From positions 12,379 through 76,378 of the forward strand of contig CAYWJH010000004.1 in NCBI GenBank assembly GCA_964458555.1: DNA of 64,000 nucleotides. Reading direction: 5' to 3'. Within the stretch, counting starts at the first letter, position 1, and each line of letters begins with the position of its first letter. This DNA is from an uncultured Spirochaetaceae bacterium (GTDB lineage: Bacteria; Spirochaetota; Spirochaetia; DSM-27196; SLST01). This document shows, in pieces, positions 1 through 64,000 of the stretch. The translations under genes were made by a program, and so were the position numbers. The notes below the pieces were generated by a model. The model was not told the DNA's origin, searched no databases, and saw only the letters and a program-made list of their open reading frames with translations.

Positions 1-1181
1 ATCTCGACTTCGGTCGCGGTCTCGAGGCCCACCTCCACGTCGCGCTCGACGCGCACGCCGTTGACCAGGACGTGGACGTAACGGCGCGTCGAGTATCGCT
101 GCACCGCGCGCTTGGGCAGCACGAGGACGTCCTCGCGTTCGGCGAGGATGAGCTGCGCGGTCGCGTTGGTGCCCAACCGGGCCTCCGGGATCGCGCTCGC
201 GGGACGGATGTGAACGGTATCCTCGTACTCTTCGCGCTGGTCGAACGGGACGCTGGTCGGCGTCAGGATCACGGTTCCGGAGTACTCGGCGTCGCCGACG
301 GTGATCGTACACTCCATCCCCACGCTGAACTCGTTCGCGTCGCGCCCCTCGTACTCGAAGACGAGGTCGGTCGGGTCGGCGATGCGGACGATCCGCTGGA
401 ACGCCTGGACGATCTCACCCTCTTCGGCCTGGCGACTGATCCACGTGACCCTGCCGGATATGGGAGCGTAGAGCTTCGTCGCCTCGAGCTCTTCGCGCAG
501 CCGCTCCAGGCGGATTCGCACCGCCTCCACGTCGATGCGCGCGAGCTCGAGCGAGATGGGCGTCTCCCGCTCCCGGATGCGCTCGAGCGAGAGCTCGGCC
601 TTGCGCAGTACGATCTCCTGTTCGTCGATCCGCCGGCGCAGGTCGCGTACCTGCTCGCTCTCCGCGCCGGTGACCTCTGCGAGCTCGAGCTCGTCGGCGA
701 GGTCTTCGCGAAGCTGCCCGAGCCGCATCGCCGCGAGGTCACGATCGGCGAGCGCGAACTCGAGCGTGAACCGGTCGCCGTTCTGTTCGCGGGTACGCGC
801 GAGCGCGAGCTCCGTGCGGCGAAGGTCGAGCTCAGCCTGCGCGATCTCGGCCTCGACGTTGTCCGTGTAGAGGTCGGCGATAAGGTCGCCCGCCGATACC
901 TCGTCGCCGATCGCCACGTGCATCGTCTTCAGCCGGCCGCCGCGGCGGTCGAAGAAGAGGTCCGACTGCGAGCCGGAGACGAAGCTGCCGAAGGCGCGAA
1001 TCGTGTCCTGCAGCGAGCCGCGCGAGACCGCCTCGGTGCGATAGCGTATGGGCGGCGGCTCGGCGAGCGGCGGTGCGAGAATCTCCTCCTCCTGCGGAAG
1101 CAGAAAGCACGAGGAGAGCAGCAGTGGGACGAGAACCGGAACGAGCCGGAACACCCGGCGGATGAAACGTGTCGTGAACAT
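1..1181 (-). CDS. Periplasmic adaptor (membrane-fusion/HlyD family) of an efflux transporter; 3' end lies outside the window
   Basis: Absent from the ORF track because it has no stop in the window. My minus-strand translation from ATG 1181-1179 reads MFTTRFIRRVFRLVPVLVPLLLSSCFLLPQEEE (lipobox-like LSSC). A long coiled coil follows (VEAEIAQAELDLRRTELALAR...RIDEQEIVLRKAELSLERI). It continues ...KLYAPISGRVTWI... and ...ATAQLILAEREDVLVLPKRAVQRYSTRRYVHVLVNGVRVERDVEVGLETATEVEI, the usual MFP layout. It starts 6 nt after the upstream stop. Confidence 0.75.
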   Translation of the reverse strand, partial: MFTTRFIRRVFRLVPVLVPLLLSSCFLLPQEEEILAPPLAEPPPIRYRTEAVSRGSLQDTIRAFGSFVSGSQSDLFFDRRGGRLKTMHVAIGDEVSAGDLIADLYTDNVEAEIAQAELDLRRTELALARTREQNGDRFTLEFALADRDLAAMRLGQLREDLADELELAEVTGAESEQVRDLRRRIDEQEIVLRKAELSLERIRERETPISLELARIDVEAVRIRLERLREELEATKLYAPISGRVTWISRQAEEGEIVQAFQRIVRIADPTDLVFEYEGRDANEFSVGMECTITVGDAEYSGTVILTPTSVPFDQREEYEDTVHIRPASAIPEARLGTNATAQLILAEREDVLVLPKRAVQRYSTRRYVHVLVNGVRVERDVEVGLETATEVE

Positions 1182-1187
1182 GGTACC

Positions 1188-3302
1188 CTACAGAGACTCT
1201 ATGAAATGGCGGAGCGCGTTCCGCGCCTCGGATTCACGCTCGCGCGCGCGCCGCAGATCGGCCTGCAACTGCGCGAGCGTCTCTTCCTGCGATGCGAGCG
1301 TCTCCACGTACCGGCGATAGAGATCGGTGCCGCTCTCGAGCACGCCCAGGTTCGCGCGGATTCGCTCCTGCGCGCGGAAGATGTCGTCGATCTCCTGCTC
1401 GATGCTGCGACGCTCGCGCTCGCGTTCGGCCACGGTCGACCGCAGCGACCGGATACGCTCCAGCTCGCGGGCGGTCTCGTCGTCGATGGTCCGCTGCGAG
1501 AGGTAGAAGCCGATTTGATCATCGCCGATCGTCGACAGGCTCACGCTCTGCGAGCGCACGCGTTCCTCGGTGACCGTGAGCGTGCGGCTTGCTCCGGCGG
1601 CCACGTCCGTCTCGAAGCGGAAGGTCGACGCGGTCTCGCTCGCCGGACGCGCGTCGCCGGCGATTTCCCAGCCGCTCGACCGCGGGTGGACGACCAGCAG
1701 GTCCACGTCGTCCGCGCCGAGCCGTTCGAACACGTAATCGGTCTCACGCCGATCGCGGAGCGCGACGCGCAGCACGCCGTCGGTGATGCGGATGCGCGTG
1801 ATCTCCTGCGGATCCGCGTCCTCTCGCACGAGCGCGGTGGTCTCCAGGTCGACCGCGTAGCTGACGAGACGCTCCTCGCCGTCGACGAGCTCCGGCAGCC
1901 GCGCGTCGCCTGCGTAGGTCGACGCGTCGAAGACCGTCGCCGGTCCGGCCGGGAGCTGGAGCCCGGTCGCGTTGGTGAGCCGCACCGCGCTGAGCGGACG
2001 GTCGGGCAGCACGGTGCGGTCGAAGATCGCGAGACGCTCGGCGGGCATCCGCGCGGCGACGATGGGGATGAGCGCAGCGCCGCGCCGCGGGATCGACACG
2101 GGGTGATCGACGCGGTAGACAGCGCCGCCCTCGAGCCGCGCGGCCGAGGAGACGCCCTGGTCGAGGTCGATCGGCTGCGACTCGCGGCGAAGGCTGTCGG
2201 CGAGCTCGTCGTCGAAGTACGCCCCCGACTCCGCCGTGGGCTCCGCCGCGCGGGAAAGGCTCCGCGCCGGTGGCGACGGGACGTCGCGCTCGTAGCGCTG
2301 CGGCGCGAGGGCGACTCCAACGTCCGGTTCCACGCGCGGGCGCGAGGCGTAGATGGGCGAGTAGAGGTCCATCACGAAGGAGATGGGGCGTCCCGAGACG
2401 AGCCCGAGCGAGACATCGGTCCAGTCGACCTCGCCGGTGTTCTCCACGATCGCCCAGCCCTGGATCTGCGCACGGCCGTCGTCGTCGAGCACGAGCCGGT
2501 AGCTCGTCTTCCACACGGGCACCGCGCGCACGTAGGCGACGCGAACGCGCCGCTCTCCTGCGCCGGAGAAGCGGATCGCGACGCTCTTGCGGTCCTGGTG
2601 ACGGTTCTCCGCGATCACCGCGAGCGCCGCGTCGAGCTCGGCCTGCAGCGACGGGTCGGTGAACCGGATCGAGCGCATCTCGGCGAAGGCGAGCTGTCTC
2701 AAGCCCGCGTCGCTCAGCAGGTTGAGGATCGCCTCGCGCTCGGTGCCGGCGTCGGTCTGGCGGGTCCGGTATTCGACACCGGCGACGATGCCGGTCGCCG
2801 ACACGGCCCCTTCGACGGCGACGCGTTCGCCGCGGGCCCGGTTGACGAGCTCGGCGAGCGCCGGGTTGTCGGCGACGTCGAGCGAGAAGCTGTCGAGAAT
2901 GCGCGACAGCGGGTCCTGCGAGGGATAGGTCACCGCGGTGACCGAGCCTCCGTCGAAGTCCTGGAGGACGAGGCTCTTGAGCAGGTCGTCGATGTCGCCG
3001 GCGGCCACCGTGAGGGCGATCTCCGTGGTGCCGGTCACGACCCCGTCGTGCTGGAAGTAGCCGACGCCGCTGGTGAAGAGGTCGACCGCGCTCACCGGCA
3101 GGCGCGCCACGGTGCCGAGGTCGCGGTAGGCCGGCGGCGACGTCCCCTCGCCCTCCTGCGTAACGCCGGTGGCGGAAAGCGAGACGAGACCCAGGGCTGT
3201 GAGGAGGACGACCACGGGGAGCAGCGGTCGCATGCTGCGCGAGCGGGGAGCAGTCGTGTGCGGCATCACCGCTACTCTACCCCGTCCGGGAGCCTTGCGC
3301 AA
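1188..3302 (-). CDS. Secreted DUF4139/DUF4140-like protein with C-terminal coiled coil
   Basis: 704-aa ORF. The signal-peptide-like MRPLLPVVVLLTALGLVSLSATG suggests the real start is ATG 3233 (or 3266) rather than 3302. The N-terminal VDLFTSGVGYFQHDGVVTGTTEIALTV..DIDDLLKSLVLQDFDGGSV resembles the DUF4140/DUF4139 family as I remember it. The last ~120 aa are heptad-rich. Not searched. Confidence 0.6.
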   Translation of the reverse strand: MRKAPGRGRVAVMPHTTAPRSRSMRPLLPVVVLLTALGLVSLSATGVTQEGEGTSPPAYRDLGTVARLPVSAVDLFTSGVGYFQHDGVVTGTTEIALTVAAGDIDDLLKSLVLQDFDGGSVTAVTYPSQDPLSRILDSFSLDVADNPALAELVNRARGERVAVEGAVSATGIVAGVEYRTRQTDAGTEREAILNLLSDAGLRQLAFAEMRSIRFTDPSLQAELDAALAVIAENRHQDRKSVAIRFSGAGERRVRVAYVRAVPVWKTSYRLVLDDDGRAQIQGWAIVENTGEVDWTDVSLGLVSGRPISFVMDLYSPIYASRPRVEPDVGVALAPQRYERDVPSPPARSLSRAAEPTAESGAYFDDELADSLRRESQPIDLDQGVSSAARLEGGAVYRVDHPVSIPRRGAALIPIVAARMPAERLAIFDRTVLPDRPLSAVRLTNATGLQLPAGPATVFDASTYAGDARLPELVDGEERLVSYAVDLETTALVREDADPQEITRIRITDGVLRVALRDRRETDYVFERLGADDVDLLVVHPRSSGWEIAGDARPASETASTFRFETDVAAGASRTLTVTEERVRSQSVSLSTIGDDQIGFYLSQRTIDDETARELERIRSLRSTVAERERERRSIEQEIDDIFRAQERIRANLGVLESGTDLYRRYVETLASQEETLAQLQADLRRARERESEARNALRHFIESL

Positions 3303-3320
3303 CGAAAAGACGGTGAGCTC

Positions 3321-4973
3321 TCAGTGTACGGTATCCGCCCCGCCGTCGCCAACGGCGTCGAGCCCGGCGCGCAACTCGGCGAAGTTCTCTACGTTCGTCG
3401 CCCCGATCTGTTCGATGTCGCCGGCGAGCTTCTCGACGGTGGTCGCGAGCCCGCGCAGCTCCTCGATGAGGCGCGTGATCTCCTCCGCGCGCGCGACCAC
3501 GTCTTCGATACCCTCGGTTTCGGAGGCGAGATCGCCGCTCATCGACGTGAGCGCCTCACGGACGCGTTCGTTGACGCGGCGCAGGTCACCGGTGGTCGCC
3601 TCGATCTCGCCGTGCCCGCTTGCGAGACGGTCGAGACCGCCGATGATCGTGTCGAGCAGGCCGCGCACGTCCTCGACCGACGCGGTGATCTCCTCGAAAA
3701 CCGACGTGAGCGTCGCGCTTTCCGCGACGGTCTGCTCGTTGATCTGCCGGTTCTCCGTGAGCGTGTCGCGGATGATGCGGGAATTCGCGGAGGTCTCGTC
3801 GGCGAGCTTGCGGATCTCTTCGGCGACGACCGCGAAGCCGCGGCCCGCGTCGCCGGCGTGCGCGGCCTCGATCGCCGCGTTCATCGCGAGCAGGTTGGTC
3901 CGCGCGGCGACGCTCTGGATGACGGTGATGACCTCGAGGACCCGTTCGGACATGGAGGACATCTGGCCGAAGCTCTCGACCGCGCGGGAAAGGGTCTCGC
4001 TCGCACGGCCGGAGGTCTCCACGAGTCGCCCCACGATATCGGTACGCCGATGCACGTCGTCGCGCATCTCGATCACGTTCCCGGTGATCGAGGCGATGGT
4101 CGCGCCCGTCGAGTCGATCGCGCGCGTCTGCTCCTCCATGACCTCGTTGACGGTGTCCTTCGAGCGCTCGATCTTCGCGTTCGCCTCGCGGGTGGCGCCG
4201 ACGCTCCCGTCGAGCCCGGCAAGGTGCTTGCTGATCGCTCCCAGGTCGCCGGTCATGCGCTCGGAGACGCGGGCGTTCTCCGCCGCGCTCTCCTTGAGCC
4301 GCTCGCCGACGTTGAACGCGTCGCCGAGCCGCTCGACGAGTCCGGAGAGGCGAGTCAGGCGCCGGTCGCTCTCCGCGGCCTGATCGGCCACGAGCCGCTG
4401 GGTGCGCTGGTTCATCCGAAAGATCTGGAGGATGAACAGCGCCGTGAAGACGGTGAGCAGCAGCGCGACGAGGAACTCCGAGAGCCCGGATTCGAGGCCG
4501 AGCGCCGCGAGCGCGGGCCGCACCCGCAGCGCGTACTGCAGAACGACCGCGCCTGCGCCGGCGCCGATGATCATGACGACCTGCCACGTCGCGTAGGCGA
4601 GCAGCGGTGCGGTCGTGAAGACCGGAATCATGTACGTCGTCTGGATGTAGATGTCGTTCGGCGAGCCGATCTCGCGCATCATGAACAGCCCGACCGCCGC
4701 GAAGAGAAAGAGCAGCACGGTGGCGACCGAGACGGGCCGGAACGCGCCGCGGAGGATGCCGACGGTGGAGACGCCGAGCAGGACGGCGATGCCCACCTCG
4801 GCGCCCCCCATAACGAAGGACGCCTCGGCGAGCCGGATGGCGCCGAGCACGAGGAACCCGAGCGACAGCGTCGCGTTCAGGAGGAAGAGCGAGGCCGCCT
4901 TCTCCCGAACGGCGACAACGTCGTTGCTGTACCTGTCCCGGCACCGTTGGAGAAGCGGGGCGGCGATACTCAC
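3321..4973 (-). CDS. Methyl-accepting chemotaxis protein with polytopic membrane N-terminus
   Basis: Canonical MCP signalling hairpin [44 protein letters not shown]. The N-terminal ~190 aa are 5-6 hydrophobic helices with no evident periplasmic domain. GTG start 4973 overlaps the upstream TGA (GTGA). Confidence 0.9.
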
Positions 4974-5959
4974 TTCTCCATGCTACCGTCGAAGGCGATC
5001 TGCGACGCGCCGAAGTTCACCTTCTGCACGAAGGCGAGCGCTTCCTGCGCCCCGAACTCACGGTCCATGCCGTTGTCCTCCCACTCGATGGACAGCGGTC
5101 CGGTATAGCCGGCCGCGTTCACCTCGCGGATAATCGCGTCGAAGTCGATGCTGCCGTGGCCGAGCGAGACGAAGTTCCACCCGCGGCGCAGATCGCCGAA
5201 GGGCAGGTGCGAGCCGAGGATGCTCGCGCGCCCGTCGAGCGTGACCTTCGAGTCCTTCATGTGGACGTGGTAGATGCGCTCGGCGAGGTCGCGGTAGAAG
5301 AGGTGCGGCTGGACGCCCTGCCAGATCAGGTGCGAGGGGTCGAAGTTGACGCCGAGCGTCTTTCGGTTACCGAACTCCTCGAGCAGGCGCTGCATGGTGT
5401 AGAGGTCGTAGGCGATCTCGCCGGGATGGACCTCGAGCGCGAAGCGCACGCCGTGCTTGTCGAACTCGTCGAAGATCGGCCCCCAGAGCTCGACGATCTT
5501 CCCGTAACCGTCGGCGACCTGCTGCTCGGTCGTGGGCGGGAAGCTGTACCACCACGCCCAGATGGGCGAGCCCATGAAGCCCGTGACGACGTCGATACCG
5601 AACGCCTTCGCGCCGGCCGGCGTGGCCATCATCTCGTCGATCGCCCATGCGCGGATCTCGTCGGGCTTGCCGGCGAGGTGGTCGGGGGCGAAGGCGTCGT
5701 TCCGCGGGTCGGGGTTGTCGCCCACGAGCTGCCCGACGATGTGCGATCCGATCGACCAGCAGCCGAGCCCGTTCTTCTCGAGCGTCTCCCTGTGCTGCTC
5801 GACGTAGCTAGAATCGGTGGCCATCTTGCCGACGTCGAAGTGGTCGCCCCAGGTGCAGAGCTCGAGGCCGTCGAAGCCCCAGCTTCCGGCCTTTTCGCAG
5901 ATCTCGGTGAACGGCAGATCGGCCCACTGCCCGGTGAATAGTGTTACAGGTCGTGCCAT
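4970..5959 (-). CDS. Sugar phosphate isomerase/epimerase (xylose-isomerase-like TIM barrel)
   Basis: 329 aa. ..[15 protein letters not shown].., ..[15 protein letters not shown].., ..[13 protein letters not shown].., ..HVHMKDS.. are typical of the AP-endonuclease-2/xylose-isomerase-like TIM family. ATG 5959 is preceded by AGGAGG. Confidence 0.85.
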
Positions 5960-5968
5960 AGTATCCTC

Positions 5969-7123
5969 CTAAAAATCGACCCAGGCGCTCTTCTGCCCGG
6001 CGCTCTCGACGACGCGCGTGACGAAGCGCACGCCCTGGATGCCGTCCTCGACGCCGGGAAAGTCCAGATCGGCCTTCGTGAGCTTGCCTCCGGAGAGCTT
6101 CGTGCGAAGCGCCCCGGTGTACGTCTTGTAGATGTTCGCGAACGCCTCGAAGTAGCCTTCCGGGTGTCCGGCGGGGATGCGGACGAGCGACTCGCCGCGC
6201 TCGCCCAGGTCGTCGCGGCCCCGGCTGAGGACCTGGACCGGTCCGTCGAGCGTGGCGAAGGTGAGGTGGTTCGGGTCCTCCTGGAAGAACTCGATCGACC
6301 CCTTCTCGCCAAACACGCGGATACGAAGCCCGTTGTCTTTCCCCACGGCAATCTGGCTGGTCCAGTAGACGCCGGTCGCGCCACCGGCGTAGTTCACCAT
6401 GACGGTCGCGTTGTCGTCGAGCTTCCGGCCCTTTACGAACGAGTCCAGACGCGCGGACAGCGACTCGATCTCGAGCCCGGTCACGTAGCTGACCATGTTC
6501 TCGACGTGCGTGCCGATGTCCCCCACGCAATTCGACATGCCCGACTGCTCCGGGTCGGTGCGCCAGCTCGCCTGACGGTTCTCTTTCTCCGCGCTGGTCG
6601 CCAGCCACTCCTGCGGGTACTCGGCGTTCACGAAGCGGATGGGGCCGAGCGCGCCCGAGCGCACGAGATCGCGCGCCTTCTTCACGATGGGGTAGCCGGT
6701 ATACGTGTAGGTGACGCCGAACAGGAGGCCGGTCTTCTCTACGAGCTTGCCGAGCTCCTCGGCGTCGGCGAGGTCTGTCGTAAGCGGCTTGTCGCAGACG
6801 ACGTTGATGCCGGCCTCGAGAAAGGTCTTCGCGATCTCGAAGTGCGACACGTTGGGCGTGACGATCGCGACGAAGTCGATCCCGTCCTCGCGCCGGCTCT
6901 CCTTCGCCGCCATCTCCTTATAGTCTGCGTAGAGCCGCGACTCGTCCATCAGCAGCTCGCCTCCGGTCTCGAGCGTGCTCTCGTGGTTGCGCGAGAACGC
7001 GGCGGCGACGAGCTCCGTATTCGGTTCGAGTGCGATGGCTCGCCGGTGCACGTCGCCGATGAACGCGCCGGGACCACCGCCCACCATGCCGTAGAAGAGG
7101 GGTCGATTCGCTGTTCCTGCCAT
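5969..7123 (-). CDS. Gfo/Idh/MocA family NAD(P)-dependent oxidoreductase
   Basis: Rossmann N-terminus YGMVGGGPGAFIGDVHRRA and VVCDKPLT motif. I chose internal ATG 7123 (GGAG upstream) over track start 7363, whose first 80 aa show no family-like sequence. Confidence 0.85.
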   Translation of the reverse strand: MAGTANRPLFYGMVGGGPGAFIGDVHRRAIALEPNTELVAAAFSRNHESTLETGGELLMDESRLYADYKEMAAKESRREDGIDFVAIVTPNVSHFEIAKTFLEAGINVVCDKPLTTDLADAEELGKLVEKTGLLFGVTYTYTGYPIVKKARDLVRSGALGPIRFVNAEYPQEWLATSAEKENRQASWRTDPEQSGMSNCVGDIGTHVENMVSYVTGLEIESLSARLDSFVKGRKLDDNATVMVNYAGGATGVYWTSQIAVGKDNGLRIRVFGEKGSIEFFQEDPNHLTFATLDGPVQVLSRGRDDLGERGESLVRIPAGHPEGYFEAFANIYKTYTGALRTKLSGGKLTKADLDFPGVEDGIQGVRFVTRVVESAGQKSAWVDF

Positions 7124-7223
7124 GAGCGCTCCTATCCGGTTTTCCTGCAGTGTAAACGGCATCCGGAAATTCGGCAATCGCGTGACACGCGATAGCGAGG
7201 TGAGGTACAAAGGGTGAGTTCCC

Positions 7224-8696
7224 GTGAACGGATCACACTTCGAAACAGTCAACCTACGCAAGCGGGTCCTCAGCCGACTCGGGGTCTTCTGCAAGGATCT
7301 CAAGAACGGCGGCGGCTTCGCCAACACGCACTGGGAGCAGCTCGGCCATCCAACCGCCGACATGAACGGCCAACGGTGGCTCGAGCACGTCCATCCCGAC
7401 GACCGCGACCGTGTGCGCGAGGCGCTCGAGCGGCATCTGCGCGGCGAGACGCCCGAGTTCCAGGCCGAGTACCGCGTGCGCGACCGCGACGGTAGCTACC
7501 GCTGGTTCATCTCGTCGGGCATGGTCGAGCGTCGCGCTTCCGACGGCACGCCGGCCACGTATCTGGGCCACGACCAGGACATCACCGACCTCCACAGCCT
7601 TCGCGAGGCTCTCCAGGAGGCCCGTCGCGAGGCCGAGGAGCGCGCGGGCGAGGCCGAGGCGCTACGCGGAGCCGGAGCCGTCGTGGTCGCGAGCCTCGAC
7701 GCAGCCACAGCGGTTCGCTCGGTCATCGAACAGCTGAACACGCTCGTTCCCTTCGGCTCCGCGCTCGTCTGCGAGCTCGAGAACCGGAGGCTGCGCTACG
7801 TAGGCGGTTCGTCGGATGTCAACGAGGAGAACTGGCGATCGTTCGCCCGGCCGCGCCGGCGCGCGTTTCTCAAGGCCATCAAATCGCGGATCCCCTACCT
7901 GATGAACGAACGCGAGTCTTCGGCCGACGAGGACGCCTCGCAGGGGTCGTCGGGTGCGGCCGCACCCGACGACGGGTTGCCGCACAAGCTGTTCGTACCG
8001 CTCGTCGTGCGCGGGTCGGCGGTCGGCGCGCTCGTGATCTCCCGGGCACGCGAGCCTTTTGCCGGCGAGGAAGTCCGGATCGTGATGTCCATGGCCGACT
8101 ACCTCTCGCTCGCCCTCTCGAATGCGAGGCTCTACAGCCACATGCAGCAGCGGGCCGAGATCGACCAGCTCACCGGCGTGCTCACCCGCCGGGCGTTCAT
8201 GGAATCCGGCGAACAGGTCATGGACCAGGCGTTCCACGCGGGGCAGCCGCTCTGCGCGTGCATCCTCGACATCGACCACTTCAAGCCGATCAACGACACC
8301 TTCGGCCACTCGACCGGCGACCAGGTTCTCAGGACCCTCGGCGCGGTCATGCGCGACAGCCTCCGCTCGACCGACATGATCGGACGCTTCGGCGGCGAGG
8401 AGTTCTGCGCGCTGCTCACCGACACCGGGCTTCGCGACGGGTACGACGTCGCCGAGCGGCTGCGCCACGCGATCGAATCGACCCCGTTTGCCGGGATCGA
8501 CCGTGAGGTGACCGCGAGTATCGGGATCGCGTACCTCACCCCGGGCGACGACGGGCGCGAAGGCGGTGACCAACCGAGCCGCGAGCGGCTCAGTATCGAG
8601 CAGATCATCCAGCGCGCAGACGTCGCGCTCTATAACGCGAAGGAATCCGGGCGCAACCGCGTTGTCGCCTACGAGGAGGGCATGGCGGGCGAATAG
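7224..8696 (+). CDS. PAS-GAF-GGDEF diguanylate cyclase
   Basis: PAS-like WLEHVHPDDRDRV..YRVRDRDGSYRWF. GAF-like middle region (..HKLFVPLVVRGSAVGALVISRAREPF..). GGDEF domain DQLTGVLTRRAF..ILDIDHFKPINDTFGHSTGDQVL..RSTDMIGRFGGEEFCALL, with the RxxD I-site 5 aa before GGEEF. Confidence 0.85.
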   Translation: MNGSHFETVNLRKRVLSRLGVFCKDLKNGGGFANTHWEQLGHPTADMNGQRWLEHVHPDDRDRVREALERHLRGETPEFQAEYRVRDRDGSYRWFISSGMVERRASDGTPATYLGHDQDITDLHSLREALQEARREAEERAGEAEALRGAGAVVVASLDAATAVRSVIEQLNTLVPFGSALVCELENRRLRYVGGSSDVNEENWRSFARPRRRAFLKAIKSRIPYLMNERESSADEDASQGSSGAAAPDDGLPHKLFVPLVVRGSAVGALVISRAREPFAGEEVRIVMSMADYLSLALSNARLYSHMQQRAEIDQLTGVLTRRAFMESGEQVMDQAFHAGQPLCACILDIDHFKPINDTFGHSTGDQVLRTLGAVMRDSLRSTDMIGRFGGEEFCALLTDTGLRDGYDVAERLRHAIESTPFAGIDREVTASIGIAYLTPGDDGREGGDQPSRERLSIEQIIQRADVALYNAKESGRNRVVAYEEGMAGE

Positions 8697-8728
8697 CGGC
8701 CTCGGCATCCGGCGGGGAAGAAGACTCC

Positions 8729-10405
8729 ATGGCTGAACACCAGCGTTTTGAACACATGATCAACCGTTCGCGCGACTTCGTCACGCTCATCAACCGTGAC
8801 TACGTGTATGAGTTCGCGAACCGGGCGTACTGCGAGGCGGTCGACCGTACGCAGGAGGACATCGTCGGACGGACCGTAGCCGACCTGTGGGGAGAAGACC
8901 GCTTCTCAACCCGCCTCCAGCCGCTGCTCGACCGCTGCTTCGCGGGAGAGACGATCGAGTACATCGACCGCTTCACCTTCGGGTCGTTCGAAAAGCACAT
9001 GCACGTGTGCTTCTACCCGTACGCCGAACACGGCGAGACGACGCACGCCCTCGTCTTCTCGCACGACATCACGCGCCTCACCGAGATCGAGACAAAGCTC
9101 ACGCACTACGAGTATCTCGATCCGCTGACGGGGCTCTTTAACCGGCGCTCGCTCGACGTCATCCTCGACAAGGAGATCTACCGCGCGAAGCGAAGCCCGG
9201 TGCCGGTGACGCACGCGCTCCTGTTCGTGTCGCTCGAGGGTTTCTCCGAGATCCACCGCGCTTTCGGGATAGAGATGGGCGACATCCTGCTCGAGAACAC
9301 GGGCCTGCGCGTACGGCAGACGGTCCGAGACAGCGACTACGTCTTCCGCTTCGACGGCACCGATCTCACGGTCCTGCTCATCGGCATCACGCACCCGGAG
9401 GACTCGGCGATCGTCGCCGAGAAGATCCACGAGGCGATCACGATGCCGTACAAGCACCAGGGGATCGAGGTGACGATTGCCGCGACGATCGGCGTGGCGA
9501 TCTTTCCCGCCGACGGAGAGACCCACGCGGAGCTCTTCCGCGCCGCGAACACCGCGGTGCTCGAGGCGCGGCGGGAGCGGGAGCCGTACGCGCTCTACAA
9601 GCGCGCGGTGCACGAGGAGGCGATCGCGCGCGCGACGCTCAAGACCGAGCTCGTCGCCGCCTTCGAGGAGCGGCGATTCGTGCTGCACTATCAACCGTTC
9701 GTGGACGCGGAGGGCATGCCGGTCGGCGCCGAGGCGCTCATCCGGTGGAATCATCCGCGCAGGGGGTTGCTCTACCCGGCGTCGTTCATCGCGCTCGCCG
9801 AGGAGACGCGACTGGTGAGCGCGATCGACAAGTGGGCGCTCTACGAGGTGTGCGACCAGCTCGCCGCCTGGTCGCACCTGCCGGATTTCTTCGTCTCGAT
9901 CAACATCAGCGCGCGGGACCTGCTCGACACCTACCTCGTCGAAGCGGTCGGACTCGCGCTCAAGCACGCCGACGGCGTCGCGCCGCACCGGCTGAAGCTC
10001 GAGCTCACCGAACGCATCTCCATGGACGACCCGCAACGTTCGATCGAGACGATGCGCGGGCTCGAGGACTTGGGCGTGGACATCTGGATCGACGACTTCG
10101 GCACGGGACAGTCGTCGCTCGCGTACCTGAAGGAGCTGCCGGCAAAGGTGCTGAAGATCGACAAGGTATTCATCGACCGGATCAAGGACGATGAGGAGGA
10201 TCTCGTCTATCTGGAGAGCATCGTGCGCGCGATCCGGTCGCGGGACAAACGCGTGTGTATCGAGGGCGTGACCGACGCCGACCAGGAGCGTCGCCTGCGC
10301 GGGATCGGGTGCGACCTCATGCAGGGCTACTACTACGCGCAGCCGGTGACGGCAGACAAACTGCTGGAGATGGTGAGCGCCGGTCGGCCGCTGCCGGCGG
10401 GATGA
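8729..10405 (+). CDS. PAS / degenerate-GGDEF / EAL c-di-GMP phosphodiesterase
   Basis: The GGDEF-fold region LDPLTGLFNRRSLD... has FDGTD in place of GGDEF but keeps RDSD (RxxD) 5 aa upstream. The EAL domain looks intact: GAEALIRW, SINISARD, LELTER, DDFGTGQSSLAYL, KIDKVFI, CIEGVT, QGYYYAQP. Confidence 0.85.
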   Translation: MAEHQRFEHMINRSRDFVTLINRDYVYEFANRAYCEAVDRTQEDIVGRTVADLWGEDRFSTRLQPLLDRCFAGETIEYIDRFTFGSFEKHMHVCFYPYAEHGETTHALVFSHDITRLTEIETKLTHYEYLDPLTGLFNRRSLDVILDKEIYRAKRSPVPVTHALLFVSLEGFSEIHRAFGIEMGDILLENTGLRVRQTVRDSDYVFRFDGTDLTVLLIGITHPEDSAIVAEKIHEAITMPYKHQGIEVTIAATIGVAIFPADGETHAELFRAANTAVLEARREREPYALYKRAVHEEAIARATLKTELVAAFEERRFVLHYQPFVDAEGMPVGAEALIRWNHPRRGLLYPASFIALAEETRLVSAIDKWALYEVCDQLAAWSHLPDFFVSINISARDLLDTYLVEAVGLALKHADGVAPHRLKLELTERISMDDPQRSIETMRGLEDLGVDIWIDDFGTGQSSLAYLKELPAKVLKIDKVFIDRIKDDEEDLVYLESIVRAIRSRDKRVCIEGVTDADQERRLRGIGCDLMQGYYYAQPVTADKLLEMVSAGRPLPAG

Positions 10406-10420
10406 GCGGCGCGCACGACT

Positions 10421-10861
10421 CTACGGCTCGGCGCGTACGAGGATCAGGTTGGCGTTCTCGTTCGCCTCGATCTGCGTGACGATCGCGTTCCGCTCGGTCA
10501 CGATGACGCTCACGAGGAAAAGCACGTCGGGGCTCAGGTCGCGGACCTTGTAGAAGCTGTTGCCGGACGGGGTCTCGAAGGAGAGGAAGCCGGTGTCCAT
10601 GCCCCAGGAGAGGAAGCGGAGCGTCTGCGAGTCGGAGGTCATCGTGCCGTCGGCCTCGAGCTCGAGGGTCGCGTCGATGAAACTGCTCGTGGGCGCATTG
10701 CTGCGGTACTCGTTGAGCGTGAAGGTGCCGATCGTGTCGACGCGGTAGAGTTCCCAGGTGCCGGTCATCGTGATCTCCGGCATCGTGTTCTGCCCCGCGT
10801 CCTGCGAGAACACCGGCGTGATCACCAGAATCAGCGCAAGCGCAAAGATAGCCCGCTTCAT
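10421..10861 (-). CDS. Small secreted hypothetical protein
   Basis: 146 aa with signal peptide MKRAIFALALILVITPVFSQDAG. Beta-rich, no family recognised. Visibly lower GC than its neighbours. Confidence 0.6.
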   Translation of the reverse strand: MKRAIFALALILVITPVFSQDAGQNTMPEITMTGTWELYRVDTIGTFTLNEYRSNAPTSSFIDATLELEADGTMTSDSQTLRFLSWGMDTGFLSFETPSGNSFYKVRDLSPDVLFLVSVIVTERNAIVTQIEANENANLILVRAEP

Positions 10862-10961
10862 ACAGCCTCCGTTCTACTCTTCGAGTATCGATCTCCGCGC
10901 GCCGGGTCTTGAGTCTTTCTCTCGCCCTGTACGAAGAGGCAATATACATCTAAAATCTCAA

Positions 10962-11177
10962 CATGGCAGGTACGGACATGGAGACGCCGAGGGACCCCAC
11001 CCTCAAGAGCCTGCTGGGCCGAATCCCGGTAGCGGTCGCGGGCTGGGAACGTACAGCGTGCGCCTGCTCACCGATCGTTATCTGGGCGGCACGGTGAGCT
11101 TCACAAGCGACGAGCGCGAAGGTACCTTCTTTACGGTACGGGTGCCCCTTGTTTCAAATCCACGCGCGCCCGTGTAG
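10962..11177 (+). pseudogene. C-terminal remnant of a sensor histidine kinase ATPase (HATPase_c) domain
   Basis: Codons from 10962 read ..PNPGSGRGLGTYSVRLLTDRYLGGTVSFTSDEREGTFFTVRVPLVSNPRAPV*, which is the G2 box plus the last strands of a GHKL domain. No H, N or G1 box lies upstream. The 5' part of track ORF 10758-11177 is antisense to gene 10421-10861 and shows no family-like sequence. Confidence 0.45.
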
Positions 11178-11186
11178 GTTCCCCCA

Positions 11187-13127
11187 ATGGCAAAGCAGAA
11201 AACCGTCGAGGGTCGTCTCACGCTGACCGCCCGGGGCTTCGGATTCGTCCAGGCTCCGGATCAGCCGAGCGTCCTCATCCCCTTCGATCATCTCGACCAT
11301 GCGCTCTCCGGCGACCGCGTCGTCGCGGAGCTCTTCCCCGACTCGTCGCCGGACAAACCGGCCGGACGCATCGTCTCCGTCACCGAGCGGGACGACTCGC
11401 CCATCGTCGGGCGCGTGCGACGCCACCGCGGCGAGCTGCATCTCTACGCGCAGGGCAACAGATCGGCCAAGTCGCTTGTCCTCCCGGAGTCCGAAGTCAA
11501 GAAGGCAAAGCTGGGCGTTACCCTCCAGGACGGCGACGTGGTGAGCGCGGAGCTCATCGAGTGGCCGTCACAGGACGACCATCCCGTCGGCCGTCCCGTC
11601 GAGGTCGTCGCCCGGCGCGGCGATCAGGACCTGGAGCTGCGTCTCATCGCGCTCTCGCGAGGGCTCCCGCTCGAGTTCCCACCGAAGGTCGAAAAGGCGG
11701 CCGAAAAGCTCTCGCTGCCGAACGTGAAGCGCATCGCGAAGAAGCGGCGCGATCTGCGCAATACGGTCTGCTTCACGATCGACCCGGAGACCGCGAAGGA
11801 CTTCGACGACGCGGTCTCGGTCCGGCAGCGCGAGGACGGCCTCTTCGAGCTGGGCGTGCACATCGCCGACGTCAGCCACTACGTGGAGGAGGACGACGAG
11901 ATCGATCGCGAGGCGTGGGAGCGCGGAACATCGGTCTACCTCGTGGATACGGTGCTGCCCATGCTGCCGGAGACGCTCTCGAACAGCCTCTGCAGCCTCG
12001 TCCCCGAAGAGCCGCGCCTGACGATGAGCGTGATCGCGACGCTCGACAGCGCGGGGACCGTCCACGACGCAGAGATCTGCGAGTCGGTGATCGAGAGCGA
12101 TCGGCGCCTGACCTACCGCGAAGCCGAGGACATCATCAACGGCAAGGAAGACCCGCTCGCTCCGCAGCTCCACCTGCTGCACCTGCTGACGCAGATGCTC
12201 CGCCAACGGCGCGAGGCCGGGGGGAGCGTCGACTTCGATTTCTCTACACCGCAGATCAGGCTCGACGAGAACGGCGTGCCCGTCTCCGTCCGCCCGAGCG
12301 AACGGCTCGCCTCGAACCGGGTGGTGGAGGAGTGCATGCTCCTCGCCAACCGACTCGTCGCCGAGCGCTTTCGCGAACACAAGGACTTTCCCGGAGTCTT
12401 CCGCGTCCACGACGAGCCGAGCGAGACCGATGTAGAGTCGCTCGTCCAGACGCTCAACGACCTGGGCGTGCCCTACAAGGCGGGTGACGACTTCGAATCG
12501 CAGGACTACCGCAACATCCTGTCGGTCATCCAGAACTTCGAGTTCCGCGACCTCGTCGAGACGGTCGCGATGAAGGCGTTGAAGAAGGCCGTCTACTCGA
12601 CCGAGAACCGCGGACACTTCGGCCTGGCGATGGAGGCGTACACGCACTTCACCTCGCCCATCCGCCGCTACCCCGACCTGGTCGTCCACCGGCTGCTCAA
12701 GCGGCTTGTCGGCGGCGGACGCGGGGGCCGGAAGGCGAGCCCTGCGCTGCGCCGTTTTCTCGACAAGACGTGCGAGCACGCGACCGAACGCGAGCGCCTC
12801 GCGACCGACGCCGAACGCGAGTACTCCCGGCTCAAGGCGCTCGAGTTCCTCGAGACCAAGCAGGGCCGCGAATACCGGGGCGTGGTGAGCGGCGTCGCGT
12901 CGATCGGCTTGTTCGTGGAGATCGAGCGCTACCTGATCGAGGGCCTCGTGCACATCTCCAAGCTCGGCCGCGAGCGGTTCGAGCTCGACCGGGCGAACTA
13001 TCAGCTCGTCGGCTCAAAAACGGGCACGGTCTTCCGCCTCGGTGACGAGGTCCGCGTACGGGTGGAGTCGGTAGACACCCGCGAACGCAAGGCGGACTTC
13101 GACCTGGTGAAGGATGGCGGAGACTAG
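11187..13127 (+). CDS. rnr: Ribonuclease R (RNB-family 3'-5' exoribonuclease with S1 domain)
   Basis: 646 aa. Cold-shock-like N-terminus GRLTLTARGFGFVQ. RNB motifs FTIDPETAKDFDDAVSV, VYLVDTVLPMLPE, HFGLAMEAYTHFTSPIRRYPDLVVHR. C-terminal S1 domain YRGVVSGVASIGLFVEI. Confidence 0.9.
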   Translation: MAKQKTVEGRLTLTARGFGFVQAPDQPSVLIPFDHLDHALSGDRVVAELFPDSSPDKPAGRIVSVTERDDSPIVGRVRRHRGELHLYAQGNRSAKSLVLPESEVKKAKLGVTLQDGDVVSAELIEWPSQDDHPVGRPVEVVARRGDQDLELRLIALSRGLPLEFPPKVEKAAEKLSLPNVKRIAKKRRDLRNTVCFTIDPETAKDFDDAVSVRQREDGLFELGVHIADVSHYVEEDDEIDREAWERGTSVYLVDTVLPMLPETLSNSLCSLVPEEPRLTMSVIATLDSAGTVHDAEICESVIESDRRLTYREAEDIINGKEDPLAPQLHLLHLLTQMLRQRREAGGSVDFDFSTPQIRLDENGVPVSVRPSERLASNRVVEECMLLANRLVAERFREHKDFPGVFRVHDEPSETDVESLVQTLNDLGVPYKAGDDFESQDYRNILSVIQNFEFRDLVETVAMKALKKAVYSTENRGHFGLAMEAYTHFTSPIRRYPDLVVHRLLKRLVGGGRGGRKASPALRRFLDKTCEHATERERLATDAEREYSRLKALEFLETKQGREYRGVVSGVASIGLFVEIERYLIEGLVHISKLGRERFELDRANYQLVGSKTGTVFRLGDEVRVRVESVDTRERKADFDLVKDGGD

Positions 13128-13161
13128 GCCCGAGCCGGGCGCGCGCGCAGGAGCGTGACGC

Positions 13162-14829
13162 TCAGGCGAGGTCGCGGTCGGTGTCCGCCTCGTCGCCCCG
13201 AATCCGCCGGCCAAGCGACTCACGGTCGATCCCGTAGCGGCGGGCAACGTCCTCGGCGAAGCTCGACCCGGCCGGCGGACCGGCGGTGATCCGATAGGTG
13301 CGTCGCGCGCGCCCGTTCTCGTAGTACACGCCCGCGTTCAGCGTTCCCACCATACTCGCCCGCGAGTCTTCGCCGGCGGCGTCGGCGCTCACGCGCGCGG
13401 CGTTGTGCGCGAGATCGTGGAAGTGCGTGGTGAAGATCCCGCGCGCGCCTGCGAGCGAGAGTCCGGCGAGCACCGAGCCCGCGATACGCTCGGCCTCGCG
13501 CGGTCCGGTACTCGCGAGCGGTTCGTTGAGGAGCACGAGGCTGCGGTCGGTGATCCGGTCGAAGAGCGCGGAGATGCGCCTCGCCTCGTCCTCGAATCGG
13601 CCCAACTCGTCGTCGAACTCTTCCTCTGCGGGAAAGTGCGTGTAGACCGCGTCGACCGGCGCAATCTCGCCGCTCTCGGCCGGCACCGGAAGGCCCGCCT
13701 GCGCGAGCACCGACGCGATCCCCACCGCCTGCGTATAGGTGGTCTTCCCGCCACCGTTCGGACCGGTGAGCACGAAGAGCCGCGCTGCGTCGTCGAAGGC
13801 CACGTCGTTGCCGACCATACGCTGCACGCCGGTGCGGGCGAGCCAGTGAGAGGCGAGCCGCAGGTTGTAGAGCCCGCGGAACCCGGAGACCCGTTCGGCG
13901 CCGTCCAGCACACCCGGAAAGCAAACGGGATACCCGGCGTCGGCCACCTCGCGCAGGTAGCCGGTCGCCCCGAGGAAGAAGGCAATCTCCGGAAAGAGCC
14001 GCCGGAACAGATCCGTGTTGACCGTAACGTAGGAGCGAAGCTTCCGGGCGAGCGGTCTGAGCATGGATCGCAGGACGGTGTCGAGCTCTTCGAAGAGCGG
14101 CGCGAGCGGGAGACGCTCCACCGCACCCCCGAAGACCGCCTCGGTGCCGGGCGTCCGCTCGAGCGGGGTCGTCGTAATGAACGAGTCGCCGGTCGCCTTG
14201 CCGAGGAAGCCCGAGAGGAAGTGCCCTTCGCGGAACCGGTGTCGGTTGACCCCGAGCAGCGCCGCTTCGACCGGCCGCAGCTTATCGTCGAGGTTGACGC
14301 CGATCGTGACGCTCTGGTGGAGCTTGATACCCGAGCGGAGCTCGGGCAGCTCGCGGCGCAGCTCTTCGAAGGCGGGGTCGGACTGGCGACGGCGCAGCTC
14401 ATCGAGCAGCCGCTGCAGGCCGTCGGAGAGGTCGTCGGTCGCCTCGAGGAGCGCGCACGTGCGGTCGACGAGCTCGACGTAGAGCTCGAGCTCACCCAGC
14501 CGCCAGATCGCCTCGAGCAACGGACGGTCGGTCTCGCGGCCGCTGCGCGAGAAAACGGTGAGCTCCTGCATCGTGCGCACGAGCTCCTCCATGTCACGAC
14601 GAAGACGGGGATCCTGCCAGAAGCAGCGTGCGGTCGCCTGACGGTAGAGGATCTCGTCGCGGTTCTGCGGCAGCTCGGTGAGCACGCGAAGCACCGCTGC
14701 CTCGTGCGTGCCGTGATGGGCCATGCCTGCGGCGATCGCCCCGAGCTCCAGGTCGTGCACCGCCTCGTCGTTGAGGCGGATCCGCGCGGTGTGCTCGCTG
14801 GTCGGACCGACGAGGAGCGACGAGAACAT
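13162..14829 (-). CDS. MutS-related ATPase (MutS domain V only; no mismatch-binding or Smr domain)
   Basis: 555 aa. Walker A LTGPNGGGKTTY, SLVLLNEPLASTGP, FTTHFHDLA. The N-terminal ~300 aa are helical without domain-I motifs. ATG 14829 lies 2 nt after the trxB stop. Confidence 0.8.
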   Translation of the reverse strand: MFSSLLVGPTSEHTARIRLNDEAVHDLELGAIAAGMAHHGTHEAAVLRVLTELPQNRDEILYRQATARCFWQDPRLRRDMEELVRTMQELTVFSRSGRETDRPLLEAIWRLGELELYVELVDRTCALLEATDDLSDGLQRLLDELRRRQSDPAFEELRRELPELRSGIKLHQSVTIGVNLDDKLRPVEAALLGVNRHRFREGHFLSGFLGKATGDSFITTTPLERTPGTEAVFGGAVERLPLAPLFEELDTVLRSMLRPLARKLRSYVTVNTDLFRRLFPEIAFFLGATGYLREVADAGYPVCFPGVLDGAERVSGFRGLYNLRLASHWLARTGVQRMVGNDVAFDDAARLFVLTGPNGGGKTTYTQAVGIASVLAQAGLPVPAESGEIAPVDAVYTHFPAEEEFDDELGRFEDEARRISALFDRITDRSLVLLNEPLASTGPREAERIAGSVLAGLSLAGARGIFTTHFHDLAHNAARVSADAAGEDSRASMVGTLNAGVYYENGRARRTYRITAGPPAGSSFAEDVARRYGIDRESLGRRIRGDEADTDRDLA

Positions 14830-14831
14830 GC

Positions 14832-15827
14832 CTACGTCTTGCCCTCGATGCGCGACACCGCGTGTGGCTCGGGCTGTTGGAGGTCGACGAGGTAGTGCTC
14901 CGCCTCAAGCGCGGCCATACAGCCTGAGCCGGCGGCGGTCACGGCCTGACGGTAGACGCGGTCCTTCACGTCGCCGCACGCGAAGACGCCCGGAACGTTC
15001 GTCTTCGTCGAGTCGGGCTCGGTGATGACGTAGCCGGTCTCGTCGGTGGTCAACTGCCCGCCGAGGAAGTCGGTGTTCGGCTTATGCCCGATCGCGTAGA
15101 AGAGGCCGCCGGCTTCGACGATCGTCTCTTCGTCGGTCTTGTTGTTGACCACCCGCACCCCGGTGAGCGTCTGCTCTCCGAGCGCCTCCTTCGCCTCGGT
15201 GTTCCACATGATAGAAATTTTGGGATCGTTGAAGACGCGCTGCTGCATCGCCTTCGAGGCGCGCAGCACGTCGCGACGTACGAGCATCGCCACCGACGAT
15301 CCGTACTTGCTGAGGTAGCTCGCCTCTTCGCACGCCGAGTCGCCACCGCCGATCACGACGAGCGGCTTTTCGCGGAAGATGGGCAGCGCGCCGTCGCAGA
15401 CCGCGCACGCGGAGATGCCCTTCTGCCAGTAGAGCTCCTCGCCCGGCAGACTCAGACGCCGGGCGGTCGCCCCCGTCGCGACGATCACGGCCTGCGCCGA
15501 GTACTCGCCGCTCGCGGTATACACCTTGTACGGGCGCTCGGAGAGATCGATCCGATCGACGGTTTCGGTCTTGATGCGCGCTCCGCACTTCACCGACTGC
15601 TTGCGCATCTCGTCCATGAGGACGGGGCCGGTGATGCCGTCAGGGAACCCCGGGTAGTTTTCGACCTCGGTAGTCGTGGTGAGCTGCCCGCCGGCGGCGA
15701 CCCCTCCGGCCATGAAGCCTTCGAAGAGCAGCGGCTTCAGCTCCGCCCGGCCTGCGTAGATGGCCGCGGTGTGTGCGGCGGGTCCCGACCCGACGATGAT
15801 CATCTTCTCGACAGCCTGATCGCTCAT
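14832..15827 (-). CDS. trxB: Thioredoxin-disulfide reductase
   Basis: 331 aa. [12 protein letters not shown], redox-active [24 protein letters not shown] 15827 lies 3 nt after the ftsH stop. Confidence 0.92.
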
Positions 15828-15830
15828 TGC

Positions 15831-17735
15831 CTACTCCTCCGATTCGTCGTCATGCCCGATGTCTCCCGTACCCAGAAGCTCCTTCACCTTCTCGCCTGAG
15901 ACCTGCTCCTGCTCGAGCAACAGATTGGCCAGCCTGTCCAGCGCGTCCTTGTGGGTGCGCAGCAGCTCCTCCGAGCGAGAGAAGGCTCGACGCAGGATCG
16001 ACTTGACCTCCTCGTCGATCTCGCGCGCGGTCTCCTCGCTGTAGCTGCGCTGTCTACTCAGCTGCTCGCCCAGAAAGACGTCGCGGTCGCTTTCGCCGAG
16101 CGCGATATGCGCGAGGTTGTCGCTCATCCCCCACATGGACACCATCTGCCGTGCCGTGTCGCTCGCGCGCTTGAGGTCGTCGGCGGCGCCGCTCGTCATC
16201 GATTTGAAGGTGAGCATCTCCGAAGCCCGTCCGCCGAGCATCATGGAGAGCATGTCTTCGAGGTACTCCCTGCTGTAGTTGTACCGCTCCTCGGCCTGCT
16301 CGATCTGGGTCACGCCGAGCGCCCTGCCGCGCGGCACGATGGTGACCTTGGTGACCGGGTCCATGTTCGGCAGGAGCGCGGCGGTCACCGCGTGACCGGC
16401 TTCGTGGTAGGCGGTGATCTTCCGCTCGCGGTCGGTCATCTTGATCGACTTGCGCTCGAGGCCCATCATGAGCCGATCGCGCGCGACATCTATGTCGTCG
16501 TCGGCAATCGTCTTCGATCGACGGCGAGCGGCGGTGAGCGCCGCCTCGTTGAGGAGGTTCTGCAGCTCGGCGCCGCTGAAACCGATCGTGCGCGTCGCCA
16601 CCTTTCCCAGATCGACCGACGGGTCCATAGGCTTCGTCTGCGCGTGCACCCGAAGGATGTCCTCGCGCTCCGATTTCGTCGGCATGGGTATCGTGACCTG
16701 CCGGTCGAATCGACCCGGCCGCAGCAGCGCCGGGTCGAGAATGTCCGGCCGGTTCGTCGCCGCGATCACGACGGTGCTCTCGTTCTGCTCGAAGCCGTCG
16801 AGCTCGCTGAGCATCTGGTTCAGCGTCTGCTCGCGCTCGTCGTGCCCGCCGCCGACACCGGCTCCGCGGTGTCGCCCGATCGAGTCGAGCTCGTCTATGA
16901 AGATGATGCTCGGCGCCTTCTTCTTCGCATCCTTGAAGAGGTTGCGCACGCGCGAGGCGCCCACGCCCACGAACATCTCCATGAAATCGGACCCGCTCAT
17001 GCTGAAGAAGGGAACGCCCGCCTCGCCGGCGATCGCCCGCGCGATCAGCGTCTTGCCCGTACCAGGAGGGCCGACGAGCAGGATCCCCTTGGGCGATCGC
17101 GCACCGAGCTCGCGGTAGCGGCCGGGGTCCTTGAGGTAGTCGACGATCTCCATCACCTCTTCCTTCGCGCCCTCGAGGCCGGCGACGTCGTTGAAGGTGG
17201 TCCGTTCCTTGGTCTGGTCGTAGAGCTTCGCCTTGTTCTCGCCGACCTGGAAGATCCCCTTGCCCTGCCCGCGGATATTGCGGAAGAGCGCGAAGAAGAT
17301 CCACAGCAGGAAGATATACGGAACGATGCTGATGAGGATACCGAGGAAACTCGGCTGGTCCGACGGTCGTGTCACTATCTCTACGTTATTGTCGCGCAGA
17401 AGCGTCAACAATTCCGGATCGCCGAACTGGGGGACGTAGGTGGTGAACCCCGTTCGTCCACCCAGCCCCGTCGTGGGCTGCGCGGTGGCCGGCGTTCCCG
17501 TGATGCGATCTCCCTGTATCGTGACCGATTGGATCTGACCCTCGGAGACGAGTTGCTTGAATCGTGTGTAGCTGATCTCCTGGCCCGCGCCTCCCCCCTG
17601 GAAGAGGTTGATGAGCATGGGCAGCAGGAAGAAGATCAGCACCAGCGGCACGATGAGCCGCCAGTTGAACGGGGGCCGTTGGTTTGGCCCCCCGTCCTGA
17701 TCTTGACCGTTCTGGCCGTTCTGGTCTTGAGGCAT
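15831..17735 (-). CDS. ftsH: ATP-dependent zinc metalloprotease FtsH
   Basis: 634 aa. Two N-terminal TM helices, AAA+ Walker [17 protein letters not shown], second region of homology, and zinc site HEAGHAV. Confidence 0.95.
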
Positions 17736-17797
17736 AGCGCTAAGGTACCGAATCGTGGCGCTCTGAACAAACCGGTCTGAAGCGGTAGAATGGCGTC

Positions 17798-18223
17798 ATG
17801 GATTGGTTTCCGCAGGTGCTCGTAACCGCGGTAGGCGTTCAGATCGTCTGCCAGATCTTCAAGCTCGTGTATTACTCGCTGCGCGACGGACGGTTCCGTC
17901 CGGCGTACCTCGTGACCGCCGGAGGGATCCCGAGCGCGCACTCCGCGTTCGTCACCGCGCTCACCGTCGCGATCGGTATCCGAAACGGCTTCGCCTCCGA
18001 CGTATTCGCGCTCTCCTTCGTGTTCAGCGCGATCGTCATCTACGACGCCTACCGCCTCCGCGGCCACGTCCAGCACCACGCGCAGATCATCAACCGAGCG
18101 ATTCTCGCGCCTGCCGGTGAAGAGCCGATCTCGGAGATGGTCGGTCATTCGGTGACGGAGATCGTGACCGGCATGGTGCTCGGAGGCGGAGTGTCGGCGC
18201 TCGCCACGCTCGCGCTCGCGTAG
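17798..18223 (+). CDS. DUF212 / divergent PAP2-family membrane protein
   Basis: 141 aa. GGIPSAHSAFVTAL and IVIYDA motifs are typical of the acid-phosphatase/vanadium-haloperoxidase-related DUF212 family. Confidence 0.75.
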   Translation: MDWFPQVLVTAVGVQIVCQIFKLVYYSLRDGRFRPAYLVTAGGIPSAHSAFVTALTVAIGIRNGFASDVFALSFVFSAIVIYDAYRLRGHVQHHAQIINRAILAPAGEEPISEMVGHSVTEIVTGMVLGGGVSALATLALA

Positions 18224-18229
18224 CGGGTC

Positions 18230-18940
18230 TCAGTAGAGCTCGTAGCGTTCGATCGAATCGATCTGCAGCAGCACGGTCACGGTGGCCTCGTAGGAGCCTT
18301 CGCGGACGACGACGCGCGGCGCCTCGGCGATGAGCACGGCTCCGGTGATGCGCTTGGGCCGATTGAGCTCGAGCGTCCGCGCGTGGTTGCGGACGGCGCC
18401 TCTGATCGCGTCGCGCGTCGCTTCCGGCTTCGCCGTCGGCCCGCGGATGAAGGGTGACCTGCCCACCCCGCGCGATCGCGGGTTCGCCGCGCTCGTCCAT
18501 CCGCGGTACCAGCCGGCCTGCTCGGGGTCGACCTCGTAGGTGATCCGGGCGTAGAGGCGATCGGCCTCGACCCAGGTCTGGAAGACCCGCAGGCGGGGAT
18601 CACCGCGGACGATCGTCGCGTAGGGGTCGAGCGCGAAGACCTCCTCGACGCCCCGCGACGGCGCGGCCGGTACGTAGGTGAACTCAAACCCGTAGATCAT
18701 CCCGGAGAGCACGAAGGTCGCCTCGTCGAGCAACCGCTCGATCGCCACCTCACGCGGCACCGGTCGCTCGCCGCCGTCGGCGACGATCGGGTCGAGCTCG
18801 CTCCACAGCTCTACGGCGAGGACAACGTCGTCGGGAGCTTGCGCGGAAGCCGCAAACGCGGCGGTGAGAAGAAGGACTGCACCGGCGGTGCGGCGGCTGG
18901 TCACGCCCCTAGTATCGGCTGCTGTCGCGGAAGACGGCAA
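18230..18940 (-). CDS. Secreted hypothetical protein
   Basis: 236 aa with signal-like TAGAVLLLTAAFAASAQA. The start at 18940 overlaps the rhomboid 3' end by 32 nt. An in-frame GTG at 18904 (VTSRRTAGAV...) would remove the overlap. No family recognised. Confidence 0.55.
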   Translation of the reverse strand: MPSSATAADTRGVTSRRTAGAVLLLTAAFAASAQAPDDVVLAVELWSELDPIVADGGERPVPREVAIERLLDEATFVLSGMIYGFEFTYVPAAPSRGVEEVFALDPYATIVRGDPRLRVFQTWVEADRLYARITYEVDPEQAGWYRGWTSAANPRSRGVGRSPFIRGPTAKPEATRDAIRGAVRNHARTLELNRPKRITGAVLIAEAPRVVVREGSYEATVTVLLQIDSIERYELY

Positions 18941-19553
18941 TCGGGTTGATGCGCATCCGTACGATGAGGTAGAGGAATGCGACGCCGAAACCGATGAGAT
19001 GCGTCATGTGCGCCACGTTACCCCCGGTGCGGCTGAACATGTTGAACAGCTCGAGCGCCGCGTACCCGATGACGAGTATCGGCGCCCGGATGGGCAGGAT
19101 CCCAAAGAGCAGGATGGTCGCCGTGGGGAAGTAGGTCGCGAAGGCGAGCAGCACCGCGAACACGGCGCCGGACGCTCCGACGAGCGCCACGTTGTAGGTG
19201 CCGGTGAGCACGTAGACGCCGAAGGAGAGCAGACCGGCGAGCGTGCCGCTCAACAGGTAGAAGAGCAGAAACTCGTTCGACCCGATCCGGCGCTCGAGCT
19301 GCACGCCGAAGAAAAAGAGCCCGAGCATGTTGAACAGCAGGTGCCACGTTCCGCCGTGCACGAACATGTACGTGAATGGCTGCCAGATCCAGCTCTCCAC
19401 GATGATCGCGGCCGGGATGAGCGCCATGCGGTTGATGATCGCGGGCGCCACGAAACCGAGCAGAAACACCGCGACGTTCGCACCGATGAGAATCAGCGCG
19501 GCGTTGTAGTACTGAAACCGCAGCGGCCGCTGGAAAAAAGGCAGTCGTTCCAC
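18909..19553 (-). CDS. Rhomboid-family intramembrane serine protease
   Basis: 214 aa, polytopic. WQPFTYMFVHGGTWHLLFNM and catalytic GASGAVFAVL motifs. Confidence 0.85.
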   Translation of the reverse strand: MERLPFFQRPLRFQYYNAALILIGANVAVFLLGFVAPAIINRMALIPAAIIVESWIWQPFTYMFVHGGTWHLLFNMLGLFFFGVQLERRIGSNEFLLFYLLSGTLAGLLSFGVYVLTGTYNVALVGASGAVFAVLLAFATYFPTATILLFGILPIRAPILVIGYAALELFNMFSRTGGNVAHMTHLIGFGVAFLYLIVRMRINPIAVFRDSSRY

Positions 19554-19643
19554 GCGTTCAAGCTATGTCAGCCCGAGGGTCGGGTCAAGCGGCGCTTTTG
19601 CAGCGGTTCTGCAATGTGACTATGATGGCGCGAGGAGGAACGG

Positions 19644-20615
19644 ATGCTCATCGACATGCCACTCGAGGAACTTCGCACGTACACCGGCCGCAACCCCCGC
19701 CCGCGCGACCTGGACGCGTACTGGGACCGCGCGCTCGCCGAGCTCGACGCGACCCCACCCGAGGTCGAGCTGAAGCCGGCGGCGTTTTCCGCTCCGCACG
19801 CCGAGTGTTACGATCTCTCCTTCACGGGTACCGGCGGCGCGCGGGTCCACGCGAAGGTCGTGAAGCCGCGCGATCCCTCGCCGTTGCGCGGCGACGGCGG
19901 CGCCCCCGGGCTCGTCCACTTCCACGGATACAGCGGGAGCGCGGGCGACTGGACCGCCTTCCTCGGCTGGGCGGGCGCCGGGTTCGTGAACGCCGCGCTC
20001 GACTGCCGCGGCCAGGGCGGCGAGAGCGAAGACACCGGAGGCGTTCTGGGAAATACGCTTCGCGGCCACATCATCCGCGGACTCGACGACCACGAGGACA
20101 AGCTCCTCTACCGGCAGATCTACCTCGACACCGTGCGCCTCGCGCGGATCGTGATGGACTTCGACGAGGTGGACCCCACGCGCGTGGGCGCGACCGGCGG
20201 CTCGCAGGGCGGCGGGCTCACCGTCGCCTGCTCCTCGCTCGAGCCGCGCATCGCGCGGTGCGCGCCGGTGTTTCCCTTCCTGTCGGACTACCGACGCGTG
20301 TGGGAAATGGACCTCGCAAAGAACGCGTACCAGGAGATCCAGGACTACTTCCGCCGCTTCGACCCCACGCACGAGCGCGAGGAGGAGGTCTTCACGCGGC
20401 TCGGCTACATAGATGTACACAATTTGAGCCCGCGGATCCGCGCGAACACGCTCATGTTCACCGGGCTCATGGACCAGGTCTGCCCGCCGTCCACGCAGTT
20501 TGCCGCGTACAACGCGATCACATCGACGAAGGCCATGGTGATCTACCCGGACTTCGGGCACGAGAACCTGCCCGGCCATCAGGACCGCGTCTTCGCCCAC
20601 ATGCTGGAGCTGTGA
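19644..20615 (+). CDS. Acetylxylan esterase / cephalosporin-C deacetylase (CE7 family)
   Basis: 323 aa. N-terminus MPLEELRTYTG..P.DLDAYW, nucleophile elbow GGSQGGGL, LMDQVCPPSTQFAAYN, FGHE. Confidence 0.85.
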   Translation: MLIDMPLEELRTYTGRNPRPRDLDAYWDRALAELDATPPEVELKPAAFSAPHAECYDLSFTGTGGARVHAKVVKPRDPSPLRGDGGAPGLVHFHGYSGSAGDWTAFLGWAGAGFVNAALDCRGQGGESEDTGGVLGNTLRGHIIRGLDDHEDKLLYRQIYLDTVRLARIVMDFDEVDPTRVGATGGSQGGGLTVACSSLEPRIARCAPVFPFLSDYRRVWEMDLAKNAYQEIQDYFRRFDPTHEREEEVFTRLGYIDVHNLSPRIRANTLMFTGLMDQVCPPSTQFAAYNAITSTKAMVIYPDFGHENLPGHQDRVFAHMLEL

Positions 20616-21208
20616 TGGCCCGCCGCGACCGCCCGGACCACTACACGAAGCGCGCGAGGCGCGAGGGATACCGGGCGCGCTCGGTCTACAAGCTGGAGGA
20701 GCTGCAGCGCCGCTTCGCGATCCTCGCCCCTGGGATGCGCGTGCTCGACGTGGGCGCCGCGCCCGGCAGCTGGACGCAGTACGCGCGGAAGGTGGTCGGC
20801 GGACGCGGCTCGATCGTCGCGGTCGACCTCTCCGAGCTCCCGGCGCTCGGGGGCCTTGATAACGTGGAGGTTGTTATCGGCGACGTCACCGACGAAGAAA
20901 TCGCGCGGCGGCTCGAGCACGCGGGACCGTTCGACGCGATCGTAAGCGACGCCGCGCCGAAGACGAGCGGCAACCGCACGCTCGACACCGCACGCTCGGC
21001 GGCGATCGTCGAGCACCTGCTCTGGCTCGCGCCGCGGCTCCTCGCTCGCGGCGGGCGTCTCGTCGCGAAGCTCTTCCAGGGCGGCGAGGAACAGGCGCTG
21101 CTCGGCGAGCTGCGCTCCCGGTTCGAGACCGCGCGGCTCGTGAAGCCCAAGGCGAGCAGGGACGAGAGCTTCGAGACGTTTCTCGTGGGGACGGGGTTTC
21201 GGGGATAG
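20615..21208 (+). CDS. rlmE: 23S rRNA (uridine-2'-O)-methyltransferase RlmE/FtsJ
   Basis: Last 198 codons of track ORF 19565-21208. RSVYKLEEL, SAM motif LDVGAAPGSWTQ, VSDAAPKTSG, KLFQG. ATG 20615 overlaps the esterase TGA (TGATG). Confidence 0.85.
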   Translation: MARRDRPDHYTKRARREGYRARSVYKLEELQRRFAILAPGMRVLDVGAAPGSWTQYARKVVGGRGSIVAVDLSELPALGGLDNVEVVIGDVTDEEIARRLEHAGPFDAIVSDAAPKTSGNRTLDTARSAAIVEHLLWLAPRLLARGGRLVAKLFQGGEEQALLGELRSRFETARLVKPKASRDESFETFLVGTGFRG

Positions 21209-21239
21209 CGCCGGGGCGGGAGCCGCGCCGGGGCGGCGC

Positions 21240-22274
21240 TCAGTACTCCCGGTCGAGGAGCTTGCCGGCGACCGCGCCGAGCGCCTCGCGCAGACGCGGC
21301 TCTCCCAACGCGCCGATCGCCCGTCGTGCGCGGGACGTGTAGGCCGCTGCGCTCGAGCGCGCGGCGCGAAGGCCGCCCGCATTTCGGATCGCGGCCACCG
21401 CCTCGCGGAGGCCGTCCTCGTCGGACGGCGGCGGCACGACCAGCTCCTGGATCCGCGGGTCCCGGGTCACCGCGACGATCACCGGCAGCGTGTAGATGCC
21501 CGCGCGGAGGTCGGAGGCGGCCGGTTTCCCGATCGCGTCCGGGCGAGCGGTGAAGTCGAGAATGTCGTCGATCACCTGAAACGCCATACCCAGGTTGTAG
21601 CCCGCTCGCGCGAGCATGGCGATCTGTCCGGCTTGCGCCTTCGTCTCCGACGCGCCGGTCACGAGGCTCAGCCCGAACAGCGTGGCGGTCTTGCCCGCGA
21701 TGCGGCGCAGATAGGCGCGGCGGCTGAACGCGTCTCGTCCGGCCTCGAACATCTGGTTGATCTCTCCGCGGACGAGGTGGCCGACGGCGGCGGCGAGGCG
21801 CAGCGCGTTCTCGCGCTCGGTCCCCTCGGCGATCATCGAGAAGCAGCGCGAGAGCAGATAATCGCCCATGAGCACCGCCTGCTTGCGGCCGTAGAGCGCG
21901 TGCAGCGACGGGTCGCCGCGGCGCCGGTCGGCGTCGTCGATCACGTCGTCGTGCACCAGGGTCGCGATGTGGAGCGTTTCTATCGCCGCGGCGATCTGGA
22001 TGAGCCGCTCGTCGGCGGGTCGATCCGATCGGCCACGGCCGGCCCACGATCCGATGAGCACGAAGCCCGGACGGAGCATCTTGCCAGGCCGGGCGACGTA
22101 CTGCGAGAGCGCGTTCCCGATCGGTCCGCCCGCCGAGGCGGCGACGTCGACCACGAGCTCGTGGATACGCCGCAGGTCGTGCGCGAGCTCCGGCACGTCG
22201 GCCCAGAACGGGAAGTCGGAGAATGGAAGGCCCCGCGAGGAAGCGGGGCCTGGAAGCGCAGCCGAGCTACTCAA
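21240..22274 (-). CDS. Polyprenyl diphosphate synthase (trans-isoprenyl, medium/long chain)
   Basis: 344 aa. FARM LVHDDVIDDADRRRG and SARM FQVIDDILDF. The TTG start at 22274 directly abuts the TAA stop of the upstream NDH-2 gene. Confidence 0.88.
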   Translation of the reverse strand: MSSSAALPGPASSRGLPFSDFPFWADVPELAHDLRRIHELVVDVAASAGGPIGNALSQYVARPGKMLRPGFVLIGSWAGRGRSDRPADERLIQIAAAIETLHIATLVHDDVIDDADRRRGDPSLHALYGRKQAVLMGDYLLSRCFSMIAEGTERENALRLAAAVGHLVRGEINQMFEAGRDAFSRRAYLRRIAGKTATLFGLSLVTGASETKAQAGQIAMLARAGYNLGMAFQVIDDILDFTARPDAIGKPAASDLRAGIYTLPVIVAVTRDPRIQELVVPPPSDEDGLREAVAAIRNAGGLRAARSSAAAYTSRARRAIGALGEPRLREALGAVAGKLLDREY

Positions 22275-24242
22275 TTACGGACGCGGCTCCCCGGTGTAGA
22301 GATAGGTCTTCTTCGCGAGCTTCGTACCATTCCACTTCTCGTGCAGCCACGGCATTACGTAGTGGTCGAGCCCGAATCCGCGTCCGGCACCGCCGAGCAT
22401 GACGATCGACGCCATGATGTACCACAGCAGCTCGGGGTTGCCCCAGCCGGACGCGATGAACATCACGCTGAAGCCGATCGAAACGACCGCGGCCGGGAAG
22501 GTGAGCAGTCCGCCAATAAGCGCGAGACCGATCGCCACCTGGCCGAGCACGACCGCGCTCTGGAGCAGGAAGGCGAGCAGCGGCGACGCGCTCAGGACCG
22601 TCTCCGCGAACCAGGTGTAGATGCCCAGCGCCTCGATGAGCGGCTCGCCGTACTCGCCCGCCGCAGCGGCACCCTCGCCCGCGGCCGGGGTTGCGGCGCT
22701 CGCCGCGTCGGTTGCGGCGCTCGTCGCGTCGCCGTAGTTCACTCCGGGCAGCTTGATCGCACCGGTCCACACCTCCGAAAGGCCCTCGTCGCCCGGATTG
22801 AGCCAGCCTTCGGTGATGTGCTTGATCCCTTCGGCGAGCCATTTGCCGCCGAGCCAAAGCCGCAGCGGGACCGCCCAGTAGACGGGGATCTTCCACGCAA
22901 AGTGGCCCTCCACGAAGGACCGCTGGTCCTTGATCGTGAGGAACTCGTGCTGGATATACTCCCAGACCGCGTTGATGCCCGCGAGCCCGAGGAGGTAGTG
23001 CATGTTGATGAGGTGCTTGACCCCCATCGCGAAGATGCCGGAGAGCGACATCCCCATGACGTGCGCAACGCCGTAGCGCCCGCCAATGGAGACCATGAAG
23101 CCGTGGTAGTTCGATTCGAACTTCTTCTTTTCCTTGCCCTCGATGTCGGCGATGACGTTTTCGGACGCCGTCTCCGCGGTCTGAAGCGCGGTCTCGACGA
23201 TCTGCGGAACGACCTTGTCGCCTTCGACGAACCAGATCATGTCGCCCACGAGGTAGACGTTGCGGTAGTCGACCGACTGCATCTGCTGGTTCACGAGCAC
23301 GCGCCCGCGCTGGCCGACGACGTAGCGCTCTTCCTCGTCGAAGTGACAGCCCGCCATGCCGTGGATACCCTCGACGGAGGCGACCGAGCACTCGTCGCTC
23401 GAGCACCTGCCCTTCGTCAGGGGGATCTTCGCGGTGAACTCTGACCCCTGGATACCGGCGGTCCAGATGAAGGTGTCGGTGGGCAGCTCACGGTCTTCTT
23501 CGAGCTTCACCACACCCTCGTCGGCGCCGACGATCGTCGTGCTGAGCATGACCTCGCAGCCGATCTTTTTGAGGTACTTCGCCGCCTTCACCTGCGGCTT
23601 GCCCGGCAGGTTCGGCAGAATGTTGTCCTTCATCTCGACGACGCGGATCGTGACCTCGTCCTTCTTGATGTGATACTTCGGGCAGAGCTGGTCACGGCGC
23701 TCGCAGAGCTCGCCGGCGAGCTCGATGCCCGTGAACCCGGCGCCGGCGATCACGAAGCTGAGCATGCGCTCGCGGATCTTCGGGTCCGGCTCCTTCGCCG
23801 CCTCGCGGAAGCGCTCCTCGACGTGGGTCCGGATCCGGATCGCGTCCTCGAGCGACCAGAGCGTGAAGCTGTTCTCCTGCACGCCCGGGATGCCGAAGAA
23901 CTCCGGCCGACCGCCGGTTCCGACGATCAGGTAGTCGTATTCGTACGACGCCGTCTCCGACTTCATGACGTTATTGTCGAAGTCGATCGACTCGATTTCG
24001 TCGATGAATACCTTTACATTCGTACCGGCGAAGATCTTCCGGAAGCTGACCTGGACCGCTTCGGGTTCGGTCCGCGAGCCGGCGATCTCGTGCAACTCGG
24101 TCATCAGCGTGTGATACGGGTTGCGATCGACGAGAAACACTTCGACGTCGTCGTTGCGCTTGAAGTGTTTGTAGAGCTTCTTGGCGGCTTCGACGCCACC
24201 GTAGCCGCCGCCGAGGACGGCGATCCTGGTTCTTTCAGACAT
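22275..24242 (-). CDS. Type II NADH dehydrogenase (NDH-2) with additional C-terminal membrane domain
   Basis: 655 aa. IAVLGGGYGGVEAAKKL and FVIAGAGFTGIELAGEL dinucleotide folds. After ~aa 420 come a W-rich amphipathic segment, an Ala/Thr/Gly linker and 3-4 TM helices. Confidence 0.85.
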   Translation of the reverse strand: MSERTRIAVLGGGYGGVEAAKKLYKHFKRNDDVEVFLVDRNPYHTLMTELHEIAGSRTEPEAVQVSFRKIFAGTNVKVFIDEIESIDFDNNVMKSETASYEYDYLIVGTGGRPEFFGIPGVQENSFTLWSLEDAIRIRTHVEERFREAAKEPDPKIRERMLSFVIAGAGFTGIELAGELCERRDQLCPKYHIKKDEVTIRVVEMKDNILPNLPGKPQVKAAKYLKKIGCEVMLSTTIVGADEGVVKLEEDRELPTDTFIWTAGIQGSEFTAKIPLTKGRCSSDECSVASVEGIHGMAGCHFDEEERYVVGQRGRVLVNQQMQSVDYRNVYLVGDMIWFVEGDKVVPQIVETALQTAETASENVIADIEGKEKKKFESNYHGFMVSIGGRYGVAHVMGMSLSGIFAMGVKHLINMHYLLGLAGINAVWEYIQHEFLTIKDQRSFVEGHFAWKIPVYWAVPLRLWLGGKWLAEGIKHITEGWLNPGDEGLSEVWTGAIKLPGVNYGDATSAATDAASAATPAAGEGAAAAGEYGEPLIEALGIYTWFAETVLSASPLLAFLLQSAVVLGQVAIGLALIGGLLTFPAAVVSIGFSVMFIASGWGNPELLWYIMASIVMLGGAGRGFGLDHYVMPWLHEKWNGTKLAKKTYLYTGEPRP

Positions 24243-24362
24243 GCGTTCTCCTTGCGTTCGGAGTGAGACGTACGAGTATGTGAGGAAAATAGTACCTTAT
24301 ATATCGATTTCGGTAAACACTTCTTTGCACTAAGCGCGCGATTTGTGCCAGAAAGAGGGACA
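24243..24362. promoter_or_regulatory. AT-rich divergent intergenic region between the NDH-2 and ApbE genes (putative divergent promoters)
   Basis: This is the most AT-rich spacer in this part of the window (..gaggaaaatagtaccttatatatcgatttcggtaaacacttctttgcac..). GAGGGA lies just upstream of ATG 24363. No specific operator recognised. Confidence 0.35.
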
Positions 24363-25493
24363 ATGCACAATAAACCACCTTCCGTCACAACAAATCGGTT
24401 TTATCCTGGATCGGTGCGGGCCGATTGGACCGTCTCGCCGGCGAGGTCGGTGGTCATCCGGGCCGCCACGGCGATCCTCGTCGCGGCGGCCGTGGCGCTC
24501 CTGCTCGCCGGCTGTGGCTCGGCGCCTACCGAGCGGCATTCGGAGACCGAGCTCCTGCTCGGAACGACCGTCAGCGTCACGACCTACGGCGACGTCCCCG
24601 ACGAGGTCTACTCGCGCGTCTTCGATCGCGTGCTCGAGATCGAAGAGAAGATGAGCACGAGCGAAGAGGACTATAGCATGACCGAGCTGATGGCGGTCAA
24701 CGACGCGGCCGGTGAGATGCCGATCGGCGTCTCCGAGGACACGTTCCGGGTCGTCGCGCAGGCCGTCGACTACTCGCGGCTCACCGGCGGCGCGTTCGAC
24801 GTCTCGGTACAGCCGCTCGTCTCGCTCTGGGGCATCGGAACCGAATGGGCCGCGATTCCGCCCGAAGAAGAGATTCGAGCGGCCGTCGCCGCGGTCGACT
24901 ACCGCGCCGTCCGGCTCGACCCGCCGAGCCAGGAGATCTTCCTCCCCGAGCCGGACATGGGCATAGACGTGGGCGGGATCGCGAAGGGGTACGCCGCAGA
25001 CGAGGCCGCGCGCATCCTCCGCGAGGAAGGGGTAGAGAGTGCGCTTCTCGACTTCGGCGGCAATATCCAGACGGTGGGGACGAAGCCCGACGGCTCGGCG
25101 TGGCGGATCGGTATCCAGGTGCCCGACGCGACGCGCGGACAGTACGTTGGCATCGCAGACGTCGTCGACCTCTCGGTCGTCACCTCCGGCACCTACGAGC
25201 GCTACTTCGTCGAGGACGGGGTTCGCTACCATCATATCCTCGACACGACCACCGGGCATCCGGTGCGCAACGGGCTCGCCAGCGTGACCATCATCACCGG
25301 CGAGTCGATCAGGGCCGATGCGTTGTCGACTGCGGTCTTCGCCATGGGGCTCGAGGACGGGCTCGCCTTCGTAGAGGGTCTCGCCGAGGTAGAAGCGTTC
25401 TTCGTGACGACCGAGCGCGAGGTCATCATGACCAGCGGCATGGACGAGTACTTCGAGCTGACGAACGAGCAGTTCACGCTGGCCGATCGCTGA
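24363..25493 (+). CDS. apbE: FAD:protein FMN transferase (ApbE family) lipoprotein
   Basis: Lipobox ALLLAGCGS. FDVSVQPLVSLWG, GGIAKGYAADEA, TSGTYERYF..YHHILDTTTGHP. The track start is GTG 24345. ATG 24363 behind GAGGGA is preferred. Confidence 0.88.
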   Translation: MHNKPPSVTTNRFYPGSVRADWTVSPARSVVIRAATAILVAAAVALLLAGCGSAPTERHSETELLLGTTVSVTTYGDVPDEVYSRVFDRVLEIEEKMSTSEEDYSMTELMAVNDAAGEMPIGVSEDTFRVVAQAVDYSRLTGGAFDVSVQPLVSLWGIGTEWAAIPPEEEIRAAVAAVDYRAVRLDPPSQEIFLPEPDMGIDVGGIAKGYAADEAARILREEGVESALLDFGGNIQTVGTKPDGSAWRIGIQVPDATRGQYVGIADVVDLSVVTSGTYERYFVEDGVRYHHILDTTTGHPVRNGLASVTIITGESIRADALSTAVFAMGLEDGLAFVEGLAEVEAFFVTTEREVIMTSGMDEYFELTNEQFTLADR

Positions 25494-25505
25494 CGCGGGC
25501 CGGCG

Positions 25506-26354
25506 CTACCGGCAGAGCCGGTTCGGAAGCGGCGCCTCGACCCGGTCGCGCGCGATCCGCTCGGCGAGCGCGACGAATCGCGCCGACGACAACGTCGCCC
25601 CGGCGACGGCGTCGACCTGCGGCTCGGACGGCTGCGCGGCGATCAGGCGTTCGACGAGCGTGGACCCGACCTCCGCCGACGTGATCCCGGATGCGGTCGC
25701 AAAGCGTTCCTGGTAGGCAGCGTCGTCGCGCTTGCGACGCACCGACCCGTCGAGCTCGCGACGCACCTCGCGGTACGAGCCGGCGGTAAGGCCGTCGCCG
25801 TCGTAGGCGAGCACGAGCTCCGCACGCCAGCCGAGCTCGTCGGGCTCGTCGGAGGCGGTGTACGGTCCGGGCGTCGCGACGACATCGAGCCCGGCGGCGT
25901 CCGTCGTGAGCCCGACCTTCGCGGCCGCGAGCGCGCGCCGGGCGAGCACGTCGAAAGTGACCGACCACGTCACCGCGTTCACGGCTGCGGGCAGCGGCAC
26001 CGTCTGACGCTCGATCAGTCGCGAGCGTAGCTCGTCGAAGAGCGCGAGCAGATCGGTCCCGGTATCGAGACGGTAGCGCTCGACGAAACGCTCGGTCTCC
26101 GAGAGGCGCTCCCCGGCCGCGTCGACCGCGTCGAAGCAGACGATGTCCACGAGCCCGGCGCGCACGCGCAGGTAGATGAAGGGACGCCACCCCTCGGGAC
26201 CGGTGTGCGAGTAGGCCGCTGCGTACGTGCCGTCGCGGTAGAGCGGCGTTCCGTCGGCCGCGCGGAGCGCATCGGGGTCGGTCTCGGGCGGACCGCACGC
26301 GACGAGTACCGAAGCCGCGGCTACGAGGACGAGGAGCTCAGAACGTCTGCGCAT
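25506..26354 (-). CDS. FMN-binding-domain lipoprotein (candidate ApbE substrate)
   Basis: Internal ATG 26354 gives MRRRSELLVLVAAASVLVACG (lipobox). Two DGTY/PGPY-type half-domains. The C-terminal VDAVAGATLSS matches the flavinylation consensus Dxx(s/t)gA(T/S). The track extension to 26630 is Arg/Ser-rich junk overlapping the next gene. Confidence 0.7.
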   Translation of the reverse strand: MRRRSELLVLVAAASVLVACGPPETDPDALRAADGTPLYRDGTYAAAYSHTGPEGWRPFIYLRVRAGLVDIVCFDAVDAAGERLSETERFVERYRLDTGTDLLALFDELRSRLIERQTVPLPAAVNAVTWSVTFDVLARRALAAAKVGLTTDAAGLDVVATPGPYTASDEPDELGWRAELVLAYDGDGLTAGSYREVRRELDGSVRRKRDDAAYQERFATASGITSAEVGSTLVERLIAAQPSEPQVDAVAGATLSSARFVALAERIARDRVEAPLPNRLCR

Positions 26355-26718
26355 CGACCCCGTCCTCGTCTTCGGCGCCCTCCACGCGAACGAAGACGCG
26401 GTTGGGCAGGCAGGCGGTCCACTGTCCGGACTGGTCAAGCCATCCGGCGGCGATGCAGAGCTTGTCGCGGCACGGGCTCGAATGGACGTGCACTCGCCCC
26501 TCCTCGATCTCGACGACCGTGTCGCCGAGCGGTCCGGCGACCGGGATCGTGCGGTCGACGTCGAGCGGGTAGAGGAAGGTACCCTCGTCGGTCTCGATGC
26601 TGACCTCGCTCGCCTGCGCGCGTCCGCCAAAGGCGAAGACGCTCGCGGCGACGACCGTCGCGATGGACACGAGGAGCGCGACGTAGTCGAGCGGGCGTGT
26701 CACGAACCGTCGGCTCAT
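26338..26718 (-). CDS. NusG domain II-like (DUF1312) single-pass membrane protein
   Basis: 126 aa. N-terminal TM LDYVALLVSIATVVAASVFAF, then beta-rich ..VEIEEGRVHVHSSPCRDKLCIAAGW..GQWTACLPNRVFVRVEG.., the pattern I associate with DUF1312/NusG_II. The 3' end overlaps the next gene start by 17 nt. Confidence 0.65.
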   Translation of the reverse strand: MSRRFVTRPLDYVALLVSIATVVAASVFAFGGRAQASEVSIETDEGTFLYPLDVDRTIPVAGPLGDTVVEIEEGRVHVHSSPCRDKLCIAAGWLDQSGQWTACLPNRVFVRVEGAEDEDGVDAQTF

Positions 26719-26734
26719 GGTTCGACGCCCATCC

Positions 26735-27481
26735 TTACTTCCGCCGCTTGTCGCGGATGTAGATCTGCTTCCCGGCCGAGTTCACGGTCGAGCGTTCGTC
26801 GATGTGGAAGAGATCGATCGCCGTCACGAGCTCGCCGAGCTTCTTGTACCCGTAGTTGCGCGGGTCGAACTCGGGCGCCTTGTTGGCGATATTCTGTCCC
26901 ACCGTACCCAGGTTCGCCCAGCCGGTCTCATCGGCGGAGTCTTCCGTGGCGTTGCGAAGGAGATTGACCAGGCGCGAATCGCTCTTCATCTCGCGCGCCG
27001 TCATCGGCTTCTTCGTAGCCTCTGCCTTCTCGTCCTCCTGGCGGAGAATCTCGGTGAAGATGAACCGGTCGCAGGCGCCCACGAAGGCCTTGGGCGTCTT
27101 CTGCTCGCCGAAGCCGTAGACGATGAGCCCCGCCTCGCGAATCCGCGCGGAGAGGCGCGTGAAGTCGCTGTCGCTCGACACGACGCAGAACCCGTCCATC
27201 GTCTCGGTATAGAGCAGATCCATCGCGTCGATGATCATCGCGCTGTCGGTCGCGTTCTTGCCGCGGGTGTAGGCGAATTGCTGGATGGGCTGGATCGCGT
27301 GCTCGAGCAGGACTTCCTTCCACCCCTTCAGGTGGGTGCTCGTCCAGTCTCCGTAGATGCGTTTGACGGTCGCAACGCCGTAGTTCGCGATCTCTTCGAG
27401 CAGACTCTCGATAATGTCGGGCCGGGTATTGTCGGCATCAATAAGGACGGCCAATCGTTTCTGACCCTCGCTGTTTGGCAT
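26735..27481 (-). CDS. NYN-domain (LabA-like) protein with C-terminal OST-HTH/LOTUS domain
   Basis: 248 aa. LAVLIDADN, NATDSAMIIDAMD, CVVSSDSDFTRL (NYN). C-terminal GWANLGTVGQNI..FDPRNYGYKKLGELV (LOTUS-like). Confidence 0.85.
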   Translation of the reverse strand: MPNSEGQKRLAVLIDADNTRPDIIESLLEEIANYGVATVKRIYGDWTSTHLKGWKEVLLEHAIQPIQQFAYTRGKNATDSAMIIDAMDLLYTETMDGFCVVSSDSDFTRLSARIREAGLIVYGFGEQKTPKAFVGACDRFIFTEILRQEDEKAEATKKPMTAREMKSDSRLVNLLRNATEDSADETGWANLGTVGQNIANKAPEFDPRNYGYKKLGELVTAIDLFHIDERSTVNSAGKQIYIRDKRRK

Positions 27482-27554
27482 GTGTAGACACTACGGCATC
27501 GGGCGCGGATGATCAATGGTTGACAGATCGGGCGGGTCGATCGATGCTTAGCCG

Positions 27555-28244
27555 ATGAACTGGTGGGGCATCGTCGTATCGTTCGGCTTCGTATTCGGTT
27601 TCATCGGCATCGCTCAGCTGCTGCTGCGCGCCGGGCGGATCTCTCCTTCGGTCACGCGCAAGGTCGTCCATATTGGCGTCGCTCACTGGTGGATCCTGGC
27701 GATGGTCTTCTTCGACCGCTGGGAGTTCGCAATCGTCGGCCCGGCGGCGTTCATCCTCATCAATCTCGCGAGCTATCTCTTCCGGCTCTTCCCCGCGATG
27801 GAGCACGAGAAGCGGAGCCGAAACCTGGGAACGGTCTACTTTCCGGTAGCGCTCCTCGCGTGCGTGCTGCTGACGTGGGCGGGGCCGGTGCCCATCTGGG
27901 TCGGCGGTCTGGCGATCCTCGTGCTCGGCTGGGGTGACGGGCTCGCCTCCGTCGTGGGCGAGAGTCGCGGATCGGGCTTGCTGACGGTGTTCGGCGCGAC
28001 GAAGAGCATCGCAGGAACGGTGACCATGTTCGTCGTCTCCACCGTCGTGGTCACCGTCTTCGTCCTTCTGTTCCTCGCGCCGGGCCCACTTGGAAGCGCC
28101 GGCGGCGACCCGGCGGTCGCGGTGCTCGTCGTGCGGATCCTCGCGACAGCGCTCGTGGCCACGCTCGTCGAGCTCGCGACTCCGTTCGGGCTCGACAACC
28201 TCACGGTGCCGATCGTGACGCTCCTGTTCTTCCATCTCGTATGA
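27555..28244 (+). CDS. Polyprenol (phytol/dolichol-type) kinase, CTP-dependent family
   Basis: 229 aa, polytopic. RKVVHIGVAHWW and GWGDGLASVVGE motifs. The TGA overlaps the next ATG. Confidence 0.7.
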   Translation: MNWWGIVVSFGFVFGFIGIAQLLLRAGRISPSVTRKVVHIGVAHWWILAMVFFDRWEFAIVGPAAFILINLASYLFRLFPAMEHEKRSRNLGTVYFPVALLACVLLTWAGPVPIWVGGLAILVLGWGDGLASVVGESRGSGLLTVFGATKSIAGTVTMFVVSTVVVTVFVLLFLAPGPLGSAGGDPAVAVLVVRILATALVATLVELATPFGLDNLTVPIVTLLFFHLV

Positions 28245-29101
28245 CCGACCAGCCCGTCCTGCTTGGGATCGTCGCCGTTCTCCTCAACGCCGGCGCGGGG
28301 TACGGCGCGTGGCGCCGCGGATCGGTGACCGCCGGCGGCGGGGTGGCCGGCGCGGTCGTCGGCGCCGTCATCCTCTTCGCCGGCGGGTTCACGTACTGGA
28401 TCATGCTGATGCTGTTTTTCGTGAGCTCGACCCTCGCGAGTCGTCTGGGCATCCGGCGAAAAAGACGGCTCGAGCGGATGCACGAGAAGGGCAGCCGCCG
28501 CGACGCGGTCCAGGTCTTCGCCAACGGGGCCGTTGCCGCCGTCGCCGTGGTCGCGCTTCGCACGACCGGAGGGCCGGTGTTCGCGCTCGCGGCGGCGGGC
28601 GCCTTTGCGAGCGTGAACGCGGACACGTGGGCGAGCGAGCTGGGGGTGCTCGCGAGGCGGCCGCCCCGGTCGATCGTGACCTGGCGGGAGCTCGAGCCGG
28701 GCACGTCCGGCGGCGTGTCGGTTCCCGGTACCGTCGCGGCCGCTGCCGGGTCGCTGGCGATCGCGGTGTGGTTCGCGCTTTCGGTGGGCTTCGCGGGTGA
28801 GCCGATGGAGGGCGCCGGGGGCGCGTTGCTCGCTCCCGCGACGATCGGGCCGGCCGCGGCGCTTCTCGTCGTCTGGCTCGCCGGGTTCGTCGGGACGACC
28901 GCGGACAGCGTGCTCGGCGCGACGGTGCAAGCGCTCTACCGCGACGAAAGCGGCGCGATCACCGAGCGCCGGCGCGGACCCGATGGCCCCAACGAACGCG
29001 CGCGGGGGATCCCGTTCGTGACGAACGACGTCGTGAACGCGGTGAGCTCGATCGTCGCGGCGGTTGCTGCGGGGTACGGGGGCAGCGTGCTGGGCGCGTA
29101 G
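28241..29101 (+). CDS. DUF92 / TMEM19-family membrane protein (VTE6-like polyprenyl-phosphate kinase candidate)
   Basis: 286 aa, polytopic. ..RRDAVQVFANGAVAAV.., ..NADTWASELG.., GTSGGVSVPGT. ATGA overlap with the upstream kinase at 28241-28244. Confidence 0.72.
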   Translation: MTDQPVLLGIVAVLLNAGAGYGAWRRGSVTAGGGVAGAVVGAVILFAGGFTYWIMLMLFFVSSTLASRLGIRRKRRLERMHEKGSRRDAVQVFANGAVAAVAVVALRTTGGPVFALAAAGAFASVNADTWASELGVLARRPPRSIVTWRELEPGTSGGVSVPGTVAAAAGSLAIAVWFALSVGFAGEPMEGAGGALLAPATIGPAAALLVVWLAGFVGTTADSVLGATVQALYRDESGAITERRRGPDGPNERARGIPFVTNDVVNAVSSIVAAVAAGYGGSVLGA

Positions 29102-29135
29102 GGCGCCTGAGGGCCGTGCCAGGCCGCCGACCCGC

Positions 29136-30428
29136 TCAGCTGCGCGCGCCGCGGCTGCCCGGCTCCTTCAGCCGGACGAACCGGACCTGGTTGCGGCCGT
29201 TCTCCTTGGCGATATAGAGCGCCTTGTCGGCGGCGTGCACGATGCGCGTCAGCGCGTGCCGCGGCGAGCGGCGCTCGGAGATACCCATGGATACCGTCAC
29301 GCCGATCCGCTTGCTGCCGAACGACGTTTCCATCTCTTCGATCGAGGCGCGCAACCGCTTCGCGAGCGGCACGACATCGCGGCCGGCCCGCCCCGGGAAG
29401 AAGACGATCAGCTCCTCACCGCCGTAGCGGCAGACCACGCCCTCGGGGATGACCGCCTTCTGGATCGCCTGCGCGACCGCGAAGAGAATGCGATCGCCCG
29501 CCTGATGACCGTACGTGTCGTTCACCTGCTTGAAGTGGTCTATGTCGATCATCATCACCGCGAAGGGCGGGCGGGTCGGCACGCTCGACTGCTCGGCGAG
29601 GATCTGGTTGCAGTACTCACGGTTGTAGATCTGCAGCAGCGGGTCGTATGAGACGCGGTGCTCCATGCGGGCGAGCAGGTGGGCGATGATCGCCGCGATC
29701 AGGAAGAGCGGCGCGGCCGTGGCGAAGAGCAGCATCACCACGTGCGGCGAGGTCGCGCTGTACCCGACGAAATCGAGCGCCGGCGGCAGCACCCACGAGC
29801 CGCCGGCGAGCACTGCGAGCCCCACGAACGCTCCGCGGAGATAGAAGCTCTGGGGACGCATGAGCGCGTTGATGACGAGCACCCCCACCGTGAGCGTCGC
29901 AGCGACGAGGACCGGGACCGAGACGAGACGTTCGGGCTCGAGCACCGCGAGAACGCCAACGGTCGCGGGGAAGAACCTGACTACCGCCAGAAGCACCACC
30001 TGCGCCGCGACGAGGATCCAGGTCGCGAGGCGTGTCGTGCGATAGGTGGGAAACGGCGGGACAAAGGTGTACGCGTAGGTGAGCCCGAGCGCGAGCGCGT
30101 AGACGAGGCGAGCGTAGCCGTCGGGCGGGTCGGGCACGAAGTCCGCATAGTAGCCACCGAAGCCGATGAAGAGCGCGAGGAGAACGCTGTGCAACCCCAC
30201 CGAGTACCCGGCGAGGTAGACGCGAAGATTCTGCACGCGAGGGTACGAGACGTGCCCGGCGAAGAGCGCGAGAGTGCCAAGCGCAAGCGCCGCCGACGGC
30301 AGGATCGTCCGCGTCAGCGCAACCGGAGGCAGCGGACCGGCGGCAACCGCGGCCGCCGCGATGCCGCCGAGGAGCGCCAGCGCCACGACGAGCAGCAAGC
30401 TTCCCCATCGGGCAGACCGGACGATCAT
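29136..30428 (-). CDS. Membrane-anchored diguanylate cyclase (GGDEF)
   Basis: ~8 N-terminal TM helices, then YDPLLQIYNREY..MMIDIDHFKQVNDTYGHQAGD..CRYGGEELIVFF. ATG 30428 (MIVRSARW..) overlaps the thyX TGA (ATGA). The track start is 30446. Confidence 0.85.
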   Translation of the reverse strand: MIVRSARWGSLLLVVALALLGGIAAAAVAAGPLPPVALTRTILPSAALALGTLALFAGHVSYPRVQNLRVYLAGYSVGLHSVLLALFIGFGGYYADFVPDPPDGYARLVYALALGLTYAYTFVPPFPTYRTTRLATWILVAAQVVLLAVVRFFPATVGVLAVLEPERLVSVPVLVAATLTVGVLVINALMRPQSFYLRGAFVGLAVLAGGSWVLPPALDFVGYSATSPHVVMLLFATAAPLFLIAAIIAHLLARMEHRVSYDPLLQIYNREYCNQILAEQSSVPTRPPFAVMMIDIDHFKQVNDTYGHQAGDRILFAVAQAIQKAVIPEGVVCRYGGEELIVFFPGRAGRDVVPLAKRLRASIEEMETSFGSKRIGVTVSMGISERRSPRHALTRIVHAADKALYIAKENGRNQVRFVRLKEPGSRGARS

Positions 30429-31336
30429 AGCTGACCGCCGCCCCACAGCTTCGCTACGAAGCGGTCGGCGGCCCTGCCGGTAATCCCGGCCGCCTCGGCC
30501 GCGGTACGCGCCCGCGTTTCGAGGTCACCTGCAGCGGCCCCGGCATCTGCGGTCTCGCTCGCCGGCGCGCCCGCGCTCAGCATCGTCTGCAGCGCATCGA
30601 GCTCGTCGCGCGAGAACCGGACCCCGGCGAGCATGTGTCGCCCGAACGACGCGCACGCAGCCGGACACACCTTTTTCGCGATTTCGAACATCTGCGTCGC
30701 GTAGAGGCGGATCTCCTTCTGGGCGTGCGCGTCCATGCGCAGCTTCAGAAAGCGAAAGAGATTGTGGAGGTCGATCTGCCAGTACCACTCGGTGTAGAGA
30801 CTCAGGGGCAGGTTGATGCGCGCGAGCTCCCGGGCGATCCCGTCGTCGAGGAGCTTCGTGTAGGAGGCGTAGGCGTCGGCCTGGCCCGCGCGCACGAGCG
30901 CCTGAACGCGCGCCTCCTCGTCGGACGACAGCCGCTCCTCGGATCGGCCCTGCTTGTTGTCGGCGCTCTGGACCGCGATGTCTTCGCCCGAAGGCACGTA
31001 GAACTCGTCCTTCATGACGCTGTAGCGGCCGCTGATCTCGTTGAGTCGCGCCATCCGGTGGCGGACCCACTGCCGCGCGACGAAGATGGGCATCTTCGCG
31101 TGAAAGGTCAGCACGACCTGCTCGAACGGCGAGGTGTGCTCGTTGCGCAGGAGGTAATCGATGAGCGCCGCGTCCTTGCGGTAGCTCTTCGTGCCCTCGC
31201 CGTAGGATACGCGCGCCGACTGGACGATCCGCTGGTCGCCACCGAGGTAATCGACGAGCCGCACGAACCCCTTGTCGAGGACCGGGAACTCGCGGTCGAG
31301 AATCTCTTCTGCTTCGGGAACGACGACGTGTGCCAT
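30425..31336 (-). CDS. thyX: FAD-dependent thymidylate synthase ThyX
   Basis: Internal ATG 31336 gives MAHVVVPEAEEILDREFPVLDKGFVRLVDYLG. ThyX motif RHRMARLNEIS (RHR-x7-S). ~60-aa Ala/Gly-rich C-terminal tail. Confidence 0.88.
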   Translation of the reverse strand: MAHVVVPEAEEILDREFPVLDKGFVRLVDYLGGDQRIVQSARVSYGEGTKSYRKDAALIDYLLRNEHTSPFEQVVLTFHAKMPIFVARQWVRHRMARLNEISGRYSVMKDEFYVPSGEDIAVQSADNKQGRSEERLSSDEEARVQALVRAGQADAYASYTKLLDDGIARELARINLPLSLYTEWYWQIDLHNLFRFLKLRMDAHAQKEIRLYATQMFEIAKKVCPAACASFGRHMLAGVRFSRDELDALQTMLSAGAPASETADAGAAAGDLETRARTAAEAAGITGRAADRFVAKLWGGGQL

Positions 31337-31427
31337 GAGCCTCCACGCATTATCCGCGGGCCGGCGCCGGCTGTAAAGAAGCTGCGGCTCTGGCCCAACC
31401 CGCGGCGCTTCACTACCTTCTTCGCGT

Positions 31428-32594
31428 ATGATCGATCGGCTCCGACGCGCACTCGCAGTCATCACCCTTGTCGTGGCCACCGCCGGACCGATCGCAGCCC
31501 AGGAGGAACTCGTCACGGTCTTCAGCGAATCACGGGACGACCGGTCGGTCGTGCTGCGGGCGAGCAGCACGCACATCGTTCCGGTCTATCTGACGGTCGA
31601 CCTTCCCCGACTCATCAACATGCAACCCGACGCCGAGCTCCCCTACGGTGTCCAGCTCGATCCGGGTTCCCAGGGGGTCAAGCTGTTCACGCTGAGCCCA
31701 ACCGCGCGGCAGGGACGGATCGGCTACAGCGTCTCCTACAGCTACGCCCGGGGCAACCCGGAAACCGCGAAGCACGACGACGATTTCCGCTACGTCGTTC
31801 CGTTCGCGCACGGCGAGAAGCGCAGGCTCTCGCAGGGGTTCGGGGGCCGATTCTCGCACTACGGAGAGAACGAGTACGCGATCGACTTCGAGATGCCGGG
31901 GGGAACGCCGGTGTTCGCCGCGCGCGGCGGCGTCGTGGCGGAGGTGAAGGAAGACTCGCGTGTTGGCGGGACGAGCGCAAGCTACGGTGACGACGCAAAT
32001 TACATCCTCGTCATGCACGAAGACGGCAGCTTCGCCAACTACGCGCATCTGCGGTACGGCGGGGCGGAAGTCGCGCCCGGTGACCGCGTGAGCGAAGGGC
32101 AGCTCGTCGGCTACAGCGGCAATACGGGACGCTCCTCGGGCCCGCACCTCCACTTCGACGTGCGCATCCCCACCCGCGAGGGCCGAATGCAGTCGATTCC
32201 CTTCCTCCTCCGCGGACCGGACGGGCAGGCGCTCGCCCCGGAGGAAGGCCGATTCTACTACGCCTACCACCCCGGCGGACCCGAGTTCCGCGCGGAGTTC
32301 GGGCGCGACATCGTCGCCTCCGACTTCGCCGGCTACGCCGAGCCGTTCACCGCGCGCGAGGACGTCGACGCGCGCGTCGAACAGGTCGACTTGACCTTCG
32401 TCCTCTTCGTCCAGAACGGCTACGACCGCGAGGTGGAGGTGGAGATCTCGCTCGACCTCCGCGGGCTCCGTTCGGACAACGGCCGGCGGATCACACGGAC
32501 GGTACCGCCGCAGACCGAGCTCTTCCTCACCATCCTCCGCCCCATCGACGGCGCCTCGGGCATCCAGTACGGGTACAGCCTCAGGGCGCGGTAG
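31428..32594 (+). CDS. M23-family metallopeptidase, secreted
   Basis: Signal peptide ALAVITLVVATAGPIAAQEE. YAIDFEMPGGTPVFAARGG, HEDGSFANYAHL, GNTGRSSGPHLHFDV. Confidence 0.85.
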   Translation: MIDRLRRALAVITLVVATAGPIAAQEELVTVFSESRDDRSVVLRASSTHIVPVYLTVDLPRLINMQPDAELPYGVQLDPGSQGVKLFTLSPTARQGRIGYSVSYSYARGNPETAKHDDDFRYVVPFAHGEKRRLSQGFGGRFSHYGENEYAIDFEMPGGTPVFAARGGVVAEVKEDSRVGGTSASYGDDANYILVMHEDGSFANYAHLRYGGAEVAPGDRVSEGQLVGYSGNTGRSSGPHLHFDVRIPTREGRMQSIPFLLRGPDGQALAPEEGRFYYAYHPGGPEFRAEFGRDIVASDFAGYAEPFTAREDVDARVEQVDLTFVLFVQNGYDREVEVEISLDLRGLRSDNGRRITRTVPPQTELFLTILRPIDGASGIQYGYSLRAR

Positions 32595-32622
32595 CGGTCG
32601 GCCGGGCTCGCGCGGAAGTGCG

Positions 32623-33213
32623 CTACACGAAGAGCGCGAAGAACGTCACAGCGGCGGTGACGACGGCAAGCCCGATGACCATTGTCCACTGCAGCGCGGC
32701 GAAGCGCTTGTCGGAGTGCGCCTGTGCGTCGCCAAAGCGTCTGTCCATGGACGTCAGCATCTCCTCGAAGCGCGTGTCCGTGGACGCCCGGGCGTCGTCG
32801 AAGCGCCTGTCCATGGCCTCGAAGCGCTTGTCGAACGACGTCTGCATGTCCTCGAAGCGCCTGTCCATAGCCTCGAAGCGCTTGTCGAACGACGTCTGCA
32901 TGTCCTCGAACCGCTTGTCCACGGCCTCGAAGCGCTTCTCCATCAGGGCCAGCACCTCCTCGAACCGCCGGTCAACCGCCTCAAACCGCCGATCGACGGC
33001 GTCGAAACGGGTTGCCATCAGTTCGCGCTGTGCCCTGAGCTCCTCTTCAACACGAACCATGCGCTCGAGCAGTTGCGTGTCGATTTCGGTCGACCGCGGC
33101 GGGATCATCTCCAGAACGGTGTCCCTCAGCCACGGCTTCACGTAGTCGGCGATTCGTCTGACGTCCTCTGCTCCCAGCGCCATACTCGGGTCTCCCATCA
33201 CGGGCACCTCCAC
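32623..33213 (-). CDS. Tail-anchored coiled-coil repeat protein (RFExxDxRF repeats)
   Basis: 196 aa. Residues ~50-165 are iterations of ..RF[ED]xxDxRFE... A single C-terminal TM helix WTMVIGLAVVTAAVTFFALFV follows. Confidence 0.7.
   Translation of the reverse strand: MEVPVMGDPSMALGAEDVRRIADYVKPWLRDTVLEMIPPRSTEIDTQLLERMVRVEEELRAQRELMATRFDAVDRRFEAVDRRFEEVLALMEKRFEAVDKRFEDMQTSFDKRFEAMDRRFEDMQTSFDKRFEAMDRRFDDARASTDTRFEEMLTSMDRRFGDAQAHSDKRFAALQWTMVIGLAVVTAAVTFFALFV
32800..32907. repeat. 54-bp tandem duplication (2 copies, 1 synonymous mismatch) inside the coiled-coil gene
   Basis: 32800-32853 and 32854-32907 are identical except G at 32815 versus A at 32869. Each copy encodes EDMQTSFDKRFEAMDRRF. 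More degenerate copies flank it (~32740-33010). Confidence 0.9.
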
Positions 33214-33405
33214 TATAGTCCCTACGCGAAGAAACGTGAAGCTGCTTCACAAGCAGATCGAGGACGATGAGGAGAAGAGGCGGGGAACACCATGCCTGCT
33301 GTACGGTGATATCCCCGAGCTCCACGTCGGCAGCGCGTATCTGGCCGGAATTGCGAAGAGTCTGTATTTGAACGCTGCGTAGCTTCCATCTATACTACAT
33401 GCATA

Positions 33406-33744
33406 ATGCTTCTGAATCCAGCTTTCACGGAAGAGAAACTCAAAACCGCCAGGGAGATGAGTGAGAGGATAGTACAACGTATCGATCCCGAAATCGTTTT
33501 GCTTTTCGGTTCGGTTGCCAGAGGATGTGCTCGTGAGTCGAGCGACATCGATCTGCTCATTGTTAGGGAGAGTAATATGACGTTTAAGGAACGCATGAAC
33601 GTACTCTATTCCGAAATCGACAGATCCGATGACGTTGACTTACTGTGGTACACGAATACTGAGCTCGAAACGATGAAACCAAAAAGCTCGTTTATCCGCA
33701 TGGCGCTACGCGAAGGAACGGTACTGTATGAACGAAACCGATAA
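33406..33744 (+). CDS. Minimal nucleotidyltransferase (MNT; MntA-type antitoxin)
   Basis: 112 aa. GSVARGCARESSDIDLLIV (GS-x9-DxD). Low-GC region. 17-nt overlap with the downstream HEPN gene. Confidence 0.85.
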   Translation: MLLNPAFTEEKLKTAREMSERIVQRIDPEIVLLFGSVARGCARESSDIDLLIVRESNMTFKERMNVLYSEIDRSDDVDLLWYTNTELETMKPKSSFIRMALREGTVLYERNR

Positions 33745-34171
33745 AAACCGGAATGTGGATAGCGAAGCTGTTCGATGGTTGGAACAAGCACGTCAGGACT
33801 ACAAGAGTGCCGAGGTTCTGCGGGACGGCGAGCGATACTATATGGTTTGCTTTATTTCGCAGCAGATCGCGGAGAAAGCACTCAAAGCATATCTGTATAG
33901 CCGAGGACACGACCTTGTTTTCGGACACTCGGTGGCCAAGCTATGCGATTCGTGCGTGCCCTATGATCCGAAGTATTCCGAGCTCAAATCGGAAATCAAA
34001 AACCTGGATCAATACTACATAGCAGCACGATACCCGAACGGATTACCTGAAAGCGTTCCGGCCGAGTTTTTCGATGAAACCGACGCACGCCATGCTTTGG
34101 CGATGGCAAAACAGGCACTCGATACGGTGGAAACCGATGTACGTCGGCCACCGGACGAAAGCCGCAGTTGA
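33728..34171 (+). CDS. HEPN-domain protein (HepT-type toxin candidate)
   Basis: 147 aa, helical. ..ISQQIAEKALKAYLYSRGHDLVFGHSVAKLCD..QYYIAARYP.. is typical of PF05168-type HEPN partners of MNT. I do not see a clean Rx4-6H spacing. Confidence 0.8.
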   Translation: MNETDKNRNVDSEAVRWLEQARQDYKSAEVLRDGERYYMVCFISQQIAEKALKAYLYSRGHDLVFGHSVAKLCDSCVPYDPKYSELKSEIKNLDQYYIAARYPNGLPESVPAEFFDETDARHALAMAKQALDTVETDVRRPPDESRS

Positions 34172-34189
34172 GCGCCGAAAAAAGTGGAG

Positions 34190-34645
34190 TTACCGGACGC
34201 TCTGGATCGTGTCAGGAATCGGTTCGCCGAGAATGATCACCCGGATGACCCGGTCGAGCGGGTTGGTCTCGCTCGGAACAAAGCCGAACGTGATGGGCAC
34301 GCCGGACTGCTGCACATCGGTTGTGAGCGTTCCTTCCAGCGTACTCACCCCCGGATAGTCGTCCAGCTCATCGCCGGCGCTCAGACCGCTGATCGCGAAC
34401 GGCTGCTCACCGACCCGGAACACGGTCGTGTCCCAGAAGGTCGCCGTCACCATGTTATCGTAGTTCGTCGCCGTCGAGCTCCAGTGCGACTGCATCTCCT
34501 CGTAATCCCGGGGAGACGCGTTCGCCGTCTCGATGAACGCATTCGCGCGCTCGGTGTCGTCCATCGCCGTCAACCAACCACAACCGGACAGCACCACGAC
34601 GGCGGCGGTCAGAACAACACCAAGCAGAATCGTCTTCGTCTTCAT
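34190..34645 (-). CDS. Hypothetical lipoprotein
   Basis: 151 aa with lipobox VVLSGCGW. No family recognised. Confidence 0.6.
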   Translation of the reverse strand: MKTKTILLGVVLTAAVVVLSGCGWLTAMDDTERANAFIETANASPRDYEEMQSHWSSTATNYDNMVTATFWDTTVFRVGEQPFAISGLSAGDELDDYPGVSTLEGTLTTDVQQSGVPITFGFVPSETNPLDRVIRVIILGEPIPDTIQSVR

Positions 34646-34655
34646 AGGGCCTCCA

Positions 34656-35672
34656 TCACAGATCGGCGGCGACGAGGTAGGACGTCACCGTGGCTTCATA
34701 CTCGGAACGCAATGCGGCGAGCTCCTCGCGGAACTCCTGCAGTACCGGCGCGTCCGGTTCGAGGAAGTACGCGGCCTCCATCTCTGCCGCGAGCCTCGAC
34801 ACGACGTACTGATCCAAGGATAGCGCAGAAAGCACGATGAATCTCAGATCGACGAAGGCGGCGCGGGCCTCGCGGCGCAGGGGCATGACGGTCTCCGCGA
34901 AATACTCTTCCCGTGCTTCCTGACCGTCCTCCTCTCCGATCTCGTTCATTCGCTCGGTCTCCGCCTCGGAGCGCCCGAGCAACCCCTCCACCGCCGGCCC
35001 CCGCCGTTTGATCTCGGCGATGATGTCGCGCATCTCGGCGGCGACGCCGCGAAGCGCGGGAAGCGGGGCGTCGAGGAAGCCGTCGACGAGGCCGGCGTTC
35101 CAGACGCCGTAGTCGATGGGCTGCTCGAGGAAGGCGAAGACGTTGCTCGGTCCGCGGCCGGGGGTGACCTCGACGCCCTCTTCGGGGCCGAGCGTGACGC
35201 TCTCTTCGCCCTCGCCTATCTCGACGAGGCCTTCGATGACCTCGAACCGCGTGGTGCCGTCGCTGCCGGCGTAGACGACGACCTCGGTGCCGCGCACGCC
35301 GGCGGCGGCGGTCGTGGAGCCGATCTGCGGCTCGTTGCCGAGCACGGCGTTGAACTTGAACGCGAAGGATCCAACGGCGGTCGACAGGCGCGAGGTCTGC
35401 TCGCCGTCCGGGCGGGTACTCGAGCCGATGAGGAAGACGGTGTCCGGCCGGACGGTCACCAGACCACCGGCGGCGAGCTCGAGCTCGGCCTCCGCCCCGC
35501 GGCCGGTGACGACGCGGTCGCCGGCCTGAAGCTCGTCGCCGAAGTCGGCGGGATAGGTGGCCCCGGACTCCTTGCGGATATCTACGATCCCGTCGAGATA
35601 GGTAACCGTCGCGTCCTGCGCGAAGAGGCTCGCGGCGAGGAGAAAGAGCAAAATCGGCATCAGGCGCTTCAT
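34656..35672 (-). CDS. FecR-domain secreted protein
   Basis: Signal peptide MKRLMPILLFLLAASLFAQDA. N-terminal VTYLDGIVDIRK..GDELQAGDRVVTGRGAEAELELAAGGLVTVRPDTVF is FecR-like. The C-terminal half is helical. Confidence 0.7.
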   Translation of the reverse strand: MKRLMPILLFLLAASLFAQDATVTYLDGIVDIRKESGATYPADFGDELQAGDRVVTGRGAEAELELAAGGLVTVRPDTVFLIGSSTRPDGEQTSRLSTAVGSFAFKFNAVLGNEPQIGSTTAAAGVRGTEVVVYAGSDGTTRFEVIEGLVEIGEGEESVTLGPEEGVEVTPGRGPSNVFAFLEQPIDYGVWNAGLVDGFLDAPLPALRGVAAEMRDIIAEIKRRGPAVEGLLGRSEAETERMNEIGEEDGQEAREEYFAETVMPLRREARAAFVDLRFIVLSALSLDQYVVSRLAAEMEAAYFLEPDAPVLQEFREELAALRSEYEATVTSYLVAADL

Positions 35673-36106
35673 CGGTGCCCCCTCTTCAGACCCAGCAGGA
35701 GCGGAAGCCTGTCAGCCTCGCCTCCCACGATGAGCGACACGCGCCCCGCGGTGCTATCTACGGTGACGATACGGGCGTCGTCGGGGAGTCGGTCGTAGAA
35801 GACCCCCACGTCGAACCGCGCGGCAGCCGGCGGCGCGATGGCGACCGTCGACGCGCCGATCTGCGGCGTCAGCACGAGCCCGGCGGCCTTCACGCGCGCG
35901 AGCACGGCCTCGACATCGGACTCTGCGTAGAGCACCTGGTCGTCGAAGAGGAAGGGAACGCCGGTGTTCGCCACGAGCTCGCCGGCCGGGAGCGTGTTGA
36001 ACCGGTCGACCAGCTCGAGCACGCGGTCGTCGCGCTGCGACGGCGCGGTGGCGCACGCGCCGATCAGGAGCACCGCGAGGGCGGCGCCAATCACTCGCAT
36101 CTTCAT
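35669..36106 (-). CDS. Hypothetical lipoprotein
   Basis: 145 aa with lipobox LLIGACA. 4-nt overlap with the FecR-domain gene. Confidence 0.55.
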   Translation of the reverse strand: MKMRVIGAALAVLLIGACATAPSQRDDRVLELVDRFNTLPAGELVANTGVPFLFDDQVLYAESDVEAVLARVKAAGLVLTPQIGASTVAIAPPAAARFDVGVFYDRLPDDARIVTVDSTAGRVSLIVGGEADRLPLLLGLKRGHR

Positions 36107-36222
36107 CAGGACCCCCGACTAAGGGTATGCCGCCGGCGGGGCTTTTTCAACTGGAATCGTGCGGTACACGCCGGGAGCGCGCGCGGGTTCTCGCGGACAC
36201 TCCATTGTGGTAGCTTCCGCCC

Positions 36223-37170
36223 ATGCCTCGCCCCACCCGTCTCGCAGCCGAAGCGCTTCTCGTCGTCGCGACGATCATCTGGGGCGGGACGTTCGTGGCA
36301 ACGCGCGCGGGCCTCGACTACGTGTCGCCCATGCTCATCATCGCGATCCGCTTCCTCGCGTCGTTCGCGATCCTCGCCCCGGTGCTGACGCTCGCCGGGC
36401 GCGCCTGGTGGCGGCACGCGAGAGTCGGCGCGGTGCTCGGCGTCGTGCTCGCCGGAGGCTACATCCTGCAGACGGTCGGGCTGCAGTTCACGACCGCCGC
36501 GAGATCGGCCTTTCTGACCTACCTCTTCGCGATCCTCATCCCGCCGCTGCAGCTCCTCGTAAGCCGCAAGCCGCTTTCGGCGGGGAACCTCGCCGGCCTC
36601 TTCGTCGTGTTCGCCGGCACGGTACTTCTCACGCACCCGTGGAGCGCGGACGGATGGAACGCGGGCGATCTCATCACGATCGCGAGCGCGGTCTGCTTCG
36701 GGCTGTTCATCGTGCTGATCGACCGCTTCGCGCAGGACGTTCCGGCGATCGATCTGGTGCCGGTTCAGTTCCTCGTCGCCGGATCGATCGCGATCGCCGG
36801 TGCGCTGCTCGTCGAGCCGATCGTCTTCGTCTGGCACCCGGCCGCGCTCATCACGGTCGGATACCTGACGCTGCTGGGAACCGTGGGCGGGCTGGGGCTC
36901 CAGACGGTCTTCCAGGTCTACTCGACCCCGGTGCGCGCGACGACGATCTACGCGCTCGAGCCGGTCTTTGCGGCGTTCTTCGGCGTTCTCGTGCTTTCCG
37001 AGCGCGTCGGGCCGATCGAGCTCGCCGGCGGCGCGGTAATTCTCGCCGGCGTTCTGCTCTCCGAGCTGTGGGAGCACGCGCTGCGCCGCCCGCGGCGGCC
37101 GGGTCTGCGCTCGGGCGCGCCGCGAACCGCGTTGACGGTCATCGACCCCCCGGCAGCCGACGAAGAGTAG
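36223..37170 (+). CDS. DMT-superfamily (EamA) transporter
   Basis: 315 aa, ~10 TM. LVVATIIWGGTFVATRAGL and duplicated EamA halves. Confidence 0.8.
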   Translation: MPRPTRLAAEALLVVATIIWGGTFVATRAGLDYVSPMLIIAIRFLASFAILAPVLTLAGRAWWRHARVGAVLGVVLAGGYILQTVGLQFTTAARSAFLTYLFAILIPPLQLLVSRKPLSAGNLAGLFVVFAGTVLLTHPWSADGWNAGDLITIASAVCFGLFIVLIDRFAQDVPAIDLVPVQFLVAGSIAIAGALLVEPIVFVWHPAALITVGYLTLLGTVGGLGLQTVFQVYSTPVRATTIYALEPVFAAFFGVLVLSERVGPIELAGGAVILAGVLLSELWEHALRRPRRPGLRSGAPRTALTVIDPPAADEE

Positions 37171-38032
37171 CCACCGCGATCCCCGCGAAGACGACCGCCA
37201 TCCCGACGACCATAACGATGGTGATACGCTCGTCCAGAAAGACCCATCCGGTCAGCGCGGCGACGACCGGCACGAGGTACTCGACCTGCGTGCCTTTGGT
37301 CGCCCCGAATCGTGCGACCACGAACGAGTAGAGGCTGAACGCGAGCAGCGTTCCCGGCAGGACGCCGTAGACGAGCGCGAGCACGCCCGACCACGCGACC
37401 GCCGAGTAGTCGAACCCGTAGGCTACCGCGGCGAACGGCACGGTGGCGGTCGCCGCGGCCGTGAGCCGCACCGCGGCGATATCCAGGCTCCGCTGCCCGC
37501 TGAGGTACTTGCGCACGTGCGAGGTGCCGAACCCGTTCGACGCGACGCCGATCAACACGAGCACGAAGCCCTCCCAGTTCGTCTCGCTCAGACCGGTTTC
37601 GCCGGTCACCAGCAGGAGCGCGACGCCGGCGAACGACAGCAGAGCTCCAAGCGCCTTGCGCGTTGTCATCCGGTCGTCCGGTATCCGGAAATGCGCGTAG
37701 ATCATCGCGGAGATGGGCGTGAGCGAGATGAACAGCGCGGTGACGCCGCTCGACTGGTACTGGAGCGCGGACACGAAGAAAATCATGGGCGCGGCGGTCG
37801 CGAAGATGCCGACCACCGAGCCGTGCAGCCACAGCCTCCGACCCGACGGAAAGGATCCGTAGTGCAGCCGCGCCCAGAGCATGGCGAGCAGCGCCGCGAT
37901 GGGCATGCGGGTCGCGACGAAGGTGACGGGATGAAACTGGCCGAGCGCGAACCGGCTCACGACGAGGTTCGAGCCGAAGAAGACGCTGAGCAGGAGGATC
38001 GTTGGAACGTGCGATCGAGTGAGGACGTTCAT
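37139..38032 (-). CDS. DMT-superfamily (EamA) transporter
   Basis: 297 aa, ~10 TM. The 3' end overlaps the convergent EamA gene by 32 nt. Confidence 0.8.
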   Translation of the reverse strand: MNVLTRSHVPTILLLSVFFGSNLVVSRFALGQFHPVTFVATRMPIAALLAMLWARLHYGSFPSGRRLWLHGSVVGIFATAAPMIFFVSALQYQSSGVTALFISLTPISAMIYAHFRIPDDRMTTRKALGALLSFAGVALLLVTGETGLSETNWEGFVLVLIGVASNGFGTSHVRKYLSGQRSLDIAAVRLTAAATATVPFAAVAYGFDYSAVAWSGVLALVYGVLPGTLLAFSLYSFVVARFGATKGTQVEYLVPVVAALTGWVFLDERITIVMVVGMAVVFAGIAVATLRRLPGGR

Positions 38033-38046
38033 GGGCGTTGGCCATC

Positions 38047-40197
38047 CTACGCGTGAGGCCGTTTGCGACGGACTTCGAATACCTTCTGGTTCGTCGCGTC
38101 GTCCCGGTCGGCGCGGTCGCGGGCGCGTTCGTGGAAGAGCCGCTGGCTGCGCACCGGCTCCGACCCGTCGGCCGGACGCACGGGCGCGTACGACCCGTCG
38201 GGCTGCATCGCGTGAGCGTGCGTTGTGTCGGCGAAGGCGGTTTCGAGCACCGAAACGGCCCGGGTTCGAGCCTCCTCGTCTTCGATGGGAAACATCAGCT
38301 CGACGCGGCGTTCGAGGTTGCGCGGCATCCAGTCGGCGCTCGCCGCATAGACCTCCGGCGCTCCGCCGTTGTGGAAGTAGCAGACGCGCGCGTGCTCGAG
38401 GTAGCGATCGACGATGCTGATCACCTCTATGTTCTCGCTCAGACCCGACACGCCCGGCACGAGCATGCAGATGCCTCGAATGTTGAGCTTCACCACAACG
38501 CCGGCCTGCGATGCACGGTAGAGCGCATCGATCACCTCCGGGTCGGCGAGCGAATTGAGCTTCGCGAGGACTCGCCCCTGGATGTCGCTCTTCGCGCGCA
38601 GCGTCTCCCGCTCGATGAGCTGGAGCAGCCGCGTCTTCATGCCCACCGGCGCCATGCAGAGCTTATTGAGCGCGGGAATGGCCGAGTAGCCGGTGATCGC
38701 GTTGAAGAACAGCCCGACCTCGTAGGCGATATCGGGGCGGGCGGTGAAGAGCCCCACGTCGGTGTACAGGCGGGCGGTCTTGTCGTTGTAGTTGCCCGTA
38801 CCCAGGTGGACGTACCGCCGGATCCCGTTCTGCTCGCGGCGCACGACGAGCAGCGCCTTCGCGTGGACCTTCAGCCGGGCGATCCCGTAGACGACGATCA
38901 CGCCGGCGTGCTCGAGTCGTTCTGCCCAGCTGATGTTCCGTTCCTCGTCGAACCTCGCCTTGATCTCCACGAGCACGGTCACCTGCTTGCCGGACTCCGC
39001 GGCGCGCTCGAGCGCCCGCACGACCGGCGAGTCGCCGCTGGTGCGGTAGAGCGTCATCTTGATCGCCAGCACGGCGGGATCGTTCGCGGCATCCTCCAGG
39101 AAACGGAGGACGGGCTCGAAGCTCTCGAAGGGGTGATGCAGCAGGAGGTCGCGACGCACGATCGACTCCCACAGAGGCTCATCCCGCGGGAGCCCCGGCG
39201 GATCCGACGGCTGCCAGCGGGGATAGTGCAGGTCGGCGAAGCCCGATAGCGAGGTGAGCTTCATGAAGTCGGCGAGATCGAGGGGGCCCGGCTTTTCGAA
39301 GACCTCGCTCTCGTCGATTCCCACGACTCCGGCGAGTATACTGCGCAACCGCTCGGCACCGGATGTGACCGAGAGCCGCACCGGTTCGCTGAACTCGCGG
39401 TGCGCGAGCACCTGCTCCATCGCCTCGACGAAGTCCTCGTCGCGCTCCTCGTCGACGCCCATGTCTGCGTCCCGCGTGACGCGGAAGAGACAGTGGTCGG
39501 TGACGTGGTAACCGGGAAAGAGCGCGGCGGCGTGACCTACGATCACGTCCTCGAGCAACGCGAACGAAACCGTGTCTGCGGCGTCGGGAAGATAGACGAT
39601 CCGGTCGAGCGAGGAGGGAATCTGCACGATTGCGAGGAACTCGCCGGCGGTCTCTTCTTCGTTGGAGACCATGCTGACATCCTCCTGCGGCTCGAGGGTG
39701 AACGCGGCGTGCAGCTTCAGGTTCGTAACGTAGGGAACCTGTCGGCCCACGGTGGCGCGGATGGGCGTCAGTACCGGGAATATCTGGTCCTGGAAGAGCT
39801 TCGTGAGAAAGGAGCTCTGCGCGGAGGTGAGGTCTTCGGGGCGCTTGAGCACGATCCCGGCGCGAGCGAGCCCGGGAAGAACCTCGTCGTGGAGGCAGCG
39901 GTACTTCTCGTCGACGAGCGTTCTCGCACGCGCGAGAATTCGGTCGAGCAGCGCAGACGGCGCGATACCCGAGGGACACTGGACGAAATCACCGCCGCGG
40001 ATCTGACGCTTGACCGCAGCGACGCGGACCATGAAAAACTCGTCAAAGTTACTCGTCACGATGCAGAGGAACTTCAGCCGTTCGAGCAGCGGAACGTCTT
40101 CGCGGATCGCCTCGTGGAGGACACGCGCGTTGAACTCCAGCCAGCTGAGCTCGCGGTTGATGAAGCGTGGATGGGAATTCGTGCCTGCGTTCTCCAT
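38047..40197 (-). CDS. ppk: Polyphosphate kinase 1
   Basis: 716 aa. N-terminus RFINRELSWLEFNARVL, FDEFFMVRV, two PLD-like HKD regions (e.g. LKVHAKALLV). Confidence 0.93.
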   Translation of the reverse strand: MENAGTNSHPRFINRELSWLEFNARVLHEAIREDVPLLERLKFLCIVTSNFDEFFMVRVAAVKRQIRGGDFVQCPSGIAPSALLDRILARARTLVDEKYRCLHDEVLPGLARAGIVLKRPEDLTSAQSSFLTKLFQDQIFPVLTPIRATVGRQVPYVTNLKLHAAFTLEPQEDVSMVSNEEETAGEFLAIVQIPSSLDRIVYLPDAADTVSFALLEDVIVGHAAALFPGYHVTDHCLFRVTRDADMGVDEERDEDFVEAMEQVLAHREFSEPVRLSVTSGAERLRSILAGVVGIDESEVFEKPGPLDLADFMKLTSLSGFADLHYPRWQPSDPPGLPRDEPLWESIVRRDLLLHHPFESFEPVLRFLEDAANDPAVLAIKMTLYRTSGDSPVVRALERAAESGKQVTVLVEIKARFDEERNISWAERLEHAGVIVVYGIARLKVHAKALLVVRREQNGIRRYVHLGTGNYNDKTARLYTDVGLFTARPDIAYEVGLFFNAITGYSAIPALNKLCMAPVGMKTRLLQLIERETLRAKSDIQGRVLAKLNSLADPEVIDALYRASQAGVVVKLNIRGICMLVPGVSGLSENIEVISIVDRYLEHARVCYFHNGGAPEVYAASADWMPRNLERRVELMFPIEDEEARTRAVSVLETAFADTTHAHAMQPDGSYAPVRPADGSEPVRSQRLFHERARDRADRDDATNQKVFEVRRKRPHA

Positions 40198-40212
40198 GCG
40201 ACCACTATCCTC

Positions 40213-41757
40213 TTACGAGAGTATGACGTTGAGGCCGAAGACCTCTTCAAACATGTCGGCCTTCGCGCCGAATCCGTAGCGTTCGATCGAGATATCGCCG
40301 CTCACGTCGCAGTGGAGGATCACGTCGCCTTCGGAGAGCTCGACGTTGACCGACCGCACCCGCTGGGCGTGACCGCGGTCGAGCGCGTCTGCGATCCGCA
40401 GGATCGACGCGAGCTTCAGCACCTGCATCCGCTGTTCGCGGCGAAGCGAGACGTAGCTCGTATGGTTCGAGGACGGAAGCGCCTTGCGATGGTATCGTAT
40501 AACGTTAGAAATAACTCGCAAGTCGTCGCTGCTGATCCCGAAGATCTCCGAGTTCTCGACGATGTACTGCCCGTGCTTGTGGTGTCCGCTCGCGCGGATG
40601 TAGGTGCCTACGTCGTGCAGCGTCGCGGCGACTTCGAGGAGCATCCGCGCGTGGTGGTCCATCGCGTGCTCGCCCTCGAGCTGATCGAAGAGACTCAGGG
40701 CGAGCTTGGCAACCTGGCGCGAGTGAACCTCATCGTAGTGGTAGCGTCGCGCGAGGTTCTCCGCGGACGCGACGACCTGCCCGTAGAACTGCCTCTCGAT
40801 CGCCCACTCGCTGCCGAGCGCGAAGCTCATGAGCACGCCCTCGCGGATGCTCACGTCGGGAACGATAAGCTTCTCCGCAGAAGTGCTCTCGAGGAAGAGG
40901 CGATAGATCGTGAGCGCGGGAACGAGCCCTTCGGCTTCGTTGTACGTTACGTTGTAGAGGCGAACGAGCTCGTCTACGGTGCGGTCCTGGAGCTCGCCGA
41001 GGTGGCGATAGAAATCCGCCCGCTCGATCGTCCAGTAGTGTTCTTCCTGCCGCGTTCCCACCGCCTGCGCGACGTGGCGCGCGTCGCCGCCCACGGCAAC
41101 GAAGTACGAGATGCGGTCGAGCCTGAGCTCCGAGTTCAACAGGTCATGGCTCACGCGAATGTTCTCGCGCATGAACTCTTCGACCTGGTCTGCGTTCGAC
41201 CAGAGCGGGCGGGCCTCCTGCTCGAGACGAACCGTGCCGATGCGAAGGCTGTGCGCGGCGACCATCTTGCCGCGCTTGAGCATCATGATCTCGGTGGTAC
41301 CGCCGCCGACCTCGATGATCATCGAGTTCGCGCGCGAGAACTCCTTCTTCATGGGGCTCACCGCGTGCTGCACGGCGAGGTAGGTGAGATGGTTCTCCTC
41401 GATCCCCTCCACGATCTCGATCCGCAGCCCGGTGCGTACCGAAACGCGATCGACGAAGGTGTCGCGGTTGCGCGCCTCGCGGATCGCGCTCGTCGCGATC
41501 ACCCGAACCGAGTCCTCGGGAACCTGCCAGCCGCGCAGCAATTCCTGAAAGCCGGCAAGGATGGAGATCGCCTGCTGCATCGTCTCCCTGCCCAGCGACC
41601 CGGACATGAACACGTCGCGTCCAAGGGTCACCGGGCGCGCGGCGCGGTCGAGCCGCTGCCACTCGCCGTTCTCGTCGATCTGCGCGACGACCATCCGAAT
41701 GGCCGTGGAACCTATGTCCACGACGGCGGCAAGGTCAGACGCCGGGGCCCCGCTCAT
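40213..41757 (-). CDS. ppx: Exopolyphosphatase / guanosine pentaphosphate phosphohydrolase (Ppx/GppA) with HD domain
   Basis: 514 aa. VVDIGSTAIRMVVAQ, IIEVGGGTTE, C-terminal HD region LHDVG..HHKHGQYIV. Confidence 0.9.
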   Translation of the reverse strand: MSGAPASDLAAVVDIGSTAIRMVVAQIDENGEWQRLDRAARPVTLGRDVFMSGSLGRETMQQAISILAGFQELLRGWQVPEDSVRVIATSAIREARNRDTFVDRVSVRTGLRIEIVEGIEENHLTYLAVQHAVSPMKKEFSRANSMIIEVGGGTTEIMMLKRGKMVAAHSLRIGTVRLEQEARPLWSNADQVEEFMRENIRVSHDLLNSELRLDRISYFVAVGGDARHVAQAVGTRQEEHYWTIERADFYRHLGELQDRTVDELVRLYNVTYNEAEGLVPALTIYRLFLESTSAEKLIVPDVSIREGVLMSFALGSEWAIERQFYGQVVASAENLARRYHYDEVHSRQVAKLALSLFDQLEGEHAMDHHARMLLEVAATLHDVGTYIRASGHHKHGQYIVENSEIFGISSDDLRVISNVIRYHRKALPSSNHTSYVSLRREQRMQVLKLASILRIADALDRGHAQRVRSVNVELSEGDVILHCDVSGDISIERYGFGAKADMFEEVFGLNVILS

Positions 41758-42719
41758 TCCTGCTCCTGTCGGGCGAGGGCGGCCGCGCCGATCGTGACCG
41801 AATCATCGCCGAGCGAGGCGGTCACGAGCTCGACATCGGAGTCGATCATCGAGTGCTCGCGCATGCTCTTCGCTACCGGCTTCAGGTAGGTCTTGCCGAG
41901 TTTTTCGACGAGGCCCCCGCCTACGACGACGATGTCCGGGTCGAAGACATCTACGAGGCTCCCGAGTCCGACGCCCAGGTACCACGCCGCGCGCTCGACG
42001 ACCTCGATGACCGCCTTCTCGCCGGCGTCCATCGCCTTCTTGATAACGCCGCTCTTGACCAGCGCGATGTCGGTCCCGGCCTTCTCGAGCACCGTGTCCG
42101 CCTGCCCGTTCGACGCGAGGTGAACGAGGTCCTTGGCGATCGCGGTCTTCGAGGCGACGGCCTCGAGGCATCCGAGCTTCCCGCAGCCGCACCGCCTGCC
42201 GCCGGCCTCGACGATCATGTGCCCGAACTCGCCGGCGCTACCGGTCCGACCGCGGTAGAGCCTGCCCCCGATGATGATGCCGCCGCCCACCCCGGTGCCG
42301 GGGAAGATTCCAATGACGTTCTCCATGCCCTTCGCGGCGCCGCGCACGTACTCGCCGTAGGTGCCCGCGTTGACGTCGTTCTCGAGCACCACGGGAACGT
42401 CGAGCTTATCCTGCAGCTTGTCGCGCAGCGGATAGTCCTCCATCGCGACGTTCGGCAGAAGGATCACGCGGCCGTCGGCGCGGTCGATGGGGCCGGGCAC
42501 GGCGATCCCGATCGCGGCCACCCGGGAGGCATCGACGCTCGCCTTCCCGAGCGCCTCTGCGATGAGGTCTGTGATCGTGGAGACGGTTTCCTTCGGACTC
42601 GCCCCGACCGGGGTGCGGATCTTCGCGCTCGCGAGCTCTTTGTAGTCCTCGTCGAGCACCGAGGCGAGCATCTTCGTGCCGCCCATGTCGAACCCTACGA
42701 CGCGCGTCTTCTCGCTCAT
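41754..42719 (-). CDS. ROK-family glucokinase
   Basis: ATG 42719 gives MSEKTRVVGFDMGGTK. Zinc motif RCGCGKLGCLE. The stop overlaps the ppx start (4 nt). Confidence 0.85.
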   Translation of the reverse strand: MSEKTRVVGFDMGGTKMLASVLDEDYKELASAKIRTPVGASPKETVSTITDLIAEALGKASVDASRVAAIGIAVPGPIDRADGRVILLPNVAMEDYPLRDKLQDKLDVPVVLENDVNAGTYGEYVRGAAKGMENVIGIFPGTGVGGGIIIGGRLYRGRTGSAGEFGHMIVEAGGRRCGCGKLGCLEAVASKTAIAKDLVHLASNGQADTVLEKAGTDIALVKSGVIKKAMDAGEKAVIEVVERAAWYLGVGLGSLVDVFDPDIVVVGGGLVEKLGKTYLKPVAKSMREHSMIDSDVELVTASLGDDSVTIGAAALARQEQE

Positions 42720-42757
42720 ACGCTCTCCCACCTCAGTGTAGCAGAATCGGTGGCGGG

Positions 42758-43717
42758 GTGACATCCGCGGCGGCGCCGCGGTACCCTTCGGGGGTGAGAG
42801 AGGACTCCCGCGGGGGCGTGATCATCGGGCGGTTCATGCCGCTGCACGCCGGACACGAGTACCTGATCCGCTTCGCACGCGCCTACTGCACCGAGGTGAC
42901 CGTGTTCGTCTGTACCCTCGCGTCCGAGCCCATCCCGGGCGACCTGCGCTTCGCGTGGATGTCGCGGCTCTTCCCGGACGTGAACCTCGTCCACGTCACC
43001 GAGGAGATCCCGCAGGCCTCGCGCTCGCAGGCCGGCGCCTCTCGCATCTGGGCGGACGCGATGCGCTCGCGCATCGACCACGACCCGCGGTACGTCTTCG
43101 CGAGCGAGGAGTACGGCACCGACCTCGCGCACGCGCTCGGCGCAGAGTTCGTCCCCGTCGACCCGCAGCGGTCGGTCTTTCCGGTCTCCGCGGGCATGAT
43201 CCGCGAGGACCCGTTCGCGCACTGGCGCTACATCCCGCCGCCGGTGCGGCCGTACTTCGCGAAGAAGGTCGTCGTGCACGACGCCAGCGGTGCGCTCGTA
43301 CCCGAGCTCGCACGGCGCTGGCATACGGTCCACGCGACCGACTACGCCGCGTACGCGCGCTCGCTCGAGCTTCACCACTCGCACCCCCGGCGCGCCGATG
43401 AGCTCGCGCGCGCGCAGGCGGCGAGCGAAGCGGCGCTGCTCGAGAGCGCGAACCGCGTGCTCTTCGCGCCTACCGACGCGGCGCACATCCTTGTTTCAGC
43501 AGGCGCGTCGGAGGCCGAGACGGACGGGGCGCTCGATCGGCTGGCCGCAGACCACGCGACGCTCGCGCCTGCGCTCGTGGTCGCCGCCGAGCCGGTCCCC
43601 GAGGCGTATCGCCGCGCGGTGGAGCGCCTGGGGTGGCGATTCGAGGAGGCAGGCGACGCGGAACAGGCCCGTTCGCGCGTCGACGCGTACCTCGAGTCGG
43701 TGTTCGGCCCTACGTGA
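42758..43717 (+). CDS. NadR-like nicotinamide-nucleotide adenylyltransferase with degenerate kinase-like C-terminal domain
   Basis: GVIIGRFMPLHAGHEYLI (HxGH), ..VSAGMIREDPFAHWRYIPPPVRPYF.. as in NadR NMNAT domains. The following KKVVVHDASGALV sits where NadR has the GESSGKS P-loop. GTG start. Confidence 0.7.
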   Translation: MTSAAAPRYPSGVREDSRGGVIIGRFMPLHAGHEYLIRFARAYCTEVTVFVCTLASEPIPGDLRFAWMSRLFPDVNLVHVTEEIPQASRSQAGASRIWADAMRSRIDHDPRYVFASEEYGTDLAHALGAEFVPVDPQRSVFPVSAGMIREDPFAHWRYIPPPVRPYFAKKVVVHDASGALVPELARRWHTVHATDYAAYARSLELHHSHPRRADELARAQAASEAALLESANRVLFAPTDAAHILVSAGASEAETDGALDRLAADHATLAPALVVAAEPVPEAYRRAVERLGWRFEEAGDAEQARSRVDAYLESVFGPT

Positions 43718-43792
43718 CGGAAGCGCGCCCGCCGCGGACGGCGGACGCGCCGTCCGATTGACACGCCCCCGGCAGCGGTCTACTTTCAAGCC

Positions 43793-44278
43793 ATGGCGCC
43801 GCTGATATGGGCGATCCTTGGTCTCGTACTGATCCTCGCCGAGTTCGTCGTCCCGGAGTTCGTCATCTTCTTTTTCGGGCTCGGGGCGCTGCTGAACTCG
43901 GTTCTCACGGCGATCTTTCCCGGCCTCGCCGCGAGCATTCCTCTCCAGGCCCTCACCTGGCTCGGCCTGTCGGCGGTGAGCCTCTTCTCGCTGCGTCGCT
44001 ATTTTTCAAGCTGGTTCCGGGGCCGGAAGTTCGAAGAAGACGATCAGGCCGATTGGATCGGCAGACCGGCGAAGGTGACCGAGGAGATTGCCCCCGACAG
44101 GCCAGGTCGCATCAGCCTCAACGGCACCACCTGGGTCGCAGAGAGTTTCGACGAGACGTTCAAGCCGGGCGAGCGCGTGGAAGTCATCCAGCGCGAAGGC
44201 ACGCGATTCCTCGTGACCCGCTCGCTGACCGGGCTGCCGGATTTCGAAGAGGACGCCGGCGACGACCGTACTGAATAA
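43793..44278 (+). CDS. NfeD-family membrane protein
   Basis: 161 aa. Three N-terminal TM helices and a C-terminal OB-like GRISLNGTTWVAES..GERVEVIQREGTRFLV. Confidence 0.8.
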   Translation: MAPLIWAILGLVLILAEFVVPEFVIFFFGLGALLNSVLTAIFPGLAASIPLQALTWLGLSAVSLFSLRRYFSSWFRGRKFEEDDQADWIGRPAKVTEEIAPDRPGRISLNGTTWVAESFDETFKPGERVEVIQREGTRFLVTRSLTGLPDFEEDAGDDRTE

Positions 44279-44317
44279 CCGCACCCATCCCGGGTACAGC
44301 ATTGGGAGGCAAAGGGC

Positions 44318-45292
44318 ATGATTGGTTCGTATCTACTCACCGCGGCCATCCTCGTTCTGTTCTTCATCGTATTCTTCAAGCTGATACGAATCGTTCCCGA
44401 GCAGGAAGCGTGGATCGTCGAACAGTTCGGCAAGTTCAAGAAGACGCTGGGCCCGGGGTTCCATCTGGTAATCCCGGTCGTCCAGAAGGTCGCCTACCAG
44501 AACATCCTCAAGGAGGAGGTGATCGACGTCCCTCCGCAGGTCTGCATCACGCGCGACAACGCGCAGGTGGAGGTCGATGGGGTGATCTACATCCAGGTCG
44601 TCGACCCGTACAAGTCGAGCTACGGGATCGACAACTACCGCTTCGCCTCCGCGCAGCTCGCGCAGACGACGATGCGAAGCGAGATCGGCAAGATCGACCT
44701 GGACAACACGTTCAGCGAGCGCGACTCGATCAACGACGCGATCGTCCGCTCGGTCGACCAGGCGAGCGAGCCGTGGGGCATCAAGGTCACGCGCTACGAG
44801 ATCAGGGACATCACCCCCACCGAGAGCGCGCTGCAGGCGATGGAGCAGCTGGTCATCGCCGAGCGCGAGAAGCGCGCCGCGATCCTCGAGAGCGAGGGCA
44901 ACCGCGAATCGGGTATCAACCGCTCGAAGGGCCGGCGCCAGCACCAGATCAACGTCTCCGAAGGCTCGCGCCAGAAGCGCATCAACGAGTCGGGGGGACA
45001 CGCCCAGGCGATCGAGATCGTGAGCGAGGCGACCGCCGACGGTATCGTGGAGGTCGCGAAGGCGATCCAGCTGCCGAAGGGCAAGCAGGCGGTGAGCCTG
45101 CGCATCGCCGAGCAGTTCATCCACGAGCTCGGCGGCATCCTCGAGAACGCCGAGACCCAGGTCCTGCCCTTCGACATCGCGCACGTGAAGAGCCTCTACG
45201 ACACGGTCACCGGCAAAGCGACCGACGAGGAGCCGCACGTCGCCGCCGGGTTCCGCACGAGGCCTGGCGGCCCCGAGGGAGGTGAAGCATGA
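44318..45292 (+). CDS. SPFH/Band-7 (stomatin/prohibitin-like) protein
   Basis: 324 aa. N-terminal TM, then IVPEQEAWIVEQFGKF.., ..PPQVCITRDNAQVEVDGVIYIQVVDP... Confidence 0.88.
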   Translation: MIGSYLLTAAILVLFFIVFFKLIRIVPEQEAWIVEQFGKFKKTLGPGFHLVIPVVQKVAYQNILKEEVIDVPPQVCITRDNAQVEVDGVIYIQVVDPYKSSYGIDNYRFASAQLAQTTMRSEIGKIDLDNTFSERDSINDAIVRSVDQASEPWGIKVTRYEIRDITPTESALQAMEQLVIAEREKRAAILESEGNRESGINRSKGRRQHQINVSEGSRQKRINESGGHAQAIEIVSEATADGIVEVAKAIQLPKGKQAVSLRIAEQFIHELGGILENAETQVLPFDIAHVKSLYDTVTGKATDEEPHVAAGFRTRPGGPEGGEA

Positions 45293-46224
45293 ATCCCTTC
45301 GCACCGGTACTCGTCGCACTCGGCATCCTGGGGCTCATCGTTTTGGTGGGCGTCTTCAGGAGCATCCGGATCATCCCCGCGCAGACCGTCTCGCTCGTCG
45401 AGCGGCTGGGCAAGTACGCGACCACCCTCGAGGCGGGCTTCCACGTGCTCGTGCCGTTCATCGACCGGGTGAAGTACCAGCACAGCCTCAAGGAGCAGGC
45501 GGTCGATGTTCCCACGCAGCCGTGCTTCACGCTCGACGACGTGCGGGTGGAGGTCGACGGCGTGCTCTACTTCAAGATCGTCGACCCCAAGAAAGCGAGC
45601 TACGGCATCTCCGACTACCGATACGCGACAATCCAGCTCGCGCAGACGATGATGCGCAGCGTCATCGGGCGGCTCGAGCTCGACCAGACGCTCGGCGAGC
45701 GCGAGCAGATCAACGCGGCGATCCTGAAGAACATCGACGAGGCGACCGACCCCTGGGGCGTGAAGATCACGCGCTACGAGATCCAGAACATTCGCCCGCC
45801 GGCGCACATCCAGAAGGCGATGGACGTTCAGCTCGCCGCCGAACGCACCAAGCGCGCGGCGATCACCGAATCGATCGGCCAGATGGAGAGCGACATCAAC
45901 GAATCGGCCGGCGCGAAGGCGGAGGCCGTCAACGAGTCCGAAGGTGAGAAGCAGCGGCTCGTCAACGAGGCCGAAGGTCAGGCGGCCGAGATCCGCGCGC
46001 TCGCCAACGCGACCGCGGCGAGCATCCGCAAGGTCGCCGGCGCGCTCGAAAGCGACGCAGGCGACGCCGCGCTCGTACTGCAGATCTCGGAGGGCTACAT
46101 CAACGAGCTCCACAAGCTCGCGCGCCCGGGCACCAAGCTGATGCTCCCGATGGACCTCACCGACATCAACTCGGTCCTCCAGACGGTGAACCGGATGGTG
46201 CAGGAGAACGAAAAGAAGCTCTAG
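45289..46224 (+). CDS. SPFH/Band-7 paralogue
   Basis: 311 aa. IIPAQTVSLVERLGKY.., ..PTQPCFTLDDVRVEVDGVLYFKIVDP... ATGA overlap with the upstream paralogue. Confidence 0.88.
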   Translation: MNPFAPVLVALGILGLIVLVGVFRSIRIIPAQTVSLVERLGKYATTLEAGFHVLVPFIDRVKYQHSLKEQAVDVPTQPCFTLDDVRVEVDGVLYFKIVDPKKASYGISDYRYATIQLAQTMMRSVIGRLELDQTLGEREQINAAILKNIDEATDPWGVKITRYEIQNIRPPAHIQKAMDVQLAAERTKRAAITESIGQMESDINESAGAKAEAVNESEGEKQRLVNEAEGQAAEIRALANATAASIRKVAGALESDAGDAALVLQISEGYINELHKLARPGTKLMLPMDLTDINSVLQTVNRMVQENEKKL

Positions 46225-46230
46225 GCCACT

Positions 46231-46255
46231 GCTCGGCGGGCCCTGCTCGCCGAGC
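46231..46255. terminator. Possible bidirectional hairpin between convergent genes
   Basis: GCTCGGCG (46231-46238) pairs with CGCCGAGC (46248-46255) around a 9-nt loop, between the stops at 46224 and 46258. No U-tract. Confidence 0.3.
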
Positions 46256-46257
46256 GG

Positions 46258-46863
46258 TCACTGCACGAGATAACTTTCGATCCCGCGCAGCAGCATCTCC
46301 ACGGCGAGCGTGGTGAGAATCATGCCCATCAGGCGCTCGAGCGCCTTGATCACCCGGCGCCCAAGGTACTTCCGGAGCACTTCCGCCGACAGCAGGATGA
46401 TCGCGCTTGCGAACCACGCGATGAGCAGCGCGACGAGCCAGCTCACGAGCCGATCCGGATACTGGGTCGCGAAGAGGATGACCATCGCCATCGCCGACGG
46501 ACCCGCGACGAGGGGTACGGCGAGCGGAACGAGGAGCGGCTCCTGACCCGGAATCGCATCGGCGCGCGCGCCGCTTTCGGTGCTGGACTCCGGTCTGGGG
46601 AAGATCATGCGCAGCGCGATGAGGAAGAGCACGACCCCGCCGCCGATGCTCAACGCGGGCTCGCCGATGTGGAGCCCGGTGAGGATGTACTTCCCGAAGA
46701 AGAGAAAGACGAGCAGGATCGCGAGCGCGATGACCATCTCGCGGACGATGATGCGCAACCTCCGGCGCGGCTCGATCTCCTCGAGCAGCGAGAGGAAGAC
46801 GGGGATGTTCCCCAGCGGATCCATGACGAGAAAGAGCGTGATCGCGGCGCTGGTGATGGTCAT
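46258..46863 (-). CDS. MarC-family (UPF0056) integral membrane protein
   Basis: Internal ATG 46863 gives MTITSAAITLFLVMDPLGNIPVFLSL (MarC signature). 201 aa. The track extension to 47262 is Arg-rich junk overlapping the next gene. Confidence 0.85.
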   Translation of the reverse strand: MTITSAAITLFLVMDPLGNIPVFLSLLEEIEPRRRLRIIVREMVIALAILLVFLFFGKYILTGLHIGEPALSIGGGVVLFLIALRMIFPRPESSTESGARADAIPGQEPLLVPLAVPLVAGPSAMAMVILFATQYPDRLVSWLVALLIAWFASAIILLSAEVLRKYLGRRVIKALERLMGMILTTLAVEMLLRGIESYLVQ

Positions 46864-47822
46864 GAATCCTCCCCGGGCTGCTCGTGTGGTTCGTGTCTGC
46901 GATCGTGCACGCGCTCCACGGTGCGTTCGATCGCGTGCGCGACGGCCCTGCCGTCGGCGCCGGGTGGCGTCTGCTCGATACGTCGCCCCATCTGGGTGAG
47001 CGCTATTCCGCCGAAGATGACCGCGATGCCGGCGACGACAAGCGGAGTCGGCCCGTAGCCGGGAAGCGCGACGAATTGCACCACGACGGGCACGAGCACG
47101 TAGACCGCCGTCTGGAACGGCACCATCGTACTCGCATCGGCCTTCCGGAGAAACGCGTACTGCGCGGTGAGAAACGCGGCGGTACCGAGCACGAAGCTCG
47201 CGACGAAGGGGATCCAGCCCCACGCCACACCCGGCAGAAAGCCCGGCCTGCCGCCTGCCCACTGACCGAGCGCCTTCAGGATCGGGTCAAGGCTCGCCAT
47301 GCCCCCGGACAGCGCGCCGAACGCCGCGGCGAACAGAAAGCGCCTGCCGGTACGGACGACGAAGAGCGCGAAGAGCCCGGCGACGACGATGTAGCCCCCG
47401 GTGAGCCAACCCACGAGCGCGCCGTCGAAGCGCCAGACGTCGACCCCGCCGTGCGACACCGCGTGGAGCGCGAAGAGCGCGGTCCCTGCGACGATCAGAC
47501 CGGCGCCGCCGTAGTTCACCGGAGCGACCGGTTCGCCGAGGACGTAGTGCGAATACAGCAGCAGCACGACGAGACCGAGTCCGAAGACGCCGGTCGCGTA
47601 CGCCGGGGGGGCGAAGCGGTTCGCGAGGATGAGCCAGATCGGCGTCATGTTGTTGAGGACCACGCCGCCAATGTAGATGAACGCCTTGCCGCCCGAGCGC
47701 TCAGACCGCGGGAGCTTCCACCAGCGAAGCGTCTCGATCCCCTGTCGCTGCATTCCCTTCGAAAGGTGAAGCGTCGATGTATTGACGAAGCCGAAGAGCA
47801 TCCCGAGCAGCGGAGACATCAT
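46860..47822 (-). CDS. Polytopic membrane protein, DMT/NIPA-like
   Basis: ATG 47822 (MMSPLLGMLFGFVNTSTLHLSKGMQRQGI..) overlaps the upstream stop. ~9 TM helices. NIPA-like N-terminal pattern recalled from memory only. Confidence 0.55.
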   Translation of the reverse strand: MMSPLLGMLFGFVNTSTLHLSKGMQRQGIETLRWWKLPRSERSGGKAFIYIGGVVLNNMTPIWLILANRFAPPAYATGVFGLGLVVLLLYSHYVLGEPVAPVNYGGAGLIVAGTALFALHAVSHGGVDVWRFDGALVGWLTGGYIVVAGLFALFVVRTGRRFLFAAAFGALSGGMASLDPILKALGQWAGGRPGFLPGVAWGWIPFVASFVLGTAAFLTAQYAFLRKADASTMVPFQTAVYVLVPVVVQFVALPGYGPTPLVVAGIAVIFGGIALTQMGRRIEQTPPGADGRAVAHAIERTVERVHDRRHEPHEQPGEDS

Positions 47823-49135
47823 CGCACCCCTGCATCGATCAGGCCGTAGCTCCGCTTGAGCGCGAGCACGCGCCGCACGCCTCGGTTCACGTCGTCTTCG
47901 GTGAGCTCGCCCGCCTCGATGAGCTCCTCGACCATGCGCACGACCGTGACGACGTCGTAATCGCGGTAGAGCAGGATGAGGTCCACGTCGAAGGTGAACA
48001 GCCGCACGAGCGTGTCGGGAAGCGAGTAGTGGTCCGCGATCGCGCCCATCTCCAGGCCGTCGCTGACGACGACGCCCTCGAACCCGAGCTCGCGCCGCAG
48101 CACGTCGTGCAGGAAGACCCGCGAGAGGGTGACGGGGTAGAAGGGGTCGATTCGTTCGAAGAGAAGGTGGCCCGTCATGATCGCCGGCACCTCCGCGTTG
48201 ATCGCCTCGCGGAACGGCAGCAGATCCGCGGCGAAGAGCTCGTCCCTCGTCACGTCGAGCACGGGAAGCTCGTGGTGCGTGTCGATGGTCGTCAGCCCGT
48301 GTCCGGGGAAGTGCTTCGCGGTGGCGATCACGCCTGCGGCACGGCTCGCTTCCAGGTACGGCCGCACGAATCCGGCGACCGTCCGCGCGTCCGGGCCGAA
48401 ACTGCGGTCGCCGATAATCGAGTCGTTCGCCACCCCGTAGACGTCGAGAACGGGTGCGAAGTTCATGTTGATGCCGAGGTCGGCGAGCTGACGCGCGGTC
48501 ACGTAGGCGGTCGAGCGTACGAGCGAAGGATCCCCGAACCGGCCGATCGACGCGGCCGACGGCAGCCGGACGAACTCGGGAAACCGGAACGTCACCACCC
48601 GACCGCCCTCCTGATCGGCGGCGAGCAACAGCGAGATTCCCGGCGTCACGTGCGAGGCGACGAACTGCAGCGAATCGGTGAGGGCCCGCACGTCGTCTGC
48701 GGTGCGAAAGTTCCACGGATAGATGATGAAGCCGGCCGGCGCGACGTCGACGATAGCCCGTCCCGTACCGTCGGTGACGCGATCACCCTGAACGCGGGCG
48801 ATGAATCGCTGCCCGATGCGCTGGCGCAGCGTCAACGAATCGAGCAGCGCTTCGATCTCGGGGTCGCTCTTCGGGCGTGGGGGGACGGTCGCAGCGATCG
48901 CGCCGATGCGTCCGGCGTAGCGCGGATCGTCGAGCAGGCGGGGATAGCGAGGGCTGCGCTCCGGCTTCTCGTCGATCCGCGGCAGCGGCGCTGTGACCGC
49001 CGGGTGCGTCTCCTCGCGAGGAGCGCCCTCGTCGACGGCGGTAGAATCGGACTCGGTGACGCAGCCGACGAAGACCACGATCGCGGCGAGCGAGAGGAGC
49101 GTGCGCACGTGGGAGAGGGAGCATAGTCTCGCCAT
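47819..49135 (-). CDS. Glycoside hydrolase family 3 (NagZ-like beta-N-acetylhexosaminidase) lipoprotein
   Basis: Lipobox VVFVGC. LTLRQRIGQRF, AADQEGGRV, NMNFAPVLDV, KHFPGHG. Confidence 0.85.
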   Translation of the reverse strand: MARLCSLSHVRTLLSLAAIVVFVGCVTESDSTAVDEGAPREETHPAVTAPLPRIDEKPERSPRYPRLLDDPRYAGRIGAIAATVPPRPKSDPEIEALLDSLTLRQRIGQRFIARVQGDRVTDGTGRAIVDVAPAGFIIYPWNFRTADDVRALTDSLQFVASHVTPGISLLLAADQEGGRVVTFRFPEFVRLPSAASIGRFGDPSLVRSTAYVTARQLADLGINMNFAPVLDVYGVANDSIIGDRSFGPDARTVAGFVRPYLEASRAAGVIATAKHFPGHGLTTIDTHHELPVLDVTRDELFAADLLPFREAINAEVPAIMTGHLLFERIDPFYPVTLSRVFLHDVLRRELGFEGVVVSDGLEMGAIADHYSLPDTLVRLFTFDVDLILLYRDYDVVTVVRMVEELIEAGELTEDDVNRGVRRVLALKRSYGLIDAGVR

Positions 49136-49228
49136 GGCAGTTCATCGTAGCCCCCGGCAGGGGCGTTGGCAAGGCTGAGGCGGCTGACAAACCGGCGCCA
49201 CCGCAGGGCGCGCCGTGCCGGCCGTCCG

Positions 49229-50506
49229 TTACGGCCGCACGCGCTTGCGGTCGCGCGGGAAGAGGCTCGCCTCCTTCACGTTTGCGAGCCCGAGGATCTG
49301 CTGCGTCAGCCGTTCGAGACCGATCGCAAAGCCGCCGTGCGGAGGGCAGCCGTACCTGAAGATCGTGCAGTAATCGCCGAGCCCCTCTTCGGTCAGGCCG
49401 AAGCGAGGAAGCGTTTCGAGCAGCATCGCGTAGTCGTGGATGCGTTGTCCGCCGGTGGTGATCTCGAGCCCGCGGAAGAGCAGGTCGAAGCTCTTCGTCT
49501 TCTGGCCGTCGGGGTAGGTGTAGAAGGGGCGCTTCTTCCGGGGAAACGCCGATACGAACACGGCGGGCACGCCGGCGGTCTCCCCGGCCCAGGCGCAGAG
49601 CTCGCGTTCGCCCTCCGGGTTGATCTCGAAGACCTTCTTGCCGCCGCGCTCGGAGATGATCTGCTTCGCCTCGTCGTGGTCGATCCGCGGAATCGCGGCT
49701 ATGTGCTCGGGCGTGGGCACGCTCGCGCCGAAGGCGTCGAGGTCGGCCGCGTTCCGTTCTGCGACGCGCGCGAAGATGTGCGAGAGCAGGCCCGCCTCGA
49801 GGTCCATGAGGTCCTCGTGCCCGCCGATGAACCCCATCTCCACGTCGAGCGAGACGTACTCGTTGAGGTGGCGCGGGGTGTCGTGCTTCTCCGCGCGGTA
49901 CGCCGCGCCGATCTCGAAGACGCGCTCCATGCCGCTCGCGACCATCGCCTGCTTGTAGAACTGCGGCGACTGCGCGAGGTAGACGCGGTCGCCGAAGTAG
50001 TCGACGGTAAACAGACCGGTCCCGCCCTCGGTGCCGGAGCCGATGAGCTTGCTCGACTTGATCTCGGTGAAGTCGTTGGACCGCAGGTAGTCGGCAAACG
50101 CGTCGACGATCGTCGCCTGCACGCGGAAGATCGAGCGGACCTTCGGCATGCGGAGGCTGAGGATGCGGTGATCGAGGAGCGCCTCGATGCCGAGCGAGTC
50201 GGGGTCGCCGTTGACCGAAATGGGCAGGTCGGCCGCGGCCGGCCCGAGCACCTCCGTCTGCGCGGCGTGCAGCTCGTAGCCGCCGGGGGCCTTCTCGTTC
50301 GCCTGGACGGTCCCGGTCACCGTGACGACGCTCTCTACGCTCACGGGCGCCTTCCCCTCGTAGACGACCTGGCCCAGACCGCTGCGGTCGCGGACGAGGA
50401 CAAAGGACACCGCGCCCAGCTCGCGGATCCGGTGGACCCAGCCGGCGAGCGTGACGTCCTCGCCGACGTGGTCGGCGAGCTCGCGGGAGAGAACTCGATT
50501 CATCAT
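49229..50506 (-). CDS. aspS: Aspartate--tRNA ligase, archaeal/type-2 (no GAD insertion; probably non-discriminating)
   Basis: ATG 50506 (MMNRVLSRELADHVGEDVTLAGWVHRIR..) overlaps the gatB TGA. 425 aa. Class-II motifs AYRAEKHDTPRHLNEY and PPHGGFAIGLERL. Confidence 0.9.
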   Translation of the reverse strand: MMNRVLSRELADHVGEDVTLAGWVHRIRELGAVSFVLVRDRSGLGQVVYEGKAPVSVESVVTVTGTVQANEKAPGGYELHAAQTEVLGPAAADLPISVNGDPDSLGIEALLDHRILSLRMPKVRSIFRVQATIVDAFADYLRSNDFTEIKSSKLIGSGTEGGTGLFTVDYFGDRVYLAQSPQFYKQAMVASGMERVFEIGAAYRAEKHDTPRHLNEYVSLDVEMGFIGGHEDLMDLEAGLLSHIFARVAERNAADLDAFGASVPTPEHIAAIPRIDHDEAKQIISERGGKKVFEINPEGERELCAWAGETAGVPAVFVSAFPRKKRPFYTYPDGQKTKSFDLLFRGLEITTGGQRIHDYAMLLETLPRFGLTEEGLGDYCTIFRYGCPPHGGFAIGLERLTQQILGLANVKEASLFPRDRKRVRP

Positions 50507-52914
50507 TGGGCGTGCTCCATCTTCGCGGCGATCGACTCGGCGTCCCACTCCTCGCTCGTGAGCAGGACCGCGAGCAGGCGAGTGTAGACGCTCTCGGTCG
50601 TCAGCGTTCCCATGGGGATCGCGCCGCCGCGCCAGAGGTCGTGGCTCGTGAGATACGTGGAGAAGTCGACGTTGCCCTCCTGCTGCGAGGTGCAGAAGAA
50701 ACCCACCCCGCGCTCGTGCCCGTACTCGAGCGCGTCGCGCAACGAGAAGGGGCTCTCGCGCAGGTTGGCCGTGCCGGTGTCGTAGAGCTCGAGGACGAAG
50801 TAACGCACGCCCGCGTCGATGAGCGCGATGAGCGTGCTCGCCTGCATGCCGGGAAAGGCCTTCGCGACGAAACTCTGCCTCACCGCGTCTTCGAGCCGCT
50901 GTGCGATTTCGTCCAGCCCGGCTTCGACGTTCCCGGGGAGCGCGAGCGCGTACCGGTCGCCGCCGCTCGAGTTCCACGTCCGGAAGGCAGGCGCGTCGCT
51001 CGTGCCCGGCACGCGCTCGAACTTGAGGTTCACCCCCGGAAGCCGCTCGCCGCCGAAGACGACCGAGACGCCCGGCGAGCCGCCGACCGCGATGCGCACC
51101 GCCTCCTTGAACGAGCCGACGCTCTCTTTGCTCTCGCCGGTGGTCGAGCTCGCGACGAGGACGATGGGGATCGAGCGGTCGCCGAAGAGCCAGTGGAGGA
51201 GCCCCGCGGTGTAGGCGAGCGTGTCCGTACCGGTCGCGATCACGACACCGGAAGCCTCGCCGGAGTCGACGTGCGCGGCGGTCGCGTGGATGAGCGCGGC
51301 CCAGTCCCGCGGGGTGATCTCCTCGCTCAGGAAGCCGCCCAGCTCGAGCTCGTCGTAGCGGAGCTCGTTGGGGAGCGTGGGGTCGTCGCGCACCGCGGCG
51401 ATGAGCGGCTCGAGGCTCCCCGGCACGACCACCCCGTCGTCGCGCGTGCGCCCGGAGATCGCGCCGCCGAAGCTGAAGACCGGAATGAAGGTGACGCTCA
51501 GGTGTTCGGAGAGGACCGATTGGACCAGCTTCGGGTCGGCGCGCCCGCTCGTCGCGCGCATGACCTGGCCCACGAGGTAGCCGTGCGGCTTGCTGTCGCC
51601 GGCGCGGATCTGCGCGACCGCGGATTCGTTCTCTTCGAGCACCCCGTCGACGATCCGCCCGATCTCATCCGGGTCGGTGATCTGCTCCCACCCGCGCGCG
51701 GCGATGATCGCCCCGGGATCCTCGTCGTCGGTGAAGACCGCCTCGAGCGTCTGCTTCGCGAGCTTGCCGTGAATGCGCCCCTCGTCGAGCAGGCGCAGGA
51801 GCTCGGCGAGGCGGCCCGGCGTGAGCGGACTGTCACGAAGCGTGGTGCCGGCACGGTTGAGGAGCTTTTGTACGTCGCCCATCAGCCATACGGCGAGATC
51901 TGCAGGCGAGGCGCCCGCCGCCACGGCGGCCTCGAAGAAGTCGGCGGTTTCGCGCTCGTCGCAGAGGAAGGCCGCCTGCGCCTCGCTCAAGCCGTAGTCG
52001 GAGGCGAACCGTCGCTGGCGATCGGGCGGCAGCTCGACGAGCGACTCCTCCACCGACGCGAGAAAGGCCTCGTCGGTGTGGAAGGGAGGCAGATCGGGCT
52101 CGGGAAAGTAGCGGTAGTCGTTCGACGACTCCTTCACGCGCATCGACTCGGAGACGTCGCGGTTCTCGTTCCAGAGCCGGGTCTCCTGCACGATCGTCCC
52201 GCCGCGCTCGAGGATGTCCTGCTGGCGGTCGGTCTCGTAGGTCAGCGCCTTGCGCACGAATCGGAACGAGTTCATGTTCTTGATTTCAACCTTCGTGCCC
52301 AGCCCGGCGCCCTCCTCGTTGACGCTGACGTTCGCGTCGCAGCGCAGCGACCCCTCTTCCATGTTCCCGTCGCAGACGCCCAGGTAGCGGACGAGCCTGC
52401 GGAACTCCTGCAGGAGGTGTTCGGCCTCCTCGCCCATCTCGAGGTCGGGTTCGGTGACGATCTCCAGGAGCGGCGTACCGGCGCGGTTGAAGTCGAGCAG
52501 CGACTCGTCGCCCGCGTGGATCATCTTGCCGGCGTCCTCTTCGAGGTGGCACTCGCGGATGCGAACGCGCTTCTTCTTCTTGCGGAACTCGAGGTCAAGG
52601 TGGCCGTCCGTGCCGAGCGGCGCGGCGAACTGCGAGATCTGGTAATTCTTGGGCAGATCCGGGTAGAAGTAGTTCTTCCGTTCGAAGGCGCAGACCGGCG
52701 CGAGCTCGCAGCCGAGCGCGCGCGCGACGACGTAGCCCAACCGGATCGCCTCCTCGTTGAGCGCGGGGAGCGCGCCGGGGTAGCCGGTACAGACCGGGCA
52801 GATGTTCGTGTTCGGTTCGTCGCCGAAGGCGGCCCGGCAGTCGCAGAAGACCTTCGTCTTCGTGGAGAGCTGGATGTGGATTTCGAGGCCCACGTAGCTG
52901 CGGTAGCTGCTCAT
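50503..52914 (-). CDS. gatB: Asp/Glu-tRNA amidotransferase subunit B fused to a C-terminal type-I-asparaginase/GatD-like domain
   Basis: 803 aa in one uninterrupted frame. Residues 1-472 are GatB (VGLEIHIQL, CPVCTGYPGALP, YQISQ, YFPEPDLPP, YqeY-like tail GYLVGQVMRATSGRADPKLV). Residues 473-803 align by eye with E. coli AnsA: FSFGGAISG, ATGTDTLAYTA, PIVLVASS, FPGM..., GTLTTESVYTRL. Confidence 0.88.
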   Translation of the reverse strand: MSSYRSYVGLEIHIQLSTKTKVFCDCRAAFGDEPNTNICPVCTGYPGALPALNEEAIRLGYVVARALGCELAPVCAFERKNYFYPDLPKNYQISQFAAPLGTDGHLDLEFRKKKKRVRIRECHLEEDAGKMIHAGDESLLDFNRAGTPLLEIVTEPDLEMGEEAEHLLQEFRRLVRYLGVCDGNMEEGSLRCDANVSVNEEGAGLGTKVEIKNMNSFRFVRKALTYETDRQQDILERGGTIVQETRLWNENRDVSESMRVKESSNDYRYFPEPDLPPFHTDEAFLASVEESLVELPPDRQRRFASDYGLSEAQAAFLCDERETADFFEAAVAAGASPADLAVWLMGDVQKLLNRAGTTLRDSPLTPGRLAELLRLLDEGRIHGKLAKQTLEAVFTDDEDPGAIIAARGWEQITDPDEIGRIVDGVLEENESAVAQIRAGDSKPHGYLVGQVMRATSGRADPKLVQSVLSEHLSVTFIPVFSFGGAISGRTRDDGVVVPGSLEPLIAAVRDDPTLPNELRYDELELGGFLSEEITPRDWAALIHATAAHVDSGEASGVVIATGTDTLAYTAGLLHWLFGDRSIPIVLVASSTTGESKESVGSFKEAVRIAVGGSPGVSVVFGGERLPGVNLKFERVPGTSDAPAFRTWNSSGGDRYALALPGNVEAGLDEIAQRLEDAVRQSFVAKAFPGMQASTLIALIDAGVRYFVLELYDTGTANLRESPFSLRDALEYGHERGVGFFCTSQQEGNVDFSTYLTSHDLWRGGAIPMGTLTTESVYTRLLAVLLTSEEWDAESIAAKMEHAQ

Positions 52915-54401
52915 CGCGCGCCCCCTTCGGAGGCGCCGCCGGGCGCGCTGCCGGACCCGCCGGCGGCTATCTCCTCGCAGAGCGGGACCGCGTACGCCGG
53001 CGGCCGCTCCGGCGGGATGGCCTTCGCGGCGAGCGACGCGAACGAGAGCAGACGCTCCTCGCTGAAGGCAGGCCCCATCGCCTGGATACCAACCGGGAGC
53101 CCGTCGTGCACGCCCGCCGGAATCGCGAGCGCCGGAAGCGCGGCGAGGTTCGCCATGGTCGTGAACCGATCGGCTACCTTCTGCTGAAACGCGTCGAGCT
53201 CGCCCTCGCCGTGACGGAACGCCGCAGTGGGGAAGGTGGGCAACACGAGCAGGTCGTAGCGCTCGTAGAGCGTCGCGAGCTCGCGCCGGATCGCCGTACG
53301 GATCCGCTGCGCGCGCTGGTAGTACTGCTCCTGGAAACCGCTGCGCAGCACGTAGGTACCGAGCAGGATGCGGAGCTTCACCTCGCTTCCGAAACCGGCA
53401 CCCCGCGATGCGCGGACGAGCTCCTCCGGGTTCTCCGCGAAGACCGGGCGGTCACCGTAGCGCACGCCGTTGAACCGCGCGAGGTTCGCGCTCGCCTCCG
53501 CGGTGGCGATCGTGTAGTACGCCGGAACGACGTAGTCCGCCGTCTCGAGCTCCACCTCCTCGATGTCGATGTCCTGCGCGGCGACGACCTCGCGCATCCG
53601 CGCGTAGCCGGCCGCGGTTCGCTCGTCGAGACCCAGGTCGCCGCCGAGGAATGCGACGCGACGCACCGTCGCCGGGGGCAGCAAATCATCTGCCGGACGC
53701 GAGACCGACGTCTGGTCCATGCGGTCTTCGCCGGTCGCCGCGACGAAGGCGTCGCGTATCAGCTCGATGTCGTACGACAGCAGGCCGGCGACCTCGAGGG
53801 AGGAGGCGTAGGCGACGAGGCCGTAGCGCGAGAGCGTCCCGTAGGTGGGCTTCAGCCCGTAGACACCGCAGAAGGCGGCCGGCTGGCGCACCGAGCCGCC
53901 GGTGTCGGTACCGAGCGCGAGCGGTACGAGCCCGGCCGCGACCGCCGCGGCCGACCCGCCGGAGGACCCACCGGCGACGCGCTCGGGGTCCCATGGGTTG
54001 TTCGTCGGCCCACCTGCCGAGGTGTCGGTCGAGGAGCCCATGCCGAACTCATCCAGGTTTGTCTTGCCCACGGGAACTGCGCCGGCGGCAAGGAGGCGCG
54101 CGACGACGGTCGCGTCGTAGGGGCAGACGTGGTTTGCCAGGATACGGCTTCCGCACGTGAGCCCGAAGCCGCGCACGGCGATGTTGTCCTTGATCGCGAA
54201 CGGGAGGCCGCCGAGCGAGCCCTTCTGATCGCCGGCCGCCGCCGACGCGTCGCCGGAGGTGGAGGCGACGTCGAGCCGGCGGGTCACATCGGCCTCGAGG
54301 AAGGAAGTGAGCGCCTCGTCGCGCGAGGCGAGCGCCTCGCCGTACGCCTTCGTTGCCAGAGAGAGGACGGATTGCCAACTCGATCGGGAGGGATCGCTCA
54401 T
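52911..54401 (-). CDS. gatA: Asp/Glu-tRNA amidotransferase subunit A (amidase signature)
   Basis: 496 aa. IKDNI, GGSSGGSAAAVAAG, GTDTGGSVRQPA. The stop overlaps the gatB ATG (ATGA). Confidence 0.92.
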   Translation of the reverse strand: MSDPSRSSWQSVLSLATKAYGEALASRDEALTSFLEADVTRRLDVASTSGDASAAAGDQKGSLGGLPFAIKDNIAVRGFGLTCGSRILANHVCPYDATVVARLLAAGAVPVGKTNLDEFGMGSSTDTSAGGPTNNPWDPERVAGGSSGGSAAAVAAGLVPLALGTDTGGSVRQPAAFCGVYGLKPTYGTLSRYGLVAYASSLEVAGLLSYDIELIRDAFVAATGEDRMDQTSVSRPADDLLPPATVRRVAFLGGDLGLDERTAAGYARMREVVAAQDIDIEEVELETADYVVPAYYTIATAEASANLARFNGVRYGDRPVFAENPEELVRASRGAGFGSEVKLRILLGTYVLRSGFQEQYYQRAQRIRTAIRRELATLYERYDLLVLPTFPTAAFRHGEGELDAFQQKVADRFTTMANLAALPALAIPAGVHDGLPVGIQAMGPAFSEERLLSFASLAAKAIPPERPPAYAVPLCEEIAAGGSGSAPGGASEGGAR

Positions 54402-54410
54402 GCGGAAGTC

Positions 54411-54704
54411 CTACAGTACGTTCGGGATCGCGATGAAGCGGTCTTCCAGTTCCGGCGCCTGCTCGAGAATCTCGTCGGCGACGTCGGCACCGGAAGCGGC
54501 CTCCTCGCGCGGAAGGTCGGCGCGAAGACGGTTACCCTCCTGCAGCGCGTGCGTCGTGGGCTCGAGGTCGGACACGTCGACCGCGTCCATCATCGAGAAG
54601 TACTCGAGCAGCTGCGCGACGCCACGCTCGAGATTAGCGCGTTCGTCATCCGAGAGGTCGAGGAGCGCGAGTTCCGCTGTGATGTCAAGCTCGCTGCGAT
54701 CCAT
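54411..54704 (-). CDS. gatC: Asp/Glu-tRNA amidotransferase subunit C
   Basis: 97 aa. ..AELALLDLSDDERANLERGVAQLLEYFSMMDAVDVSDLEPTTH.. is typical GatC. It lies 9 nt upstream of gatA. Confidence 0.85.
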   Translation of the reverse strand: MDRSELDITAELALLDLSDDERANLERGVAQLLEYFSMMDAVDVSDLEPTTHALQEGNRLRADLPREEAASGADVADEILEQAPELEDRFIAIPNVL

Positions 54705-54737
54705 GCTATCGCACTATGCCGGTCAGGTACCGCGATG

Positions 54738-55103
54738 TCAAGCAAGCGCCCGGGCGAGCGCTGCGCGAAGATCGTCCGAAGAGAACGGCTTGGCGAGTAC
54801 GGCGAGCGCGCCGTACTGTTCGACAAGACGCGTGATCGAGGCGTCGCCGAAGGTCACCCTGCCGGACATGACGATGATGGGCAGGCCGGGTCTGATCGAG
54901 CGGATCTCCATGATCGTCTCGATCCCGCCCTTGCCGGGCATCACGAGATCGAGCAGGAGCGCGTCGAAGCTCGTCTCCTGCAGTTTCTCGATCGCTTCCG
55001 CGCCGGTGAGCGCGATCTCCGGGGTGTGGTTGTCGTTTTCGAGGATGCGAGCGACGAGGCTGCAGATCTGCTCGTCGTCGTCAACTACCAGAATATGCGC
55101 CAT
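54738..55103 (-). CDS. Single-domain response regulator (CheY-like receiver)
   Basis: 121 aa. ILVVDDDE, phospho-acceptor context LLLDLVMPG, conserved AKPF. Confidence 0.85.
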   Translation of the reverse strand: MAHILVVDDDEQICSLVARILENDNHTPEIALTGAEAIEKLQETSFDALLLDLVMPGKGGIETIMEIRSIRPGLPIIVMSGRVTFGDASITRLVEQYGALAVLAKPFSSDDLRAALARALA

Positions 55104-55228
55104 GGATCGCTCGCTCCGGCGGTATCATGCGAATTTGACAACGAGTAGGGGACAAAGTATTCTCACGCAAAGTATCCCTCAGTATCCGAGACTTTATAGC
55201 GGATCGGCACGAACGTAAAGAGCGCACT

Positions 55229-56689
55229 TTGGAAACATATAAGGATGAACCGACGACGGGAACGGTAGCTTCGAAACGAGAATTCCCCAGCATCCATTTC
55301 TACGATCAGGACTTCGTTGACGTGTACAATCAGACGTGGGCCTGGTCGTACGAGTTCTGGCGCAAGCCGTCGTCGAAGAGCAAGCTCAGCCACGCCTTCT
55401 TCGCGCATCCGGACGCCGAGACGCTCGGTCAGTTCGAATCGATCATGTCCACGTTCTTTCTCGTGTACAGCAACCGGATCTACCCTGCAGGGTCGCAGCT
55501 CGACAACTTCTACGCGCTGCAGGAAGAAGACGGGGCGATCCGCGGTACGTACGGAATCAATGACGGCAAACCGCGCTTCACGAAGGACAACCCGAATGGC
55601 GCCGAACCGCCGCTGTTCTCCTGGGCCGAATACAACATCTACCACAAGATAGGCAACAAGAAGCGCATCCGCGACGTCATGCCGGTGCTCGAGAGGTACT
55701 TCGCCTGGCTCGAAGAGACGTACAAGGACGATTCGGGTCTCTACGCCGTGCCCATGGCGGCAACGATCATGACGAACTCGCCGCGCAAGGGCGCGCACTA
55801 TCCGATCGACTTCAACGCGCAACAGGCGCTGAACGCGCTCTACATGGCGCAGCTGGGCGAGATCCTCAACGACAAAGAGGTCAGCTTCAGGTACAATCGG
55901 CACTTTTTCTCGCTGAAGACCCGTATCAACAATCTGATGTGGAACGATGACGACGGGTTCTACTACGACCTCGACCGGAAGCAGGAACAGGTACGGGTCA
56001 AGTCGCTCGCGAGCTTCTGGCCGTTGCTGGCCGAGTTGCCGAACGAAGACAGGTCCGAGAGGCTGATGGCGCACCTGAGCGATCCCGAGACCTTCGGGAT
56101 CGAGAACCCGTTTCCGACCCTCGCCGCGAACGAAGAGCAGTTCTCCGAACGCGGCACCGGCTACCGGGGTTCGGTGCTCTCGCCGTTCACCTTCATGGTC
56201 ATCAAGGGGCTCGAAAAGTACGGCAAGTACGAGTTCGCGCGGGAGTGCGCGATCCGCCACCTCTACTACATCCTGGACACGCTCCACCCGGAGGGCAAGG
56301 AGAAGGGACGGTTGTGGGAGGCGTACCTGCCGCGCAAGGACGGCGCCGCGCAGTGGCCCGGCAAGAAGGACTGGCCGCGCGCGCACAACCTCTCCTACGC
56401 CGGGCTTGCGACGATCGCGCTGATGATCGAGAACATCATCGGACTGTACGTCAGCCTGCCGCGAAAGACCGTCGACTGGATCGTGCCCACGCTCGAGATC
56501 ATGGGGATCGAAAACCTGTCGCTCAAGCGCAACATGATCACCATCCTCTCGAACAAGAGCGGCCGCGGTTGGGAGATCCGACTCGAGAGCGAGAAGCTGT
56601 ACTACTTCACGATCGACGTGCTGGGCAAGAAGCGCAAGACGCTGCCGATCCCGTCGGGTAAGTGCAGTATGCTCATAGACAAGCTGTAG
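55229..56689 (+). CDS. Six-hairpin (alpha/alpha)6 glycoside hydrolase, GH63/GH37/MGH1-like
   Basis: 486 aa. ..PPLFSWAEYNIY.., ..FNAQQALNALYMAQL.., ..FWPLLAE.., ..YRGSVLSPFTFMVIKGL.., ..LWEAY... Assigned at fold level only. TTG start. GC lower than the flanks. Confidence 0.65.
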   Translation: METYKDEPTTGTVASKREFPSIHFYDQDFVDVYNQTWAWSYEFWRKPSSKSKLSHAFFAHPDAETLGQFESIMSTFFLVYSNRIYPAGSQLDNFYALQEEDGAIRGTYGINDGKPRFTKDNPNGAEPPLFSWAEYNIYHKIGNKKRIRDVMPVLERYFAWLEETYKDDSGLYAVPMAATIMTNSPRKGAHYPIDFNAQQALNALYMAQLGEILNDKEVSFRYNRHFFSLKTRINNLMWNDDDGFYYDLDRKQEQVRVKSLASFWPLLAELPNEDRSERLMAHLSDPETFGIENPFPTLAANEEQFSERGTGYRGSVLSPFTFMVIKGLEKYGKYEFARECAIRHLYYILDTLHPEGKEKGRLWEAYLPRKDGAAQWPGKKDWPRAHNLSYAGLATIALMIENIIGLYVSLPRKTVDWIVPTLEIMGIENLSLKRNMITILSNKSGRGWEIRLESEKLYYFTIDVLGKKRKTLPIPSGKCSMLIDKL

Positions 56690-56704
56690 CTTGTCTATGA
56701 GCAT
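56669..56704. repeat. Perfect 16-bp inverted repeat with 4-nt loop spanning the GH gene stop codon
   Basis: ATGCTCATAGACAAGC tgta GCTTGTCTATGAGCAT (arms 56669-56684 and 56689-56704). TAG stop at 56687-56689. Followed by GGCCGACGGCC, with no T-tract. Confidence 0.85.
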
Positions 56705-56745
56705 CGGCCGACGGCCTGGCACGTGGCTTGACCGACCGCGCATTG

Positions 56746-56766
56746 CATGACAAATTATTTGACATG
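56746..56766. promoter_or_regulatory. Imperfect palindrome overlapping the antitoxin start codon (candidate TA operator)
   Basis: CATGACAAAT t ATTTGACATG has one mismatched pair and ends in ATG 56764-56766. AT-rich, with TTGACA-like hexamers. Confidence 0.4.
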
Positions 56767-56991
56767 AAAACGAACGTCAGCGGTCTGTTGCGCGACTTTC
56801 CGCGCGTGCGGCGGGCCGCGCTCGCCGGCGAGGAAGTGGTCGTGGAGACGCGCGAGGGTAACCTCATCATCGTAGCGGAGCACCCCCCCGCGGGCGACCT
56901 CTACGGCTCCATGCGGGACGAGATCGACGCGTCGGAAGACGACATCGATACGCCCACCCTCCCAGCATCCGACTGGAATCCGTCGCTGTGA
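56764..56991 (+). CDS. Type II antitoxin (Phd/YefM-like or VapB-like)
   Basis: MKTNVSGLLRDFPRVRRAALAGEEVVVETREGNLIIV.. followed by an acidic tail. The track start is TTG 56728, and ATG 56764 is preferred. The TGA overlaps the GTG of the downstream PIN gene (GTGA). Confidence 0.7.
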   Translation: MKTNVSGLLRDFPRVRRAALAGEEVVVETREGNLIIVAEHPPAGDLYGSMRDEIDASEDDIDTPTLPASDWNPSL

Positions 56992-57374
56992 AGCTGCTCC
57001 TCGACACGCACGCGGCGCTGTGGCTCGTCCAGGGAGACGCGCGGCTGAGCGAAGAGGCGCTCGCACGCGTCCGCGTGGCTCATCGGGACGAGTTGTTCGT
57101 CTCGGACATGCTCCTGCTCGAGCTCTCGATGCTGATTCGGAAGGACCGGGTGCGGGTGCGCTCGTCGGCGCTCGACTTCGTCACCCGACTCGCCGCCCGG
57201 TTCCAAGTGGCGCCCATGAACGAAGCAATCGCGGTCCAGGCGATGGAGCTGCAACTGCCCCAGGGAGACCCGTTCGACCGGGTTTTCGTCGCGACCGCGC
57301 TCGAGCTCGAGGCCGATCTCCTGACGCGCGACGCCGCCATCACCGAGTCCGGGCTCGTCCCGGTCGTGTGGTAA
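56988..57374 (+). CDS. vapC: PIN-domain toxin (VapC family)
   Basis: 128 aa. LLLDTHAALW, LLLELSML, GDPFDRVFVATA, LLTRD: the four acidic PIN positions are in the expected order. Confidence 0.85.
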   Translation: MKLLLDTHAALWLVQGDARLSEEALARVRVAHRDELFVSDMLLLELSMLIRKDRVRVRSSALDFVTRLAARFQVAPMNEAIAVQAMELQLPQGDPFDRVFVATALELEADLLTRDAAITESGLVPVVW

Positions 57375-57407
57375 CGGCGGACTGTCGGGCACGGCGACGA
57401 GGGGGGC

Positions 57408-58568
57408 TCACCGGCGCTCGACGAGAAACAGGTGCTCGGTCACCCGAACCGGCCGCGAGCCGATGTTCCGGCTGCCGCGGAACACGGTATAGGGGATGTC
57501 GAGCGCGTCCACTCGCCCCGCCCGCTCGAGCATTGCCACCATCTCCTCGTACGACACGAAGCCCTCGTTGTTGTACGACACGAGGAGGAACTTCGCCGGG
57601 ACCCGCTCAAAGAGGTCCCGCAGCAACACCGCCGCCCGGCGGCGCGAGTTGTAGCCGGAGCGCGTCCACGCCGTGGGTATCCCGGATACGGTGCTGATCT
57701 CCCGCGGACGCTCGTAGCCCACGAGCAGGTTGAGCATGAAGTAGTTCGAGCCGTAGGGGTGCTGGTTGTAGGGAGGGTCGATGTACGCAAGGTCGATCTC
57801 CGGCAGCCGTCCGGCGACCGCGTTCGCGTCCTCCTGGAAGACCGCGACCTCGCACTCGTGGCCGCTCAGCACGGGCGCCTCGATCTCGATGGTGCCTGTG
57901 ATGCGCGCGAGCGCGTCCGCCCCGCTCCCGCCGAATCGCCCCAGACCCGTGCGTCGGTCCTTGTAGAACCCCTTGAACACACCGGCGGTATTCGCGCGGA
58001 TCGATGCCTGGCTCAGGAGCGGTCCGAGCAGGAGCTCGCGCGACACGGGATCGAGATCGTCGAGCCGGCGCCGGTAGTCGTCGAGGCGCCGGGCGTTTTC
58101 GCGGGTGTAGAAGACCCGGTCGCTCGCCGTGATGTGGGACTCGTCGCGCGGCGCGTAGAGCTCGGCGATGAACCCCGGGTCGAGCGGCTCCGTCCCGACG
58201 AGCCGATTGAGCTCGTCCACGCACGCCCGGAGCGCCGGCTCGTCGACCGTACTGCGATTACGCAGGAAGCTCCGCGCCGCCGCGGCGGCGAACGCCTCGA
58301 GGTCGTTCGCGACGAGGTGCGACGCGTGCGCCTTCAAAAGCCGCGCGACGACCCCGGACCCGGTGAACGCGTCGAGCACGCGCAGAGGCCGACCGCCGAG
58401 CCGCCTTCGCACGCGCACGACCGCCTGCTCGATGGGCGCGGCCAGCGCGCGCTTGTTCCCGATACACGTGATGAGCTGCCGCGAGCGGTACGCCGACTCG
58501 TCGATCGGGCTGGCGGCCGGCGGATCGGGAGGTGGGTCCCACAGGGAAAGCTGTTCGGGTTCAGGCAC
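57408..58568 (-). CDS. DNA adenine methyltransferase, D12 (Dam-like, alpha) class
   Basis: 386 aa. N-terminal ..TCIGNKRAL.., SAM motif LDAFTGSGVV, catalytic AYIDPPYN ~185 aa later. GTG start overlaps the preceding small ORF stop (GTGCCTGA). Confidence 0.8.
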   Translation of the reverse strand: MPEPEQLSLWDPPPDPPAASPIDESAYRSRQLITCIGNKRALAAPIEQAVVRVRRRLGGRPLRVLDAFTGSGVVARLLKAHASHLVANDLEAFAAAAARSFLRNRSTVDEPALRACVDELNRLVGTEPLDPGFIAELYAPRDESHITASDRVFYTRENARRLDDYRRRLDDLDPVSRELLLGPLLSQASIRANTAGVFKGFYKDRRTGLGRFGGSGADALARITGTIEIEAPVLSGHECEVAVFQEDANAVAGRLPEIDLAYIDPPYNQHPYGSNYFMLNLLVGYERPREISTVSGIPTAWTRSGYNSRRRAAVLLRDLFERVPAKFLLVSYNNEGFVSYEEMVAMLERAGRVDALDIPYTVFRGSRNIGSRPVRVTEHLFLVERR

Positions 58569-58707
58569 GGGTCCCGCCGGGCGACGGCGCGCGCAGCGCG
58601 GCGATAGAGACGGCGGCGAGCCCGATACCCACCGAAGCCGCGACGATTGCCAGCGCTGCAGTAACGATCCAGAGCACCCGGTTTGTCGTCAAAGAAGGCT
58701 CACCCAT
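58561..58707 (-). CDS. Possible 48-aa single-TM peptide bridging nudC and the methyltransferase
   Basis: ATG 58707: MGEPSLTTNRVLWIVTAALAIVAASVGIGLAAVSIAALRAPSPGGTRA*. It overlaps the nudC 3' end by 8 nt and the methylase start by 8 nt, filling an otherwise empty 131-bp gap. No homology evidence. Confidence 0.4.
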   Translation of the reverse strand: MGEPSLTTNRVLWIVTAALAIVAASVGIGLAAVSIAALRAPSPGGTRA

Positions 58708-59689
58708 ACGTCTTCCGAAACCAGTTGATGATCCGCCCCGAAATGCTGACCTCACCGGGAACGTTGGGCATCTCGTCGGTCGAGTACCAGTCGGCGTGGA
58801 TGATCTCCGCCGGATCCGGGGAGAGCTCGCCCGACTCGTACTCCGCGGTGAAACCGAGCATGAGCGAGTGCGGGAATGGCCACGGCTGGCTCGCGAAGTA
58901 GCGGATGTTTCGAACGGAAATCCCCACCTCCTCGTAGACCTCGCGGCGCACGCACTCTTCGGCGGTCTCGCCGGGCTCGAGAAAGCCGGCGAGGATGCTG
59001 TGGAAGCGGCCGCGGAACCGCGGCGACTGGCCGAGGAGCAGCTTCCCGTCGCGCACCACCCCCACGATCATCGCCGGCGCGAGCCGCGGGTACTGCGTGA
59101 GCCCGCACGCCGGGCAGCGCTTCACGCCCTCGGTTTCGGAAGGCTCGGTGGGCGTCGCGCAGCGCGGGCAGTAGCGGGTCGTATCGTCCCAGTCGACGAC
59201 CTGGATCGCGCGGCCGACGAGCGCGAGCTCGTCGTCGCCGATCGTGCCGTAGAGCTCGCGGTAGCCAATCTCTTCGGCCGCGCCGGGGGCCGACTGCGCG
59301 TCGGAGGCGGCACCGGGCCGGACGAGCGATCCGGGCGACTCGAGCCCGCGCACCGAGAGCGCGTAGACCGGTTCGCCCTGGTAGTCGGCGATGAGGTGGA
59401 GCGCGCCTCCGGTCGCCGGGAGCGCGGTCGCCGCGGGCGCGGCCGCCGAGCAGGCGATCTCGCGCAGGCGAAGGAATCGGTAGAGCGTGCCACCGGGGGC
59501 GTCCGCGCTCGGCGGGGCGTCGGGGGCAGGAAGCGCCGCGACGAGGACGCCCGCGTCGCCGACCGGCAGGACCGGACCGTCGGGAAGCGCGGCCGGGTCG
59601 ATCGGCGGCTCGTGGCGGCCGTAGCGCACGTGCGGGTCGGGGCGGTGCGCCTGCCGGCCGGAGCCGCCGTTGCGGTCGGAACCGCTCAC
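58700..59689 (-). CDS. nudC: NADH pyrophosphatase NudC (zinc ribbon + Nudix)
   Basis: 3' third of track ORF 58700-60523. CPRCATPTE..CPACG zinc ribbon, Nudix box AGFLEPGETAEECVRREVYEEVGI, NudC motif SQPWPFPHSLMLGF. The GTG 59689 start overlaps the SDR TGA (GTGA). A later start is possible. Confidence 0.8.
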   Translation of the reverse strand: MSGSDRNGGSGRQAHRPDPHVRYGRHEPPIDPAALPDGPVLPVGDAGVLVAALPAPDAPPSADAPGGTLYRFLRLREIACSAAAPAATALPATGGALHLIADYQGEPVYALSVRGLESPGSLVRPGAASDAQSAPGAAEEIGYRELYGTIGDDELALVGRAIQVVDWDDTTRYCPRCATPTEPSETEGVKRCPACGLTQYPRLAPAMIVGVVRDGKLLLGQSPRFRGRFHSILAGFLEPGETAEECVRREVYEEVGISVRNIRYFASQPWPFPHSLMLGFTAEYESGELSPDPAEIIHADWYSTDEMPNVPGEVSISGRIINWFRKTYG

Positions 59690-60489
59690 GTGCGCGCCGC
59701 CTTCGGCAGGATGCGCCAGAGGATACCGGGGGCGAGCGCTCGCAGCGCGAGCGCGAGCCGGAGCTTCGGCGTCATGGAGACGAAAAACTCGCGCCGGCGC
59801 TTCGCGACCGCGCGGAGGATCGCCTGCGCGCACGCGGCTGCCGAATGCCCTTCGGCCTGGTTGGCGTCCATCACGCCGTGCTCGCCGCCGGTCTCGTCGA
59901 CCGCGTGCGTGCTGATTTCGGTCTTCACGTACCCGGGCACCGCGAGGCTGATCGCGATCCCGCGCGGCTCGAGCTCGCCGCGCATCGCGTCGAACAGGCC
60001 GTGCAGCCCCGCCTTCGCCGCGGCGTACGCGGTTCGGCGCGGCGGAGGCACCTTCGCGGCGAGGCTCGTCACGGTCACGAGGTGGCCCGAGCCCTGCGCG
60101 ACCATGCGCGAGGCGACCGCGTGCGACAGACGCATCGTCGCGAGCAGGTCGATCTCGATCACGCGCTCGAGCGTCGCCGGGTCGGCGTCCACGAAGCTCG
60201 ACCGCTGGCTGATCCCCGCGTTGTTCACCAGCACGTCGATCCCGCCCAGCTGGTCCCACGCGCGCGTGACCGCCTCGCCGAGCGACGCGCGGTCGGCGAG
60301 GTCGAGCGGGAGCACGGAGACCGATGGATAGGTCTGCGCGAGCGCGTCGAGCGGGCCGGTACGGCGGGCGCTCGCGAGCGTTGAGACGCCGGCCGCGCCG
60401 AGCGCGTCGGCAATCGCCGCGCCGATGCCCGAGCTCGCGCCGGTCACCCAGACTCGTTTGCCCTCGAAGTACCTTCTCCAGTCGGCCAT
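59686..60489 (-). CDS. Short-chain dehydrogenase/reductase (classical SDR)
   Basis: ATG 60489: MADWRRYFEGKRVWVTGASSGIGAAIA (TGxxxGxG), NNAG, YAAAK (YxxxK). 267 aa. The start overlaps the AAA+ gene TGA (ATGA). Confidence 0.88.
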   Translation of the reverse strand: MADWRRYFEGKRVWVTGASSGIGAAIADALGAAGVSTLASARRTGPLDALAQTYPSVSVLPLDLADRASLGEAVTRAWDQLGGIDVLVNNAGISQRSSFVDADPATLERVIEIDLLATMRLSHAVASRMVAQGSGHLVTVTSLAAKVPPPRRTAYAAAKAGLHGLFDAMRGELEPRGIAISLAVPGYVKTEISTHAVDETGGEHGVMDANQAEGHSAAACAQAILRAVAKRRREFFVSMTPKLRLALALRALAPGILWRILPKAART

Positions 60490-62381
60490 CACTGCTCCTC
60501 GAAATCCTCGGCCGGCGGAACATCGGCCTTGGTCAGAGAACAGAGCACGTTGTCGGTGAGCGGCGAGATCCGCGCGATGCGGTTCGCCTGGCGCTCGACC
60601 ATCCGCTCGAAGAGGTTGCGCACGAACCGGCCGTTGCCGAAGCTTTTGTCGCGGCGCTCGTGGAAGTCGGTGAGCAGACGCAGGATCGCCTTGCGCGCCG
60701 GGCCGGTGAGCGTGAACGAGGCGTTCTTCATGAAGAGGTCGAAGATCTTGAGCAGTTGCTCGGGCTCGTAGTGGTCGAAGTAGTAGAAGCGGTTGAAACG
60801 GCTCTTGAGTCCCGGATTCGAGTTGATGAACTCGCGCATCTCGTCCGGGTAGCCGGCGACGATCACCGCGAGCCGATCGCGATTGTCCTCCATGCGCTTG
60901 AGCAGCGTGTCGATCGCCTCCTGGCCGAAGTCCTTGTCGCCCTTGTTCATCGCGAGCGTGTACGCCTCGTCGATGAAGAGTACCCCGTCCATCGCCTCCT
61001 GCGTGACCTCTTCGATCTTGATCGCCGTCTGCCCGACGTAGCCGGCGACGAGCCCCGCCCGGTCGGTCTCCACGAGGTGGCCCTCGTCGAGGAGCCCCAG
61101 ACATCGGTACACCTTGCCCAACAGCCGCGCGATCGTCGTCTTGCCCGTGCCCGGCGGACCGTAGAAGACCGCGTGCAGGCTCGTGGGCGTCACCGGCAGG
61201 CCGCGCTTCTCGCGCTCCTGCTGCACCTTGATGAGGTTGACGAAGGTCTTGATCTGCTCCTTGATCTTGTCCATGCCGATCAGGTCGTCGATCTTCGCCA
61301 TGACCTCCTCGAGGCTCTCCTCCGGCTCCTTCTCGCGCTCCTTCTTCTTGACCGCCTTCTTCTCTTTCTTCTCGCCCTCGGCGGCCTCCGCCGCCGCGTC
61401 GCCGTAGATGAGCGTGCGGATCTTCTTGAGCGTACCTTCGCGTTGCGGATTGACCTCGCCGTCGGCCTTGATCGCGATCTGCGCGAAGCTGTTGTACGTG
61501 GCGGCGACGCGGTCGAAGTGCTTGGTGTTCTCGTTCTCGTCGTAGAGTTTGAGGTAATTGAGGCTCTTCAGCGACCCGTTCTGCTTCGAGCGGGCGACCT
61601 TCTGAATCTCGTTGTTGAAGCTGTGCCACTGTCCGAGGATCGCCTTGCGGTGATGCAGCGGCAGCGAGTCGTACCGGAAGATGTCCTCCACGAGCTTGCG
61701 ATCGTTGACGATACGCTGGCGCAGCGGCATGAAGACCATCGCGATGAACAGCCGCGCCTCTTCCGGCACCTCCGGCTCCTCGCGGATCGCGATGTTCGTG
61801 AGCACGAGCAGGTCGTCGACCATCTGCTTCATGAACGTCGGCTCGTCGTTGAACTGCTTGTACTCGTTGACGCCCACGAAGATCTTCTTCGCTTCCTGAT
61901 GGAGGAAGTTGAGGTTGGCGAGCCGATCTTCGGCCCCGCCGGGCTCCTGCCCTACTTCCGCGACCGGCCCCTCGACCTTCTGCTGGAGGTTCGCGATGAA
62001 CGAGTTGACCTGGTTGACCTTTGTGACCGCGGTGAGCGTTACCTCACCCTCGACGAGCCGGATCGTGATCCGCGTCGACGAGTAGCCGCGCTTGGTCTCC
62101 ACCGAGAGGACGTTCTCGTAGTCGAGCGCCTCCGGCGGCTTCTTGCTCTTGCCGGAGATGAGAAAGAGGATGCGCCGATCGGTCGTGCAGAGCAGCCCCG
62201 GCGCGCCCGACCCGGTGCCGGTCACCCCAATCCCCTGGTAGAAGCCCTCGAGCACGTTCTCCACGCTCTCGGCCTCCTCGAGGTTGCGCTCGAGGGTGCT
62301 CTGGATGTTCTTCTTGAACGATACGTGCGTCCAATTGGGGATCTCCCGGAGCTCAGACTCCAGGTCCCGTACGGCAGGCAT
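60489..62381 (-). CDS. AAA+ ATPase of the CbbX/SpoVK type with N-terminal bacterial-PH-like and TerB-like regions
   Basis: 630 aa. C-terminal [51 protein letters not shown] (CbbX/SpoVK hallmarks). N-terminal ..LLCTTDRRILFLISGK..LSVETKRGYSSTRITIRL.. is bPH/YokE-like. Middle ..AQIAIKADGEVNPQREGTLKKI.. is TerB-like. Confidence 0.85.
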   Translation of the reverse strand: MPAVRDLESELREIPNWTHVSFKKNIQSTLERNLEEAESVENVLEGFYQGIGVTGTGSGAPGLLCTTDRRILFLISGKSKKPPEALDYENVLSVETKRGYSSTRITIRLVEGEVTLTAVTKVNQVNSFIANLQQKVEGPVAEVGQEPGGAEDRLANLNFLHQEAKKIFVGVNEYKQFNDEPTFMKQMVDDLLVLTNIAIREEPEVPEEARLFIAMVFMPLRQRIVNDRKLVEDIFRYDSLPLHHRKAILGQWHSFNNEIQKVARSKQNGSLKSLNYLKLYDENENTKHFDRVAATYNSFAQIAIKADGEVNPQREGTLKKIRTLIYGDAAAEAAEGEKKEKKAVKKKEREKEPEESLEEVMAKIDDLIGMDKIKEQIKTFVNLIKVQQEREKRGLPVTPTSLHAVFYGPPGTGKTTIARLLGKVYRCLGLLDEGHLVETDRAGLVAGYVGQTAIKIEEVTQEAMDGVLFIDEAYTLAMNKGDKDFGQEAIDTLLKRMEDNRDRLAVIVAGYPDEMREFINSNPGLKSRFNRFYYFDHYEPEQLLKIFDLFMKNASFTLTGPARKAILRLLTDFHERRDKSFGNGRFVRNLFERMVERQANRIARISPLTDNVLCSLTKADVPPAEDFEEQ

Positions 62382-62455
62382 ACCCGTACTTAATCACGGA
62401 TGGGCCGATTTTTCCAGCGGGGTGGGCACGGACCTCACCGCTCCGGCCCGCGCGG

Positions 62456-63061
62456 TCAGGATCGCGTCCGCACGCGGACCCGCGGCAAGGTGAACGAGAA
62501 CACCGCAGAGCCCACGCCAAAGAAGGCTGCGACGGTGAACAGCGTCTCCATACCCAGGCGCTCCCAGAGGATTCCACCCGCAATCGCGATGACGATGGAG
62601 ATCAAGTGATCCACCGAGATGCCCGTGCGGATGAAGATCCGCGGCCGCCGAACCGAGCGCTGCGTCGCGGCTACGCGGAAGGAGAGCGCGATCCCCACGG
62701 TCGTGAGGATCGCGGCGAGCAGGAAGGCGAGCTGGAATGGGCCGAAGAGCACGAGCAGCAACAACCCCCCGGTGGAGATCACGAAGGCGGTGCGCAGCAT
62801 GCGCTTCTCGGTGAAGTGGTGCATGAGCCCGACGAGTACGAAGAGCAGGAGCCCCGGTAGCTCGCGCGGGAACTCGACGATGCCGCGCCCCACCCGGTCG
62901 ATCGCGAGGATCTCGTAGAGGTAGTTGTTGAGGACCCCCGTGAAGATCCCGACGGCCACTCCGAAGAGAAGCATGAGGGTGAGAAACGCACCGATCGTGT
63001 CGTCTTCGTAGACCGACCGGACGCGGTTGATCAATGTGCGCATAGGCTTGGCGGAGACCAT
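62456..63061 (-). CDS. Six-TM membrane protein, half-MFS-like
   Basis: 201 aa with six hydrophobic helices. The DRVGRG loop resembles MFS motif A. Family not established. Confidence 0.45.
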   Translation of the reverse strand: MVSAKPMRTLINRVRSVYEDDTIGAFLTLMLLFGVAVGIFTGVLNNYLYEILAIDRVGRGIVEFPRELPGLLLFVLVGLMHHFTEKRMLRTAFVISTGGLLLLVLFGPFQLAFLLAAILTTVGIALSFRVAATQRSVRRPRIFIRTGISVDHLISIVIAIAGGILWERLGMETLFTVAAFFGVGSAVFSFTLPRVRVRTRS

Positions 63062-63148
63062 AGCAGAGTTGGGAGCGCGGGGGAATAGCAGTCCGCAGCG
63101 GCCGACGCTGGATGACGCGGGGACGGGTACGTAGTAGGTTGACCACCC

Positions 63149-64000
63149 ATGGATGCACGCATCGGCGAGCTCGCCGCGCTGGGAACCGCGCTCTGCTGGA
63201 CCGTCACGGCGCTCTCCTTCGAGGCCGCCGGCAAGCGGATCGGGTCGCTCACCGTCAACATCATCCGACTCGTGATGGCCGCGGCGCTCTTCGCGCTCTA
63301 CGGCTGGCTCGTCCGCGGGATGGCTATCCCGCTCGACGCGTCGGCCTACGCGTGGACCTGGCTCGGGCTGTCCGGGCTCGTCGGATTCGTGATCGGCGAC
63401 CTGTTTCTCTTCCAGGCGTTCGTCGACATTGGCGCGCGGGTGAGCATGCTGATCTACTCGTCGGTACCGCCGTTGACCGCGCTCATGGCGCGCTTCGTAC
63501 TGGACGAACGGCTCACCGCGCAGGGGATTGTCGGCATGGCGCTCACCGTCGCCGGTATCGCGATCGTGGTGCTTCGCCGGCCGGCTCGGGCGCCGCGGCC
63601 CGCGCCGGTCGAAGCCGCGTTGCCGACACAGGCGGGCCGGTCCTCACCTCGCGCCTCCGCCGCACGCCACCCCCACCACATCCGCGGCGCCCTCTTCGCC
63701 TTCGGCGGCGCGCTCGGCCAGGCCGGCGGGCTCATCCTCGGACGCCTCGGCGCCGGCGTGACGCTCAATCCGTTTGCCGCGACGCAGATCCGCGTCTTCG
63801 CCGGGATCATCGGCTTCGCGCTCGTGTTCACACTCGCACGACGCTGGCGCACGGTCGCGGGCGCCGTCCGCGACGCCGGCGCGATGCGCCGGGTGAGCCT
63901 GGGCGCGTTCTTCGGGCCCTTCCTGGGGGTGTCGCTGGGGCTCTACGCGGCGCAGAACACGAGCGCCGGCATCGCCTCCACGATCATGGCGCTCGTGCCG
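63149..64000 (+). CDS. DMT-superfamily (EamA) transporter; 3' end lies outside the window
   Basis: Not in the ORF track (no stop). My translation from ATG 63149 reads MDARIGELAALGTALCWTVTALSFEAAGKRIGSLTVNIIRL..LIYSSVPPLTALMARFVLDERL... Two EamA-like halves are separated by a Pro/Ala/Arg linker. Confidence 0.75.
   Translation, partial: MDARIGELAALGTALCWTVTALSFEAAGKRIGSLTVNIIRLVMAAALFALYGWLVRGMAIPLDASAYAWTWLGLSGLVGFVIGDLFLFQAFVDIGARVSMLIYSSVPPLTALMARFVLDERLTAQGIVGMALTVAGIAIVVLRRPARAPRPAPVEAALPTQAGRSSPRASAARHPHHIRGALFAFGGALGQAGGLILGRLGAGVTLNPFAATQIRVFAGIIGFALVFTLARRWRTVAGAVRDAGAMRRVSLGAFFGPFLGVSLGLYAAQNTSAGIASTIMALVP

Follow-up and report, generated by a model that had tools for sequence, protein, structure and literature searches.

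The window analysed here, a stretch of 64,000 nucleotides from an uncultured Spirochaetaceae bacterium, carries between positions 21240 and 26718 a block of five genes: a long NDH-2 (22275-24242, minus strand, 655 aa), a trans-polyprenyl diphosphate synthase (21240..22274, minus), an ApbE-type FAD:protein FMN transferase lipoprotein (24345..25493, plus), a PplA-like lipoprotein (25506..26354, minus) and a single-TM NusG_II (DUF1312) protein (26338..26718, minus). Each of the five was confirmed at its coordinates and as a member of its family. The host is a diderm spirochaete of soda-lake type, and the G+C content of the window is ~66%. The original prediction read the block as FLEET-like, after the locus of Listeria monocytogenes that comprises Ndh2, PplA, FmnB, DmkA, DmkB, EetA, EetB and FmnA (Light et al. 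2018; Rivera-Lugo et al. 2023, PMC9973259) and with which we compare ours by homology. At that level the reading holds for every part: judged from sequence, each of the five genes is homologous to a component of a Gram-positive FLEET/EET locus.

The catalytic domain of the NDH-2, predicted to bind FAD and NADH, spans residues 1-435 (22938..24242, minus). Pyr_redox_2 of Pfam covers residues 6-293 (E 5e-33), and the two GxGxxG folds announced in the original prediction are seen as GGGYGG at 11-16 and GAGFTG at 167-172. The best PDB sequence matches of this domain are bacterial NDH-2 enzymes. The AF2 model resembles bacterial NDH-2 structures over ~430 residues only, with a target-normalised TM-score of 0.93; since the structural matches stop there, an extra domain is left over at about 436-655. 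Ordinary NDH-2 enzymes (B. subtilis YjlD and those of Caldalkalibacillus thermarum and S. aureus) share the fold and the cofactor motifs of the first ~430 residues, but are ~400 aa long and have amphipathic C-terminal helices only, with no DoxX-like domain. The length of 655 aa and the additional domain past ~430, with several predicted helices, do not fit an ordinary respiratory type.

The C-terminal domain (residues 436-655 plus the stop codon; 22275..22937, minus) is predicted to contain several membrane helices and includes a low-complexity, variable loop at ~500-530. Its direct Pfam match to DoxX is not significant (E 4.6). Among 1.84 billion representative proteins the domain has only 160 relatives, and most of these form the C-terminal part of an NDH-2 that is 600-730 aa long. 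When 42 of the relatives were scanned, DoxX was matched in 26 and DoxD in 19; the MauE model is matched by relatives as well. The conserved ending of the domain, ...GGAGRGFGLDHY..., is one that on inspection we take to be typical of the DoxX/DoxD family. That family includes DoxD, the small subunit of TQO, and the DoxX partners of membrane oxidoreductases; in contrast to these, the domain here is fused to an NDH-2 and interrupted by the variable loop. Through its relatives, the extra domain can thus be assigned to the DoxX/DoxD superfamily, as can that of the Firmicute EET Ndh2, whose published annotation is Pyr_redox_2 with DoxD or DoxX (including Méheust et al. 2021, Supplementary file 1).

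Both domains point the same way. The C-terminal domain matches those of ten Clostridia long NDH-2 proteins with E values of 1e-20 to 1e-31, which bears out its predicted relation to EET-type Ndh2 for this set of Clostridia proteins, to which Listeria Ndh2 itself does not belong. The catalytic domain scores 330-377 bits against the Clostridia long forms; the ordinary enzymes reach 173-196 bits with the window protein, the best of them in the PDB giving 196. By these scores the long NDH-2 groups in both domains with its Firmicute counterparts, as represented by Clostridia, and not with ordinary respiratory NDH-2, a grouping that the original prediction had raised against itself. The closest comparison is with Thermotalea metallivorans (Clostridia), whose 608-aa NDH-2 is 39% identical end to end, over residues 6-637 and thus into the C-terminal domain (E 9e-138). 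Relative to that protein the window NDH-2 has a spirochaete-specific insert of ~29 residues (277-305; 23328..23414, minus). It holds a conserved Cys285, His294 and Cys299 and the motif EGIHGMxGC, in columns that are invariant across 37 spirochaete homologues; its pLDDT in the AF2 model is under 50.

The stop codon TAA of the NDH-2 gene is directly followed by the TTG start of the synthase, as predicted. The synthase is DmkB-like (Pfam polyprenyl_synt, E 7e-57) and carries the expected motifs DDVIDD (109) and DDILD (236). Positions -5 and -4 relative to the first motif carry small residues (Ala, Thr), and by the known chain-length rule the product is probably of medium or long chain; in NCBIfam the top-scoring models are those for hexaprenyl, heptaprenyl and solanesyl synthases, each under its equivalog cut-off. 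On an identical metagenome contig, JGI places the start of the synthase 78 nt further downstream; the N-terminus that we assign is nevertheless conserved in a relative of 94% identity. Neighbour counts were made over 50 informative spirochaete species loci, and in 50 of 50 the synthase lies immediately downstream of the NDH-2.

Across the divergent intergenic spacer from ndh2 (24243..24344, unstranded; 102 bp, 44% G+C) lies the ApbE gene. The spacer, about 102-120 bp at 44-46% G+C as against ~66% for the window, is AT-rich as described; neither a consensus promoter nor a match in Rfam turned up in it. The ApbE protein (Pfam ApbE, E 5e-89) has the predicted lipobox LLAGC. Its best solved relative is FmnB of Listeria monocytogenes (7ESA; E 1.4e-77, 264 bits). 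Ftp of Treponema pallidum, likewise a periplasmic ApbE-family lipoprotein of a spirochaete, is a weaker match (4ifu; 179 bits, E 1.4e-51) and, to our knowledge, has no link to a long NDH-2.

The neighbouring lipoprotein (282 aa, lipobox LVAC) comprises two tandem PplA-type FMN-binding domains. It matches NCBIfam lipo_FMN_PplA with E 3e-16 and 59 bits, below the cut-off of 325. Along both domains it shares 33% identity (E 4e-33) with its PplA-like counterpart in T. metallivorans, which itself scores 190 bits against NCBIfam PplA. Domain 2 is matched by PDB 3o6u (E 2e-9) and contains the predicted flavinylation site DAVAGAT (residues 248-254; 25593..25613, minus), with Thr254 as the target. This heptapeptide fits Dxx(s/t)gA(T/S), aligns with VDVVTGAT of a Firmicute homologue and is conserved in close relatives; it is also the only stretch of the protein that Pfam FMN_bind matches (E 0.003, below threshold). 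Lipobox and motif are both present as anticipated; the motif, said to end the protein, lies ~30 residues before the C-terminus. In domain 1 the equivalent heptapeptide is NAVTWSV (residues 126-132; 25959..25979, minus), a degenerate former site that lines up with an intact VDVVTGAT in domain 1 of the T. metallivorans protein; it is degenerate in the relative of 94% identity, too. The lipoprotein is a two-domain PplA homologue in which only the second predicted site is intact.

A degenerate site in one of two domains could mean that the PplA-like protein is a minor or decaying substrate, and that the ApbE mainly serves flavinylated complexes elsewhere in the cell, such as Rnf, Nqr or periplasmic reductases of fumarate or urocanate type. 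Treponemes do use a periplasmic ApbE (Ftp), which the window enzyme resembles, and 11 of the 50 relatives have ApbE and NusG_II with no PplA-like gene nearby. We nonetheless regard this as very unlikely: the second site is intact and conserved in close relatives, the ApbE resembles Listeria FmnB more than it does the treponemal Ftp, and no reductase genes, nor RnfB/NqrF or other Rnf/Nqr families, occur among the ~40 scanned ORFs of the window or among the gene families that recur as neighbours in 80 relatives.

The NusG_II gene (Pfam NusG_II, E 2.5e-22; PDB NusG_II-type proteins, E 4e-6) overlaps the start of the lipoprotein gene by 17 nt, exactly as first described, and this overlap suggests that the two genes are translationally coupled. 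Published Firmicute EET loci (including Méheust et al. 2021) hold a NusG_II protein of 133-165 aa with one TM helix between ndh2 and PF07456 (eetB). By elimination from this locus position, we infer that the NusG_II protein would be the EetA counterpart. A polytopic EET partner is indeed missing from the window, as predicted, but it would be EetB (PF07456, the ECF-S FAD exporter) and not EetA.

Nor does the 64-kb window hold a DmkA/MenA gene: an HMM built from the UbiA genes of relatives finds no UbiA-family ORF in it, and Pfam finds no UbiA among its polytopic ORFs, in agreement with the original prediction, which saw no DmkA. With DmkA/MenA and EetB absent, the supply of quinone and of periplasmic FAD is unaccounted for within the window, and both functions must be encoded elsewhere or replaced. 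The pair of prenol kinases, which had been tentatively tied to the same isoprenoid branch, is connected with the block by clade-wide synteny, the single line of evidence for that tie.

From the presence of the genes, the homology of the parts and their recurrent co-localisation, we infer a function as an electron conduit, together with each of its catalytic and electron-transfer steps. The cytoplasmic domain of the NDH-2 would oxidise NADH and reduce a polyprenyl naphthoquinone of the demethylmenaquinone type, whose tail would come from the translationally coupled synthase. Binding the quinone, or handing it on, is probably the task of the DoxX/DoxD-like membrane domain fused to the NDH-2. Electrons would then leave the inner membrane for an FMN held covalently on Thr254 of the periplasmic PplA-like lipoprotein, the flavin having been attached by the ApbE lipoprotein with FAD as donor; the NusG_II protein would have an accessory role like that of EetA. 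The final acceptor may lie in the periplasm or beyond the outer membrane; among the genes of the window we see neither a reductase for it nor a cytochrome or a component of the outer membrane.

We put at roughly 0.7 the probability that the FLEET/EET system, originally described in Listeria, has a spirochaete version in this block. Both loci include a long NDH-2 that ends in a membrane domain, an FMN lipoprotein of PplA type, a lipoprotein of the ApbE/FmnB kind and a polyprenyl synthase, and probably also a protein of NusG_II/EetA type. The block differs in its diderm, ~66% G+C host, in gene order, in the lack of DmkA, EetB and FmnA from the window, in having one of two PplA sites intact and in the Cys-containing insert of its NDH-2. 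T. metallivorans similarly has its NDH-2 gene divergent from genes for a PplA-like lipoprotein, ApbE and polyprenyl synthase, but both of its PplA sites are intact, the 29-residue insert is absent from its NDH-2 and no NusG_II is called.

The operational EET definition of Méheust et al. 2021 calls for an NDH-2 of K03885 type with transmembrane helices, located ≤5 genes from an ApbE or FMN_bind gene that bears a signal peptide or lipobox. In the window, an NDH-2 with predicted TM helices has as its neighbours an ApbE and a PplA-like gene, each with a lipobox, and so falls within this definition. Two spirochaete loci were already labelled EET in that work (eLife, Supplementary file 1), those of SLST01 sp007130265 and Sediminispirochaeta bajacaliforniensis, and the former is syntenic with ours; the novelty of the cluster was accordingly overestimated in the original prediction. 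The first, an Alkalispirochaetaceae MAG (SLST01000134.1), shares the order 234-aa secreted protein, rhomboid, AXE1, FtsJ, synthase, NDH-2, PplA-like, NusG_II, NYN, phytol kinase, DUF92 and GGDEF, and its NDH-2 is 71% identical to that of the window; it differs by the lack of ApbE between NDH-2 and lipoprotein. In S. bajacaliforniensis, as in the window, apbE is divergent from ndh2, which abuts the synthase; unlike in the window, EetB (PF07456) is present and no gene labelled FMN_bind or PplA is listed in the cluster.

Plain synteny surrounds the block in its closest relatives, with FtsJ, rhomboid, NYN, DUF92, GGDEF and ThyX. Since a large share of the flanking gene order is of this kind, the likeness to FLEET might be coincidental and the five genes functionally unrelated neighbours in a conserved stretch. 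We give this hardly any credence, and it is already disfavoured because distant spirochaetes and Firmicutes re-assemble the same functional set with the genes in another order. The linkage of the block genes is far beyond chance, and the same neighbours are found in dozens of other species.

The five genes are not, however, the conserved unit they were taken for: what is invariant among relatives is the NDH-2 with its polyprenyl synthase. Near this pair we find NusG_II in 23 of the 50 loci, ApbE in 20, a MenA-type UbiA in 13 (its best matches being DHNA polyprenyltransferase models, E 1e-52) and a PplA-like gene in 10; EetB (PF07456) occurs in the loci of 5 relatives. The original prediction had cautioned that the genes might be scattered and linked to Rnf/Nqr; the accessory parts do vary, and the recurrent neighbour clusters contain no Rnf/Nqr families. 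The pair stands without the other parts in 12/50 loci, the same four accessory-plus-core parts recur in only 3/50, and neither S. africana nor A. alkalica has ApbE, PplA or NusG_II within 10 kb of the NDH-2, so that the NDH-2 may not depend on the flavoprotein. G. ferrireducens, too, has a long NDH-2 without FLEET neighbours.

These patterns would also suit a division of the block in two, in which the NDH-2 and the synthase would be the clade's general NADH:quinone oxidoreductase with its tail synthase, serving membrane redox balance, and ApbE, the PplA-like protein and NusG_II a separate periplasmic flavoprotein module next to it, which might act in iron reduction and uptake, say, or in repair chemistry. 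We consider such a division unlikely, though it has some weight. In many species ApbE is divergent from the NDH-2 gene, about 100-380 bp from its start, and the same pairing occurs in Firmicutes; neither the window nor the scanned loci offer the flavoprotein another membrane electron-transfer partner. In Listeria, moreover, the same set of parts is reported to form one pathway genetically (Light et al. 2018).

We therefore prefer to see the block as a spirochaete FLEET/EET locus. Since a relative of it was already catalogued, it represents a known system and not a new kind of system; its significance is that the spirochaete locus extends Listeria-type flavin-based electron export, if our reading is right, to double-membraned bacteria.

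An open reading frame map and family scans confirm, with the coordinates given in the original prediction, all five genes from which it had read a FLEET-like block. The NDH-2 gene (22275-24242, minus strand) encodes 655 amino acids with both dinucleotide-binding motifs, and its TAA stop codon is directly followed by the TTG start of the polyprenyl synthase gene (21240-22274, minus strand), whose product carries the motifs DDVIDD and DDILD. An identical NDH-2, with the same gene calls, occurs on a 12-kb JGI metagenome contig. The AF2 model of the enzyme (mean pLDDT 74.7) overlays on solved bacterial NDH-2 only over about 430 residues; the remaining 220 or so contain several predicted membrane helices, broken by a low-confidence loop rich in Ala, Gly and Ser. 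A Foldseek search against the PDB returned no solved structure covering this C-terminal domain.

Only 160 matches to the C-terminal 220 residues were found with phmmer among 1.84 billion representative proteins, most of them being themselves the C-termini of NDH-2 proteins of 600-730 amino acids. Taken alone, the domain of the window has no significant match to Pfam DoxX (E 4.6); among 42 scanned relatives, 26 match DoxX and 19 match DoxD. A weak Pfam match to MiaE_2 was judged spurious. Since the direct Pfam scores of this domain and of the lipoprotein are weak, homology was shown through relatives and pairwise alignments instead. One relative of the domain comes from a Firmicutes MAG, and its own relatives are long NDH-2 enzymes of Clostridia annotated as DoxD/DoxX. 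Residues 6-637 of the window's NDH-2 align with the 608-residue enzyme of Thermotalea metallivorans at 39% identity (E 9e-138), including the conserved ending GGAGRxFGxDHYxxPWL. With ten Clostridia long forms the catalytic domain reaches 330-377 bits, compared with 196 bits for the best ordinary NDH-2 (PDB search, same scale), and the C-terminal domain gives E values of 1e-20 to 1e-31 with the same long forms. As the long-form scores exceed the ordinary one, the enzyme does not group with ordinary NDH-2, and its C-terminal domain is related to that of the Clostridia long forms, in agreement with the predicted Ndh2 identity.

An insert of about 29 residues (277-305; 23328-23414, minus strand) faces a gap in the alignment with the T. 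metallivorans long NDH-2. Across 37 spirochaete homologues its EGIHGMxGC motif (His294, Cys299) is invariant and Cys285 is conserved; AF2 confidence is low there. This Cys-containing insert could form a loop that binds metal or is redox-active.

The ApbE gene (24345-25493, plus strand; lipobox LLAGC) is divergent from the NDH-2 gene, across a spacer of 102-120 bp with 44-46% G+C, against about 66% in the window. The best solved relative of its product is FmnB of L. monocytogenes (7ESA; E 1.4e-77, 264 bits); Ftp of Treponema pallidum scores 179 bits. Rfam gave no match over 20500-29500, so that no riboswitch is called in this region, and a scan for promoters and terminators returned no more than the level expected from shuffles.

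Convergent on apbE lies the gene of a PplA-like lipoprotein of 282 amino acids (25506-26354, minus strand; lipobox LVAC). It hits two family models under their cut-offs, NCBIfam lipo_FMN_PplA (E 3e-16, spanning both domains) and Pfam FMN_bind (E 0.003), and shares 33% identity with the PplA-like protein of T. metallivorans (E 4e-33). The site in domain 1 is degenerate, reading VNAVTWSV where T. metallivorans has an intact VDVVTGAT; domain 2 keeps the predicted flavinylation site DAVAGAT at residues 248-254. Judged by these motifs, the lipoprotein has a single surviving, predicted flavinylation site. A second PplA-like type, in which both sites (DSISGVS) are intact and the signal peptide shows no obvious lipobox Cys, adjoins the NDH-2/synthase core pair in four Alkalispirochaeta-type loci (L017:8924-9775, minus strand; L020; L024; L039); in L024 a MenA-type prenyltransferase is adjacent as well.

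The fifth gene (26338-26718, minus strand) overlaps the start of the lipoprotein gene by 17 nt and encodes a NusG_II protein with one transmembrane helix. In the literature, EetB is Pfam PF07456, the ECF-S subunit of a FAD exporter, and is co-localised with eetA in 3,328 genomes; published EET loci of Enterococcus, Lactiplantibacillus and Clostridiaceae have a one-helix NusG_II protein of 133-165 amino acids between ndh2 and the PF07456 gene. From this slot, EetA would by elimination be the NusG_II protein, and the one in the window would be its counterpart. The original prediction had noted the absence of an EetA-like polytopic gene; the absent polytopic gene would then be EetB instead. Neither a UbiA-family gene nor an EetB gene is present in the whole 64-kb window. 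No Rnf, Nqr, cytochrome or reductase gene is found among the window's scanned open reading frames.

A survey with one genome per GTDB species yielded 558 stretches encoding a relative, and the best 80 of these, all from Spirochaetota, were examined. Neighbours were detected with tblastn and with HMMs built from the loci, and were counted within 5 kb of NDH-2 in the 50 loci extending at least 4 kb upstream and at least 2.5 kb downstream of it. The polyprenyl synthase is present in 50/50, NusG_II in 23, ApbE in 20, a UbiA-family prenyltransferase in 13 and a PplA-like gene in 10. The UbiA-family genes match Pfam at E 2e-31; in NCBIfam they match DHNA polyprenyltransferase models best in every case (E 1e-52). 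The window's combination of parts is repeated in three of the 50 loci and the core pair stands alone in 12; pooled, these spirochaete loci lack only FmnA among the FLEET part types, the others occurring in shifting combinations.

NusG_II adjoins the core pair in 23 of 50 species and EetB occurs in only five loci, so the association of NusG_II with Ndh2 appears, from gene neighbourhoods, to be independent of EetB. In four loci NusG_II stands without ApbE and without PplA, and 11/50 have ApbE and NusG_II without a nearby PplA-like gene. In L053, L056 and L066, EetB (PF07456; E 1e-32 to 2e-36) is placed between NusG_II and ApbE; L058 and L061 have it too. At some spirochaete loci a four-helix domain of about 210 residues comes directly after EetB or is fused to it (L053:3104-4390, plus strand; L066:1919-2578, plus strand); the domain has no Pfam or NCBIfam match and might be an ECF-T/FmnA-like partner. 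In locus L018 (6718-8747), a lycopene cyclase gene and a 'carotenoid biosynthesis protein' gene lie between NusG_II and ApbE.

Every inspected spirochaete NusG_II protein, from 13 loci and from the window (26341-26358, minus strand), ends at its extreme C-terminus in VDA(Q/G/S)TF, with minor variants (among them L009, L011, L026, L033, L040, L041, L045, L053, L056, L057, L063 and L066). This end falls outside the Pfam NusG_II model. It agrees with the ApbE motif in the first half only, and its reading as an ApbE site was therefore not adopted.

Méheust et al. 2021 label a flavinylation-associated cluster "EET" if its members include an NADH dehydrogenase (K03885) that has a transmembrane helix, and count 553 such clusters in 547 genomes. 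Their Supplementary file 1 lists SLST01000134.1, from an Alkalispirochaetaceae MAG, whose NDH-2 and "Fmn_Bind (pplA)" lipoprotein are labelled EET. This contig, L012 of our survey, encodes an NDH-2 71% identical to ours and has the gene order of window 18230-30446, but without an ApbE between its NDH-2 and lipoprotein. The same study includes Sediminispirochaeta bajacaliforniensis, where apbE is divergent from a 695-residue NDH-2 (Pyr_redox_2 and DoxD), which abuts a polyprenyl synthase, and where a PF07456 gene is found. The block is of an already catalogued kind and its classification is not new; none of the papers searched has text on FLEET in spirochaetes.

In T. metallivorans, the long NDH-2 is divergent from genes for ApbE, a polyprenyl synthase and an FMN_bind lipoprotein of 265 residues that scores 190 bits with the NCBIfam PplA model; the long NDH-2 locus of Geosporobacter ferrireducens has no FLEET neighbours. 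The main rival explanation sees in the invariant NDH-2/synthase pair a general NADH:quinone oxidoreductase of the clade, with the flavoprotein module as a separable neighbour. The variable linkage between the two supports this rival; that the same pairing recurs in two phyla speaks against it. With the corrections made here, the homology of each part to FLEET supports a FLEET-like reading of the block.

Elsewhere in the window, a seven-helix protein without Pfam or NCBIfam match (27555-28244, plus strand; its SLST01 orthologue is annotated as phytol kinase, KEGG K18678) overlaps a DUF92 gene (28241-29101, plus strand), and we take the two to resemble a VTE5/VTE6-type pair of prenol and prenyl-phosphate kinases. 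The original prediction had suggested that this pair may feed the isoprenoid branch of the block; as it co-occurs only within wider clade synteny, we do not count it in the system. A NYN and OST-HTH/LOTUS protein (26735-27481, minus strand), predicted to cleave or bind RNA and without an evident link to electron transfer, is encoded on the same strand as NusG_II. Its gene ends 16 nt upstream of where NusG_II starts, a position kept in 18 relatives. Three c-di-GMP signalling proteins (7218-10405, plus strand, and 29136-30446, minus strand) have PAS-GAF-GGDEF, PAS-GGDEF-EAL and eight-helix GGDEF architectures; the last lies directly upstream of NDH-2 in several relatives. Downstream of a GatA-type amidase, one stop-free frame (50503-53451, minus strand) encodes GatB domains (residues 186-651), then, in frame, asparaginase N- and C-terminal domains (658-974), and may be a GatB-asparaginase fusion.

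The closest relatives of the NDH-2 (60-95% identity) are all Spirochaetota. Alkalispirochaeta and Spirochaeta africana are among them, as are many MAGs whose sample names, for instance "CSSed" and "Salar de Ascotan", are taken to mean soda-lake and salt-flat sediments. A diderm envelope follows from this placement, and both lipoproteins are thus expected to be periplasmic. The best-supported reading, built on homology and gene linkage, is a FLEET-type chain. NADH would be oxidised at the cytoplasmic flavoenzyme, reducing an inner-membrane polyprenyl naphthoquinone whose tail would come from the coupled synthase and which the DoxX-like domain probably handles. The electrons would next reach an FMN that the ApbE lipoprotein would attach to the periplasmic lipoprotein at Thr254, with NusG_II as a putative EetA-type accessory.

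The prevalence of NusG_II over EetB, its four loci without ApbE and PplA, and its conserved end hint at a further reading, which we consider unlikely: that the spirochaete parts form a periplasmic, not extracellular, conduit, in which NusG_II and the DoxX-like domain link quinol to extracytosolic flavin and NusG_II is no EetB accessory. To our knowledge, work on FLEET has covered only monoderm Firmicutes and a few Actinobacteria. Should the spirochaete version of the FLEET-type chain be active, flavin-based electron export would also operate across the inner membrane in diderm spirochaetes of alkaline, saline sediments, most of them fermentative, with consequences for models of their redox balance and of their reduction of metals or humics. 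The invariant core of Ndh2-DoxX and DmkB, joined by modular ApbE, PplA, NusG_II, MenA and EetB, may help explain how electrons leave the FLEET quinone pool.

Follow-up and report, generated by a model that had tools for sequence, protein, structure and literature searches.

Organization of the gene pair

The stretch of DNA analysed here, referred to as the window, comprises 64,000 nucleotides from an uncultured Spirochaetaceae bacterium and contains two overlapping genes on its forward strand. Gene 1 (27555..28244) starts with an ATG and encodes a protein of 229 residues (P1), gene 2 (28241..29101) equally starts with an ATG and encodes a protein of 286 residues (P2), and the TGA stop codon of the former overlaps with the start codon of the latter in an ATGA at 28241..28244 (junction sequence ctcgtATGAccgac). 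Both ORFs, their overlap and all sequence motifs quoted in a first-pass annotation of the window were found where it had placed them. The two frames carry the coding signature of a genome with a GC content of 66.6% (GC3 of 0.87 versus GC2 of 0.45 in gene 1 and 0.91 versus 0.58 in gene 2), and with hundreds of homologues each at E<=0.001 (694 database proteins for P1 and 816 for P2) they constitute real genes and not chance ORFs. The ATGA overlap implies a likely coupling of the translation of gene 2 to that of gene 1, and a Shine-Dalgarno-like sequence was not seen ahead of the gene 2 ATG. In the 73-bp gap upstream of gene 1, a sigma-70-like match on the forward strand (TAGACA-17-GATGAT, 27485..27513) was the single site found in a scan of positions 26600-29500, compared to 0.1 expected from shuffled sequences, which makes it a candidate promoter of the two-gene operon by consensus match only.

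Family relationships and conserved motifs of P1 and P2

By comparison of its profile to those of VTE5 and CdsA, P1 is assigned as a homologue of prenol kinases of the VTE5/FOLK/PolK type, within the COG0170 superfamily. A profile of 40 P1 homologues (A1) aligned with a plant phytol kinase profile (A2), assembled from 21 database proteins named phytol kinase or VTE5, with an hhalign probability of 99.3% (E=4.4e-20) over 200 columns, which cover P1 residues 9-229 and thus the whole catalytic domain, whereas the probability for E. coli CdsA was 0.3%. The role of the VTE5 bait was limited to the retrieval of real proteins, and P0242 matches it with 100% identity along 86% of its length. The expectation of the first-pass annotation that P1 would not group with CdsA-type enzymes was borne out by these values, while the HMM scans that it had proposed gave a divided result, with a DUF92 match for P2 and neither a CTP_transf_1-like nor a phytol kinase match for P1. 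In a scan of Pfam and NCBIfam, P1 obtained no match even at E<=10, PF01148 included. Both collections lack a dedicated model for the P1/VTE5 family and a precomputed Pfam match is absent from all but 2 of 120 listed plant VTE5 orthologues. Since real VTE5 proteins are thus mostly devoid of Pfam matches, we do not count the missing match against the membership of P1. Searches of PDB sequences with the single P1 sequence and with its profile returned nothing meaningful, with CdsA and CarS included among the searched entries. The identity between P1 and plant VTE5 amounts to only about 25-29%, so substrate specificity is not transferable from one to the other, and JGI and NCBI list homologues of P1 as 'phytol kinase' or 'diacylglycerol/polyprenol kinase family'. 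An AF2 model of P1 (pLDDT 89.7, pTM 0.87) contains eight main helices (2-25, 31-52, 61-76, 92-108, 114-138, 152-174, 185-208 and 214-228), which agree with the peaks in its hydropathy, and a beta-hairpin (residues 142-151); the Plasmodium polyprenol kinase PolK was modelled with the same number of transmembrane helices (PMC10849223).

Four blocks of invariant residues are common to the P1 homologues and plant VTE5. The first (R35-K36-V-V-H39, 27657..27671), which opens the motif RKVVHIGVAHWW at residues 35-46, contains R35, K36 and H39, each invariant in the 40 homologues; their counterparts in plant VTE5 are R106, K107 and H110, which are likewise invariant. R35, K36 and H39 also correspond to a charged clamp of Arg29, Lys30 and His33 in a model of Plasmodium PolK, an enzyme with experimental validation (PMC10849223), and by analogy the R-K-x-x-H clamp of P1 is proposed to hold the phosphates of the nucleotide. 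The core catalytic motif (G125-W-G-D128-G-L-A-S-V-V-G135-E136, 27927..27962), quoted as GWGDGLASVVGE and spanning residues 125-136, harbours the invariant aspartate, with G125, G127, D128, G129, A131 and G135 being invariant among the 40 homologues. It aligns with G206-D207-G208-x-A210-D-x-x-G214 of VTE5, and its [GA]-D-x-x-A-x-x-x-G block is the part of P1 that can be weakly aligned with CdsA and DUF92. At the end of the beta-hairpin, K150-S-I-A-G154 (28002..28016), with invariant K150 and G154, aligns with K228-S229-x-x-G232 of VTE5. A C-terminal acidic motif of invariant residues (E206 ... T209-P210-x-G212-x-D214-N215-x-x-x-P219, 28170..28211) finds its equivalent in E279 ... D289-N290 ... 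P294.

The assignment of P2 to DUF92 in the first-pass annotation is confirmed by a match to PF01940 (E=6.8e-64, 216.1 bits compared to a cutoff of 27.5) that extends over profile positions 5-251 of 251. P2 also matches TIGR00297 with 107.7 bits, below the equivalog cutoff of 205.85, and is on these scores classified as a member of the DUF92 family and not as an equivalog of the TIGR00297 seed group. Since the plant protein VTE6 (At1g78620) is listed under COG1836 (PMC3223725) and COG1836 equals pfam01940 (PMC5898192), P2 is a predicted integral membrane protein of the DUF92/COG1836 family whose tie to VTE6 goes via this common Pfam and COG family. In an alignment of 31 DUF92 homologues, four regions stand out: a polar motif (R87-D88-A-V-Q91-V-F-A-N95, 28499..28525) with invariant R87, D88, Q91 and N95, which is overlapped by the quoted QVFANGAVAAV (residues 91-101); a core acidic motif (N126-A-D128-T-W-A-S-E133-L-G135, 28616..28645), quoted as NADTWASELG (residues 126-135), with invariant A127, D128, T129, W130, E133 and G135; and the invariant columns of D222-S223-x-x-G226-x-x-x-Q230 (28904..28930) and N262-D263-V-V265-N266 (29024..29038). 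The invariant acidic residues comprise D88, D128, E133, D222, E242 and D263, in keeping with what would be expected for a metal- and nucleotide-dependent enzyme. The core acidic motif is in all likelihood the counterpart of G-D-G-x-A in P1 and of A-D-S-G-A in CdsA: the block aligns weakly with P1 and with ADSGAYMFG of E. coli CdsA (probability 1.9% for the latter), and Makarova et al. have reported an HHpred probability of 97.6% for DUF92 versus pfam01148 with conservation of the metal-binding aspartates (PMC5898192). A search of PDB sequences with the single P2 sequence returned nothing meaningful, and fold searches provided no significant support for any mechanism.

Conservation of the pair and its genomic surroundings

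P1 and its DUF92 partner are almost obligatorily adjacent, overlapping or fused, with P1 always preceding P2. In 77 of 80 loci from related species, P1 is immediately followed by DUF92 in the same orientation, either as a separate gene (57 loci) or within a fusion (20 loci), a count that is inflated by shared ancestry as most of these loci come from one phylum. Two of the remaining three loci are located at contig ends, and in the third (L038), P1 has no adjacent DUF92 and adjoins glycosyltransferase and sulfotransferase-like genes. Including the window, 39 of 58 unfused junctions show a four-nucleotide ATGA or GTGA overlap and seven more overlap in a different manner. The conservation as neighbours, whose absence the first-pass annotation would have taken as a refutation, is thus found, and it extends to fusions: in a set of 1.84 billion proteins, the bacterial P1 family of several thousand clusters has 5,296 representatives at E<=0.001. 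Of the best 150 of these, 34 (23%) are fusions, invariably in the order P1 then DUF92. No third fused domain that would point to a consumer of the product was present among these 150 representatives. The natural fusions encompass about 470-510 residues, and an AF2 model of one of them is confident throughout (pLDDT 92.8, pTM 0.83). They were found across spirochaete groups (Alkalispirochaeta, Treponema, Gracilinema and Rectinemataceae), and outside of Spirochaetota the pair is kept with all other neighbours being different in Thermotogota, Proteiniborus, Tissierella, Clostridium hominis and Acholeplasmataceae. A survey of gene fusions does not mention this pair (PMC4921024). DUF92 was also encountered without a P1-like neighbour in two Paenibacillus loci (L082 and L086) and in L084, so its role need not depend on a prenol kinase.

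Upstream of the pair, the window contains a group of genes that we assigned from Pfam and NCBIfam matches and that are described here as context only. It consists of a HepT-like polyprenyl synthase of the long-chain type (21240-22274, reverse strand), an NDH-2 with a C-terminal extension of 274 residues lacking a Pfam match (22275-24242, reverse), an ApbE flavin transferase (24345-25493, forward), a PplA-like FMN lipoprotein whose start is probably over-extended (25506-26630, reverse) and which weakly matches NF041941 (E=8e-16, 58 bits compared to a cutoff of 325), and a NusG_II-domain protein (26338-26718, reverse). An ORF at 20579-21382 on the reverse strand was dismissed as spurious in light of its Arg/Ala-rich translation. 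The separation of 0.8 kb between pair and block proposed in the first-pass annotation applies to the NusG_II gene, which ends at 26718, 837 bp upstream of the pair with a NYN/LOTUS gene in between, but not to the polyprenyl synthase, which is 5.3 kb away. At least one gene of the block is found upstream of the pair at 32 of 57 loci with sufficient flanking sequence, all 32 from Spirochaetota, whereas the block is gone from the other 25; it is seen again in L087. The link to a quinone and flavin block drawn by the same annotation is thus reflected in synteny, but since it is confined to spirochaetes, it is only suggestive. In unbiased clustering of neighbours, only the electron-transfer block, ThyX, GGDEF and a protein of about 840 residues, which probably corresponds to the GH31 glycosidase in L087, were recurrent, and no other isoprenoid-related gene recurred. 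In three loci (L066, L075 and L078), an isoprenyl diphosphate synthase of the short-chain type abuts the pair.

The block was compared to the FLEET locus for flavin- and quinone-based extracellular electron transfer, whose gene list includes Ndh2, PplA, FmnB/ApbE, DmkB and DmkA, EetA/B and FmnA (PMC9888254). Present in the block are the polyprenyl synthase, the extended NDH-2, ApbE and the weak PplA match; a scan of genes in the 11-33 kb region yielded no DmkA/UbiA-type prenyltransferase, and literature support for an equivalence of the NusG_II protein with EetA was not found.

Proposed role in the salvage of isoprenoid alcohols

The described properties suggest that P1 and P2 would form a translationally coupled operon for the membrane-bound salvage of isoprenoid alcohols in two steps. 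P1 would phosphorylate a free prenol at the expense of a nucleotide triphosphate to yield a prenyl monophosphate; the donor is CTP in every characterised relative, and the characterised enzymes prefer this nucleotide (PMC9782597). P2, as a member of the VTE6 family, would add a second phosphate to yield a prenyl diphosphate, which could be used by prenyltransferases and chain-elongating synthases, and the nearby long-chain polyprenyl synthase may be a consumer that takes the product as allylic primer. We place moderate confidence in such a coupled operon converting a prenol via its monophosphate into the diphosphate in a non-phototroph. The two-step salvage route already put forward in the first-pass annotation gains support from homology and gene linkage, from which we infer the kinase chemistry of both steps, with CTP dependence, consecutive action and the assembly of both proteins into a complex being equally predicted.

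The same two-enzyme logic operates in VTE5 and VTE6 of plants and cyanobacteria, which together convert phytol to phytyl diphosphate in feeding experiments in E. coli (reviewed in PMC9782597). This plant and cyanobacterial pair, together with FOLK (farnesol kinase) and Plasmodium PolK, represents the closest known system: the homology of P1 to VTE5 extends across the entire catalytic domain and includes all invariant motifs, and P2 belongs to the same Pfam and COG family as VTE6. In contrast to the plant genes, which are unlinked, their spirochaete counterparts overlap or are fused and reside in a non-photosynthetic host. In this host, the context of chlorophyll and tocopherol is absent, and phytol is thus not an obvious substrate: for a Spirochaetota bacterium that is not phototrophic, farnesol or geranylgeraniol would be the more plausible choice, and phytol is unlikely as the specific substrate. 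In the literature, neither family has a characterised member from bacteria that lack photosynthesis. An even closer parallel in gene organization is found in archaea, where fusions of a Sec59-like COG0170 domain with COG1836/arCOG02245, such as Mbar_A3310, contain the same two domains in the same order (Makarova et al. 2015, PMC5898192). The published prediction is alike, a kinase step in isoprenoid biosynthesis with a linked prenyl diphosphate synthase gene (PMC5898192). The archaeal proteins are described solely as fusions with uppS as conserved neighbour (PMC5898192), whereas the spirochaete module is bacterial, consists mostly of two overlapping genes with frequent fusions, and neighbours polyprenyl synthases of the trans-type.

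Different roles have to be weighed against this proposal. P1 shares its superfamily with dolichol kinase (Sec59/DolK), a polytopic enzyme that depends on CTP to phosphorylate an isoprenoid alcohol, and P1 might in a similar way act on a long-chain polyprenol such as undecaprenol to regenerate the polyprenyl monophosphate for cell-envelope glycans, with DUF92 carrying out a different associated step that does not lead to a diphosphate. The name 'diacylglycerol/polyprenol kinase family' given by NCBI to P1 homologues, the archaeal neighbour uppS, a cis-prenyltransferase that makes the carrier lipid, and the glycosyltransferase and sulfotransferase-like genes next to P1 in L038 would all fit such lipid-carrier recycling. 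DolK itself has long-chain dolichol as its substrate, goes no further than the monophosphate and lacks a DUF92 partner. However, as a monophosphate suffices for a carrier, the near-obligate coupling or fusion to a second kinase-like domain would be left unexplained, VTE6 as the one characterised DUF92 protein makes a diphosphate, and the sole profile test that bears on this question revealed a strong, full-length similarity of P1 to VTE5-type kinases of short prenols, all of which renders this role unlikely. Still less probable is a second step in which DUF92 would move CMP from CTP to the prenyl phosphate formed by P1, thus generating a CDP-prenol instead of a prenyl diphosphate. It draws on the distant relationship of DUF92 to the pfam01148 cytidylyltransferases with their conserved metal-binding aspartates, on the alignment of ADTWASELG in P2 with the described CdsA segment and on the presence of CdsA and CarS among non-significant fold matches, but it is at odds with the reported formation of phytyl diphosphate by VTE6, with the very weak similarity measured between P2 and CdsA, and with the lack of a recurring CDP-prenol-consuming enzyme near the pair.

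A remote superfamily relationship links the pair to CdsA and CarS (CTP_transf_1, PF01148), which transfer a cytidylyl and not a phosphoryl group to a lipid phosphate. It runs through the [GA]-D-x-x-A-x-x-x-G motif, is reported in the literature (PMC5898192) and is faintly visible here. That P1 would itself be a phosphatidate cytidylyltransferase of the CdsA type might be suspected from the historical annotation of plant VTE5 as 'phosphatidate cytidylyltransferase family', the marginal match of the VTE5 bait to PF01148 (E=6.4e-5, below cutoff) and the best TM-score of TmCdsA (0.33-0.39) in a non-significant Foldseek list. We consider this identity highly improbable and have rejected it, since it is contradicted by the PF01148 scan, the profile search of the PDB and the hhalign comparison described above. 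A significant sequence, profile or fold match to these proteins was not found. An incidental synteny of P1 and DUF92 without functional coupling could be argued from the shared ancestry of most of the 80 loci. It is opposed by the preservation of the pair amid otherwise entirely different neighbours in Clostridia, Thermotogota and Acholeplasmataceae, by fusions in several spirochaete groups and in nearly a quarter of the best 150 family representatives, by the published archaeal fusions, and by the loss at 25 of 57 loci of an upstream block that is equally syntenic. With 77 of 80 loci adjacent or fused, we have rejected a chance adjacency, to which we assign next to no probability.

Collectively, the spirochaete pair appears to be a real but largely expected module for the salvage of isoprenoid alcohols. 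The underlying idea is not new, as the same logic of clustering and fusion was published in 2015 for archaea and used to predict VTE6; with COG0170-COG1836 fusions described at that time, the pair adds to an already described type. According to recent literature, prenol salvage has been assigned to genes only in plants, cyanobacteria and Plasmodium, and polyprenyl-phosphate kinases are known from plants alone (PMC10849223, PMC9782597). It is conceivable, though we regard it as doubtful, that the pair, and above all its natural single-chain fusions, constitute the long-sought prokaryotic route from farnesol and geranylgeraniol to FPP and GGPP in non-phototrophs, which would here prime the adjacent DmkB-like synthase for the quinone side chain of a FLEET-like periplasmic electron-transfer system of NDH-2, ApbE and PplA. 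If true, scavenged prenols would enable a fermentative, mat-dwelling organism to make a quinone for respiration. Two weak annotations would also be corrected, as 'phytol kinase' is too specific a name in non-phototrophs and 'DUF92 domain-containing protein' conveys too little. The compact natural fusions offer convenient targets for biochemistry and could serve metabolic engineering by feeding cheap prenols into FPP- and GGPP-dependent pathways. For the family, the near-constant overlap or fusion with a VTE5-type kinase provides strong genomic support for the view that DUF92 proteins in general work together with prenol kinases.

An overlapping gene pair and the families of its products

The two genes lie on the forward strand, where an ATG-initiated reading frame at 27555..28244 encodes P1, a candidate prenol kinase of 229 residues, and a second, also starting with ATG, encodes the 286-residue protein P2 (28241..29101). 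The TGA of the former overlaps the ATG of the latter at 28241-28244 (...ctcgtATGAccgac...). Both frames and their overlap, described in the first-pass annotation, are evident in the raw sequence of the window, and all four peptide motifs quoted there were found in the two proteins. The window has a GC content of 66.6%, and in both frames GC3 is about 0.9 compared to about 0.5 for GC2, as is characteristic of coding sequence in this genome. At E≤0.001, database searches gave 694 relatives of P1 and 816 of P2, the nearest of which belong to uncultured Spirochaetaceae and Spirochaetota MAGs, with identities up to 98-100%. The sole sigma-70-like match (27485-27513; 0.1 expected by chance) lies within the 73-bp gap 5' of the P1 gene, no terminator-like site was detected between the two genes, and on its 3' side the P2 gene is separated by 35 bp from the end of a convergent GGDEF gene.

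HMM scans have recovered the DUF92 assignment of P2 proposed at first pass, with PF01940 matching the protein end to end (E=6.8e-64, 216 bits), whereas for P1 neither Pfam nor NCBIfam gave a match, even with the threshold relaxed to E≤10, and no PDB chain was recovered, either by sequence or by profile. Taken at face value, this result speaks against the proposed relationship of P1 to the plant phytol kinase VTE5, which was thus tested directly. An Arabidopsis VTE5 bait sequence, used for retrieval only, recovered authentic entries that databases name phytol kinase or VTE5 and that come from many plants, including P0242, which shows 100% identity to this bait over 86% of its length. Since only 2 of the 120 authentic VTE5 orthologues listed have a precomputed Pfam domain, the missing match of P1 reflects a property of the family rather than counter-evidence. 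In profile comparisons (hhalign) built from database sequences only, with the bait excluded, 40 P1 homologues aligned with 21 plant phytol kinases at a probability of 99.3% (E=4.4e-20) over 200 columns comprising the whole catalytic domain, compared to 0.3% with the phosphatidate cytidylyltransferase CdsA of E. coli; the P1 and DUF92 profiles gave 15%, and plant VTE5 and CdsA 12%. The invariant positions of the P1 family (R35, K36, H39, G127-D128-G129, K150, E206 and D214-N215) align with those of VTE5, and the R-K-x-x-H element has its counterpart in a 'charged clamp' for which a role in positioning the phosphates of CTP was suggested in PolK, an experimentally validated prenol kinase of Plasmodium (PMC10849223). 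A confident AlphaFold model of P1 (pLDDT 89.7, pTM 0.87) contains eight membrane helices and a beta-hairpin. Its comparison to the PDB with Foldseek returned nothing significant, the sole sensible weak match being Thermotoga CdsA (probability 0.47-0.60, TM 0.33-0.39). Judged against plant VTE5 and E. coli CdsA, we classify P1 by its sequence as a homologue of prenol kinases of the VTE5, farnesol kinase (FOLK) and PolK type, and as no more than a remote superfamily relative of CdsA.

With respect to P2, the match to TIGR00297 (107.7 bits) stays under the equivalog cutoff of 205.85, and an alignment of 31 homologues defines D88, D128, D222 and D263 together with E133 and E242 as invariant acidic residues. 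Its family is tied through published sources to VTE6, the plant phytyl-phosphate kinase, for which prokaryotic COG1836 comparisons gave the first hint of function (PMC9782597, PMC10849223): COG1836 equals pfam01940 and arCOG02245 (PMC5898192), and its listing includes At1g78620 with a 2011 prediction of 'phytol-phosphate metabolism' (PMC3223725).

Conserved linkage of the two genes

The proposed conservation of the pair as neighbours is borne out in the best 80 of 513 P1-positive genomes, from a survey in which each GTDB species was represented by one genome. In 77 of these 80 loci, DUF92 follows P1 directly and in the same orientation, as a separate gene in 57 and within the same reading frame in 20, and two of the remaining three are contig ends, leaving L038 as sole real exception. 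This locus (1117-4920), the only one with P1 but no adjoining DUF92 although 3.2 kb of sequence follows, continues with a sulfotransferase-like gene and a GT2/polysaccharide pyruvyl-transferase gene, a glycan-synthesis context. Counting that of the window, 58 junctions are unfused; in 39 of these the genes share 4 nt as ATGA or GTGA, and 7 show another kind of overlap, which, together with the absence of a Shine-Dalgarno-like sequence ahead of the P2 start in the window, is compatible with translational coupling. A one-base frame change at such an ATGA/GTGA-type junction is enough to yield a fusion. An exhaustive profile search over 1.84 billion representatives identified 5,296 P1 relatives at E≤0.001; 34 of the best 150 contain both domains, always in the order P1 then DUF92, and no third domain was found in these 34 fusions. 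The pair is kept beyond Spirochaetota, in Thermotogota, Proteiniborus, Tissierella, Clostridium hominis, an oral Clostridiales and Acholeplasmataceae, where all remaining neighbours differ.

The natural fusion P0240 gave a model of good overall confidence (pLDDT 92.8, pTM 0.83), and a fold search with it gave no informative match. Fused proteins of the Alkalispirochaeta/Spirochaeta clade (L034, L035, L041, L043, L044, L054, L058, L060, L063, L068, L070, L071 and the 597-residue P0367) carry an extra segment of about 320-430 nt (about 110-140 residues) that separates DUF92 from the end of the alignable P1 domain. Their P1 alignment ends near residue 180, and the C-terminal P1 helices may, as judged from sequence, have diverged or been replaced.

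Viewed from the DUF92 side, in six more distant loci, a P1-like gene is located directly upstream in three (L083, L085, L087) and is lacking in L084 and two Paenibacillus loci. P1 thus nearly always brings DUF92, whereas DUF92 is not bound to P1 and can stand alone. In Paenibacillus (L082 and L086), the DUF92 gene at 5001-5849 overlaps the end of an FAA_hydrolase-family gene by 4 nt. It has ferrochelatase and protoporphyrinogen-oxidase-like genes on its upstream side and a TetR regulator gene on the other, which is a different conserved context.

Genomic surroundings

Upstream of the pair, a block at 21240-26718 encodes a long-chain, HepT/DmkB-like polyprenyl synthase (closest to hexaprenyl/heptaprenyl synthase, with scores below the cutoffs), an NDH-2 whose C-terminal extension of 274 residues matches nothing in Pfam, an ApbE flavin transferase, a weakly matching PplA-like FMN lipoprotein with TTG start (25506-26630, reverse strand) and a NusG_II-domain protein (26338-26718, reverse strand). 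Because the PplA-like frame overlaps that of the NusG_II protein by 293 nt, its true start is probably located further downstream. The same probably holds for the ThyX frame at 30425-31576, which shares 22 nt with the GGDEF gene and has about 100 N-terminal residues outside its Thy1 domain. Between block and pair, a gene for an NYN ribonuclease-like protein with OST-HTH/LOTUS domain (26735-27481, reverse strand) occupies a position that is shared in 26 of 73 related loci.

The block recurs and is conserved in spirochaetes (L002, L004, L005, L007, L025, L026, L049, L050, L055, L074, L087). Of the 57 loci with enough flank, 32, all Spirochaetota, have one or more of its genes upstream of the pair, as does L087. 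This linkage is much looser than that between P1 and P2 and could reflect inherited synteny. It resembles part of the FLEET locus for extracellular electron transfer (gene list in PMC9888254), although the latter is Gram-positive and the block described here belongs to a diderm phylum. The genes scanned, those from 11 to 33 kb of the window, include no prenyltransferase of the DmkA type.

In Sediminispirochaeta and Marispirochaeta loci, a short-chain-type isoprenyl diphosphate synthase directly abuts the pair (L066, 5064-6176, reverse; L075, 1347-2486, forward; L078, 6035-7162, reverse), with best NCBIfam matches to IdsA/GGPPS/FPPS and encapsulin-cargo polyprenyl transferase, all below cutoffs. 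In archaea, uppS is a conserved neighbour of COG1836 (Makarova et al. 2015, PMC5898192). Three different kinds of prenyl diphosphate synthase hence recur beside the P1-P2/COG1836 module, which would fit, as circumstantial evidence, with a product that feeds chain elongation. Unbiased clustering of neighbours revealed no further isoprenoid gene.

Elsewhere in the window, a DUF212 'divergent PAP2' membrane protein (17798-18223, forward, E=9e-36) is encoded 9 kb upstream of the pair; PAP2-type enzymes include polyprenyl-diphosphate phosphatases, which catalyse the reverse of the proposed salvage reaction. A nucleotidyltransferase (Polbeta/NTP_transf_2, 33406-33744, forward) overlapping a HEPN gene (33728-34171, forward), both confirmed by Pfam, is assigned by sequence to the MNT-HEPN toxin-antitoxin type; overlapping frames around it (e.g. 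33692-33928) do not show the elevated GC3 that marks genes in this genome. At 72-7195, three long forward-strand frames from the GC3-based gene finder have a GC1 of 0.88-0.95 and lower GC3, which suggests real genes on the opposite strand or an unusual regional composition.

A proposed salvage route

The best-supported explanation, which we consider probable, is a coupled two-step salvage route, where P1 would phosphorylate a free prenol to the monophosphate, which P2 would convert to the diphosphate; we infer the salvage chemistry, the nucleotide preference and the substrate. That P1 instead acts as carrier-lipid kinase resembling dolichol kinase, with DUF92 doing something else, appears unlikely, and the formation of a CDP-prenol by a CdsA-like DUF92 even more so. 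An identity of P1 as CdsA is highly improbable in light of the profile comparison and the missing Pfam and PDB matches, and an incidental adjacency is scarcely credible given the downstream DUF92 in nearly all loci and the frequent fusions. We also regard it as unlikely that prenol salvage supplies quinone for a FLEET-like system.

Parts of this relationship have been recognized before. Annotation pipelines name P1 homologues 'phytol kinase' or 'diacylglycerol/polyprenol kinase family', the plant VTE5/VTE6 pair is already characterised, and archaeal Sec59-like/COG1836 fusions had been described, with a predicted kinase step in isoprenoid metabolism (Makarova et al. 2015, PMC5898192). The literature searched contains no characterised member from a bacterial non-phototroph. 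Our analysis has added a direct profile test by which the P1 family of bacteria belongs with VTE5 rather than CdsA, it has quantified the near-obligate adjacency, overlap and fusion of both genes in bacteria, and it has revealed a spirochaete-specific association of the pair with the polyprenyl synthase/NDH-2/ApbE block.

Follow-up and report, generated by a model that had tools for sequence, protein, structure and literature searches.

GatB fused in frame to an asparaginase-fold extension in Spirochaetota: a probable pseudoenzyme module on the tRNA-binding tail

The window analysed here, a 64,000-nucleotide stretch of DNA from an uncultured Spirochaetaceae bacterium, raises the question of why an essential subunit of the tRNA-dependent amidotransferase should carry an asparaginase fold. 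Characterised GatB proteins end, to our knowledge, at the tail domain. In S. aureus this end lies at residue 475 (PMC2811023), whereas a single minus-strand ORF of the window (50503-52914) encodes not the usual ~475–500 aa but 803 aa, comprising a canonical GatB (aa 1-472) and an asparaginase-like region (aa 473-803). Whether this ORF is genuine, whether its extension is a second source of ammonia, and what else it may do are considered in turn, with the features of the locus collected in Table 1.

Table 1. Features of the gatCAB-aspS cluster, in the order of transcription, in coordinates of the window
Feature	Position	Strand	Extent or basis
CheY-like response regulator, single domain, first gene of cluster	54738..55103	-	Pfam Response_reg 3e-22
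gatC	54411..54704	-	Pfam GatC 1e-13
gatA, amidase-type glutaminase subunit	52911..54401	-	Pfam Amidase 3e-130
Canonical GatB part: cradle, helical and YqeY tail domains	51499..52914	-	aa 1-472
Asparaginase-like extension, aa 473-803	50506..51498	-	Pfam Asparaginase and Asparaginase_C; AF2 model; dN/dS
N-terminal lobe of asparaginase fold, aa 479-629	51028..51480	-	PF00710 match
Ala485, nucleophile position	51460..51462	-	DNA read and alignment with canonical enzymes
Ser530 of LSEE motif	51325..51327	-	Invariant in family alignments; codon read
Thr563-Asp564 of [HT]GTDT motif	51223..51228	-	DNA read, alignment
Lys631 of conserved NLKFE motif	51022..51024	-	Profile alignments
C-terminal lobe of asparaginase fold, aa 683-795	50530..50868	-	PF17763 match
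aspS, archaeal-type non-discriminating AspRS, 425 aa	49229..50506	-	NCBIfam matches

The fusion of GatB to an asparaginase-shaped extension in one ORF is genuine. Past the YqeY tail there is neither a stop codon nor a change of frame, with Leu472 (CTG, 51501-51499) ending the complete GatB_Yqey match, Ser473 opening the extension at 51498, and a TGA stop closing the ORF at 50505-50503 after 331 further residues. Pfam places GatB_N at residues 7-285 (5e-113) and GatB_Yqey at 325-472 (7e-44), followed by Asparaginase (68.9 bits, cut-off 22.5; 5e-19) and Asparaginase_C (37.7 bits, cut-off 34.6; 2e-9). An earlier note on this DNA had claimed that the gatB ORF runs on for 331 codons without a frame change, and that profile searches should recover an asparaginase fold there; the ORF call and DNA read bear out the former, and the matches of both lobes above their cut-offs the latter. 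An artefact, whether from a frameshift, the loss of a stop codon or chimeric assembly, is contradicted by independently assembled genomes: at least 66 Spirochaetota species carry the fusion in the same frame. Complete genomes from cultured strains are among these, and the carriers include Breznakiella, Gracilinema, and Treponema phagedenis. As both parts are contiguous and in the same frame in 66 of 66 independent species-level genomes holding both, the mis-join that the earlier note wished to see checked is excluded, as is a frameshift. Furthermore, an identical 803-aa protein occurs on 14 independent contigs from four sources (NCBI, ENA, JGI, and Logan).

Nor does the extension resemble a decaying, functionless relic. 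Its dN/dS of 0.24–0.30 (0.24 against the relative L001), compared with 0.13–0.19 for the GatB part, indicates that it is under purifying selection (dN/dS ~0.24), and the family alignment contains dozens of invariant, family-specific residues; together these imply a functional rather than a decaying domain, and the confident fold model described below points the same way. The genome comparison, contig matches, dN/dS, and fold model yielded no point in support of an artefact or relic, a reading so improbable that we reject it.

Far from being an isolated case, the fusion is lineage-wide and conserved in many Spirochaetota. In a set of 1.84 billion proteins its members make up ~35 clusters at 50% identity. 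In every case the domain is attached to a GatB-type protein, at about residue 472, and no unambiguous unfused or stand-alone member was found among the 1.84e9 protein representatives; a function dependent on GatB is thereby implied. The fusion proteins are labelled by NCBI as GatB or as “asparaginase domain-containing protein”, and a literature search found no publication on this GatB-asparaginase architecture. The earlier note knew of no characterised GatB of this kind, in agreement with that search, and its proviso that the architecture might prove common and already annotated, with a known function, is half right: the fusion is lineage-wide and deposited under generic names, but without known function.

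The extension is a complete two-lobe asparaginase fold. Its AlphaFold (AF2) model (pLDDT 85.5, pTM 0.88) superposes with a TM-score of 0.77 on both P. furiosus asparaginase (4q0m) and P. abyssi GatD (1zq1, chain A), with Foldseek returning asparaginase-fold matches at TM 0.77–0.78 and E values of 1e-19 to 1e-17, and TM-scores across the type I L-asparaginases (the P. furiosus/P. horikoshii type and E. coli AnsA) spanning 0.73–0.78. Its scores nevertheless fall below the cut-offs for type I asparaginase (TIGR00519, 82–86 bits against 260.5), AnsA (NF006998, 51–55 against 376), and the GatD equivalogs (NF003217, 78–81 against 310; TIGR02153, 76–80 against 324). No Pfam match to the GatD N-terminal domain, PF18195, is present in the fusion protein, whilst the GatD matches P0091 and P0092 do have it, and GatE models score the fusion at 131–162 bits, below their cut-offs, the partner being a true GatB. 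Of the earlier description of the extension as GatD- or asparaginase-like, the asparaginase fold stands but the specific link to GatD is not supported, given the missing N-terminal domain and a score of 78, far below 310; the extension is as similar to stand-alone type I asparaginases of the archaeal type as it is to GatD.

Although the fold is complete, its nucleophile is lost. The canonical TGGTIA reads FGGAIS in the window, with Ala485 (GCG) where the nucleophilic Thr is expected, in a column that is Thr in 25/25 outgroup asparaginases and GatD proteins and, across the family matches, Ala (51), Thr (3), Ser (1), or Gly (1). Of the 24 operon-type species genomes scored at this column, 23 have Ala and the remaining one (L009) reads X. 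The first Thr of TGGT is replaced by Phe, Met, or Leu. The second catalytic pair is retained as Thr563 (ACG, 51228-51226) and Asp564 (GAC, 51225-51223), with T in 72 and D in 74 of 75 aligned sequences, so that both the Thr-to-Ala change and the kept Thr-Asp stand as first noted, codons included. Also shared with type I asparaginases are the Ser of LSEE and, in the C lobe, the TSQ and PMG..TTE motifs, Ser530 being presumably the equivalent of the substrate-binding Ser of these enzymes (Ser58 of E. coli AnsB). In MAFFT and hhalign alignments Lys631 is displaced by one column, towards the N-terminus, from the canonical catalytic Lys, whose column holds an invariant Phe; its spacing from the D-[AG]-F motif that follows is nonetheless canonical. 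GatD employs a Thr nucleophile and a Thr-Lys-Asp triad (PMC2330236), a set not matched in the extension, with its Ala and ambiguous Lys register.

Position 631 is Arg in four species (L012, L018, L038, and L065) and Gln in a fifth (L063), and distant fusions to canonical GatB have Leu or Ala in place of the second catalytic Thr (HGLDT, HGADT) and show NLRM, NIKM, NLQM, or WAVHL at the Lys motif. Each canonical catalytic residue is thus dispensable somewhere in the family, even though the fold is maintained, and the Ala of the operon types, the Thr and Lys losses of the distant members, and the purifying selection together make the extension a probable pseudoenzyme, most likely one that hydrolyses neither Asn nor Gln. 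Thr-to-Ala mutants of real asparaginases, recovered as structure matches (7c8x, 5dnc), were crystallised with Asn bound, which fits binding with little or no turnover.

A live amidohydrolase, whether a second source of ammonia like GatD or an asparaginase in another role, working through Thr563 or another nucleophile, would agree with the complete fold, with the conservation of the Thr-Asp, Ser, and Lys motifs under purifying selection, and with the precedent of GatD, in which a GatB-type kinase is supplied by an asparaginase fold (PMC2330236). In some Treponema-type relatives, T. phagedenis among them, the nucleophile position is still Thr or Ser, so that activity may have been present in the ancestral domain, and an unconventional mechanism is conceivable. 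We nonetheless regard present-day activity as quite improbable, with the Ala, the substrate-bound mutants, the off-register and replaceable Lys, and the second Thr losses all arguing against it. Additionally, the domain is carried on the distal tail rather than on the cradle, to which GatA docking and the ammonia channel can be assigned by inference from S. aureus GatCAB (PMC2811023), and an intact GatA is co-transcribed.

Indeed, both conventional subunits are intact. The operon type found in the window consists of a response regulator, gatC, gatA, the fused gatB, and a non-discriminating aspS, with ATGA overlaps, the position of gatC 5' of gatA being conserved in operon-type loci and that of the response regulator 5' of gatC being shared by some relatives only (L001, L002, L003, L005, L006, and L082). 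The best NCBIfam match of GatA is gatA, at 465 bits slightly below its cut-off of 481, and the signature motifs KDN (K71), GGSSGGS, and GTDTGGSVRQPA are present. The gatA stop overlaps the gatB start (GCGATGAGC), and the GatB part passes the equivalog models NF004012 (615.6, cut-off 338) and TIGR00133 (537, cut-off 314.8), with the motifs LEIH, KNYFYPD..YQISQ, HLEEDAGK, LLEIVTEPD, RCDANVS, and DYRYFPEPD all present and the cradle motifs also intact in operon-type relatives. In equivalog score, catalytic motifs, domain layout, and co-transcription with gatC and gatA, the window protein thus resembles the GatB of bacterial GatCAB, differing in its asparaginase-fold C-terminus. With the GatA signature and all GatB motifs intact, a replacement ammonia source is not needed, and the suggestion that a second one is hard-wired to GatB, one of three options first put forward, now appears unlikely from the residues present. 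Archaeal GatD likewise ties a two-lobe asparaginase fold to a GatB/GatE-type tRNA-dependent kinase, however it is a separate subunit that partners a separate GatE and replaces GatA, whereas the domain of the window is fused to the GatB tail of a bacterial host that has GatA as well.

The AspRS encoded 3' of the fusion matches the NCBIfam aspartate--tRNA(Asn) ligase model (515.7, cut-off 353) and TIGR00458 (394.5, cut-off 368.4), and its start overlaps the fusion stop in an ATGA (CAATGATGAAT); the presence of GatA and the adjacency of AspRS had both been correctly noted. In 24/24 operon-type loci with enough flank aspS follows the fusion tightly, and it also follows it in the distant L082. Such coupling, and the archaeal type of this ND-AspRS, which lacks a GAD domain (PMC3367201), might suggest that the extension is a dedicated platform that docks the AspRS directly rather than through self-association. 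A shared pathway alone would, however, predict linkage of aspS and gatCAB with or without an extension, and the Treponema-type relatives, which are divergent GatB-like paralogues with systematically altered cradle motifs, keep the domain in loci with no linked aspS, gatA, or gatC, so that its role is not purely AspRS-specific. The lone apparent fusion of an asparaginase domain to AspRS (P0080) was rejected as a frameshift artefact. A dedicated AspRS dock is accordingly improbable.

Our preferred reading gives the extension a structural or regulatory rather than a catalytic role, combining elements of the sensor and transamidosome options of the earlier note. The 803-aa protein would serve as the GatB of GatCAB, producing, alongside the co-transcribed non-discriminating AspRS, Asn-tRNA(Asn) and probably also Gln-tRNA(Gln), with GatA remaining the ammonia source and the extension, which would no longer hydrolyse Asn or Gln, retained by selection for a non-catalytic job. 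In the full-length model the tail helix (461-472) is followed by two residues and then by the first strand of the fold (475-482), at a pLDDT of ~83–87, although the overall pTM of only 0.59 makes this model uninformative on the placement of the domain relative to the GatB cradle. A junction of two residues joins the extension to the YqeY tail, a mobile domain that contacts the elbow of the tRNA. The tail domain of GatB is flexibly hinged and binds the tRNA D-loop (PMC2811023).

The most likely role of a module so placed would be homodimerisation, with an extension dimer joining a pair of GatCAB units by their tails, so that the particle would match the dimeric AspRS. Every asparaginase-fold protein known to us homodimerises, the GatD2 core of GatD2E2 included. 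In the alpha2beta2 GatDE, GatD forms this homodimeric core (PMC2330236). We tentatively favour, as a possible though not yet probable assignment, a housekeeping GatB whose pseudoenzyme extension is a homodimerising scaffold for GatCAB or the transamidosome, perhaps with amino-acid binding, whereby the preserved Ser/Thr-Asp/Lys pocket may bind free Asn, Asp, or Gln as a regulatory input. The near-invariant Ser, GTDT, and Lys motifs of the close family could equally reflect residual or altered catalysis.

Amino-acid binding could also be the sole function, the dead pocket acting as an allosteric sensor of Asn, Asp, or Gln that tunes tRNA binding by the tail or GatCAB activity, for example in feedback on tRNA-dependent Asn synthesis, with dimerisation not a key feature. 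The presumed binding residues (Ser530, Thr563, Asp564, and a basic residue at 631) are near-invariant in the close family whilst the nucleophile is lost, as in the substrate-bound Thr-to-Ala crystal structures, and the rigid two-residue junction could pass a conformational signal to the tRNA-binding tail. Conservation of the GTDT turn may, however, be structural, and the HGLDT and NLRM/NLQM replacements in the distant canonical-GatB fusions mean that the pocket is not uniformly kept, leaving a sensor-only role rather unlikely.

A protein-built scaffold of the kind we tentatively favour would have a counterpart in the Asn-transamidosome found in Thermus thermophilus, which comprises an archaeal-type ND-AspRS, GatCAB, and tRNAAsn, with the AspRS and GatCAB encoded together as in the window (PMC3367201). 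The Thermus particle requires an additional, non-substrate scaffold tRNA for its stability (PMC3367201), leaving room for a protein scaffold, a part that the extra domain of GatB might play here. Covalent joining of such modules is also seen in the AspRS-GatC fusion (NCBIfam NF009460), the gatC-gatA fusion of M. smegmatis (PMC7541841), and the GlnRS-YqeY fusion of D. radiodurans (PMC1865053), which show that the indirect aminoacylation machinery tolerates and exploits domain fusion. In those cases known partners are joined, whereas the fusion of the window adds an asparaginase fold, for which no part in the GatCAB of bacteria is known.

The gatB::asnase reading frame encodes 803 residues and continues unbroken, with no stop codon, past the YqeY tail of GatB, with the DNA placing the end of the GatB part at Leu472 (CTG, 51501-51499) and the extension at Ser473 (51498) to Gln803, ahead of a TGA stop codon at 50505-50503. 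Among solved structures, sequence comparison gives P. abyssi GatD (1zq1, E 1e-19) as the best match to the extension, alongside P. furiosus asparaginase (4q0m, 5e-18), and the AlphaFold model of the extension (pLDDT 85.5, pTM 0.88) fits both of them, as well as other type I asparaginases, with TM scores of 0.73–0.78. The earlier note described this gene as GatB fused to an asparaginase fold with Ala at the nucleophile position, a description borne out in full by the ORF, the Pfam matches, the fold model and the codons, which read as it gave them at Ala485 (GCG, 51462-51460) and Thr563-Asp564 (ACG GAC, 51228-51223).

Genes of the gat cluster and Pfam domains of the fusion protein
Feature	Position	Strand	Remarks
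CheY-like response regulator	54738-55103	-	single-domain; 33 nt upstream of gatC, same orientation
gatC	54411-54704	-	
gatA	52911-54401	-	Lys/cis-Ser/Ser signature motifs present
gatB::asnase	50503-52914	-	
aspS	49229-50506	-	archaeal-type non-discriminating AspRS
GatB_N	aa 7-285		Pfam, above gathering threshold
GatB_Yqey	aa 325-472		Pfam, full-length match, above gathering threshold
Asparaginase	aa 479-629		Pfam, 68.9 bits, above gathering threshold
Asparaginase_C	aa 683-795		Pfam, 37.7 bits, above gathering threshold

The exact 803-residue protein, named 'GatB [Spirochaetota bacterium]', occurs on 14 contigs across NCBI, ENA, JGI and Logan. A word-indexed search with the extension alone as query returned ~86 relatives of 37–78% identity, many of which also carry GatB domains, and a scan in which each GTDB species was represented by a single genome gave 66 loci with both parts, 65 of them named as Spirochaetota (Spirochaetales, Alkalispirochaeta, Treponema, Treponematales, Gracilinema caldarium, and the cultured Breznakiella homolactica RmG30). 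In all 66 the extension directly continues the GatB part in the same frame, which, together with the identical protein on 14 contigs, excludes the frameshift or assembly mis-join that the earlier note had considered. The dN/dS of the extension is 0.24–0.30, compared with 0.13–0.19 for GatB, and the extension is under purifying selection; the probability that the fusion is an artefact or relic is negligible. Run exhaustively against 1.84 billion representative proteins, HMMER resolves a discrete family of ~35 fusion clusters at 50% identity (E ≤ 1e-29), beyond which scores fall sharply to ordinary asparaginases, the nearest non-family hits being proteins of 317–370 aa. In full-length members, all of 789–817 aa, the domain begins at about residue 472, and no unambiguous stand-alone member of the extension family was found among these 1.84 billion proteins. 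Short hits, considered as stand-alone candidates, begin within the GatB tail or exactly at MGGAI and were rejected as truncated gene calls. Three loci with the same operon, L077 (CAVVRF010000006.1), L056, and L081, contain many frameshifts, as is common in long-read assemblies left without correction. L077, the one locus of the 66 without a Spirochaetota name, bears the label 'Alphaproteobacteria bacterium' and is probably mis-binned, since its genes are 58–72% identical to spirochaetal ones. A candidate natural triple fusion of GatB, asparaginase, and AspRS (protein P0080, Asparaginase_C with an AspRS OB domain) was rejected as Rosetta-stone evidence because it lies on the long-read contig of L081, which is frameshift-ridden, with gatA, gatB, and aspS all fragmented.

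Across the ASPARAGINASE active site, the nucleophile column holds Thr in all 25 outgroup enzymes, with the family hits of the word-indexed search carrying Ala (51), Thr (3), Ser (1), or Gly (1). Ala is present in 23 of the 24 species genomes readable at this position with operon-type loci, those with the gatC-gatA-gatB::asnase-aspS order (the relative at L009 has X residues there), and Thr (7 species), Ser (7), and Gly (1) are limited to one clade of the divergent GatB-like relatives, here termed Treponema-type. The first Thr of TGGT is replaced by Phe, Met, or Leu in the family, with the Thr-Asp motif, the Ser of LSEE, and the basic residue of NLKFE near-invariant in the close family. In both MAFFT and profile-profile (hhalign) alignments, K631 falls one column ahead of the canonical catalytic Lys, whose own column is filled by an invariant Phe, but the spacing of K631 from the downstream motif fits; five species carry Arg or Gln at the K631 position. 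More distant fusions with a canonical GatB carry Leu or Ala in place of the second Thr (HGLDT, HGADT), and NLRM, NIKM, NLQM, or WAVHL in place of the Lys motif. As the nucleophile, second Thr, and Lys are each replaced in some members, each canonical catalytic residue appears dispensable somewhere in the family, with the fold, the Asp, and the Ser persisting. GatD requires its Thr nucleophile and a Thr-Lys-Asp triad (PMC2330236). The domain of the window protein is probably non-catalytic, with GatA still the source of ammonia. The second ammonia source offered in the earlier note is disfavoured by the Ala nucleophile and the intact motifs of GatA, and such a source, or a still-active amidohydrolase, appears improbable.

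The remaining parts of the pathway are in order, with ATGA overlaps at the gatA/gatB and gatB/aspS junctions. GatA scores 465.1 bits against TIGR00132, slightly below the equivalog cut-off of 481.1, with its catalytic motifs intact, and by this score the GatA of the window lineage is somewhat divergent. The GatB part keeps all GatB motifs and reaches 615.6 bits against a cut-off of 338, and aspS reaches 515.7 against a cut-off of 353 for the NCBI equivalog aspartate--tRNA(Asn) ligase. On the strength of the GatA motifs, the GatB score and motifs, and the aspS score, the cluster represents a complete operon for Asn transamidation that is apparently functional, with none of its parts replaced by the extension. 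No tRNA genes are present in the 64-kb window, which also gave no Rfam matches at gathering thresholds, leader or riboswitch RNAs having been sought near the operon.

The family divides into two subfamilies and a set of distant fusions. Operon-type loci number 25 at species level, partial ones included, and share the same gene order, canonical GatB motifs, and a GatB 60–86% identical to that of the window. Treponema-type proteins, from ~39 species (L011, L019-L022, various of L024-L061, and L070; proteins P0137 and P0146) including the cultured T. phagedenis, Breznakiella homolactica, and Gracilinema caldarium, have no linked gatC, gatA, or aspS, and their GatB-like half is only 30–43% identical to the window GatB. 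Systematic substitutions in this half convert LEIH to LEVR, LLEIVTEPD to SLRIxT, and RCDANVS to RCNAYVA, thereby changing His to Arg, Glu to Arg, and Asp to Asn respectively, the His and Glu positions being those which we take to be Mg ligands of GatB. The KNYFYPD and DYRYFPEPD motifs are lost, and scores of 257–278 bits lie under every GatB equivalog cut-off. These proteins look like divergent GatB-like paralogues rather than housekeeping GatB, and probably have a different function. The pairing of a GatB-like with an asparaginase-like half persists in these proteins despite the remodelled GatB site and the lack of a linked aspS, which argues for a joint function of the two halves, in a role that is not purely AspRS-specific. 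Whilst the domain could serve as a direct docking module for AspRS, whose gene overlaps that of the fusion in the window, the same pairing in paralogues without a linked aspS speaks against this, and we consider it unlikely. The distant fusions (P0156 at L082 6001-8442, P0157, P0160, P0161, P0162, and P0154) are 30–34% identical in the extension and have a canonical GatB N-terminus wherever this is present, with the P0156 locus showing the operon order of the window (RR-gatC-gatA-gatB::asnase-aspS).

In the full-length model of the fusion (mean pLDDT 85.3), only two residues separate the last tail helix (461-472) from the first asparaginase-fold strand (475-482), with pLDDT ~83–87 across the junction, such that no flexible linker is predicted between the GatB tail and the asparaginase fold; the pTM of 0.59 is low, and the global arrangement of the domains is not predicted by this model. 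The GatB tail domain of S. aureus GatCAB (412-475) contacts the tRNA D-loop and is connected to the remaining GatB by a flexible hinge (PMC2811023). As the extension is joined to this tRNA-binding tail domain, by analogy it would ride on a tRNA-elbow-binding module distant from the cradle active site.

Asparaginase-fold proteins, GatD included, are obligate dimers (for GatD, PMC2330236), so that self-association of the domain would join two GatCAB units by their GatB tails. Such a pair would share the two-fold symmetry of the AspRS, a class II dimer whose gene overlaps that of the fusion, and a protein scaffold of this kind could stand in for the scaffold tRNA on which the T. thermophilus transamidosome, with the same type of AspRS, depends (PMC3367201). 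The conserved pocket may additionally bind a free amino acid; Asn is still bound in crystals of nucleophile Thr to Ala mutants of real asparaginases (7c8x, 5dnc). We tentatively favour this structural role through self-association, with possible amino-acid binding in the pocket, whilst acknowledging that the statement as a whole falls somewhat short of an even chance. A domain acting purely as a ligand sensor, for which the same pocket would serve, is a rather unlikely alternative.

The window protein belongs to GatB by every criterion tested except length. Compared with type I asparaginases, the extension has the fold, but fails at the nucleophile and at curated score cut-offs; it fails likewise when compared with GatD, and is without the GatD N-terminal domain. 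Specific descent from GatD is not supported, the extension giving equivalent scores with GatD and with stand-alone type I asparaginases. The likeness to GatDE lies in the pairing of an asparaginase fold with a GatB-type kinase; the two differ in attachment point, in the presence of GatA, and in the dead nucleophile. The dimer-scaffold or sensor reading, if true, would represent a convergent echo of the archaeal GatD2E2 architecture. Other known joins in the pathway are AspRS-GatC (NCBIfam NF009460), gatC-gatA in M. smegmatis (PMC7541841), and GlnRS-YqeY in Deinococcus (PMC1865053); an asparaginase fold was found in no other fusion of the indirect-aminoacylation pathways.

Accurate translation in most bacteria requires GatCAB, a proposed drug target, and to our knowledge an asparaginase-fold partner of GatB-type kinase subunits had been found only in archaea, as GatDE. 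Here a whole bacterial lineage has such a fold, minus its nucleophile, on a genuine GatB, a natural case of an enzyme becoming a pseudoenzyme within the core translation machinery. The fusion is real, lineage-conserved, and present in databases yet uncharacterised, and is best described as a GatCAB variant with a pseudo-asparaginase domain. Among papers available without subscription, none was found on a GatB with an asparaginase fold, in agreement with the earlier note, which knew of no characterised GatB of this kind; the fusion itself is not a one-off, being common and already deposited. Possibly, though doubtfully, Spirochaetota hold an undescribed form of amidotransferase, in which a silent asparaginase fold on the tRNA-binding tail of GatB either serves as the protein scaffold of a dimeric transamidosome or senses amino acids and so switches Asn-tRNA/Gln-tRNA synthesis, with the remodelled Treponema paralogue, sometimes with an intact nucleophile, perhaps having a different activity. 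The fusion provides a testable model of transamidosome cohesion or regulation, bears on the recruitment of GatD from asparaginases, and is relevant to specialists in tRNA-dependent amidotransferases and pseudoenzymes. The Treponema paralogue is a conserved, functionally uncharacterised protein in a genus of clinical relevance, with the member from cultured T. phagedenis (WP_252507105, UniProt A0A0B7GZF5) variously named 'asparaginase domain-containing protein', 'glutamyl-tRNA amidotransferase', and 'asparaginase'; these names, alongside 'GatB', make for an inconsistent annotation that masks the distinction between the two subfamilies.

The CheY-like response regulator, an unusual partner in a translation-machinery operon, recurs in the relatives' loci L001, L002, L003, L005, L006, and the distant L082, and is absent from most operon-type loci. 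Directly downstream of aspS lies a GH3 (NagZ-like) glycoside hydrolase gene (47819-49135, minus strand), found at this position only in the closest relatives L001, L002, L012, and L032. An MGH1-like (GH63/trehalase-type) glycoside hydrolase gene (55229-56689, plus strand) is divergent from the gat cluster and is kept upstream of the gat genes in 50 fetched Spirochaetota loci (among L001-L066), operon-type and Treponema-type alike, with its protein 54–86% identical across loci, exceeding the identity of the asparaginase-like domain. This synteny is very deep, without an obvious functional link. The G+C content is ~65–72% over the operon and falls to 55–60% over the region of the MGH1-like gene.
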